Source of the DNA: Trichodesmium erythraeum IMS101
GTDB lineage: Bacteria > Cyanobacteriota > Cyanobacteriia > Cyanobacteriales > Microcoleaceae
Assembly: GCF_000014265.1 (NCBI RefSeq)
Contig: NC_008312.1
Location: 960,001-992,000 of the forward strand
Direction of reading: 5' to 3'
Length of the DNA stretch: 32,000 nt
In this document: positions 1 to 32,000 of the stretch, one piece after another
Layout: each line of letters begins with the position of its first letter
Numbering within the stretch: position 1 is the stretch's first letter
The notes under the pieces: model-generated
Told to the model about the DNA's origin: nothing
The model's database searches: none
Seen by the model: only the letters and a program-made list of their open reading frames with translations
Position numbers and translations under genes: made by a program

Positions 1-812
1 AAATTCAGGAATCAATTAGAGGTTGTGATGTTTATCTAATTCAACCTAGTTGTCACCCAGTTAATGATAACCTGATGGAATTGTTGATAATGATAGATGC
101 TTGTCATCGTGCTTCTGCCAGACAAATTACCGCAGTAATTCCTTACTATGGTTATGCTAGGGCAGACCGTAAAACTGCTGGAAGAGAATCAATTACAGCG
201 AAATTAGTGGCCAATTTAATTACTGAGGCGGGAGCTAGTCGTATTCTAGCAATGGATTTACATTCAGCTCAGATTCAGGGTTATTTTGATATTCCCTTCG
301 ATCATGTTTATGGCTTACCAGTAATTTTAGATTACTTATTAAGTAAAAACTTATCTGATATTGTTGTTGTTTCTCCCGATGTAGGTGGAGTAGCAAGAGC
401 TAGAGCTTTTGCAAAAAAGCTAAATGATGCTCCTTTGGCAATTATTGATAAGCGTCGCCAAGCTCATAATGTAGCAGAAGTTTTCAATGTGATAGGGGAT
501 GTTAAGGACAAAACTGCTGTTTTAGTAGATGATATGATTGATACAGCTGGGACTATTTGTGAAGGTGGGCGACTATTACGGGAAAAAGGGGCACGACAAG
601 TTTATGCCTGTGCTACTCATGCTGTATTTTCCGGTACAGCTATTGAGCGCCTTTCAAATGGAATATTTGAAGAGGTAATTGTTACTAATACTATCCCATT
701 CAATCAGGAAAATTCTTTTCCTCAGCTAATAGTTCTTTCAGCAGCAAATTTATTGGGTGAGACTATTTGGCGTATTCACGAAGACACTTCAGTTAGTAGT
801 ATGTTTCGCTAG
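1..812 (+). CDS. prs: Ribose-phosphate pyrophosphokinase (PRPP synthetase), 5' end cut by the window edge
   Basis: The frame is open from nt 3 (..IQESIRGCDVYLIQPSCHPVNDNLMELLIMIDACHRASARQITAVIPYYGYARADRK..), so the listed ATG at 75 is internal. PRPP-binding loop VLVDDMIDTAGT is present. The C-terminal ..SVSSMFR and stop at 810-812 are typical of Prs. Confidence 0.93.
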   Translation, partial: IQESIRGCDVYLIQPSCHPVNDNLMELLIMIDACHRASARQITAVIPYYGYARADRKTAGRESITAKLVANLITEAGASRILAMDLHSAQIQGYFDIPFDHVYGLPVILDYLLSKNLSDIVVVSPDVGGVARARAFAKKLNDAPLAIIDKRRQAHNVAEVFNVIGDVKDKTAVLVDDMIDTAGTICEGGRLLREKGARQVYACATHAVFSGTAIERLSNGIFEEVIVTNTIPFNQENSFPQLIVLSAANLLGETIWRIHEDTSVSSMFR

Positions 813-1171
813 AATTAGCTATGTTTACCGCAAAATTGGGTCTCTATTCCCTCGCCCATAAGCAAGCAAAACCTGAGTTTATAGTGGGAAGACATAAACT
901 ATAGTATTATATCACGGCTGGACTATCTGAGACATTAAACGTACCTGGAGGGAAGAGAAGAACTACCGTCATCAAGATAGCAGCAACCAATAAAACGTCA
1001 ACCCACTTGAGAGCTACGGCTCAGTATAAATCTCCGTGCCTTCAGCCAAGAGAAAATCTCAGTTAATCTATATGTTTTTTCCTATTCTATATATTAGGAG
1101 GTCAGAATAGTCAGTATGAAATGTTGAGAAATATTTAATAGAGATTAAACTTTTGCAAGGTTAATTAGTTG

Positions 1172-1202
1172 ACAGTAGAGTTTGCTTCGGCAATTCTACT
1201 GT
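1172..1202. other. Stable hairpin capped by a C(UUCG)G tetraloop in the prs/DUF262 intergenic region
   Basis: ACAGTAGA-G-TTTGC-TTCG-GCAA-T-TCTACTGT: 8-bp outer stem, one-nt irregularity, 4-bp inner stem, UUCG loop. It stands out in otherwise AT-rich spacer. Function is unknown (RNA element or terminator). Confidence 0.4.
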
Positions 1203-1520
1203 TACTGTTTATAGGTCTTGTTAGACATCTGTGGGTTACAGTTTTATGGGCTATAAAAAAGTCTAAAATATACAAATAATCTATCTCCTAATTAACTATC
1301 TAATTATACGTATGCTACTGGATTTAATATTACTTATACTCACGATACTTTTGATTCCTATTTATTTAAAAACATTGTTAAGGATAAAATATTTTATCAT
1401 TTCTCTTTGAATAACCACTGTGAAAAAAAATTGAGGGAATTGAGATAAATTGATATGAGAAAAATATTTTTATTCTGGATAATTAATGAGACTTGATACT
1501 AAAGCTATTGAGGTAATTAT

Positions 1521-3302
1521 ATGGCAACTATTGAATCTAAAGGCATGAATTTAGAAAAGTTATTTGATGAATTTTATGTTATTCCTGATTACCAGCGCGA
1601 ATATGTTTGGACACAAAAAGAAGTCAATGAATTTATTCAAGACATCTATGAAGAATTTTCTGAACAAACTCAAAACTCTTACCCTGAGTATTTTATTGGC
1701 AGTATAATTGTTTGTGGTCGCGGGGAAAAATTTTATGAAATAATTGATGGCCAGCAACGAATTACTACTGCTTACCTTGTACTATGTGCAATTCGGGATT
1801 ATCTATTAACTATTAATCCTAATGAACCTATTGAAGCATTAAAAAATAAGATTGCTGCTTTGTATACGGATAACTGGGGTAATGACCAGTTTAGACACAA
1901 AGTAGAACTACAATATCAGGAAAGTCGAGGAATACTAGAAAATATAGCTCTACAAGCAAGTGTAGAGACTCTTAGTCCAACTCGCTCTGTTAAAAATATT
2001 CAGAATGCTTATACTGAAATTAGAAGTTTTCTTTACCAATATTTTCAAGTAGATGAACTTGTTGTTTTTAATATCAAAAAGTTTTACGCATATTTTCTTA
2101 AAAATGTTAAGTTAATTCGAGTCAAAACAGCTAGTGTTTCTCATGCTTTGAAAATATATTCAACTCTAAATCATCGTGGTTTAGCCCTAGATGATATGGA
2201 TTTACTCAAAAATTTAATTTTTACTAAAGCTAAATCAACAGATTATGATCAAATCAAAGTAAAATGGAAAACAATGATAGACTTGCTTTATAATCATCAA
2301 GAAAAACCCATGCGTTTTTTGCGCTATTTTATATTAGCCAAATACGCAAAAGATGGGAACTATATTTTGGAAAAAGAAGTCTATGATTGGTTCCTAAATA
2401 ATGAACATATTTGTAGATATAAGACTGAACCGATTCAGTTTGTGAATAATTTACTGAGCTCGGCTCAAGCTTATGTAGCATTTTTAATAGGTAATAATGT
2501 TGATGGTACTGTTAATCGGTATTTGGTAAATATTAGAAATCTTAGTATAAATGTTAGGCAGCATTTAATATTACTTTTAGCTGTTGATAAGTTGCCTAAA
2601 GCTTGTTTTGTTGATCTCTGTAGACAGATAGAGAATTTATTATTTTTGGCAATGTTAACTAGCGATCGCCATAAAAAAGCATTTGATGGCATGATAATTA
2701 AGTGGGCAAGTGAGTTACGTACAATTAGTTCACAAGAGGATTATGATATTTTTATTGCTCAGGAAATTATTCCTAGCAAACAGGGAGTAGCTGATAAATT
2801 TGAAAATACGTTCTATCGACTGAATAAATTATCATTACAGCTATATCAAATTCGATATATTTTGGCAAAGATAACACAATATATAGATGAAATGGCCTGG
2901 GGAACTGTGGGAGGAATTGATGATTTAAGAAACTATGTTTTTAAATTAGAAGTAGAACAAATTTTATCAGAAAACCCTACAAAAGAAGTAGTTTTTGATT
3001 TTGATAAACCTACTGAAATAGTAAACTATAGTCAACGTTTAGGAAATATGACTTTGTTAGAAAGTTCTATTAAATCTGCTATTTTAAATGCTAGTTTTAC
3101 TGAGAAAAAATTAGGTTATACAAAATCTAGATTTTTGTTAACTAGAACTATTGCTGAAGAAATTTCGGTGGGAAACAATACAACTATTAATTTGGCTGTC
3201 AAGGATTTAAAGACATTTGAAAAATGGGATTCTCAAGCAATAGAAACTCGTCAAGAAATTTTAACTCAATTAGCTAAAAAAGTTTGGGATGTTCCTGAGT
3301 AA
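1521..3302 (+). CDS. DUF262 + DUF1524-like two-domain protein (GmrSD / type IV restriction family architecture); C-terminal nuclease motif looks degenerate
   Basis: N-terminal DUF262 hallmarks: IPDYQREYVW and IIDGQQRITT (DGQQR box). The C-terminal part has the DUF1524-like block LGNMTLLESSIKSAILNASFTEKK. VEQILSE sits where the family normally has (E/D)H(I/V)xP. Confidence 0.85.
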   Translation: MATIESKGMNLEKLFDEFYVIPDYQREYVWTQKEVNEFIQDIYEEFSEQTQNSYPEYFIGSIIVCGRGEKFYEIIDGQQRITTAYLVLCAIRDYLLTINPNEPIEALKNKIAALYTDNWGNDQFRHKVELQYQESRGILENIALQASVETLSPTRSVKNIQNAYTEIRSFLYQYFQVDELVVFNIKKFYAYFLKNVKLIRVKTASVSHALKIYSTLNHRGLALDDMDLLKNLIFTKAKSTDYDQIKVKWKTMIDLLYNHQEKPMRFLRYFILAKYAKDGNYILEKEVYDWFLNNEHICRYKTEPIQFVNNLLSSAQAYVAFLIGNNVDGTVNRYLVNIRNLSINVRQHLILLLAVDKLPKACFVDLCRQIENLLFLAMLTSDRHKKAFDGMIIKWASELRTISSQEDYDIFIAQEIIPSKQGVADKFENTFYRLNKLSLQLYQIRYILAKITQYIDEMAWGTVGGIDDLRNYVFKLEVEQILSENPTKEVVFDFDKPTEIVNYSQRLGNMTLLESSIKSAILNASFTEKKLGYTKSRFLLTRTIAEEISVGNNTTINLAVKDLKTFEKWDSQAIETRQEILTQLAKKVWDVPE

Positions 3303-3452
3303 TCTCCAACTTATTTTATGAAAAACTCTTTATAGTATGGTTTAATTAGCAAAGGTCTACTATGCTACTTTATCTAAAATCTACAAAATAACTAGGATAA
3401 AGGGCAAGATATGTATTCCCAAATTATTCTCTGGGAAAAAGCTAGTAATGGG

Positions 3453-3481
3453 TTCCCAAATTCCAGCAAAGCAACTATAAT
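3453..3481 (+). promoter_or_regulatory. Candidate sigma70-type promoter of the first FG-GAP/Calx-beta gene
   Basis: TTCCCA (3453-3458), 17-nt spacer, perfect TATAAT (3476-3481), about 40 nt upstream of the ATG at 3524. By-eye match only. Confidence 0.35.
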
Positions 3482-3523
3482 CTACATTAATTATCAATCA
3501 AACCTTAAACCCAATTATGGCAA

Positions 3524-6500
3524 ATGGACGAGGACTTCCAAAATAATACTCCATACTCTCCCGGGGAGAAAGACTGCCTCTTCCCACTAGAAATTAACTA
3601 TCATACTGGTCTAAACCTGGACCCTGAAGTCGCAAGTCCCCTCATAGAAACTGCCTGGTCTCAGGTCAAAGACGAATTAGTTGACTTTATCTTGCTCCCA
3701 GAGTTTAAGGCCAATATTGAAATAAGCTTTGATGAAAAAGTAAATGTGGATTTGGTCAAAGATAACATCAAAGATATTCTGACTGGGGAAAATTTGCCTG
3801 GTATTCAAGTCTTGTCCGCAGCAGACATGAATCCAGCGGTGGGTGCATATGACCCTTTGACAGGTGAGATTTATTTGGCTGATTCTTTATTAGGTGGAAC
3901 TGCTCAAGCAAAAGAGCAGGTCTTGTCAGATCTATCTGGTGTATTGTTGGAAGAGTTGGGGCATCATTTGGACCCCCAGTTGCCTGAGTCGGACTCTCCT
4001 GGAGATGAAGGTGAGTTATTCCGACGTTTGGTGAGAGGAGAGACGTTAGATGAGTCGGAGGTTTTACAACTTCGGGCTGAGGATGATTTTCGAGAAATTA
4101 GGGTATGGGGTGTTTTGGTTGAAGTTGAGGCTACTCAGAAGATAGATTTTGAGGAGTTTGGTCCATTTGAGGTAGATGAGAGACCTAACTGGGTAGCAGT
4201 AGGAGAATTTAATGGAGATGAATTTTTAGATTTGGCTGTGGCGAATGAGAACTCAGATAATGTATCAGTTTTACTAGGAAAAGCTTACAGTAGTTTTGGC
4301 CCAGCAACTAATTTTGATGTGGGAGATAGACCTTGGTCAGTAGGAGTAGGAGAATTTAATGGAGATGACTTTTCTGATTTGGTCGTAACAAGTGGCCCAT
4401 CAGGTCAAGTGTCTATTTTACTAGGAAAGGGTGACGGTGGCTTTGGTCCAGCAACTAATTTTGATGTGGGAGATTCACCTCGTTCTGTGGTAGTAGAAGA
4501 TTTGAATGGAGATGGCTTTTCTGATTTGGTTGTGGTTAACCCATGGTCAGATAAAGTATCGGTGTTATTAGGAGAAGGTAAGGGTAGTTTTGGTTTAGCT
4601 ACTGACTTTAATGTGGGAGATGAACCAGAGTCGTTAGTAGTAGGGGATTTTGATCGAGATAATATTCCTGATTTGGCTGTGGCGAATAAGTTTTCCGACA
4701 ATGTATCGATACTATTAGGAAGGGGTAATGGTAGTTTTGGGCGAGCTAATAATTTTGATGGGGGAGATGGACCGAGTTCTCTGGCAGTAGGAGAATTTAA
4801 TGGAGATAGTTTTTTAGATTTGGCTGTAGGAAACTATTTTTCAGACAATATATCAGTTTTACTAGGAGCTGGTGATGGTAGTTTTGGCTCAGCTACTAAT
4901 TTTAGGGCGGGAGATGAGCCGACTTCAATAGCGGCAGGAGAATTTAATGGAGATGGTTTTTCTGACCTAGTTGTGGCAAATGAGAATTCAGATGATATAT
5001 CAATATTATTAGGAAATGGAAATGGTGGTTTTGGTCCACCTACTAATTTTGACGTGGGAGATGAACCAGAGTCAGTGGCAATAGGAGATTTTAATGGAAA
5101 TGGAATTGCTGATTTGGCTGTGGCGAATGAGTTTTCAGGGAACGTATCTATTTTGATTAACCAAACTTCTATCACTACTGTCCCTAACATTACTATCTCT
5201 GATACGAAAATTAAGGAAGGCAACAGAAATAAAACGGCGGAATTTACAGTAATTTTAGACAATCCTAGTAATGAAATAGTTAAAGTTAACTATACTACAG
5301 CTAATCAATCGGCAAAAGTTAATCAAGACTATAGACTGGCCAAAGGGACTCTGATTTTCCAACCGGGAGAAACGCAACAAACTATAACGGTTCCTATTTT
5401 GGGAGATAGGCGTGACGAAGCTCAGGAAAAGTTTAAACTTAATCTCAGTAGCCCCCAAAATGCAAATCTTAAAGATGCACAAGCTATAGGAACTATTCTT
5501 GATAATGACCCACTTCCGAAAATATCTATCGGAGATGCTAAAGTGACTGAAGGAAATAGGGGTCAGAAAAAGATGACATTTGAAGTGAGGTTGAACAACC
5601 CTAGCGGTAAGACAGTAAGGGTTAATTATGGAACTGTTGAGGGCAGCGCTAAGTCTGGAGAAGATTATCAGGAGAAAAGAGGGGTTGTGAAATTTAAACC
5701 AGGGCAGAAGAAAAAGATAATTAATATTCCGATCTTTGGAGATACTGAGGATGAACAGAATGAGCAGTTTCAGGTAATTCTTAGTCGTGCTAGAAATGCT
5801 AAGTTCTCAGATAAGAAGGCAGTAGGTATGATTCGGGATAATGATGAAGCGGTTCCCAAGGATGAAATAATGCCCCAAATATCTATCGGAGATGCTAAAG
5901 TGACTGAAGGAAATAGGGGTCAGAAAAGGATGGAATTTGAAGTCGAGTTGGATAGTGCTAGTCAGAAAATGGTAAAAGTTAATTACTCTACAGTAGATGG
6001 CAGCGCTAAGTCTGGAGAAGATTATCGGAAGAAAAGTGGGGTGGTGACATTTAAGCCTGGGCAGACGAAAAAGATAGTTAATATTCCGATTTTGGGAGAT
6101 ACCCAGGATGAAGATAATGAGAAGTTTCAGGTACAACTCAGTGGTGCTAAAAATGCTAAGTTCTCAGATAGAAAGGGAGTAGGTATAATTGAAGATAATG
6201 ACAGACCAGTACCAGAGGTTTTTGAGGATGCTATTGATCTAGGAGTTCTTTCCCGGGAGCCTATTTCAGTCGTTGATAAGATTGGGTTTACTGTTGGCCC
6301 TGTGAATCGCAATACGGAGGATTATTTCCGCTTTGAGGTAGAGAAAGAGGGTTCGGTAAGTATTTTTGTGGATAGTTTTGTTCAAGATTTGGGCATTAAA
6401 TTATACGATGAAGAAGAAAGTCTACTTAATCAGTCAAATAAGGGAGGTGACTTAAAGGAAATTGAAACTATTTTAGAGTCTGGTGTTTATTATTTGAAAG

Positions 6501-6562
6501 TTGTCCCAGTGGGAGGTAGTAGAACTAAATATAATTTGAGTGTCAATATTGTTGAGTTTTAA
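3524..6562 (+). CDS. Large repeat protein: N-terminal conserved module, 7 FG-GAP/VCBS blades, 3 Calx-beta domains, PPC (pre-peptidase C-terminal) domain
   Basis: 1012-aa ORF. About nt 4166-5160: seven ~47-aa units with the FNGDGFSDLVV (DxNxDGxxD) signature. About nt 5170-6205: three ~110-aa units with the Calx-beta signature (..ISIGDAKVTEGNRG..F.V.L....V.V.Y.T.DGSAK.G.DY....G...F.PG...K...IPI.GD..DE.NE.F.V.L). About nt 6206-6559: DYFRFEV..G.V.I......DL.IKLYD......N......E.I...L..G.YYLKV, which is PPC-like. No signal peptide is evident. Confidence 0.9.
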   Translation: MDEDFQNNTPYSPGEKDCLFPLEINYHTGLNLDPEVASPLIETAWSQVKDELVDFILLPEFKANIEISFDEKVNVDLVKDNIKDILTGENLPGIQVLSAADMNPAVGAYDPLTGEIYLADSLLGGTAQAKEQVLSDLSGVLLEELGHHLDPQLPESDSPGDEGELFRRLVRGETLDESEVLQLRAEDDFREIRVWGVLVEVEATQKIDFEEFGPFEVDERPNWVAVGEFNGDEFLDLAVANENSDNVSVLLGKAYSSFGPATNFDVGDRPWSVGVGEFNGDDFSDLVVTSGPSGQVSILLGKGDGGFGPATNFDVGDSPRSVVVEDLNGDGFSDLVVVNPWSDKVSVLLGEGKGSFGLATDFNVGDEPESLVVGDFDRDNIPDLAVANKFSDNVSILLGRGNGSFGRANNFDGGDGPSSLAVGEFNGDSFLDLAVGNYFSDNISVLLGAGDGSFGSATNFRAGDEPTSIAAGEFNGDGFSDLVVANENSDDISILLGNGNGGFGPPTNFDVGDEPESVAIGDFNGNGIADLAVANEFSGNVSILINQTSITTVPNITISDTKIKEGNRNKTAEFTVILDNPSNEIVKVNYTTANQSAKVNQDYRLAKGTLIFQPGETQQTITVPILGDRRDEAQEKFKLNLSSPQNANLKDAQAIGTILDNDPLPKISIGDAKVTEGNRGQKKMTFEVRLNNPSGKTVRVNYGTVEGSAKSGEDYQEKRGVVKFKPGQKKKIINIPIFGDTEDEQNEQFQVILSRARNAKFSDKKAVGMIRDNDEAVPKDEIMPQISIGDAKVTEGNRGQKRMEFEVELDSASQKMVKVNYSTVDGSAKSGEDYRKKSGVVTFKPGQTKKIVNIPILGDTQDEDNEKFQVQLSGAKNAKFSDRKGVGIIEDNDRPVPEVFEDAIDLGVLSREPISVVDKIGFTVGPVNRNTEDYFRFEVEKEGSVSIFVDSFVQDLGIKLYDEEESLLNQSNKGGDLKEIETILESGVYYLKVVPVGGSRTKYNLSVNIVEF

Positions 6563-6889
6563 TTGGTGACTATATCAAATTTGCTAGAGTTTGAGTTTTT
6601 CAGTATTCAGGATGAAAAATTTATGGTCTATAATTCAGGACTAATGTAGAAAAACTATATATAGTCTATAAGTTTATTTTATATAAAAGTGGGTTTGCTT
6701 ATTTATAATTTTTGTCGATAAATACTTACGGTCAGAAGGTTTGGAATGTAAATATGCCAGATATAACTTACTACTTTATTTTAAAAATTACCCATTAAAA
6801 CATTTTCTTAAAATTATTTAATGATCATTATTTACTTTTTATAGTATAAGATTATAGTATAAGGTTCTAAATCAAAATCATGACAAGCT

Positions 6890-8791
6890 ATGAATTACGA
6901 AACAGAAAATTACGATCAAGATCAAGGTAGTCAAAACTATCAATATCAAAGTAGTGAAAACTATCAAGATCAAGGCAGTGACAACTATCAAACAAAGACA
7001 GTCAAAGAAAATCCAGTTGCCAAAAATGTGGCTAAAAAGGGTAGGCTTCGTGGTTTAACACAAGCCGATGTGGACAGAAAAGCTGGAAAGGCTAAACGCC
7101 GTAAAGATATGTCAAAAAAAATTGGTGGTTATGAAGAAAAGGATGCTGAAAGGCGAGGTGAGTTGAAAAAGGATTATGAAAACAATACAGATCAGATAAA
7201 GAAAAACGAAGCTGAACGTCAACAAATTGCTGAGGAAGACGCAATCAAACGTCAGGCTGACACGGAAAATAGGCGCAACAAAGTAGCAGCAGATCTGAAG
7301 GAAACCAACGAGGTACGTCTAGAAAATTCTGCTGAATGGGACAGCACGCGTCAAGCTGAATATGCTGCACTAGTTCAAGCTGTAGCTGACAAAATTGCTG
7401 TTTTCCAAGCAGAGATTCTTCAAACTAAAGCTGACACGAAAGATAGGCACGACAAAGTAGTAGCAGATATCAAGGAAACCAACGAGGTACGTCTAGAAAA
7501 TTCTGCTGAATGGGACAAGACACGTCAAGCTGAATATGCTGCACTAGTTCAAGCTGTAGCTGACAAAATTGCTGTTTTCCAAGCAGAGATTCTTCAAACT
7601 AAAGCTGACACGAAAGATAGGCACGACAAAGTAGTAGCAGATATCAAGGAAACCAACGAGGTACGTCTAGAAAATTCTGCTGAATGGGACAAGACACGTC
7701 AAGCTGAATATGCTGCACTAGTTCAAGCTGTAGCTGACAAAATTGCTGTTTTCCAAGCAGAGATTCTTCAAACTAAAGCTGACACGAAAGATAGGCACGA
7801 CAAAGTAGTAGCAGATATCAAGGAAACCAACGAGGTACGTCTAGAAAATTCTGCTGAATGGGACAGCACGCGTCAAGCTGAATATGCTGCACTAGTTCAA
7901 GCTGTAGCTGACAAAATTGCTGCTTTCCAAGCAGAGATTCTTCAAACTAAAGCTGACACGAAAGATAGGCACGACAAAGTAGTAGCAGATATCAAGGAAA
8001 CCAACGAGGTACGTCTAGAAAATTCTGCTGAATGGGACAAGACACGTCAAGCTGAATATGCTGCACTAGTTCAAGCTGTAGCTGACAAAATTGCTGTTTT
8101 CCAAGCAGAGATTCTTCAAACTAAAGCTGACACGAAAGATAGGCACGACAAAGTAGTAGCAGATATCAAGGAAACCAACGAGGTACGTCTAGAAAATTCT
8201 GCTGAATGGGACAAGACACGTCAAGCTGAATATGCTGCACTAGTTCAAGCTGTAGCTGACAAAATTGCTGCTTTCCAAGCAGAGATTCTTCAAACTAAAG
8301 CTGACACGAAAGATAGGCACGACAAAGTAGTAGCAGATATCAAGGAAACCAACGAGGTACGTCTAGAAAATTCTGCTGAATGGGACAAGACACGTCAAGC
8401 TGAATATGCTGCACTAGTTCAAACTGTAGCTGACAAAATTGCTGCTTTCCAAGCAGAGATTCTTCAAACTAAAGCTGACACGAAAGATAGGCACGACAAA
8501 GTAGTAGCAGATATCAAGGAAACCAACGAGGTACGTCTAGAAAATTCTGCTGAATGGGACAGCACGCGTCAAGCTGAATATGCTGCACTAGTTCAAGCTG
8601 TAGCTGACAAAATTGCTGGCTTCAAAGCAGAGATTCTTGAAAGCTTGAATACAGCTATAGAAAAGGCAACGCAAGAGGAAACTCAACGTAAACAAATTGC
8701 AGAAGAAGACAAGCAGGAAAGGGTTGATGCAAATAGTAAACGCCGTAAAGATAGGAATGATCAATTTGTAGATTTCATAGAAGTCTCTTAG
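6890..8791 (+). CDS. Highly charged tandem-repeat protein (predicted all-helical, coiled-coil-like), unknown function
   Basis: 633-aa ORF. Layout: Q/N/Y-rich octapeptide repeats at the N-terminus, a K/R/E-rich linker, 8 x 58-aa near-identical units, and a charged tail. QIAEEDA.. blocks flank the array on both sides. There is no TM segment or signal peptide, and no obvious SD sequence. The coding call rests on the long open frame kept across exact in-frame repeats. Confidence 0.8.
   Translation: MNYETENYDQDQGSQNYQYQSSENYQDQGSDNYQTKTVKENPVAKNVAKKGRLRGLTQADVDRKAGKAKRRKDMSKKIGGYEEKDAERRGELKKDYENNTDQIKKNEAERQQIAEEDAIKRQADTENRRNKVAADLKETNEVRLENSAEWDSTRQAEYAALVQAVADKIAVFQAEILQTKADTKDRHDKVVADIKETNEVRLENSAEWDKTRQAEYAALVQAVADKIAVFQAEILQTKADTKDRHDKVVADIKETNEVRLENSAEWDKTRQAEYAALVQAVADKIAVFQAEILQTKADTKDRHDKVVADIKETNEVRLENSAEWDSTRQAEYAALVQAVADKIAAFQAEILQTKADTKDRHDKVVADIKETNEVRLENSAEWDKTRQAEYAALVQAVADKIAVFQAEILQTKADTKDRHDKVVADIKETNEVRLENSAEWDKTRQAEYAALVQAVADKIAAFQAEILQTKADTKDRHDKVVADIKETNEVRLENSAEWDKTRQAEYAALVQTVADKIAAFQAEILQTKADTKDRHDKVVADIKETNEVRLENSAEWDSTRQAEYAALVQAVADKIAGFKAEILESLNTAIEKATQEETQRKQIAEEDKQERVDANSKRRKDRNDQFVDFIEVS
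6902..6997 (+). repeat. 4 x 24-bp in-frame tandem repeat encoding the octapeptide xSxNYQxQ
   Basis: TENYDQDQ / GSQNYQYQ / SSENYQDQ / GSDNYQTK, read codon by codon from 6902. Confidence 0.85.
7256..8647 (+). repeat. 8 x 174-bp (58-aa) near-perfect tandem repeat inside CDS 6890-8791
   Basis: Unit starts are at 7256, 7430, 7604, 7778, 7952, 8126, 8300 and 8474. Units 2, 3 and 5 read identical. Internal units differ only at three places: aagacac/agcacgc (K/S), gtt/gct (V/A) and gct/act (A/T). The first and last units diverge at their outer edges. Confidence 0.97.
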
Positions 8792-8836
8792 AAGGTTTAG
8801 GCCATTCTCTGGGATTTATCGTTAGATGAATAAGTA

Positions 8837-8871
8837 GTTAATTAAGTAGGTTTGATGCCTACTTAATTAAC
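8837..8871 (+). terminator. Perfect 14-bp stem hairpin 46 nt downstream of the repeat-protein stop (putative terminator)
   Basis: GTTAATTAAGTAGG-tttgatg-CCTACTTAATTAAC. There is no immediately adjacent U-tract; a T-rich stretch follows about 15-25 nt later. Confidence 0.5.
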
Positions 8872-9190
8872 ATAGATAATCTGGATTTTTCTGATTTTTA
8901 ATATATCTTTTCAAAGTAGAAGTTTTGACTCCCCTAAAAGAAGCAATAAGAGAATAGCTATTCTATAAACATTTTTTCAGTAAATAGGGTTGAATAACAT
9001 CAGATAGCTTTTGGTAGAATGAAGCGCCCTACTTTTAATTTTTAACGGATTTTTTACTTTTTGATCTACTTACATCGTGCTCAGTAAAACCGAATCAGGA
9101 CGAATGGCCAGAAAGCCGCTACTGTAGAAAGTTGCCGTAAATTCTAAGTTCTAAGCTTTGACTTTTGAATTATATTGTTTGACTTTTAAT

Positions 9191-9219
9191 TTGACAAGTT
9201 GATTAAAAAGTGCTATGAT
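9191..9219 (+). promoter_or_regulatory. Candidate near-consensus sigma70 promoter of the second FG-GAP/Calx-beta gene
   Basis: TTGACA (9191-9196), 17-nt spacer, TATGAT (9214-9219), about 37 nt upstream of the ATG at 9256. Confidence 0.45.
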
Positions 9220-9255
9220 TGTTGGTTAAGCTTTTTTCTGATTTAATTTAATACT

Positions 9256-12200
9256 ATGACTGAACCCTTTGAAGAAAATAATTCATCGGAGCCTGAGTTT
9301 CCGGATGACCCATTCCCAAGTGTCCACTATCTCCCTGGGGCTGACTCGAACCCTGAGGTTACAGACCCGATGATACAAGGTGCCTGGGGTGAGGTTCGTG
9401 ACGAATTGGCTGATTTTATCTTGGCCCCGGAGTTCGATGACTATATTAAAACGGCTTTTGGTGAAACTGTGGACCCGGAGCTGGCAAAGGAGCAGATCAA
9501 GGATGTTTTGACTGGGGAAAATTTGCCCGAGGTTATTATGTTGCCGGCGGCGGATATGGAGCCGGCGGTGGGTGCCTATGATCCTTTGACTGGTTCAATT
9601 TATTTGGCTGATTCTTTATTGCCTGATACTGATGGGGTTTTGGTGGATGTGCTGTTGGAGGAGTTGGGGCATTTTTTGGACTCTCAGTTGTCTGAGTCGG
9701 ACTCCCCTGGAGATGAGGGTGAGTTATTGGCTGCTTTGGTGAGGGGTGAGGAGTTGACTCAGTTTCAGGTGATGATGCTTCGGGGTCAGGATGATCGGGT
9801 AGATATTTGGGTCGGGGGTGTTGAGGTTGAGGTTGAGGCTAGTGAAAAGGTTGATTTTGAGAAGGCTCGTAATTTTAAGGTGGGAGACAGACCTTGGTCA
9901 GTAGCAGCAGGAGATTTTAATGGAGATGGCATTCCTGATCTGGCTGTGGCGAACGTTGGTTCAGACAACGTATCAGTGTTATTAGGAAAAGGTGACGGTA
10001 GTTTTGGTTCAGCTACTAATTTTCCGGTGGGAGACGGACCTGCGTCAGTAGCAGCAGAAGATTTAAATGGAGATGGCATTCCTGATCTGGCTGTGGCGAA
10101 TATTGACTCAGACAACGTATCAGTGTTATCAGGAAAAGGTGACGGTAGTTTTGGTTCAGCTACTAATTTTCCGGTGGGAGACGGACCAGAGTCAGTAGCA
10201 GTAGGAGATTTTAATGGAGATGGCATTCCTGATCTGGCTGTGGCGAACTGGTTGTCAGACAACGTATCAGTGTTATTAGGAAAAGGTGACGGTAGTTTTG
10301 GTTCAGCTACTAATTTTCCGGTGGGAGACAGACCTGCGTCAGTAGCAGCAGAAGATTTAAATGGAGATGGCATTCCTGATCTGGCTGTGGCGAACTGGTT
10401 GTCAGACAACGTATCAGTGTTATCAGGAAAAGGTGACGGTAGTTTTGGTTCAGCTACTAATTTTCCGGTGGGAGATCAACCTTTGTCAGTAGCAGTAGGA
10501 GATTTTAATGGAGATGGCATTCCTGATCTGGCTGTGGCGAACAGATCTTCAGACAACGTATCAGTGTTATCAGGAAAAGGTGACGGTAGTTTTGGTTCAG
10601 CTACTAATTTTCCGGTGGGAGACTTTCCTAGCTCAGTAGCAGCAGAAGATTTAAATGGAGATGGCATTCCTGATCTGGCTGTGGCGAACTGGTTGTCATA
10701 CAACGTATCAGTGTTATCAGGAAAAGGTGACGGTAGTTTTGGTTCAGCTACTAATTTTCCGGTGGGAGATCAACCTTTGTCAGTAGCAGCAGAAGATTTA
10801 AATGGAGACGGCATTCCTGATCTGGCTGTGGCGAACAGGGGGGATAACAACGTATCCATCCTCATCAACAAAACCCCCATAACCATCATCCCCAACATCA
10901 CCATCTCCGACACCAAGGTCACCGAAGGCAACACAAATAAAACCGCCAAATTCACCGTCACCCTAGACAACCCCACAACCACCACAGTCAAAGTCAACTA
11001 CACCACAGCCAACCAAACCGCCCAAGTCAACCAAGACTACAAACTCACCAAAGGCACCCTCACCTTCCGACCAGGAGAAACGAACAAAAACATCACAGTT
11101 CCCATCTTGGGAGATAACCGAGACGAACCCCAGGAAAAATTCCGAGTCGCTCTGAGCCGCCCCCAAAATGCCAACATCAAAGATGGGAGAGCTACAGGCA
11201 CCATCGTTGATAACGACCCAGTTCCCCAAATATCCATCGGCGATGCCAAAATTACGGAAGGAAACAGAGGTCAGAAAAACATAGAATTTGAAGTCAAATT
11301 AAACAACCCCAGCGGGAAAACAGTGAGAGTAAATTATGGAACCCAAGAGGGCAGCGCCAAGTCAGGAAAAGATTTTCGAAATAAAAGGGGAGTCCTGACA
11401 TTCCAACCAGGGCAGACCAAAAAAATAGTGAACATTCCCATTTTAGGAGATCGGGTTGATGAAAATAACGAGGAGTTTCAAGTCAAACTCAGCCGTGCCA
11501 GAAATGGAAATTTGTCAGATAAAACAGCGGTCGGCAGAATTATTGATAACGACGAAACAATACCCCAAATATCCATCAGGGATGCCAAAGTGACGGAAGG
11601 AAACAGGGGTAAGAAACAGATGAAGTTTGAAGTCGAGCTCAACAACCCGAGCACGAAAACAGTGAGAGTAAATTACGCCACAGTAGATGGCAGCGCCAAG
11701 TCAGGAAAAGATTTTCAAAATAAAAGGGGAGTGGTGACATTCCAACCAGGGCAGAGGAAAAAGATAGTGAATATTCCCATTTTGGGAGATCGGGTTGATG
11801 AAAATAACGAGCAGTTTCAAGTCAAACTCAGCGGTGCCAGAAATGGTAAGTTGTCAGATAAAACAGCGGTCGGCAGAATTATTGATAACGACGAAGGGGT
11901 TCCCAAAGATCAGATAACTCCCCAAATATCCATCAGGGATGCCAAAATTACTGAAGGAAACCAGGGAGAGAAAAACATGAAGTTTGAGGTCAAGTTAGAT
12001 AATAGTAGCAGTGAAGTAGTGAAAGTTAATTATGAAACTGTTGACGGTAGCGCGAAGTCAGGAAAAGATTATTTGAAGAAAAAGGGAGTCCTGAAATTCC
12101 AACCAGGGGAGACGAAAAAGACAGTAAATGTTCCTATTTTGGGAGATACTGTTGATGAAAAGGATGAGAAATTTCAGGTGAAACTCAGCGGCGCTAAAAA

Positions 12201-12612
12201 TGGTAAGTTATCAGATGCAAAAGCAGTGGGTATTATTCGGGATGACGAAAAACCAGTACCAGATGAATTCAAAAATGCTGTAGATATAGGAATTCTGGAG
12301 CTAGAGCAAATTACCAAGGTTGATGATATTGGTTTCTCCGAAGGACAACAGCGAAATACAGTAGATCATTATCGTTTTGAGGTCAAAAAAGAAGGTTCAG
12401 TGAATATTATTGTAGATGGCTTCTTTCAAGACTTAGGAATTAAATTGTATGATGATGATGGCAGTCTACTCAACCAGTCAAACGAGGAGGGCAATATCAC
12501 CAAAGAGAAAATTCAAACTATTTTAGATCCTGGTTTTTATTATTTAGAAGTTTTTCCTGTAGGAGCGGGTGCAACTGACTATAGGTTAATTGTTAATATT
12601 GTTGAATTCTAA
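9256..12612 (+). CDS. Paralog of 3524-6562: N-terminal conserved module, 7 FG-GAP/VCBS blades, 4 Calx-beta domains, PPC domain
   Basis: 1118-aa ORF, collinear with the first paralog. Shared blocks: AVGAYDPLTG.IYLADSLL, LLEELGH.LD, SDSPGDEGEL, and the C-terminus ..VNIVEF. It is 106 aa longer, which equals one extra Calx-beta unit. Confidence 0.9.
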   Translation: MTEPFEENNSSEPEFPDDPFPSVHYLPGADSNPEVTDPMIQGAWGEVRDELADFILAPEFDDYIKTAFGETVDPELAKEQIKDVLTGENLPEVIMLPAADMEPAVGAYDPLTGSIYLADSLLPDTDGVLVDVLLEELGHFLDSQLSESDSPGDEGELLAALVRGEELTQFQVMMLRGQDDRVDIWVGGVEVEVEASEKVDFEKARNFKVGDRPWSVAAGDFNGDGIPDLAVANVGSDNVSVLLGKGDGSFGSATNFPVGDGPASVAAEDLNGDGIPDLAVANIDSDNVSVLSGKGDGSFGSATNFPVGDGPESVAVGDFNGDGIPDLAVANWLSDNVSVLLGKGDGSFGSATNFPVGDRPASVAAEDLNGDGIPDLAVANWLSDNVSVLSGKGDGSFGSATNFPVGDQPLSVAVGDFNGDGIPDLAVANRSSDNVSVLSGKGDGSFGSATNFPVGDFPSSVAAEDLNGDGIPDLAVANWLSYNVSVLSGKGDGSFGSATNFPVGDQPLSVAAEDLNGDGIPDLAVANRGDNNVSILINKTPITIIPNITISDTKVTEGNTNKTAKFTVTLDNPTTTTVKVNYTTANQTAQVNQDYKLTKGTLTFRPGETNKNITVPILGDNRDEPQEKFRVALSRPQNANIKDGRATGTIVDNDPVPQISIGDAKITEGNRGQKNIEFEVKLNNPSGKTVRVNYGTQEGSAKSGKDFRNKRGVLTFQPGQTKKIVNIPILGDRVDENNEEFQVKLSRARNGNLSDKTAVGRIIDNDETIPQISIRDAKVTEGNRGKKQMKFEVELNNPSTKTVRVNYATVDGSAKSGKDFQNKRGVVTFQPGQRKKIVNIPILGDRVDENNEQFQVKLSGARNGKLSDKTAVGRIIDNDEGVPKDQITPQISIRDAKITEGNQGEKNMKFEVKLDNSSSEVVKVNYETVDGSAKSGKDYLKKKGVLKFQPGETKKTVNVPILGDTVDEKDEKFQVKLSGAKNGKLSDAKAVGIIRDDEKPVPDEFKNAVDIGILELEQITKVDDIGFSEGQQRNTVDHYRFEVKKEGSVNIIVDGFFQDLGIKLYDDDGSLLNQSNEEGNITKEKIQTILDPGFYYLEVFPVGAGATDYRLIVNIVEF
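9871..10875 (+). repeat. 7 x 147-bp (49-aa) highly similar tandem repeat encoding the FG-GAP blades of the second paralog
   Basis: Unit starts are at 9871, 10018, 10165, 10312, 10459, 10606 and 10753. Long runs are identical between units (e.g. aatggagatggcattcctgatctggctgtggcgaac, gtatcagtgttatcaggaaaaggtgacggtagttttggttcagctactaattttccggtgggaga). Confidence 0.95.
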
Positions 12613-13081
12613 TTAGGTTGCTCAATTATTTTAGCCTAGAAATTAGGTTTAGATCAATAAAATTGTGTAATGTTTGGATATTATATGGTAGTCAAAAGTC
12701 AACCTCTGCCTTTATCCCCTCCCCAGGCATAGAAGTCAAACCTCACCTTTTATTCCCCCATTGAGGAGAAGTGAAAAAGTTGCTCTAGAAGGAGGAGGTT
12801 TTAAACCAAATTTTTTGGTAAATGAAGATAATTTTTATAGTATAAATACTGAACCAAATTACGGGCTTTATACTAATTTTCATGTAACAAATTGAAGCGC
12901 GGAATGTGGGTGAAATGTTTCAGCAAGTCCATCCTATTGATAAACCCTAGATGAAAAGTTTTTCATCCAGGGATAAAGAGGTTTTGTCTAGTTGGTAAAA
13001 ACTTCTCCAAGTTTATAGCTTTCCAAAAATGCCAACTTAAAAAGAGCAAGATAAGAGAATTAGAACCTTTTCTAGACACAT

Positions 13082-14287
13082 CTAATGATGATGATGGTGG
13101 TGGTGACCATGATGGTGATGATCGCCGTGAGAATGACCATGGTCTCCATCGTGACTATGACCATGAGTCGACTTTGCCTGTGCTAGGGCCAAAGAAGGGT
13201 TAACAGCTAAAGCATTTTCACTCAATAATTCCTCAATATAAAGATTGGCCCACTCCCCAGCCATCTGCAAAAATTCTGAGCGGTCATTAACACAAGGCAT
13301 TTGCCGATAAGTTACTTCAGGATATTTTCGACGCAAACCTTCAATAATATGCTCAACATCTAATAAGGTTTCGTGATTTTCCGTAGCAAAACCAATAGGC
13401 ATAAATATAATAGCTGTTGCACCTAATTCTATCAGATTTTGAGCTGCAGTTTTAGCATCTGGTTGAGTCCATTCAATAAGTGGAGTATCATGGTTTAACC
13501 AACCCACAGAAATTAAAGCAAAACGATTAATTAAACGTTCCCGCACCAACTCATAAAGTGTTTGACTTTCATCAATTCCAGAAGTAAAACCTTTAGCTTT
13601 ATGAGGGCAGCCATGATTTGTTAAAACAATACCAATTTGAGATGGTAAATGAGCAACCGCTAAATCATTAGCAATCTGTTCTTCTACCATTTTTGCCATT
13701 AAATTAATATAATCAGGTTCATTATAAAAAGAAGGAATATAACGTTGACCTTTAATCCAATGTTCATTTTTATCTGCTAATTTTACCAATGCTTTATTAA
13801 CTTGTTCAACAGCAATACCACTAGTAAAAATAGAATCAACTACTAACAAAGGATAAATCAATAACTTATCAAAACCTTCAGATTTAATTTGATTTAATAC
13901 TTGTTCTGGTAAGTAGGGAGCGCAGAAATTAAAAGCTTTAAAAACTTTAACCCGATCGCCCCATTTATCTTGAAGATTTTTTTCAATTCCTGCTCTTTGA
14001 CTTTCAAAAATAGCATTATGAGGAGAGATAAAATTACCATGTTGATGACTCCATTCATGGAGGTCAAAAATAGCCAATAACTTTGCTAAAGGAGGATATA
14101 TCCAGGTAGGAACAGGAGCAAACTTAGCGGTCAGTAAATTTAATGCTTGTTCATTATAATTGGCAAAATCTTCATAGCTTTCTACCTCGCCATATCCCAT
14201 CAATAATACTGCGACTCTGTCTTGTCTGTTTTGGTTTGGAGATATAGAATTTTTTCGATTTTCAATTTTTTCTGGGGTTGTAACCAC
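13082..14287 (-). CDS. Ferrochelatase-fold (class II) metal chelatase with a C-terminal His-rich tail
   Basis: GTG start at 14287 with AAGGAG 7 nt upstream. VAVLLMGYGEVESYEDF resembles the ferrochelatase N-terminus (LLVMAYGTP..). VLTNHGCPHK corresponds to the (S/T)AHS(L)P His motif. PIGFATENHETLLDVE corresponds to GF(V)xDHxExLxExD. The tail is STHGHSHDGDHGHSHGDHHHHGHHHHHHH. The metal and substrate are not determinable from sequence. Confidence 0.8.
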   Translation of the reverse strand: MVTTPEKIENRKNSISPNQNRQDRVAVLLMGYGEVESYEDFANYNEQALNLLTAKFAPVPTWIYPPLAKLLAIFDLHEWSHQHGNFISPHNAIFESQRAGIEKNLQDKWGDRVKVFKAFNFCAPYLPEQVLNQIKSEGFDKLLIYPLLVVDSIFTSGIAVEQVNKALVKLADKNEHWIKGQRYIPSFYNEPDYINLMAKMVEEQIANDLAVAHLPSQIGIVLTNHGCPHKAKGFTSGIDESQTLYELVRERLINRFALISVGWLNHDTPLIEWTQPDAKTAAQNLIELGATAIIFMPIGFATENHETLLDVEHIIEGLRRKYPEVTYRQMPCVNDRSEFLQMAGEWANLYIEELLSENALAVNPSLALAQAKSTHGHSHDGDHGHSHGDHHHHGHHHHHHH

Positions 14288-14681
14288 GTTTTGCTCCTTT
14301 AGTTATATTTATTAATTAACTTAATTAAAGAACATGAGTAATTTGACTCTTGAGTTAGTTTAGCATTCCCCACCGGGGGGATGGGTGCTCGAATAATTGA
14401 GATTATATAAAGTTTTTAAGTTTTGTTAGAATCTGCCTTTAGTAAAATCTAGTATAAATTTTAATTATATAAGTTGGTTCTTAAAAAGTAATATTAGAAA
14501 TTTATTTTATTGTATTTTACTTATTTTGAAACAATTTTACTATGTTTCTCTGTCAGTTTCTCTCGAAAAAAATGACTCTATACACCCTTTATTTTTTTGG
14601 TTAAGGTAGGAAACCAAAGCAATATTCCTTTGTCAGTTTTTGTAGATAGAAAATTCCTCTAGTTTTCTCATACAGTAGTTT

Positions 14682-15308
14682 CACAGTTTTGAGCAGATGA
14701 AATTTTCATCTATTGACCCTTAACTTTTAACTCTTAACTTTTGAGTTTTGAGAGCTGAGATAATTTCATGAAATTACAGCTCATGTGGGAAAAATGATGT
14801 TGTGGGGGGCATCTTGCACCCGTGGGCGTACCTCATAAACCTGAAATATGCTGTAATTTAGCGCCACAGTTTTAAGCCAAGAAAATATTTATCCACAATT
14901 TTTAAGTTTTGAGAGCTGAAATAATTTCCGGAAATTAATTTAGTGTGACAGTTTTAAGTCAATAAAATCTTCATCCATAACTTTTTACTTTTAACTTTTA
15001 CAGCATATTTCGGGAAAATGATGTACAGAGTAAATAGTGAAAATAATTTAGTAGCTGTACTTGATAACAACAAAAAGCGCTGTAGCTTTTAACTTTTAAC
15101 TTTTAACCTTTAACTTTTAACCTTTAACTTTTAACTTTTAACCTTTAACCTTTAACTTTTAACTTTTAACTTTTAACTTTTAACTTTTAACCTTTAACCT
15201 TTAACTTTTAACTTTTAACTTTTAACTTTTAACTTTTAATTTTTAACTTTTAATTTTTAACTTTTAACTTTTAACTTTTGAGTAATGGGAAATAATTTCC
15301 TGAAATTA
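14682..15308. repeat. Three copies of a modular intergenic repeat, each ending in a 16-nt palindrome TAATTTC-NN-GAAATTA
   Basis: Module A: cacagttttgagcagatgaaattttcatc (14682), cacagttttaagccaagaaaatatttatcc (14866), gacagttttaagtcaataaaatcttcatcc (14947). Module B is a run of AACTTTT-type heptamers of variable length. Module C: gttttgagagctgaGataatttcATgaaatta (14745-14776), gttttgagagctgaAataatttcCGgaaatta (14906-14937), cttttgagtaatgggaaataatttcCTgaaatta (15275-15308). Confidence 0.8.
15086..15279. repeat. Heptanucleotide tandem array (about 27-28 copies of AACTTTT with AACCTTT and AATTTTT variants), STRR-like
   Basis: Period 7 read directly: cttttaa cttttaa cttttaa cctttaa ... There is no ORF. 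It lies in the 1.1-kb spacer between the chelatase gene and ORF 15384. Confidence 0.95.
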
Positions 15309-15383
15309 ATACTGTGTCAGTCTACTAGAATAATTAAAATCGAACAAAAATAGTATTTTCAATTTTAATTTTTCAATTTTGAT

Positions 15384-15956
15384 ATGACCATAGTAATTTG
15401 CCCAGGAATACATGAGCCAAAGCTAACCGATCAATTCTTGGAAGGTTTATCTATTAATTGGCAGAACCTCTCTCATTCTGGAAAGCTCTTAGTATGCCCA
15501 ACTCAAGACTATACCCCCTACTCTACCATTGACATATCAAAATTTTTATGGAGCTCAAAATTGATAAGGACAAATACACCATTACTATTCATTGCCTTTA
15601 GTGCAGGAGTAGTAGGAGCAACAGGAGCCGCTTGGACTTGGCAACTAGGAGGGGGACAAGTAAAAGCTGTTATAGCTATTGATGGATGGGGAATGCCTGT
15701 CAAGGGAAATTTTCCCATCTATAAAGTCAGTCACGACCATTTCACCCATTGGAGTTGGGGAATTTTCAGTAGTGGGGACGAAAACTTTTATGCCTATCCA
15801 TCTGTAGAACATTTAGAAATATGGCGATCGCCCCAAACAACTAGAGGTTGGTGGCTACATCAAAACATTATGGAAGTCAAAACAGCAACACCTGCAACAG
15901 CCAAAGAATTTATCATAAAAATATTAGAAAACCATGAAGAATTAAGCAGTATTTAA
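15384..15956 (+). CDS. Conserved-looking hypothetical protein, possibly alpha/beta-hydrolase-like
   Basis: 190-aa ORF. LLFIAFSAGVVGATGAA resembles a nucleophile-elbow (xSxG) context. It contains a HIP1 site (15824-15831). No family was recognised with certainty. Confidence 0.65.
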   Translation: MTIVICPGIHEPKLTDQFLEGLSINWQNLSHSGKLLVCPTQDYTPYSTIDISKFLWSSKLIRTNTPLLFIAFSAGVVGATGAAWTWQLGGGQVKAVIAIDGWGMPVKGNFPIYKVSHDHFTHWSWGIFSSGDENFYAYPSVEHLEIWRSPQTTRGWWLHQNIMEVKTATPATAKEFIIKILENHEELSSI

Positions 15957-16170
15957 AGTAATAAACTTAGGGTTTTGCAAAAGTTATTTTGATAGAGATA
16001 ATTTTCAACAACCCTGCCCAAAAAATTCAGAATATACTAATTCCCATATATTAATACTAAATTTAGATAGGGCTTCAGTTATTAAGTAATTAATATAATA
16101 AGTAATTAATATAATTAGAATAACCTTATTGCTCTTCAATAGTTAAGTGAATGTGAATTTTATAAATATT

Positions 16171-16399
16171 TACTACTTCCTCTCCTGGTCAAGGTTAGAG
16201 GTTACTCCCAGGTTATTGATAGGGGTTAAAAAGTTTTTGATAAATATTAAAAAAAAGTAAGGAATTAGACACATTACTTACCTTTACTAATATCCTACTC
16301 CCCTAGTCCCCTTGTTAAGAGAAGTAGGGATAAGTCCCCAGCTATTAATACGAGCTAAAAACTTTTTAATAAATAGTATAAAAAAGTAAAGTATTAGGC
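16171..16399. repeat. Two diverged tandem copies (about 100-110 nt, roughly 70% identical by eye) of an intergenic element upstream of the hydrolase gene
   Basis: Copy A is 16171-16270 and copy B is 16291-16399. Shared blocks: ..CCCAG.TATT.ATA.G.G.TAAAAA.TTTTT.ATAAATA.TA.AAAAAGTAA.G.ATTAG. Each has a 5' stem (cctct/agagg in A, tcctact/agtagga in B) and an AAAAA-N-TTTTT palindrome. Confidence 0.6.
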
Positions 16400-16489
16400 G
16401 TAATTATTTTAATCAGAGTAATAGCAATTCACTTTGTTATATAATCTATAAATTAAAAAAAAATCATCAAAAATCAGGAGCTAGTTAGA

Positions 16490-17383
16490 GTGAAAATAGG
16501 AGAAAAAACATCTTATATAAATATCAACGGTGTTGAACATTACTATGAGTGGATCAAGACATCAAACTCTAGAGAAAAATCAAAACCAGTAATGGTATTT
16601 TTGCACGGATGGGGAGGTTCTGGTAGATATTGGGAAAGCACAGCGAAAGAACTTTCCCATAAATTTGATTGTCTAATTTACGACTTAAGAGGATTTGGTC
16701 GTACTTCTTTACCTAAAGATAAATCTACAGGAGAAAAAAGGATTTCTTCAACTACAAAAAATCTTATTAATGACTATGACTTAGTAACTTATGCCGAAGA
16801 TTTAAAAGTTTTGTTAAATGCTTTAAATTTAGATCAAGTTTATATTACTGCTCATTCAACTGGAGCATCTATTGCTATTATATTTTTGAATATGTATCCA
16901 GAGAGATTAGAAAAAGCAATTTTCACCTGTAGTGGTGTTTTTGAATATGACGAAAAAAGCTTTTCTGCCTTTCATAAATTTAGCCGTTATGTAGTGATGT
17001 TTCGCCCTAAATGGTTAGTTAAAATTCCTTTTATGGGTCGTATTTTTATGGCAAGATTTTTCCATAAACCTCTGCCTAATAGTATGTGTAATATTTTTTT
17101 AGAAGATTTTCTCTTAGCAGATTTTGATGCTGCCTATGGCACAGTTTTAACTTCCGTAAGTAAAAAAGCAGCAGAATGGCTACCAGAAGAATTTAAAAAA
17201 TTAACAGTACCAGTTCTATTAATTTGTGGTGAATATGATCAGATAATTCCCTTAGAGATGGGTAGGCAAGCAGCAAAACTAAATGAAAATATAGAATTTA
17301 TTGTGATGGAAAATACAGCTCATTTTCCTATGCTAGAAGATCGAGAAAAATATCTACAAAAAGTCCTAAATTTTGTAGCATAA
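16490..17383 (+). CDS. Alpha/beta-fold hydrolase
   Basis: GTG start with AGGAG 9-10 nt upstream. Oxyanion region VFLHGWGGSGRYW. Nucleophile elbow AHSTGAS (GxSxG-type). Catalytic-His region NTAHFPMLE near the C-terminus. Confidence 0.9.
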   Translation: MKIGEKTSYININGVEHYYEWIKTSNSREKSKPVMVFLHGWGGSGRYWESTAKELSHKFDCLIYDLRGFGRTSLPKDKSTGEKRISSTTKNLINDYDLVTYAEDLKVLLNALNLDQVYITAHSTGASIAIIFLNMYPERLEKAIFTCSGVFEYDEKSFSAFHKFSRYVVMFRPKWLVKIPFMGRIFMARFFHKPLPNSMCNIFLEDFLLADFDAAYGTVLTSVSKKAAEWLPEEFKKLTVPVLLICGEYDQIIPLEMGRQAAKLNENIEFIVMENTAHFPMLEDREKYLQKVLNFVA

Positions 17384-17941
17384 ATTAAAATTTAAGAGTC
17401 AAACTGAGTCAGGCAAAGGATATAACCTAGAAGACATAAAGGAACAAATATCAAGCCTCATTAATGAGCTAGAATCAAATGCTTTTCTCAGGTTAATTTA
17501 TTTCAATTTCTAACTGTTCGTTTGATTCCAAAAGGCTTTTGGGATTAATTAAATATCCGGCTAATTTTTTATGTTTTCAAAACACAGGACTAATGGATCT
17601 GGGTGACATTCAAAGCCATAAACTGGAGCATCATAAGCAGGATCTAGTGTCATTGAGTCAATGCATCACTAGCTCCGAGCTCTAAGATAGTTTTGACTTT
17701 AGCCTGAGAAATGTGTGTGATAATCATAGAATGCAAATAAATACCAGAGTTTCCAGTTGACATCAATGAACCTCCTAATTACTCATAGTTTAATTGGCTC
17801 AAGTTTCAGGACAAAACCCCCGTCTTTTAAAAGGGTAATTCCATCTAATTTTAGATATTAATTTAACACCGACATTCCGCAGATATTCATACATCTTTAT
17901 GTAGATTGACATTTTCTAAGTAGATACGATAAAATATAGTA

Positions 17942-18120
17942 TTTAAAGAAGTAAAAACTTGAGTAAGTATTTAGACTCAATAAAAAAAAACCTCAAGCTG
18001 TTATTGTAGATAACAAGGTGGAGAATAAACAAGAGTAAAAAATATCAATAGAAGTGACTAATATAAACCACTTAGGTAATGTAGTTAGCGTAATATTTAT
18101 GCTAACTACATTTTCTTTTT
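17942..18120 (+). ncRNA. Candidate ~180-nt small RNA defined by a near-consensus promoter and an intrinsic terminator
   Basis: TTGACA (17906-17911), 18-nt spacer, TAAAAT (17930-17935). Terminator: 12-bp stem AATGTAGTTAGC (18078-18089) / GCTAACTACATT (18101-18112), followed by TTCTTTTT. There is no ATG-initiated ORF of note between them. An internal hairpin TTGAGT-N10-ACTCAA lies near 17959-17980. The ends are predicted, not mapped. Confidence 0.35.
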
Positions 18121-18903
18121 GTCTAAAGTCCAAATATATCCGAAAAACAATTAGTTATAGTATTTACAATTCAAGATAACGGTACATTATATATAGAATA
18201 CCTGCCTAAGTCCTAATAAATCTAATATAAATCTAATATAAAAGTTAATATTTGGTTCCAAAATTAATATTAGAAATCTATTAATTTTATAGATTGCTAT
18301 TAGGCAAAATTCAACTTATATTAGTATCTGTTGATAATATATATTGATCAGGTGTATTTACCTTAAAATAGCTTGAGCTGACTTAGGATTTTCTGGCCTG
18401 CTCTTGTCTTGCTTACTTGATACAAACAGGGATCACTAGACATAGTTGAACCTATAACATTAGATGCTTATAAACCCTTTATCAAAGCTAGTATTGATAT
18501 TGCCATGAGTTCCAATAATCAGGACTTAGGCACGGGAACTGCATCCTATGAGAGCGAATATGATTTGCAACTATGGTCTTGAGATTACCTATCCAGTAAG
18601 GGCGATTTGAAACTCTACTCATTTAGCAGCATAGCCTCAATTACACCTGATCGTTTATCTAGTGGAAGTTGAACTATGAAGTTCTAAAAACGAGTTTCTT
18701 AGACAAAACTTCAGGGAACACTTGAGGATATAGTTTATCTAGTAACAGTCAGGCTACTTCACACTTATGCCAGTCAGGAATGGTTTTGTTGCTTTTATTG
18801 TGATTGGTTTTACTGCAATAAAAATCCATTCCTGGCTTATTTCTAGTAATTCTCTAAACTGCAACACAAGCAAAGGAGTAAAAAAAAGGAGTAAAAAAAA
18901 ATA

Positions 18904-19263
18904 GTGAAACGAACTTTCTGCAGAAGCTTGCCAGCTTTTTTGATGACAACTGTGTTGATGCTAATAATTGTGTTATAGCCCGCCATTACAGCAAATGGAG
19001 CCATAGCTTAGACTCAAAAGAGTAATTATGCTCTCGATCAAACCGGAGCAAGCTTGGTACATTGCGATCTACACTTTGTAGACAAAGAGGATAAGTTCAT
19101 TGATATTAATGCAGATACTGAAGAGGCAAAAAGACCCATATGGACTGCATATACAAGGGATAATTTCAATCAGGAAAGTATCGAGGATCTAAAACAATAT
19201 TCTTTTATACATATCTCAGGAATATTGTTTCAGATAGGTTCCGCCAAGGCAAATTCACCCTAA
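18904..19263 (+). pseudogene. Possible small secreted-protein gene interrupted by two in-frame TAG codons
   Basis: GTG at 18904 with AGGAG upstream opens a signal-peptide-like VKRTFCRSLPAFLMTTVLMLIIVL. The frame then reads TAG (18976-18978), PAITANGAIA, TAG (19009-19011), and runs in the same frame into listed ORF 19054-19263. Confidence 0.3.
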
Positions 19264-20267
19264 TTTTTTTTCGGAAGTGATTTAGACTTAAAAGCTTATC
19301 CCACAAACTTTTTAACTTGCTATTCTCCTTGGGTACTCTATAAACACCAAGGTAATTTTTTGATGGGCCCTCGTTTCCGGATTTTTCTCACTCGTAAGCA
19401 AGAAAAAAAACTACTGAAACTTAGAACTGAGGATTTACCACAGAAAGTTAAAGACCGACCAGAGGTCATCAGCTTTCTGGGAATGATGACAATTCAATAC
19501 TTTCCGGATCCAGGCATTACCGCTATACATAGTGCAAAAAATTGTTATTTTTCCGATGAAGCCACTATAATTAGTTTAGTGACCTGAATCCTGACTTGAC
19601 TTTTTGTACAATGCCTAGTAATTGAATAAATAAAAGCAGTAATAAATTTTCGTAGAAATTAAACCGTACCACCACCCCACCTGAAAACTGACACCTACCA
19701 CTTACTAGGTTTTTAGGCGTCTTGTCACCCTTTCAGTGTTTTTACCTTGAATTAACCGTTTTTCTGACATACATAATAGGTTTTAGCTATTTTTATTTCC
19801 CTTGGTATTTCCCTTGTTAATCATGGTTTGGTGCCGTTTTCGGTATCAAAAATCTTAAATCTCAAATAGCTGCAATGCTTACTCTGCAAACGTTTCATTA
19901 TAATCATAAATAATACCAAGTTCGCCAAATGTGAGAAGGTATTTTTTCAAGTTACAGCCTTTACTCAATGTCCTGTTAGGGAATGGGATAAGCCTGCTTT
20001 TATATCCGGATATCACCTGAGCACAATTAATTTACTACATATACAAGACTACCGGAATAAACGAGTAGAGAATAAATCAAGAATAAAAAAAATTAAATAC
20101 TTTTATAGAAATAATATCAAAGAATCCGGAGTTTTAAATTATATCATAGGAAAATAGAATATTAACCGACTAACAATGGAAATGCTTACCAAAGTAAAAA
20201 ATTATCAATTTACAATTTCAAATAGCAACCATTAAGGGCAAAATCAAATAAAATTTATATAAAATCT

Positions 20268-20867
20268 ATGCACAATATGCAAGCATATTTTTTTATTGAC
20301 AACATTTTAGAGAAAAAATTGTCATATAATCAAAATTTTCTTTCTTGGTTAGAAGATAAAATTTTTACTCCCTCTCCAACTATACCCATTGATGAAACTT
20401 TACCATTTTTACTAGAGGCATTAGAATTAACGAGTAACTCTCAAGGTGATCCTCAAACTGTTTATCCTCTAATTGCCGAAAATCTTGATTTATTAGAACC
20501 CCATTTTATATACATTTTACGCAAGTGGGCAAGGCAAACTTTTCCCAATATCTCTCAAAATAGAGCAACTATCATTGCCAATACATTAGTAAATTTTGCT
20601 GGGATTATTTGGGCACTACCTGAGGGAGATTCTGATGTTAACTTAGAAATTGCTTTAGCTTGCTGCGAGCTAGCTTTGGAAGTCTATTATTTAGATAAAT
20701 TTCCTAAACAATGGGCAATAGTTCATAATAATCTAACTATAATTTATCAAAGTCGTTGCTATGGAGTTCCGGCTCATAATTTGATAAAATCTCTTGAACA
20801 TTATCAAAAAGCTAATCTTGTATTTTCCCGCCAAAGATTTCCTAAAAAATGGACTGATTTAAGTTGA
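20268..20867 (+). CDS. Short ORF matching only the N-terminal region of long cyanobacterial TPR/CHAT-type proteins (probable truncated remnant)
   Basis: ..SNSQGDPQTVYPLIAENLDLLEPHFIYILRKWA.. and NLEIALACCELALEVY..FPKQWAIVHNNL..Y..R......NL..SLEHYQKA..V.....FPKKW follow the FPxxWAxxxNNLGxAY / NLExAI repeat pattern I recall from about 900-aa TPR-CHAT proteins. The ORF stops after 199 aa, and the same frame stays open for about 59 more codons beyond the TGA. Confidence 0.6.
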   Translation: MHNMQAYFFIDNILEKKLSYNQNFLSWLEDKIFTPSPTIPIDETLPFLLEALELTSNSQGDPQTVYPLIAENLDLLEPHFIYILRKWARQTFPNISQNRATIIANTLVNFAGIIWALPEGDSDVNLEIALACCELALEVYYLDKFPKQWAIVHNNLTIIYQSRCYGVPAHNLIKSLEHYQKANLVFSRQRFPKKWTDLS

Positions 20868-21335
20868 TATTATGTAATACGAAATAACTTAGAGCTAGCT
20901 GATAAATATATATATAATCCTTTGATTATACAACAGTTTCAGTATCAGAAATTAAACTTGCAAGACAGACTATCCATTCTTGCGACTGCTATACATAATC
21001 TTTTTTATTTGAGTGCCAGACTCCAAAAAAGAGAAAGGGAGATTTGATGAAACCTCTCTAAAAAAGCAATTTGATTAATACATCCCTATAGCAATTCTAT
21101 TCTATTTTATTTGTGTCCAAAACCTTGTCGCTTTTGGGGATGAGGGTTATAGGGTAATGTTCAATGGGCAAGAGTTTGGGAGTTTATTTCTAGTTTTTCA
21201 ATTATCACAACCTATGAAGGAATTACTATAGTTAAAATTAGCTATAGATTAACTCTATTAATAATTCCCGGGGCACCAATCTCTAAATACTTTGACACAT
21301 TAAAATATAACATAATTAGTAGAAACTATAAACCC

Positions 21336-24248
21336 TTAAAGTCCATTTCCTATCAAAATAAATGAGGCCCAGTAGTAAGGATTACTATCTTCTTGATCAT
21401 TTCCAGTAATCATACTTATTTGAGCTTTGCGTAATGCTTCTGCTTTGCTTTTTCCTTCTTGTAAAACTGTGTAAAAAGTATTCATTAAATTATCCGAATC
21501 ATCGTTAACTCGCCACAAAGAAGCTATTATTGTTTCTACTCCTGCATTTTGCATTTGATAACCAAAACCAATTATTTCTTCCCCATTACCCATACGCCCA
21601 CTAATATTAGTTTCAGCAGCACTTAATACTACTAAATCCACATTTGGTAATGACCAATTTTCCATATTTGATAGAGTAATACGATCACCATCTCCAAACA
21701 AGATAAAAGAGTCTTCCGGTTTGCCACTTCCTTCTTTTTTTGTTAACAATGCCACAGGAGTATCTAAATGCAAAACATTGTAATCTTTAATATTATTAAC
21801 TATTGCTTGTGAACTAAACTCACTATTAATAAACTGACGACTACCAGGAATTATTTCAACTAAATTTTCGACTAATTTTCCTGTTGTTGGTCTCAAAGAA
21901 ACTTCGCGAGATCCGAGCCGAACCTTATATTCACCTTCTGTTAAAGCAGCTGCTAATACACGAAGTTGATTTTGAGGTTGAGTCTCAAAACTTGTCAGAC
22001 TAGCTGCAATAATATTATTAATAATAAATCTTTCTACTAACCATTGTTCTCCATCATAAAGTGCAGCTAAAGGTAGATAACGTAGTTGCTTATCCGGCAC
22101 ATAAATAATTGTATTAATTTTAGCTTTAGTCAACTCATTTTCTATTGGTTTTATCAACCAATTATAGAGTTTTTCAGAAGATTTTTTAACATTGACAATA
22201 GGATTAGAAATTGTGCGGCGAAAATCAGCGATCGCTCGTTCAACTTCTTTCCCTTTTACCTCTACAGTTTCATGTACCGTTTTTCCATCTGCCGTAATTA
22301 ATACCAATTCTAACTTATCTGGCAAAATCAAAGGATAAAATAATGCTGCTCCAGGTAACTTTTCCAATTTAAACTGCAGACTTTGAAACTGTGAAAAATT
22401 TGCCTTAAGATCATTTTGATCAATTTCCAGTTCTAAAACACTTTTGCTTTTCTGAGCCAGAATTTTTTCTTCTACACTTAGCAACTTTATTTTTTTCGCC
22501 CTTACTTCATTACCCTTCACATTTCCGAAATAATTATCTAATTCTTGCAGCCTCAGCAAATCTAAAACTTGTTGAGCTTCAAAAATACGTTCTTGTTGTA
22601 ATAGTAAACCTACTAAATTACTGTAAATTTCTTTTGAATTTTCCCAGAAACCTTTCTGATATTCCTGACTCCCTATAGTCCGATAAATATTAATAGCTTG
22701 TTTATAGAAAACTACTGCCAATTCAGGTTTTTCTTGAGCCACTAATATTGTACCTAAATGTTCATAAATGCGACCAACTTTAGCAGTATTTCCAACTTCT
22801 TGATATCTAGCTAATGCTTTCTCTAAATTTTCTAAAGCTTGAGGATATTGTTTAAGCTTCAAGAAAGAATCTCCTATTCCGTGATAAGCTATAGAAACAG
22901 CATTTTTATCATTTTTATCAGGTAAATTCTTTAAAGCAAGCATATAATAATTTAGAGAAATAGAATAATCCCCAGAACTATAATAAACCTCTCCCAAACC
23001 ATTCATATTATCAGCAACAACCGACTTTTCTCCTGCTGTCTGATTAATAGATAAAGATTTTAGTAAAATTTCTTTGGCTTTCTGATTTTCTCCTAAACGG
23101 TTATAAACCTTTCCCAAACCAATCATACTTTTACCTTGACCAGGGGAGTCTTCTGCTTCTTGGTAAAGTACTAAAGCCGCTTCATAAGTTGACTTTGCTT
23201 TAGTATTTTCTCCCATTTCATAATAAGTATCACCCAAATAATTTAAAGCTTTTAATTGTCCAACACCATCCCCAGCAATTTTAGTAGCTTCTAAACTTTT
23301 TTCATAAGCTTCTAAAGCCTTAGTTTCCTCTCCTTCTTTTTGATAAAGCATGCCCATGAAACCATAAATTCGTCCTACACTTATTTGGTCACCAACAGTT
23401 TTTAACATAGCAACTGCTTGCCGGAAATATTTGAGAGCTTCAGAATTTTCACCCTTTTCCCTATAGACAAAACCGATATTATTTAATAACCTGCCAATTC
23501 CAGCACTATCATTAATTTCTCGCCGTGCACTTAAAGCTTTTTGATATTTTTCCAAAGCTTTGTCATAATTACCTTGGTTGAAGTAAACTACTCCTATATT
23601 ATTAAGGGTTCGGCCAAGATTTCGAGGATCGCCCACTTCTTCTCGGATAGCAAGTGCTTCTAAGTAAAATTGCAGTGCTTGGTCAAACTGTCTCTGACTT
23701 GCTTTAACTACAGCAATATTATGTAATGACTCTCCTTCCATAGAGCGATCGCTAGCCCCTTGAGAAATCTCCAAAGCTTCTTGATGTAAACTTATTGCTT
23801 GAGAAAGCTCACCTTGTTTCTGATAAACAAAACCAATAAGGTTTAGACTTTCTGCCACACTAGGACGATCATTTATCTTTCGGTGAATAGCTAAAGCTTC
23901 TTGCAAAACACCCATTGCTTCTGAATATTTTCTTTGGTTAATATATACATCCCCAATATTGTTAAGAACTTGGCCTATTCCCCCAAGGTCTCCTAATTCT
24001 TTACGAATATTTAAAACTTGTTCGTAGTTTTCCAGAGCTTCATCAAATATTCCTTTCCGAAATTGTTCTACACCTGTTTTGAACAACTTATCTCCCTTGG
24101 CCTTAGAGGCAGATGATTCCTGGGAATTTTCCGTCTCTAGGGCAGGAGTTTGGGCCAAGACATGGGGAATAATTACAATGCTAGGTATGGCCGAAATTGT
24201 CATCACCATAACAGTCAAATAGCTATAGTAAAGATATAAATTTTTCAC
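21336..24248 (-). CDS. TPR-repeat protein with a C-terminal CHAT (caspase-like) domain and an N-terminal signal/anchor; catalytic dyad substituted
   Basis: 970 aa. The N-terminus has a hydrophobic MVMTISAIPSIVIIPHVLAQ segment. About 10 TPR-like units follow (..LNNIG.VY...G.Y..AL..Y..AL..). The C-terminal CHAT signature is ..VLHLDTPV.., ..VDLVVLSAAETN.., ..ASLWRVND.., KAEALRKAQ, NPYYWASFILIGN. Two HIP1 sites lie inside. Confidence 0.92.
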   Translation of the reverse strand: MKNLYLYYSYLTVMVMTISAIPSIVIIPHVLAQTPALETENSQESSASKAKGDKLFKTGVEQFRKGIFDEALENYEQVLNIRKELGDLGGIGQVLNNIGDVYINQRKYSEAMGVLQEALAIHRKINDRPSVAESLNLIGFVYQKQGELSQAISLHQEALEISQGASDRSMEGESLHNIAVVKASQRQFDQALQFYLEALAIREEVGDPRNLGRTLNNIGVVYFNQGNYDKALEKYQKALSARREINDSAGIGRLLNNIGFVYREKGENSEALKYFRQAVAMLKTVGDQISVGRIYGFMGMLYQKEGEETKALEAYEKSLEATKIAGDGVGQLKALNYLGDTYYEMGENTKAKSTYEAALVLYQEAEDSPGQGKSMIGLGKVYNRLGENQKAKEILLKSLSINQTAGEKSVVADNMNGLGEVYYSSGDYSISLNYYMLALKNLPDKNDKNAVSIAYHGIGDSFLKLKQYPQALENLEKALARYQEVGNTAKVGRIYEHLGTILVAQEKPELAVVFYKQAINIYRTIGSQEYQKGFWENSKEIYSNLVGLLLQQERIFEAQQVLDLLRLQELDNYFGNVKGNEVRAKKIKLLSVEEKILAQKSKSVLELEIDQNDLKANFSQFQSLQFKLEKLPGAALFYPLILPDKLELVLITADGKTVHETVEVKGKEVERAIADFRRTISNPIVNVKKSSEKLYNWLIKPIENELTKAKINTIIYVPDKQLRYLPLAALYDGEQWLVERFIINNIIAASLTSFETQPQNQLRVLAAALTEGEYKVRLGSREVSLRPTTGKLVENLVEIIPGSRQFINSEFSSQAIVNNIKDYNVLHLDTPVALLTKKEGSGKPEDSFILFGDGDRITLSNMENWSLPNVDLVVLSAAETNISGRMGNGEEIIGFGYQMQNAGVETIIASLWRVNDDSDNLMNTFYTVLQEGKSKAEALRKAQISMITGNDQEDSNPYYWASFILIGNGL

Positions 24249-24360
24249 CGTGAAAGACCTCCTTATTCAAAACAAGTGATGGGTTTGAGATAAAACAATT
24301 ATTTCAAATACTATGCCCTTAAGAAAGGAGTTAAAATAAAGTAAATGCAAAAATCACCAC

Positions 24361-24391
24361 AAATATACACTATAAATATATTTGTATATTT
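24361..24391. promoter_or_regulatory. 9-bp perfect inverted repeat in the divergent CHAT / PatA-type promoter region (candidate operator)
   Basis: AAATATACA-N13-TGTATATTT, within the 197-nt spacer between the start codons at 24248 (-) and 24446 (+). The AT-rich context makes a chance occurrence plausible. Confidence 0.25.
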
Positions 24392-24445
24392 TTTAATTTT
24401 TTTTCTCTCCAATTTCTAACAATATATACAATCATTATCAAGAAA

Positions 24446-25642
24446 ATGACCAGTTATGAAAATAGCAACAATAAACTTTTTGATGTGTTTCTCAATGACA
24501 TACCCGATAAATTTACAGGAAAGTTAGAAGTAAAAAGTTCTCGCCAAAGTTGGACAATATTTTTGTGTATCGGTCATCTAGCTTGGGCAATAGGTGGCAA
24601 ACATTATAATCGGAGATTTTACAAAATATGGCATCAATTTTGTTCAAATGTTCCTCTAGAAAAGATTAAATTAGGAAAACAAGATACTCTTTTCTGTGAT
24701 TACTATCATATCATGTCTGTTTTATCGAGGCGAAAAATATTAACTATCCCTCAAATAAAAGCAGTAGTATTGGGAAACTTAGAAGAAGTTTTATTTGATA
24801 TTTTACAGGAGGAATCACAAGAAAAATTAACATACGATGTATCCAATTCTGGATTCGACAAAACTTCGACCATAATTTCTTCAATTGTTAGATTAGAAAC
24901 TGTTATTTCTCGAGTTAATAAGTTGTGGAAAAATTGGCAAAATTCTAATTTAGCTGCATATTCTCCTAACTTAATTCCTACAATTATCAACTATGAAAAG
25001 TTACAAAAAATAGCCAAAAATAACACTTATAAGACAATTACTAAGTTAGTTGATGGCAAAAAATCACTGCGAGAAACTGCTGTCTTGTTCAAAAAAGATG
25101 TGCGGGAGCTAACTTTGTTTTTAATTCCTTATGTTAAGAATAAATTAATTCACTTCAAAGAAGGAGCAGACAAAAAAAATCTAGAGAGAAGTACTCAAGA
25201 TGTGCATAAAAAAACAATACCCAAGCAATCTCAAGCATTAATTATTTGTGTAGATGATAGTAAAGAAACTTGTTATATCTTAGAGAAAATAATTAAAAAA
25301 ACGGGTTATAAATTTATGGGAATTCAAGATTCTATTAAAGCATTATTTATGATTATTGAATCTAAACCGGATCTAATTTTCTTAGATTTAATGATGCCAA
25401 TTGCCAATGGTTATGAAATTTGTACTCAACTGCGAAGAGTGCCTATGTTTGAGAATACACCAATAATTATATTAACTGGGAGTGATGGAGTTGTAGACCG
25501 AGTTCGAGCGAAAATGGTAGGGGCTACAGGGTATTTGACTAAACCTATTGAACCGAAAAAAGTTTTAGCTTTAGTCAAGAATTATTTACAAAATCCTCGC
25601 TCTCCTGATACTCAAATTAAATCTGATGAATCAGATTTATAA
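24446..25642 (+). CDS. PatA-subfamily response regulator (N-terminal PATAN/DUF4388-like domain + C-terminal CheY-like receiver)
   Basis: The C-terminal REC domain is complete: acidic pair ICVDDS, phospho-acceptor context DLIFLDLMMP, ILTGS, and YLTKP lysine. The N-terminal G.LEV.S....W.IFL..GHLAWA.GG.H..RRF is typical of PATAN domains. There is no output or HTH domain, and no kinase in the window. Confidence 0.88.
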   Translation: MTSYENSNNKLFDVFLNDIPDKFTGKLEVKSSRQSWTIFLCIGHLAWAIGGKHYNRRFYKIWHQFCSNVPLEKIKLGKQDTLFCDYYHIMSVLSRRKILTIPQIKAVVLGNLEEVLFDILQEESQEKLTYDVSNSGFDKTSTIISSIVRLETVISRVNKLWKNWQNSNLAAYSPNLIPTIINYEKLQKIAKNNTYKTITKLVDGKKSLRETAVLFKKDVRELTLFLIPYVKNKLIHFKEGADKKNLERSTQDVHKKTIPKQSQALIICVDDSKETCYILEKIIKKTGYKFMGIQDSIKALFMIIESKPDLIFLDLMMPIANGYEICTQLRRVPMFENTPIIILTGSDGVVDRVRAKMVGATGYLTKPIEPKKVLALVKNYLQNPRSPDTQIKSDESDL

Positions 25643-26537
25643 TTTAATACAATTCAACTAATAATTTTTTTAGTAATTGCTGAAAAATTAAAAAGCTTAT
25701 CTAATATTTCCAAATTATAATAAAGTAATTCTGCAGAAATAGTGAAATAACAACCTTATACCAGAGTAAAAATGAACTATGTTATCTTCTCATAATTCAT
25801 TTATTATTTCTGTAGTTTTGGTCTAATATGAAGCACCTTAATCGATAAAAAACAAATAAAAAAACAATGTATTTGATAAGTACATCAGACAATAAAAACA
25901 CTTTCAAGAAATATATATTATAGTAATCAGATAAATTATTAAGTATATAAATTGCATCAAATTTATTTCTATTTTACTACTAACTTCTAATTCATAAAAA
26001 GAATCTGTAGCTACTTTTTATCCAATATTTATTATACTTATTATTAGACAGCAAAACATCCCAAAATAACTCAAAAAAATCATCAATTATCAGGCAGAAT
26101 TATCTTATAAATTACGATTTTTATAAACCCTTCTCAATCACTATTAAAAATATAATCAATTGGAAAATTTTGAATATGAAGTGAGGATTAAACATACTTA
26201 AAAAGGTTTTTGACAAAAGAGAAATAATAGGTTAAATAAAGTAAATAATAAAAGAAAGTAGGCTATTAAATAAAAACAGGATAAATTAAAACTAATGAGC
26301 CAAATAACCACAAGGATATTTCTGAACGGCTGGCAAAAATTTCAGTTTCTTGGTCAAGTACTAAAGTTGCATAAATTTACTTATTACCTGATTATTAGTA
26401 ACAATTATATCTAGTACATCCAACTTCAATACAAAAAAATTATGGTTATGGTTGGCTTTTGTTCTCCTGTGAACTTCTAACTCCTGAAAATAAAAATTTA
26501 TTTATAATTATTGAAGAGGACATTATATTAATACTTC

Positions 26538-27218
26538 CTATAAGGCTTTAAGCAAAATAAATTCTGCTATTTTTAAATCTAGAGGAGTTGTCACCTTTAA
26601 ATTAGTTTCCTCTCCCTCCAAAATTTTTACAGGTAAACCACATTTTTCAAATAAAGCAGCATCATCAGTAACTTCCCAACCTAAAATTTGCCCCTTTTTA
26701 TGGCATTCTTTCAACAGCTTAACATCAAATCCTTGGGGTGTTTGAGCAGCCCATAAATTGCGACGATTTGGTGTATCCTGAATTATACCTGAAGGGTCAA
26801 CAACCTTAATTGTGTCTTTAACTGGCACAGAAGCAATTATACCAGGGCATTTGAGAATCTCCACCGCACATCTGTCCAACAGTTCAGGAGTAGCTAAACA
26901 CCTAGCCCCATCGTGAATTAAAACTCGTTCTGCTGCGGATGGTAAAGCCTGTAAACCATTATAAACCGACTCCTGACGAGTAGCTCCACCCTCAATTAGC
27001 TCTATGTGCTTGTCAGTAGATAAATCTGAAATATTTTTTTGAAAATCAGGAAAATCAATAGGTTGTCCAATAATACCAATCCAAGTGATATGATCAGATT
27101 TTACCGCAGCTTCAAGAGTCCAACTCAATAAAGACTTGCCCAATAGAGTTAACAAAAGCTTATTTCGGGAACCTCCCATGCGTCGCCCTATACCAGCAGC
27201 AGGAATTAATAGATTCAT
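26538..27218 (-). CDS. ispD: 2-C-methyl-D-erythritol 4-phosphate cytidylyltransferase
   Basis: LIPAAGIGRRMG..NK, GGATRQESV, VLIHDGARCL, VKDTIK, LWAAQTPQGF, VTDDAALFE, GEETNLKVTTPLDL. I prefer the ATG at 27218, which has GAGGAA 4-5 nt upstream, over the TTG at 27233 used in the ORF track. Confidence 0.93.
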   Translation of the reverse strand: MNLLIPAAGIGRRMGGSRNKLLLTLLGKSLLSWTLEAAVKSDHITWIGIIGQPIDFPDFQKNISDLSTDKHIELIEGGATRQESVYNGLQALPSAAERVLIHDGARCLATPELLDRCAVEILKCPGIIASVPVKDTIKVVDPSGIIQDTPNRRNLWAAQTPQGFDVKLLKECHKKGQILGWEVTDDAALFEKCGLPVKILEGEETNLKVTTPLDLKIAEFILLKAL

Positions 27219-27520
27219 TTTTTCCTCAAGCAATCATATTAAACCAGATATTTAATTAGAGTTTAACAAAACTCTGACACTGAAAAATTTGCAAATTTTG
27301 GTAAATTTCCTTATTCCTCTATCTCCTTATCTCCTATTCTTACCCCCATCATTGAATTTAAATTGTATGATCATTTGAAGGAGATGGATAGTGTGAGTAT
27401 AAAAGCTAACCTTAGAATAAATCATCAAATCTAGCTATGTAGTTTATCAAAACTTATGTACCTCTAAAGTCATCAAGGTTTGTTGAGAGACTGATTTGTC
27501 GAAAATATGAAAAGCATACA

Positions 27521-28061
27521 GTGTTTATGATTAAGGAATTTTTACTAGGGAATGCAGATATATTTTAGGTTCTGCTTGGGGAATAACAGATAAAAAAATC
27601 AACATTTTGCTCAAAAATGAAAGAGAAATACCTACTTATTCTGGTGCTTTAAAATCTCAAAGCCAAGAATTTGCTGCTCTTAAAAAGAAGTGAAAAATAA
27701 TGAAAATACGATAAAAAAATATTTAATTATTGACAGAAATCAAAGCAGGTAAAAAGACGAGAAATATTTGTAGATGGATCCACTGATCATAATTTGAGAG
27801 AATTTCGATAATATTTAATGACAAAAAATAGCTGAAAAACCCGAAGTAGAATAGTGGATAAATTGTACAAAATTTTATCCCAATGCCTCAGAGTAAAACT
27901 TTATTGAAGATGTTTGGTGACCAGCCAAAAATTGCATCAGATAATTTGTTAATCTTTGCAGTTATTTGAAAATAGTTAAGTTATTTGAAGTTTTTCGCAC
28001 TCTGGTCAAATATTCGACTTTCTTAAACTTTTCCAGTACAGAACTGGGCCATTGCAAATAA
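27521..28061 (+). pseudogene. Decayed IS630/Tc1-mariner-family (DDE) transposase remnant
   Basis: One frame from 27807 reads DNI**QKIAEKPEVE*WINCTKFYPNASE*NFIEDVW*PAKNCIR*F..., matching the family pattern DNAxxHK...(L)PPYSPELNPIExVW..xK with 5 in-frame stops. In a different frame upstream, GSAWGITDKK..ER..YSGAL resembles the G(Y/W)AW..G....R....GAL segment, so there is at least one frameshift. Confidence 0.55.
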
Positions 28062-28173
28062 GCAGACTTCTATACTTGAGTTGCAAATGCTTATATTTAA
28101 CTGTATTTACATATAATATTCATCATACTTTACTTAAAATTGAACTGATAATTAACTTTAACTCTTAAAAATT

Positions 28174-29139
28174 ATGAGAATACTAGCCCTTGTCCCAGGT
28201 GGAATAGGCGACCAAATTTTATTCTTTCCTACTCTTGATGACCTTAAACAATCCTATCGTGAATCTCAAATTGACGTAATTGTAGAACCTCGTTCGAAGG
28301 GTGCATATCAAGTCTGTAAGTCAGTGCGAGATGTTCTAACCTACGACTTTAAAGATGCCAATAGTCTCGCCGACTGGGGCAACCTCTTAGGTATAATGCG
28401 CGATCGCGAATACGAAGCTGTAATTTCCCTGGGACAACGCTGGACAGTTGGCTTATTGTTATGGTTAACAGGAATTCCTAAACGGGTAGGTTATGCAGGT
28501 AATGGAGGAATATTCCTCTCAGACCCTATACCCCTGAAAACTGAACAATATGCAGCCCACATGTACCATGATTTGTTGCAAGGGATGAATATTAATACTA
28601 CTTTTAAAGGAATCTCAATTAATGTGCTCAAGAAAGATATTGCTTGGGCCGAAGCTGAACAGCAAAGATTAGGAGTTGCAGAAAGTGGGTATATTTTGAT
28701 TCATGGTGGTTCGAGTAAACTAGCTCAGATTAAAGGTATTGATAAAATTTACCCTACTAATTACTGGCTCGAGATTATTTCTCAACTGCAACAGAAACAA
28801 CCTAACTTACCAGTAGTATTGGTTAAAGGTCCTGAAGACGGAGCTTGGAGCAGTGAAATTAGCCAATCTTCTCGAGATGTAAAAATAGTCATACCTGGGG
28901 ATGTGGGTAAATTAGCTGCTTTTATTGCGGCAGCCAATTTAATGTTATGCACTGATAGTGCGCCAATGCACTTAGCAGTGGCAGTTGGGACATATACTAT
29001 TGCTCTTTTTGGTCCAACAGATCCAAAAAAATTATTACCCAAGAGCGATCGGGTAATTGCAGTTAAATCTTCTACTGGGAAAATGGCAGATATCTTACCC
29101 CAGCAAGTCTTACAGAAAATTTGGGGCACAGAGGGTTAA
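28174..29139 (+). CDS. Glycosyltransferase family 9 (heptosyltransferase-like)
   Basis: The N-terminal MRILALVPGGIGDQILFFPTLDDLK is typical of GT9. The C-terminal ..LMLCTDSAPMHLAVAVGT..IALFGPTDP matches the conserved donor-binding region. A HIP1 site lies inside. Confidence 0.88.
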   Translation: MRILALVPGGIGDQILFFPTLDDLKQSYRESQIDVIVEPRSKGAYQVCKSVRDVLTYDFKDANSLADWGNLLGIMRDREYEAVISLGQRWTVGLLLWLTGIPKRVGYAGNGGIFLSDPIPLKTEQYAAHMYHDLLQGMNINTTFKGISINVLKKDIAWAEAEQQRLGVAESGYILIHGGSSKLAQIKGIDKIYPTNYWLEIISQLQQKQPNLPVVLVKGPEDGAWSSEISQSSRDVKIVIPGDVGKLAAFIAAANLMLCTDSAPMHLAVAVGTYTIALFGPTDPKKLLPKSDRVIAVKSSTGKMADILPQQVLQKIWGTEG

Positions 29140-29490
29140 ACAAGGAAAGAGGAAATATTCTCGGCTCTGCATAGATAGGCAATGATTTTAATAATTTTGT
29201 AGAAAAGGTTTAATGCCATTATGGTGTTTCTTAAGTATGTTCTGGTCAAAAAAATGTTTCAAAACTAGTATATACCAGGGAATTATGTCGATGCCCTAAA
29301 AAATCTTGAACCTTTACTTATATCCTAATTTATACCTTTTTAACGTCAAAGCCCAAGGCCTGTCTATATTTCAATTTGTTTTCTGCCTCCCTGGTGATTT
29401 TTGTCCCATTATTCCTTATATTTTTGGGTGGGCATCCTGTCCCACTTATATTTATCTCCCTCCTCAGATATATCATATTATTGATTGCCT

Positions 29491-29970
29491 TTAGTCTGGA
29501 ATTGATACAAAAAATTCCTCTGTCAAATCATACCCCAACATTTGAGACATGGACATTAATCTGGATTTACTAGAAATATGATGTTTATTTAACCAGTTTC
29601 TCAAAATAAAAATTTTGTGCATCAAAAATATTTCTAATGCTTCTGGGTTATATTGGATACCTTCAGTTCGATGAAATTGGTGAGGTACAAGCATTGCAGT
29701 ATAGCGAGACAGCTCTCCCATTTTCCAGTTGAGCAGAAATGGCAACCAAGGATAACAACTGTCTAAACGGATAAACCATAAACGCACTTCTGGAATTTCT
29801 GAAAGTTCCCTTGGATCTTGGGGTTCTTGGTAATAGTTAATGGCAAAATTCAGCTGCTGTTCAGAAGAGGCGATCGTTCCTTCATTAAGTATTGGATAAA
29901 TTACACCTTCAAATGGGGATAAATCTAAGTTATGGATCTGTTCAGTATTAACAGTGATCGTAATTGTCAT
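29491..29970 (-). CDS. Conserved cyanobacterial/plastid-lineage small protein, possibly CRR6 (DUF1817) family
   Basis: 159-aa ORF. The block EVRLWFIRLDSCYPWLPFLLNWKMGELSRYTAMLVPHQF resembles, from memory, the CRR6 NDH-assembly factor family. The family assignment is tentative; the coding call is solid. Confidence 0.7.
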   Translation of the reverse strand: MTITITVNTEQIHNLDLSPFEGVIYPILNEGTIASSEQQLNFAINYYQEPQDPRELSEIPEVRLWFIRLDSCYPWLPFLLNWKMGELSRYTAMLVPHQFHRTEGIQYNPEALEIFLMHKIFILRNWLNKHHISSKSRLMSMSQMLGYDLTEEFFVSIPD

Positions 29971-30763
29971 TCTGGTTGTAGATAATTATAAAGTTCCTTT
30001 TGTTGTCAAAAAAATGTGGGATTCTTAAGTAAGCCACACTCTTACATAAACTGCCTAGATACAAGACAAATTATTGATGTTTATGTACAATTGCCCTGAC
30101 TATTGAAAATTAAAAATTGAAACATCAACATTGAGTCAAAATTACTAACTGTTGTATAGAATTTTGAGGTTAGTTCTGTCTATATTCTGCACAACAACGG
30201 TAAAAAATTAAAGATAAATAATTTTTCAACCCAAGAGTATAATAGGATGATATCTAAAATTTTGCTGAGTGATACAATCAAGAATAATTTATAATAAATG
30301 TCTACCTTATGGTAGAACAAAAAAACAAATAGTTTTAACTGAAAAACATTTAAGCGAATTATTTTAAGATTATCTAATAATCAAAAAAATGACTTTCATT
30401 CAATAAGTGGTAAATTTGCTATAGTAAATATTTTTAACTTAGAGCTGATTGAAAAACTTAGCTGGGATTTTTATCCTGCCTAGATTTTAGTAATTTGGGG
30501 TGTACAGGACAAAAAATTGCACAAAATTTAAGGGTAGCAATAAATTTAGCTTTTTAATATCTACTTAATAAATCAGCTCTTAAAACTACCAAACCCTTAG
30601 CTTTGATCAACTCCTTGGAAATTCTTGAACCTAAACCTAAGTTAAAGTATTCCTTTAGAGGTGTTAAAAATACTCTGGGTGATGGAAAAGGCTAAAAAAT
30701 TTATTTCAGCAAATTATCCTCACCTGCTTAAAAATTATTACCATTTGCAGAATAAATTTCCTT

Positions 30764-32000
30764 ATGTCATTAGAAAATTCACAAACAAAAAACCTGGAGG
30801 CAAGTTCTGATAGCTCCTCTGAAAATGGAGTAAACAGCTATAATAGTAATTCTCTAGTAGAAACAGAAGCGGTAAATACTACTTCAAAACCTTTAGAGGA
30901 AGAACAAAACGATAACTTAGAAGTTGAACCCCAAAAAAATTCCCAAAAATTAATAGAATTTCAAGGAAGAAAAGACAAAAAAAAATATTGGGGATGGCAA
31001 CTAAAGTGGTGGAGTATTGCAGCTAGCTTTGGAATTACAGCTGGTGTAGCACTTCTGTGGTTACTGGTTATCCCTGCCGAACCAAACTGCGAAAAAATTT
31101 CACCATTATCATCAGATGGCAAACGACTTTACTGCGCTAACAAAGCGGCCGAGTCACGAGATCTAGAAGAGTTAGAAAAAGCTTTCAATTTAGTAGAAAG
31201 TTGGCCAGAAGAACACCCCCTCTATCAAATGGGTCAACAAATGACAGGAGAATGGACAAAGTTAATCATCTCCATTGCTTATCAAAAGATTAGAAAAGGG
31301 AACTTACAGGGAGCTCTAAATGCAGTAGAGAAAATTCCGGAAGATAGTCCGGCTTACCCTAGGGTAGAAGAAGCAGTAACAGATTGGAAAAAACAATGGA
31401 TAGAAGGTCAATCTTTCTATGACAAAGCTACAGAAGCTATAAAGGCTATGAATTGGAATAAAGCTTCAGATTATTCCTTGACCATGTCAAAGCTAGATAA
31501 TGTTTACTGGCAAACTAATAAGTATAGAGAATTATTAGAGCGCATTGTATTGGAAAAAAAGGCTTGGCAAATCCTTAAAGATGCTCGTTATTTGATATAC
31601 AGAGAAACAGTAGACGAATATGGAGAAGCGATCGCTTTAGCCAACAAAATAGACCCTAGTCTTTATATTCGAGCAGAAGCTGAGAAAAATATTCAACAGT
31701 GGGTTCGTACCTTAATCGAAATTGCTACTGAATATATAGAAGAAAAAGATATAGAAGGGGCCATTACAGCTATCGAATATATTCCTTCAGGGCATAAACT
31801 GAAAAAAGAAGCTAAAGACTTAATATTACTAGGCCATGCTCAAGCAGCAACTTGGAACAAATCTGAGGGAGAGTCTCAAATTGCCAATATGGTAGATCTC
31901 ATAGAAGGAAAAGCTGTAGCAGCTCAGATTACTTTAGATAGCCCATATTATACACAAGCTCAGACTCAAGCTAAACAACTCCAACAATATTTAGACAACT
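30764..32000 (+). CDS. Membrane-anchored protein of unknown function, 3' end beyond the window (absent from the supplied ORF track)
   Basis: I translated from the ATG at 30764 by hand and found no stop for about 412 codons to the window end. An S/N/E-rich N-terminus is followed by one TM helix (WWSIAASFGITAGVALLWLLVI), then a helical, W/K/E-rich domain with two Cys (..PNCEKI..RLYCANKAA..). It contains a HIP1 site (31628-31635). Confidence 0.8.
   Translation, partial: MSLENSQTKNLEASSDSSSENGVNSYNSNSLVETEAVNTTSKPLEEEQNDNLEVEPQKNSQKLIEFQGRKDKKKYWGWQLKWWSIAASFGITAGVALLWLLVIPAEPNCEKISPLSSDGKRLYCANKAAESRDLEELEKAFNLVESWPEEHPLYQMGQQMTGEWTKLIISIAYQKIRKGNLQGALNAVEKIPEDSPAYPRVEEAVTDWKKQWIEGQSFYDKATEAIKAMNWNKASDYSLTMSKLDNVYWQTNKYRELLERIVLEKKAWQILKDARYLIYRETVDEYGEAIALANKIDPSLYIRAEAEKNIQQWVRTLIEIATEYIEEKDIEGAITAIEYIPSGHKLKKEAKDLILLGHAQAATWNKSEGESQIANMVDLIEGKAVAAQITLDSPYYTQAQTQAKQLQQYLDN

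Follow-up and report, generated by a model that had tools for sequence, protein, structure and literature searches.

Genes A and B, which bracket a third gene, M, in the genome of the marine cyanobacterium Trichodesmium erythraeum IMS101, encode tandem paralogues that belong to a cyanobacterial family of leaderless, acidic, cysteine-poor proteins most likely acting outside the cell. The reading we prefer, at about even confidence, is that A and B are Sec-independent, Ca-dependent surface adhesins whose N-terminal module (the head) serves export, retention or processing, and that M is tied to them only by its position. Their adhesin-type body is of an ordinary type, their head is an unnamed, very widespread and protease-like domain, and the protein encoded by M between the duplicates has helical repeats, evolves very fast and is restricted to Trichodesmium. 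Positions refer to the window, the whole 32,000-nt stretch that was analysed (NC_008312.1, 960,001-992,000, plus strand). All three open reading frames of the original prediction were verified there on the same strand, separated by gaps of 327 bp and 464 bp, and the locus comprises the following features:

3453 to 3481, plus strand: promoter-like site 5' of A, TTCCCA-17-TATAAT, 10/12, consensus match only
3524 to 6562, plus strand: gene A, 1012 aa, with head module, seven-blade FG-GAP region, three Calx-beta domains and PPC-like end
3524 to 4138, plus strand: head module of A, aa 1-205, EELGH at aa 143, no Pfam or NCBIfam match
4139 to 5167, plus strand: FG-GAP region of A, seven 49-aa blades (Pfam FG-GAP 1.8e-41)
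5183 to 6199, plus strand: three Calx-beta domains of A, aa 554-892 (Pfam Calx-beta 3.7e-57, three stretches)
6317 to 6559, plus strand: C-terminal PPC-like domain of A, aa 932-1012, with VNIVEF end (Pfam PPC 24.6 bits against a cut-off of 25.9)
6831 to 6858, plus strand: promoter-like site 5' of M, 9/12, consensus match only
6890 to 8791, plus strand: gene M, 633 aa, with disordered Q/N/Y-rich start, basic patch, helical 58-aa repeats and conserved DRNDQFV end
7256 to 8642, plus strand: in-frame 174-bp tandem array of M, 8.0 copies of a 58-aa unit, 97% identity
8837 to 8871, no strand assigned: palindromic hairpin with 14-bp stem, 46 nt past the M stop codon
9191 to 9219, plus strand: promoter-like site 5' of B, TTGACA-17-TATGAT with TG, 11/12
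9256 to 12612, plus strand: gene B, 1118 aa, with head module, seven-blade FG-GAP region, four Calx-beta domains and PPC-like end
9256 to 9870, plus strand: head module of B, aa 1-205, EELGH at aa 135 (AF2 pLDDT 86, pTM 0.81)
9871 to 10887, plus strand: FG-GAP region of B, seven blades with seven DxNxDGxxD loops, homogenised (91% between 147-bp units)
10891 to 12249, plus strand: four Calx-beta domains of B, aa 546-998 (Pfam 9.9e-80, four stretches)
12358 to 12609, plus strand: C-terminal PPC/ColG-CBD-like domain of B (Pfam PPC 25.8 bits against 25.9)

A and B align end to end with 64% identity (BLASTP E = 0) and carry the same Pfam domains in the same order, which bears out the common architecture proposed for them, and both contain the blocks AVGAYDPLTG.IYLADSLL, LLEELGH.LD and SDSPGDEGEL as well as the VNIVEF terminus; orthologues terminate in ...YRLSLNLI. 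The seven FG-GAP blades expected per protein are present with an exact 49-aa period, seen in A as a 147-bp period with 6.5 copies and 71% matches (TRF) and as loops at aa 228, 277, 326, 375, 424, 473 and 522. Pfam FG-GAP/FG-GAP_3 recognizes six stretches in A and seven in B, and the three or four Calx-beta domains predicted were found as three in A and four in B. With E from 1e-41 to 1e-80 for the FG-GAP and Calx-beta matches together, the domain assignments stand. A DxNxDGxxD loop in each blade holds for B, in which all seven are canonical, but the seven of A are looser, four of them beginning with E and one reading DFNGNGIAD. Likewise, the PPC-type end is marginal in Pfam, with both scores below the cut-off, although a weak match to the collagen-binding domain of ColG (E 7e-4) favors it. 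The FG-GAP region of B matches integrin alpha-V weakly (E 3e-4) and its Calx-beta region matches the NCX1 CBD (1.9e-16). At 1012 and 1118 aa the proteins are large rather than "giant", and proteins identical or at least 96.6% identical to A occur in many Trichodesmium MAGs, labelled 'FG-GAP-like repeat-containing protein'.

No signal peptide or TM helix was found in A, M or B; the Kyte-Doolittle scan of A and B, which agrees with the original prediction, gave no 19-residue segment above 1.3 and no hydrophobic N-terminus. RTX repeats (GGxGxD) and GG leaders are absent from A and B, and secretion genes from the 32,000-nt window, as had been noted. Both proteins nevertheless look extracellular, as proposed from their domain types, because of their Ca-binding modules, their net charges of -82 (A) and -71 (B) and their one and zero Cys residues, respectively. 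A permanent stay of A and B in the cytoplasm or periplasm, as Ca-binding proteins that are never exported, would agree with the missing signal peptide, TM helix and nearby transporter gene, but we consider it very improbable, given that each type of body domain is known from extracellular proteins, that the head family includes an Rhs toxin as well as RTX proteins whose layout is that of type I substrates, and that A, B and the family at large are strongly acidic and free or nearly free of Cys. Of 109 long members, a hydrophobic N-terminus is seen in only 3 and a TM-like segment in 4, with a median Cys content of 0% and a net charge of -7.3 per 100 aa. The export route had been called unexplained; the signals are indeed absent, but this is a trait of the whole head-bearing family and not a peculiarity of the locus.

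The head (~200 aa) has no sequence match in Pfam, NCBIfam or the PDB, yet searches with it recover 2,642 protein clusters at E<=1e-3, of which 1,445 pass E<=1e-10. Of 149 head domains, 113 begin within the first 60 residues, and a second, internal copy of its motif, present in 23 of the 159 proteins listed, fits poorly with a purely N-terminal plug. The payloads of 47 members include RTX (12), PPC (11), FG-GAP_3 (9) and Calx-beta (8) domains, besides PA14, lipase, S8, M23 and M10, the M10 matches being separate canonical HExxHxxGxxH domains. The head also stands atop a YD/RTX/CARDB protein and an Rhs toxin with a colicin-E3 'Cytotoxic' end, which has a small ORF downstream. Since payloads as unrelated as RTX proteins, metzincins, subtilases, lipases and an Rhs/colicin-E3 toxin share this domain, it is likelier to act in export, surface retention or processing than in ligand binding. 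Its position atop toxins and secreted enzymes without export signals means that it may be the hallmark of an export or anchoring step not described so far. Of the nine RTX-bearing members listed, six have their last RTX nonapeptide 82-125 residues before the C-terminus (type I layout), and at one head locus HlyD, a PPIase and a C39/ABC exporter are encoded immediately upstream, in the same orientation.

We envisage that A and B are exported independently of Sec, most probably via an ABC/MFP/TolC (type I-like) exporter encoded elsewhere, that their Ca-binding modules would fold in seawater, that the body would bind matrix, particles or neighbouring trichomes, and that the head would serve export, surface retention or processing of the attached payload. 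Type I export is at odds with the absence of RTX from A and B, with their folded beta-domain ends in place of the usual unstructured type I signal, and with the scarcity of ABC exporters beside head genes (2 of 115 immediate neighbours at 80 loci, with a type I secretion system-like arrangement at 1 of the 80).

Within the head, E135, E136, G138, H139, G152, D153, E154 and D180 do not vary among 31 diverse members, and the motif reads EExGH...D.PGDEG where zincins have HExxH. In the confident AF2 model of the B head (pLDDT 86) three strands precede the motif helix, and its top Foldseek matches are all zincins, namely deuterolysin (prob 0.98, TM 0.44-0.50), AsaP1, selecase, abylysin and anthrax LF; in the viral set SprT-like and IrrE-like proteins rank first, and weak Pfam matches point to SprT-like, M90 and Tox-MPTase3. 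The model thus suggests a weak resemblance to zincin metallopeptidases, at a Foldseek E of 0.03 and with the first zinc ligand His replaced by Glu. These two features and the lack of a PDB sequence match make the zincin assignment a weak one. It is rather unlikely that the head is an active metallopeptidase, whether A and B are secreted proteases targeted to substrates by propeller, Calx-beta and CBD or proteins that cleave themselves. The catalytic-position Glu (E136), H139 and the candidate third ligands D149 and D153 are (near-)invariant, the predicted topology is zincin-like with aspzincins as best fold matches, and internal head copies could mark polyprotein cleavage units. In M35 aspzincins the Asp ligand has a spacing similar to that of the head. 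However, Glu invariably stands where the first zinc ligand His would be, any sequence relation to a peptidase family is below significance, and a peptidase would be redundant in proteins that also carry complete canonical M10, S8 or M23 domains.

As predicted, M is a charged tandem-repeat protein (21% D+E, 17% K+R), at whose repeat array short-read assemblies break or collapse. The label of coiled coil was not substantiated, the AF2 model consisting of helices with a mean pLDDT of 50 and the hydrophobic periodicity of 3.5-3.6 residues being not significant (a power as high as that observed arose in 672 of 2000 shuffles). No homologue was detected in any database searched beyond the positional orthologue in a second Trichodesmium clade, which shares 27-31% aa identity. 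M is a divergence hotspot, as its flanks are 97-99% identical in DNA between the same clades (A 97.8% nt and 96.6% aa; GmrSD 98.8% nt; M-B spacer 99.6% nt). This lack of homologues, the low-complexity start, the low AF2 confidence and the 19 of 20 non-synonymous differences between repeat copies would suit a non-functional, chance or decaying ORF born of tandem-repeat expansion in the spacer left by the A/B duplication. We find this improbable, because the 1.9-kb frame is open in DNA of ~40% GC, the length of the repeat is divisible by three, and the second clade, with different repeats, keeps the frame open with the same MNYE Q/H-rich start, KKGRG.T patch and DRND.FV end.

The proposal of a three-gene module is borne out only in part. 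The A-M-B order is retained in two Trichodesmium clades and independent assemblies, but no relative of M was detected in 80 loci encoding homologues of the N-terminal module, including the closest single-copy orthologues (Okeania sp. KiyG1 and a Cyanobacteriota MAG), nor do any of the 80 hold two separate genes of this kind; two further Trichodesmium paralogues, L083 and L084, lie in other surroundings, where M is missing. A promoter-like site of its own precedes each of the three genes, those of A and B being conserved with different paralogues (the A motif region with the upstream region of L084; the B upstream region, from 9162 onward, with L083 at 93%), and the hairpin after M may be a terminator. 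With M absent from those loci and paralogues, separate promoter-like sites and the hairpin, the tie of M to A and B is one of position only. That the three products act jointly at the surface or in the matrix, M serving both propellers as a helical tether or partner, therefore seems doubtful to us, despite the common strand, the conserved order and an extreme divergence typical of exposed proteins, the intergenic gaps and the lack of an export signal in M also counting against it.

Among known systems, the combination of FG-GAP and Calx-beta in cyanobacteria has been noted since 1999 (May and Ponting 1999, as cited in PMC3192720), and the cyanobacterial integrin-alpha-type/integrin-beta4 homologues (Chouhan et al. 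2011, PMC3192720) resemble A and B in having Calx-beta domains behind seven FG-GAP blades that carry Ca loops, although the zincin-like head and the ColG-CBD-like end are not part of those descriptions. Since A and B lack a TM anchor, a beta subunit and a cytoplasmic tail, they are not integrins. The last ~80 residues of B resemble the CBD of clostridial collagenase ColG, of the PPC superfamily, at marginal scores (1nqd, 4hpk; E 7e-4). Aspzincins (M35: deuterolysin 1eb6, AsaP1 2x3a), the best fold matches of the head, share with it a metal-motif helix followed ~10-14 residues on by an Asp that is invariant in the head, but at TM 0.44-0.50 and 11-14% identity, with Glu for the first His, no GTxDxxYG motif and no significant sequence match. 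We know of no sequence relation between the head and known RTX-adhesin retention modules. The PVC-metallopeptidase, a zincin-like domain that marks and processes toxins of one secretion route and is read as trafficking-route marker and autoprocessing peptidase (Zhang et al. 2012, PMC3482391), likewise occurs on very different payloads, including polymorphic toxins; however, it has HExxHxxQ-E and lies just before the toxin domain, whereas the head has EExGHxxD...D.PGDEG, usually at the extreme N-terminus and mostly in cyanobacterial hosts. Type I-secreted RTX exoproteins (PMC3034196) and RTX adhesins such as MpAFP (PMC3492233), the latter carrying N-terminal retention modules (PMC3034196; PMC3492233), are, like A and B, leaderless, acidic, Cys-poor, modular and of Ca-binding type; A and B differ in having no GGxGxD repeat, no linked ABC/MFP genes and a beta-domain end, but many of their head-bearing relatives do have RTX blocks 82-125 residues from the C-terminus.

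The three + strand ORFs that the original prediction had joined into a surface or matrix module are present at exactly these coordinates:

3524-6562, + strand: gene A, ORF of 1012 aa
6890-8791, + strand: gene M, ORF of 633 aa
9256-12612, + strand: gene B, ORF of 1118 aa

A and B are 64% identical in an alignment that spans the full length of both, and the protein of A, named "FG-GAP-like repeat-containing protein" by NCBI, occurs in many Trichodesmium MAGs with an identity of 100% or at least 96.6%. Their predicted common architecture was borne out by profile domain assignment, which placed FG-GAP, Calx-beta and a marginal PPC domain in both. For FG-GAP (Pfam E values of 1.8e-41 in A and 6.8e-43 in B), Pfam delineated six FG-GAP/FG-GAP_3 stretches in A and seven in B, and seven units with an exact 49-aa period, the number of blades expected, were found in each protein. 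The Ca-binding loops (DxNxDGxxD) are canonical in all seven blades of B and relaxed in all seven of A, two of the latter also satisfying the strict pattern. A seven-bladed propeller is predicted from the blade count and these loops, the nearest solved relative of the blades being integrin alpha-V, with a weak sequence match (E 3e-4). The blade repeats of B (window 9870-10836) are far more alike than those of A (4193-5154), the 147-bp units sharing 91% mutual identity in B versus 71% in A, and a two-blade super-period of 294 bp is seen, which suggests recent gene conversion inside B.

Calx-beta domains (PF03160) were confirmed in three copies in A and four in B, scoring 192 and 265 bits against a gathering cut-off of 27, and the closest solved relatives of this part are the Ca-binding domains of NCX1 (E 1.9e-16). 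The PPC-type end held up only in part: the last ~80 residues match the collagen-binding domain of the clostridial collagenase ColG (E 7e-4), but PF04151 is marginal, with 24.6 bits in A and 25.8 bits in B against a cut-off of 25.9. In other proteins bearing the same N-terminal module, PPC reaches E values as low as 1.2e-30. The VNIVEF ending shared by A and B is the final strand of their C-terminal beta domain, and orthologues end in YRLSLNLI instead. As proposed, neither protein has a recognizable export signal: the N-terminus is not hydrophobic and no TM-like segment is present (maximum KD19 of 1.1). A motif scan found no RTX repeat, GG leader or HExxH motif in A or B, and M likewise has neither GGxGxD nonapeptides nor a double-glycine leader. 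Both proteins are acidic (net charge of -82 in A and -71 in B) and have one (A) or no (B) Cys. This kind of body is already known, as passages of PMC3192720 date cyanobacterial integrin-alpha/beta4-like proteins to 1999, and the parts worth pursuing are the N-terminal head domain and the hypervariable M.

For the head domain, neither the 2025 Pfam nor the 2026 NCBIfam contains a curated model: residues 1 to ~205 matched nothing in either collection, nor in PDB by sequence, where sequence and profile searches gave only chance-level matches, to myeloperoxidase and L/F-transferase. Nothing specific to this domain was found in the literature. Nevertheless, an exhaustive search retrieved relatives in 2,642 clusters at E<=1e-3, and in 1,445 at E<=1e-10, with the signature LLEExGHxxDxxxNxxDxPGDEG. 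Across 31 diverse members, eight residues (E135, E136, G138, H139, G152, D153, E154 and D180) do not vary, and both A and B have EELGH where zincins have HExxH. An AF2 model of the head, built with 42 sequences (pLDDT 86, pTM 0.81), places the EELGH-bearing helix after three strands, a modelled topology compatible with the zincin order of beta-sheet, motif helix and ligand helix. In Foldseek searches of PDB, the top matches of this model were weak but exclusively zincin peptidases, the best being deuterolysin (probability 0.98, E 0.03, TM 0.44-0.50), followed by AsaP1, selecase, abylysin, anthrax LF and GtgA, while the viral library returned SprT-like and IrrE-like proteins. Weak Pfam matches to SprT-like, M90 and Tox-MPTase3 point in the same direction. 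The reading of the head as zincin-like in fold, with Glu in place of the first zinc-ligand His, is moderately supported, and not proven. Matches to Peptidase_M10, at first taken as support for a protease head, were rejected, because they belong to separate canonical metzincin domains elsewhere in the chain.

The head starts within the first 60 residues in 113 of 149 cases, and a second, internal copy of its motif occurs in 23/159 proteins among the matches listed. What follows it varies: in 47 long members, Pfam identified RTX (12), PPC (11), FG-GAP_3 (9) and Calx-beta (8), as well as PA14, lipase, SBBP, CARDB, S8, M23 and M10. A hydrophobic N-terminus was found in only three, and a TM-like segment in four, of 109 long members, whose median Cys content is 0% and net charge -7.3 per 100 aa. 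Among the nine RTX-bearing members listed, six have their final nonapeptide 82-125 residues short of the C-terminus, which is the classic type I layout (PMC3034196). The head is also found on plasmid-borne proteins, including a YD/RTX/CARDB protein, a 3,083-aa protein of Anabaena PCC 7120 plasmid alpha and an Rhs toxin of Nostoc, which, with its neighbor and the head protein of an Acaryochloris MAG, has the following coordinates:

L104 3531-13169, - strand: head-bearing Rhs protein of 3,212 aa, Nostoc sp. UHCC 0870 plasmid
L104 2918-3172, - strand: 84-aa ORF after the Rhs protein, on the same strand
L069 4985-11773, + strand: head protein with a peptidoglycan-binding domain, Acaryochloris MAG

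In the Nostoc protein the head is joined by Ig-like and VWA domains and by 14 RHS repeats, a colicin-E3 "Cytotoxic" domain forms the C-terminus, and the 84-aa ORF could be its immunity gene. No recurrent partner (exporter, immunity gene or regulator) was found among the immediate neighbors of head genes at 80 loci of relatives, ABC exporters accounting for 2 of 115 such neighbors. The only type I-like arrangement at any of the 80 loci is that of the Acaryochloris gene, which directly follows those for HlyD, a PPIase and a cNMP-binding/C39/ABC exporter. Taken together, the survey of the 109 members, the RTX-type layouts and the neighbor counts indicate that the absence of an export signal is a trait of the family. 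The original prediction had considered the export route of A and B unexplained, and they do lack a signal, but this is not peculiar to the locus.

Between A and B, M encodes a protein whose start is disordered and rich in Q, N and Y. A basic patch (KKGRLRGLT) comes next, then a 58-aa unit in 8.0 in-frame copies that are 97% identical in DNA, and the protein finishes with DRNDQFVDFIEVS. AF2 rendered the protein mostly as helices of ~45-50 residues, broken about once per repeat, at a pLDDT of 50. The proposal that it is a coiled coil was not sustained, as the power of hydrophobic periodicity at 3.6 residues was reached by 672 of 2000 shuffles. No relatives of M were found in Pfam, PDB, phages, the protein collection or JGI metagenomes, and a whole-length search gave 8,000 word candidates and no significant match, probably due to saturation by charged helical proteins. 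GvpC-like gas-vesicle repeat proteins also vary in repeat number; this identity was dropped for M, which has no Gas_vesicle_C match in Pfam. Neither M nor B is recorded as an exact sequence in the databases looked up, because short-read assemblies break or collapse in the array of M, and copy numbers taken from short-read contigs are for their part unreliable. Exact peptides of B likewise had no match in a genome-contig collection that seemingly lacks the source genome.

In four T. erythraeum-like contigs (99.2-99.96% identity), A, M and the beginning of B lie side by side, and so they do in four contigs of a second Trichodesmium clade, in which the GmrSD gene, A, the M-B spacer and the start of B retain 98.8%, 97.8%, 99.6% and 96.8% DNA identity, respectively, and the A protein 96.6%. 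The M proteins of the two clades, by contrast, are only 27-31% identical: the second clade keeps the ORF open and retains the KKGRG.T patch as well as both termini (MNYE/Q-H-rich at the start, DRND.FV at the end), around an interior of different repeats with an 84-aa unit. Its kept ORF and ends, replaced interior and nearly identical flanks mark M as a real gene that evolves fast, and as a hotspot of divergence. The A-M spacer (window 6563-6889) is 88% identical between clades versus 99.6% for the M-B spacer, so the divergent tract begins upstream of M, and it ends ~98 nt before its stop codon. Directly upstream of A lies a gene for a GmrSD-type (type IV) restriction endonuclease (window 1521-3302, + strand), an adjacency retained in every Trichodesmium contig seen.

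Is the trio a module? The evidence supports this only partly. The order paralogue, repeat gene, paralogue is kept in two Trichodesmium clades but is absent from Okeania and 79 other loci, and M is missing both at relatives and beside other paralogues. Okeania sp. KiyG1 and a tar-biofilm MAG have the closest orthologues outside Trichodesmium, each as a single copy in different surroundings and with no M, and no other of the 80 loci has two separate head-bearing genes. Two further Trichodesmium paralogues at other sites, L083 and L084, both lack M. L084 shares 83% DNA identity with B, and L083, with HetZ upstream, 93% from window 9162 onward. The match of the latter (L083 9907-10371, Trichodesmium sp. 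ALOHA_ZT_67) covers the first 368 nt of B and 94 nt upstream; this third paralogue adjoins HetZ, Sua5 and LarC-like genes, and its homology ends abruptly at window 9162. A promoter-like site, by consensus match only, precedes each of A, M and B, that of A being common to L084 and that of B to L083, and a hairpin lies 3' of M, whose designation as a terminator is likewise a consensus match only. Nothing specific on the expression or localization of the three genes was found in the literature.

Elsewhere in the window, a 401-aa class II chelatase (13082-14287, - strand; Pfam Ferrochelatase 3e-37, CbiX 2e-6) has a long His-rich C-terminal tail, HGHSHDGDHGHSHGDHHHHGHHHHHHH, and looks closer to the long CbiX-type chelatases than to the standard cyanobacterial ferrochelatase. 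An intergenic heptanucleotide array (CTTTTAA, 27.7 copies, 93% matches) occupies 15086-15279, and 21336-24248 (- strand) encodes a 970-aa protein of the TPR and CHAT (caspase-like) type whose N-terminal segment is hydrophobic. Long stretches at 17400-20250 and 30000-32000 have no ORF of at least 80 aa, and Rfam and tRNA scans of the whole window, these stretches included, gave no matches.

Trichodesmium is the source of much of the ocean's new nitrogen, and its colony formation and dust capture rest on a cell-surface chemistry of which little is known in terms of genes. That surface may plausibly include A and B. We give about even chances to a reading in which both would exit the cell independently of Sec and act at the surface as Ca-dependent adhesins, their head serving in export, retention or processing, and M being tied to them by position alone. 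A bolder and rather doubtful extension is that the zincin-like head (EExGH...D.PGDEG) might be the defining mark of a step not yet described, in export, surface retention or self-processing, that leaderless giant exoproteins, adhesins and Rhs-type polymorphic toxins share by the thousand, mostly in cyanobacteria, with A and B as its Trichodesmium adhesin cargo and the hypervariable M as a surface-exposed partner under diversifying selection. The head opens the proteins of at least 2,600 clusters, which are extracellular in appearance but without any export signal, the Rhs/colicin-E3 toxin included. If it does act in export, anchoring or processing, the handling of a large class of cyanobacterial exoproteins would be explained, and a simple sequence marker for finding them would be at hand. 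M, as a clean divergence hotspot within almost identical flanks, is usable as a strain marker and lends itself to testing for diversifying selection or repeat turnover.

Among known systems, type I (RTX) substrates resemble A and B in lacking an N-terminal signal peptide, being acidic and having few Cys, but differ in their GGxGxD repeats near the C-terminus, which 12 of 47 other head-bearing proteins have. Type I systems also have linked ABC and MFP genes; as the original prediction stated for secretion genes, ABC exporter and MFP genes are absent from the 32-kb window, and only one of the 80 related loci has them. The C-terminus of A and B is a beta domain, and the type I C-terminal secretion signal has no reliable sequence signature. 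With both RTX repeats and linked exporter genes missing, a type I route for A and B is a lead, not a result. Integrin has a TM anchor and a beta-subunit partner, whereas A and B have no TM-like segment and the window no beta-subunit-like gene. By analogy, the head behaves like the N-terminal trafficking or processing domains shared by polymorphic toxins, and its closest described analogue is the PVC-metallopeptidase (PMC3482391), from which it differs in signature and position.

Follow-up and report, generated by a model that had tools for sequence, protein, structure and literature searches.

Tery_0600 of Trichodesmium erythraeum IMS101 is a real and very highly expressed gene restricted to Trichodesmium, with a tandem array of 174-bp units that differs in length between alleles and with a high rate of amino acid replacement. 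On balance, we favour the reading that its product is a self-associating helical scaffold or spacer rod, the length of which would be set by the number of modules and varied by recombination. The gene (product identifiers ABG50044.1, WP_011610438.1 and Q118N0) was analysed within a window of 32,000 nt, meaning the whole stretch of DNA under study, which corresponds to genome positions 960001-992000. The published genome coordinates of the ORF, 966890-968791, gave the window offset (PMC12090762 Table S1). Features of the locus are listed in Table 1, and all positions below are those of the window unless stated otherwise.

Table 1. Features of the Tery_0600 locus in window positions.
Feature	Position	Strand	Description
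Tery_0599, upstream gene	3524..6562	+	Pfam: FG-GAP/VCBS x6, Calx-beta x3, PPC
Core promoter region	6839..6863	+	Tandem Repeats Finder (TRF): tandem TTATAGTATAAG(A/G) x2
Monocistronic Tery_0600 mRNA	6856..8884	+	34-nt 5'UTR; 3' end ~13 nt past the hairpin
Tery_0600 CDS	6890..8791	+	633 aa, 72.0 kDa, pI 5.0
Small tandem array, in frame	6915..6991	+	TRF: 24 bp / 8 aa, NYQxQxSx, 3.2 copies
Basic N-flank, helical	7058..7255	+	Residues 57-122
Main array, 8 x 174 bp (58 aa)	7256..8647	+	464-aa amphipathic helix (predicted)
C-flank, helical, 47 aa	8648..8788	+	KQIAEEDKQERV (8690-8725), then SKRRKDR, last FVDFIEVS
Hairpin, 15-bp stem	8837..8871	+	46 nt past the stop codon
Tery_0601, downstream paralogue	9256..12612	+	Pfam: FG-GAP x7, Calx-beta x4, PPC

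Cutting the sequence in register from position 7256 recovered the eight in-frame units of the original prediction, with starts at 7256, 7430, 7604, 7778, 7952, 8126, 8300 and 8474, and TRF described the region 7256-8642 as 8.0 copies of period 174 (97% matches, 0% indels, score 2606). From 5' to 3' the unit types read A B B C B D E F. Re-reading agreed with the earlier description in that units 2, 3 and 5 are the same over all 174 nt, the six internal units vary at three places, and the S variant occurs in units 1, 4 and 8. The variable places are nt 89/90/93 (K versus S, AAGACA versus AGCACG), nt 146 (V versus A) and nt 124 (A versus T). The two edge units depart from the consensus at 10 and 12 nt, and the inner units differ by 0-4 nt. 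The reading frame of the array has no stops, with 15-48 stops in each of the other five frames, and its residues include no Pro, no Cys and a single Gly among 464, located in the last unit. Exact repeats within the gene reach a length of 347 nt, and there is also a near-perfect repeat of a 696-bp block. The locus thus has the properties of a coding VNTR: a unit of 3 x 58 nt, near-identical inner and divergent edge units, length variants by whole units, and hybrid units.

The related framing blocks seen earlier are present on both sides of the array, where QQIAEEDAIKRQ (7220-7255) ends the N-flank and shares 21 of 36 nt with KQIAEEDKQERV in the C-flank. The N-flank also contains KAKRRKD, residues 37-122 have a pI of 9.8, and the motifs of the C-flank repeat those of the N-flank in mirror order (KRRKD...QIAEED / array / QIAEED...KRRKD). 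Upstream of these, the small tandem array encodes a Q/N/Y-rich N-terminus that is predicted to be disordered; this array is also copy-variable, the wild cDNA allele P0086 being 16 aa shorter there.

Copy-number polymorphism of the main array had been anticipated, and versions with 2, 8 and 12 units, encoding proteins of 285, 633 and 865 aa, are indeed on record. Eight units are carried by IMS101, and two by ten metagenome contigs and one cDNA contig. The 12-unit protein P0005 (UPI00003CA001) has flanks 100% identical to those of IMS101, including Ser75, a position at which every wild allele has Ala. It reads ABBCBBBCBDEF, as compared to ABBCBDEF in IMS101, so the two differ by exactly one four-unit block (ABBC/BBBC/BDEF), which bears out the higher-order duplication pattern suspected from the S variant. 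These identical flanks and the single added block also allow a reading, possible but in our view doubtful, in which the array is real and the count of eight in IMS101 is a finishing decision, the true chromosome or differing copies of it carrying 12 units or a mixture. The 347-nt exact repeat and the 696-bp block would have been hard to place with Sanger reads, and Trichodesmium is reportedly highly polyploid. Against this, the protein has 633 aa in both the finished chromosome record and RefSeq, and the 865-aa record could not be traced back to a source.

The two-unit versions, all of them from short-read assemblies, seem to be real alleles and not collapses. In the two-unit genes the longest exact repeat measures 46-78 nt, less than the k of 119-141 that MEGAHIT-style contig names indicate, so that a two-unit array can be resolved and additional units would make branches. 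An identical 858-nt two-unit gene was obtained from five samples with three assemblers, the same contigs are interrupted in the FG-GAP repeats of the neighbouring genes yet continuous across Tery_0600, and the cDNA contig has two units as well. It is nevertheless true that the array causes the assembly trouble foreseen for it, since one T. erythraeum-like metagenome-assembled genome (MAG) has a 100-N gap inside it and the contig of isolate 21-75 stops within unit 1, and the unit 2 variants VVADI, VAAEL, VEAEL and VEADL could be different internal units. We regard it as unlikely, given the above, that the wild arrays are also long and that there was no lineage-specific expansion.

The internal units record how the array grew. 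Unit B consists exactly of the 5' part of unit F and the 3' part of unit A, differing from A solely at nt 10-42 and 89-93 and from F solely at nt 89-93 and 146-174. Unequal crossover in an ancestor with two units is expected to yield such hybrid internal units. The expansion proposed in the original prediction is recent, as indicated by internal units that are exact hybrids of the last unit (5') and the first (3'), and by two units in populations with flanks 99-99.5% identical to those of IMS101. In the reading that we favour, the array changes length through unequal homologous recombination of units aligned in register, and that of IMS101 descended from a two-unit ancestor. A first crossover would have produced the hybrid from the 5' part of unit 2 and the 3' part of unit 1, this hybrid would next have been amplified, and the final step would have been the gain or loss of a four-unit (696-bp) block.

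The core promoter region includes two -10-like elements (TATAGT/TATAAG), overlaps a promoter-like match at 6831-6858, and contains the published transcription start site (TSS) at genome position 966856, or window position 6856 (PMC4143802). L012, a full-length cDNA contig from the wild, aligns with the window from 6859 onward, begins with an adaptor-like ACATGGG and ends in a non-templated A15; the 3' coordinate of the mRNA in Table 1 was inferred via alignment of the wild allele. The poly(A) begins 13 nt downstream of the hairpin, which was also picked up by the sequence scan, folds at -22.4 kcal/mol (z = -5.1, with 0 of 200 shuffles folding as well) and is probably a terminator or 3'-end stabiliser. 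The upstream intergenic region is identical at 327 of 327 nt in contigs L001 and L002. Promoter-like and terminator-like matches on the minus strand of the array were discarded as one chance match present in eight copies, and scanning the window against Rfam and for tRNAs gave no match.

The TSS read count of Tery_0600 is among the top 20 for primary transcripts of the cell (PMC4143802), and its transcript reaches 2000-4400 CPM, with ~400-900 for Tery_0599 and 100-200 for Tery_0601 (PMC12090762 Table S1). The protein was measured at 27-89 fmol/ug (PMC4642986). In one dataset its spectral counts were 269-610 versus 375-583 for RbcL, and they were higher under P deficiency, with a mean of ~304 with P and 549 without (PMC6411698), although such MS counts are inflated, as one molecule can contain as many as eight copies of each tryptic peptide of the module. 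The protein level also shifts in iron experiments, and a field metaproteome supplement has no Tery_0600 entry. The proteomic look-up proposed with the original prediction therefore found the protein, at RbcL-equal spectral counts in one dataset. The doubt raised at the same time, that the gene might have no transcript or peptide support, is answered by the TSS, a wild cDNA and MS detection, which give strong support for both the transcript and the protein.

Tery_0600 is an orphan gene restricted to Trichodesmium. A HMMER search of 1.84 billion proteins returned Trichodesmium alleles and artefacts and nothing else. In Pfam, NCBIfam, PHROG and PDB no relative survived a control with the two-unit allele, for which hmmscan was run against Pfam at E up to 10 with the two-unit allele, a two-unit fragment and the N-flank. 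The profile, HMMER and PDB searches thus agree with the earlier statement that no characterised family is recognisable. A PDB sequence search and tblastn against phages and plasmids also gave no match. The full protein found no match in a word-indexed search of 5.8 billion clusters, its own cluster included, and low-complexity words probably saturated the candidates. A peptide pattern and the invariant 21-nt word of the unit had no match in genome, metagenome and viral collections, in which the source genome itself evidently cannot be read.

Several candidate relatives were rejected. Pfam and PHROG matches of the eight-unit protein (WRW, PepSY_like, REX1B, HNH and others) were sums of eight weak matches, and all of them had no significant stretch, fell below curated cut-offs, or were gone with the two-unit allele. 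Among the HMMER matches, P0087 is an unrelated repeat protein with a period that is also 58 aa, so that a weak per-unit score adds up, and P0092 has a similar repeat-driven look with a period of about 57-58 aa by eye. The Logan contigs behind P0089 have no cytosine at all, and are thus bisulfite-converted reads of the same locus. Tery_0600 was earlier given the automatic label 'kinesin-like protein' (PMC4143802), and its best KEGG hit is 'kinetoplast-associated protein-like' (PMC12090762 Table S1). The kinesin motor domain is absent in Pfam scans, as is any other domain, and with the two-unit allele every Pfam family stays below its threshold. The common ground with proteins of these names is only a charged, helical, repetitive composition, and the labels are artefacts of composition and repetition, as with P0087 and P0092.

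The coding sequence has diverged rapidly. Its pN is 0.015-0.028 and its pN/pS 1.6-3.2, as compared to a pN of 0.000-0.002 and, where calculable, a pN/pS of ~0.1-0.5 for the neighbours, so that nonsynonymous change is about ten times faster in Tery_0600. Its segregating codons are 26 nonsynonymous and 2 synonymous (Fisher p = 8e-5 versus neighbours), and total divergence is 2.6%, versus 0.74% at neutral-proxy sites (p = 7e-4). In the intergenic DNA on either side, changes are seen at 0 of 327 and 2 of 464 positions. On counts alone a pN/pS above 1 is not significant (binomial p = 0.06), which leaves room for relaxed constraint. A young unconstrained ORF, de novo or junk, with a product of no specific function and a pN/pS reflecting neutrality, would be compatible with that ratio, with an orphan confined to one genus and with the low-complexity, repetitive composition. 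We nonetheless consider this very unlikely: all 12 independent sequences keep an intact frame although 28 codons vary and there are several indels (each a multiple of a unit), the promoter region shows perfect conservation, divergence is above that of the local neutral proxy, and a useless protein at RbcL-level abundance would be costly.

The helical character suspected for the consensus unit agrees with the AF2 models, in which the eight-unit protein is predicted to be helical from residue 58 to ~630 (pLDDT 58) and the two-unit allele at residues 58-201 and 206-282 (pLDDT 76, with 82 residues above 90). The pLDDT is below 50 over residues 1-52/56, monomer pTM is low (0.19 and 0.26), and helix breaks in the eight-unit model are aperiodic. 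The models suggest a disordered Q/N/Y-rich head (~56 aa), a basic helical segment, a rod of n x 58 aa and a helical tail; Foldseek on the better model found no analogue. The hydrophobic periodicity of the module is 58/16 = 3.625 residues per turn (resultant 0.51, p = 0.004), a single dominant harmonic with both half-units in phase, and a heptad (3.5-residue) periodicity is unsupported (resultant 0.27, shuffle p = 0.23). The large hydrophobic residues of the module form one stripe, the phase of which is kept from module to module. One module would make 16 helical turns, or ~8.7 nm if the helix is continuous, and the array as a continuous helix would extend ~17 nm with 2 units, 70 nm with 8 and 104 nm with 12. 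In the reading that we favour, the hydrophobic stripe would drive self-association, as a hairpin or as an antiparallel or parallel helical bundle, and the protein would serve as a fibrous scaffold or spacer with module number setting its length. A hydropathy scan found neither a signal peptide nor a transmembrane segment (Kyte-Doolittle 19-aa window maximum 1.31; mean of the first 30 aa -2.3), and the protein is thus probably cytoplasmic.

A location at the cell surface was also considered. The adjacency of Tery_0599 and Tery_0600 is kept in L001, L002, L004, L006-L011 and L017, and the start of Tery_0601 lies 3' of Tery_0600 in all the contigs. This conserved place between two FG-GAP/Calx-beta/PPC genes would suit an exported surface fibril acting with these adhesin-like proteins in colony or particle adhesion, by analogy with the streptococcal M and alpha-C proteins; phages or grazers would impose diversifying selection, and changes of repeat number would be a contingency mechanism. 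The nonsynonymous-rich changes, the variable repeat number and the acidic protein without Cys point the same way, and since the neighbours also have no signal peptides, a shared non-Sec route is conceivable. We judge this role improbable. In addition to the missing signal peptide and transmembrane segment, Tery_0600 has no lipobox, anchor or RTX/GGxGxD motif typical of type I substrates (one Gly in the 464-aa array, no HemolysinCabind match), it has its own TSS and terminator with expression ~5-20 times above its neighbours, and no secretion genes were seen in the 32-kb window.

A more specific form of the scaffold reading, which we hold to be quite improbable, would make the protein a genus-specific ruler: a rod of these lengths, tuned by module number and under diversifying selection on its surface, that coats or spaces a Trichodesmium-specific structure. 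It would be, for example, a functional analogue of GvpC on the gas vesicles, or a scaffold with the flanking FG-GAP/Calx-beta proteins. The expansion from 2 to 8 or 12 units in IMS101 would then be adaptive, possibly culture-associated, and Tery_0600 would be among the most abundant Trichodesmium proteins. The gas vesicles of Trichodesmium are unusually pressure-resistant.

Trichodesmium is the source of a large share of the new nitrogen of the tropical oceans. To our knowledge it is not genetically manipulable, which makes highly expressed orphan genes the chief unexplored territory in its biology. Tery_0600 replaces amino acids faster than anything around it, and the version in the model strain is four- to six-fold longer than in the wild populations sampled, suggesting that IMS101 may be unrepresentative of the natural protein. 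Because of repeated peptides and multi-mapping reads, its proteomic and transcriptomic quantification in IMS101 is inflated. The locus can serve as a PCR-sizeable strain or lineage marker, and as a place to test how the numerous chromosome copies of a polyploid cyanobacterium recombine.

Among known systems, GvpC (PF01304), the abundant outer protein of cyanobacterial gas vesicles, is likewise hydrophilic and alpha-helical, with near-identical tandem modules between unique ends and length variants produced by recombination between repeats. By this analogy Tery_0600 could be an organelle-coating scaffold or molecular ruler, its amphipathic modules lying along a periodic surface and their number tuning mechanical strength, and its higher spectral counts under P deficiency would fit such a role. 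We think this highly unlikely, as the period is 58 aa versus 33 aa in GvpC. Gas_vesicle_C (PF01304) was absent from the full protein and, with hmmscan at E up to 10, from the two-unit allele, the two-unit fragment and the N-flank; no gvp family matched Tery_0600 or any other scanned ORF of at least 80 aa in the 32-kb window, placing Tery_0600 outside a gvp cluster. Literature searches for a link to gvpC or coiled coils in Trichodesmium were uninformative and found no connection.

The streptococcal M and alpha-C/Rib proteins resemble Tery_0600 in their long helical or fibrous stretches of identical in-frame repeats, rich in replacements and changed in copy number by recombination, and natural variation of such repeats is found here as 2, 8 and 12 units. 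Tery_0600 differs in having no signal peptide, no LPXTG or other anchor and no homology to these proteins, and its host is a cyanobacterium with a Gram-negative envelope. Crescentin and the cyanobacterial CCRPs follow a heptad of 3.5 residues per turn, as opposed to 3.625 in Tery_0600, and are not homologous to it; filament formation by Tery_0600 is hypothetical. With them Tery_0600 shares a predicted helix that is long, uninterrupted and marked by a hydrophobic seam, and a non-helical or charged head and tail, the AF2 model (DSSP) placing a helical rod at residues 58-630 behind a disordered head at residues 1-56.

An exact-sequence look-up identified the ORF carrying the 174-bp repeats as Tery_0600 (ABG50044.1 / WP_011610438.1 / Q118N0), a "hypothetical protein" that a published expression table places at genome positions 966890-968791 on the forward strand (PMC12090762), which puts the window at genome 960001-992000. 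Genetically, its array is a textbook in-frame coding VNTR evolving by unequal recombination, with all the defining features of one. The original prediction, made without database searches, was of eight near-identical 174-bp (58-aa) tandem units, and Tandem Repeats Finder returned a single array that gave eight 58-codon units when cut in register from 7256. Units 2, 3 and 5 were identical over the full 174 nt, and the six inner units varied, as had been claimed, at three sites only: Lys/Ser at nt 89/90/93 (AAG-ACA versus AGC-ACG), Val/Ala at nt 146 and Ala/Thr at nt 124. As expected, units 1, 4 and 8 carry the Ser variant. Compared with the inner consensus, the first unit differed at 10 nt, all within its 5' third and the K/S site, and the last at 12 nt, all at its 3' end and the K/S site. 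No stop codon occurs across the array in the Tery_0600 frame, versus 15-48 in each of the other five. The related blocks said to frame the array, QQIAEEDAIKRQ and KQIAEEDKQERV, were both present, with 21 of 36 nt in common. A second in-frame array encodes the Q/N/Y-rich N-terminus, which is predicted to be disordered; since a wild cDNA allele (protein P0086, contig L012) lacks 48 nt (16 aa) of it, this array is also copy-variable.

Features in and around Tery_0600 and elsewhere in the window
Feature	Position	Strand	Details
GmrSD-type restriction endonuclease gene	1521-3302		DUF262 + DUF1524
Tery_0599	3524-6562	+	FG-GAP/VCBS + Calx-beta + PPC
Tandem x2 element at the transcription start	6839-6863		TTATAGTATAAG
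Tery_0600, array-bearing ORF	6890-8791	+	633 aa
Second in-frame tandem array	6915-6991	+	24 bp / 8 aa, NYQxQxSx, 3.2 copies
174-bp array	7256-8642		period 174, 8.0 copies, 97% matches, 0 indels, score 2606
Probable terminator hairpin, 15-bp stem	8837-8871	+	RNA fold -22.4 kcal/mol, z = -5.1
Tery_0601	9256-12612	+	FG-GAP/VCBS + Calx-beta + PPC
Heptanucleotide array	15086-15279		CTTTTAA x 27.7, 93% matches, non-coding
Unannotated ORF	15384-15956		190 aa, no Pfam match
ORF-free stretch	17384-20267		~2.9 kb
TPR + CHAT-domain protein gene	21336-24248	-	970 aa
PatA-like response regulator gene	24446-25642		

The 90%-identity protein cluster of Tery_0600 holds proteins of 633 aa (IMS101) and 865 aa (record P0005), many 285-aa metagenome proteins, and two partial proteins from MAG ALOHA_ZT_67. 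The length steps are exact multiples of 58 aa, corresponding to 2, 8 and 12 units, so that the predicted copy-number polymorphism does exist. With units classed by sequence from A (first) to F (last), B being the common inner type, IMS101 reads ABBCBDEF and the 865-aa record ABBCBBBCBDEF. The sole difference is one 4-unit (696-bp) block, which places the Ser variant at units 1, 4, 8 and 12 and is in line with the suspected higher-order duplication pattern. Since its flanks are identical to those of IMS101, including Ser75, where every wild allele has Ala, the 865-aa record very probably comes from IMS101 or a near-clone. The trouble foreseen for assemblers is documented by a 100-N gap within the array of MAG ALOHA_ZT_67 (L004 5901-6000) and by the assembly of isolate 21-75, which stops within unit 1. 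Beside that gap (L004 5820-5900) the N-flank joins an inner-type unit (ADTKDRHDKVV...) rather than the usual first-unit type (ADTENRRNKVA...), and this odd junction reflects either an array of another structure or an artefact of scaffolding. Judged from their sequences, the two-unit alleles seem genuine. Six distinct ones occur in ten metagenome contigs that stem from different samples and assemblers, five of the contigs being identical in sequence. Within an allele the longest exact repeat spans 46-78 nt, less than the k of 119-141 given in MEGAHIT-style contig names. These contigs break in the FG-GAP repeats of the neighbouring genes, yet span Tery_0600 uninterrupted; the cDNA contig L012 also has two units.

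Unit B, the inner type, departs from the first unit only within nt 10-42 and 89-93, and from the last only within nt 89-93 and 146-174. With differences so confined, B is a hybrid whose 5' part comes from the last unit and whose 3' part comes from the first, exactly what one unequal crossover in a two-unit allele would yield as its middle unit. In the simplest history, a two-unit ancestor would have given three units, the hybrid unit would then have been amplified, and a 4-unit block would finally have been gained or lost. The flanking DNA of two-unit contigs is 99-99.5% identical to that of IMS101, so the expansion is very recent; this, together with the hybrid inner units, agrees with what had been proposed.

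Sequence change was compared between IMS101 and two wild contigs, using the flanks plus the first and last units of Tery_0600. For these, pN was 0.015-0.028 and pN/pS 1.6-3.2, versus a pN of 0.000-0.002 and a pN/pS of approximately 0.1-0.5 where a value could be obtained (one pair gave 0, another was undefined) for Tery_0598 and Tery_0599. The intergenic region upstream of Tery_0600 was identical at 327/327 nt, and the downstream region differed at 2/464 positions. Among seven distinct Tery_0600 sequences, all with an unbroken reading frame, the variable codons comprised 26 replacement and 2 silent changes (Fisher p = 8e-5 versus neighbours), with 9 and 1, respectively, in the non-repeated N-flank alone. 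Total divergence was 2.6%, versus 0.74% at neutral-proxy sites (p = 7e-4). By counts alone, pN/pS is not significantly above 1 (binomial p = 0.06). The gene's evolution is thus described here as accelerated and replacement-dominated, which is compatible with diversifying selection but is not proof of it. Since variants E/K, K/S and T/I recur at the matching position in both units, exchange between units is suggested.

The transcription start site of Tery_0600 at 966856 (window 6856) ranks in the top 20 primary transcripts of IMS101 by abundance, in a study that describes the gene as "kinesin-like ... in a cassette of integrin genes" (PMC4143802). This start gives a 34-nt 5'UTR and lies within a tandem x2 element that offers two -10-like hexamers. 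By RNA-seq, Tery_0600 reaches 2000-4400 CPM, versus ~400-900 for Tery_0599 and 100-200 for Tery_0601, and its transcript is 1.8-fold down upon high iron addition (log2FC -0.85, padj 0.0014) (PMC12090762). Label-free proteomics of IMS101 found the protein at 27-89 fmol per ug, with significant differences in two of the pairwise treatment tables (PMC4642986). A further dataset gives spectral counts of 269-361 in P-replete and 463-610 in P-deficient cells, with RbcL at 375-583 in the same runs (PMC6411698); peptide counts for Tery_0600 overstate its molar abundance, since each tryptic peptide of the module is present up to 8 times per molecule. The 955-nt contig L012 (JGI 3300018998, Ga0193444_10061923) is a wild marine full-length cDNA with the complete ORF of a two-unit allele. 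It begins with an adaptor-like ACATGGG, which looks like a template-switch remnant, and then aligns with the window from position 6859 on, 3 nt off the published start; it ends in a non-templated A15, starting 13 nt past the hairpin, a sign that this bacterial mRNA may be polyadenylated. The published start, the cDNA ends and the hairpin therefore indicate that Tery_0600 has its own short mRNA, from 6856 to ~8884. Together, a strong start site, RNA-seq, two proteomic datasets and a wild cDNA show that the predicted protein is indeed made, and in very large amounts.

Tery_0600 is neighboured by Tery_0598 (DUF262/GmrSD) and by Tery_0599 and Tery_0601 ("Na-Ca exchanger/integrin-beta4"). The latter two are paralogues: Pfam gives them 6-7 FG-GAP/VCBS repeats and 3-4 Calx-beta domains, with a PPC domain at the C-terminus, and neither has a signal peptide. 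Each has its own tandem arrays of 147 bp (FG-GAP) and ~340-357 bp (Calx-beta), those of Tery_0601 being far more homogenised (91% versus 71%), and short-read contigs consistently end inside these repeats. The GmrSD-type gene is near-invariant in wild contigs (pN 0-0.0014). Further along the window, the CTTTTAA array lies upstream of the unannotated ORF, and there is a stretch with no ORF of at least 80 aa and no Rfam match, as is usual in the IMS101 genome with its large non-coding fraction. The TPR + CHAT gene adjoins this stretch and is followed by the PatA-like gene.

A HMMER search with Tery_0600 against 1.84 billion representative proteins gave eight matches, among them the Trichodesmium allele P0086. 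The 41-aa fragment P0089 was rejected as a homologue, as it stems from bisulfite-converted reads of the Tery_0600 locus itself, a source revealed by the entire absence of cytosine. Of its Logan contigs L013-L016 (SRR10203746, SRR10203754, SRR4250011 and SRR10203738), L013 has zero cytosine over its full sequence (GC skew 1.000), and the others encode an identical 41-aa product. When genes are called on contigs of this kind, fake diverged "homologues" such as P0089 enter protein databases. P0087 (731 aa, E = 8e-16) and P0092 (1134 aa, E = 5e-4) were likewise rejected, being unrelated repeat proteins with periods of exactly 58 aa and, by eye, ~57-58 aa. They score significantly because a matching period lets a weak per-unit score sum over units, and they show that a coincident period can yield significant-looking phmmer matches. 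The remaining three matches, P0088, P0090 and P0091, are ~2,060-2,090 aa long, at 16-20% identity. Pfam, NCBIfam and PHROG matches of the 8-unit protein each contained 0 individually significant stretches, and vanished or dropped under cut-offs with the 2-unit allele as query. No relative was found by PDB sequence search, by Foldseek, in phage, plasmid and viral collections, or in genome and metagenome scans. The literature labels "kinesin-like" and "kinetoplast-associated" are composition artefacts of the same sort. In keeping with the original prediction, the protein is an orphan and a member of no described family.

The 72.0-kDa protein is acidic (pI 5.0) and has no Cys, signal peptide or hydrophobic segment (maximum 19-aa hydropathy 1.31). 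Residues 1-36 are Q/N/Y-rich, residues 37-122 are basic (pI 9.8), and the array (pI 4.85) is acidic and contains one Gly but no Pro. For the 8-unit protein, AF2 predicts disorder over residues 1-56 and, as anticipated for the units, helix from 58 to ~630, with aperiodic breaks (pLDDT 58, pTM 0.19); for the 2-unit allele it predicts two long helices, 58-201 and 206-282, broken at LENS in unit 2 (pLDDT 76, 82 residues > 90). The large hydrophobic residues of the unit follow one dominant harmonic of 58/16 = 3.625 residues per turn (resultant 0.51; shuffle p = 0.004, or 0.016 once three harmonics are allowed for), with the half-units in phase, and heptad periodicity (3.5) was not supported (p = 0.23). 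A module therefore comprises 16 amphipathic-helix turns, its stripe in register with that of the next. We infer a self-associating helical rod, which would be a hairpin or bundle rather than a classical left-handed coiled coil; as one continuous helix, the array would measure ~17, 70 or 104 nm for 2, 8 or 12 modules. The flank motifs are mirrored (KRRKD...QIAEED, array, QIAEED...KRRKD), and, speculatively, an antiparallel arrangement would bring them close to each other.

Our best guess for the role of such a rod is a cytoplasmic structural scaffold or spacer. Less probably, Tery_0600 could be an exported fibril working with its FG-GAP/Calx-beta neighbours, or a GvpC-like coat protein, but both readings fail the membership tests that were applied. 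Tery_0600 and its strong expression had been reported before; in the sources searched, we found no earlier account of how the repeats are built, of the length variants with 2, 8 and 12 units, of the inner units as hybrids, of the replacement-rich divergence or of the non-heptad periodicity. These findings are solid and useful for those working on IMS101, if mechanistically not surprising. The protein's likeness to GvpC, M-like proteins and bacterial coiled-coil-rich proteins is confined to architecture.
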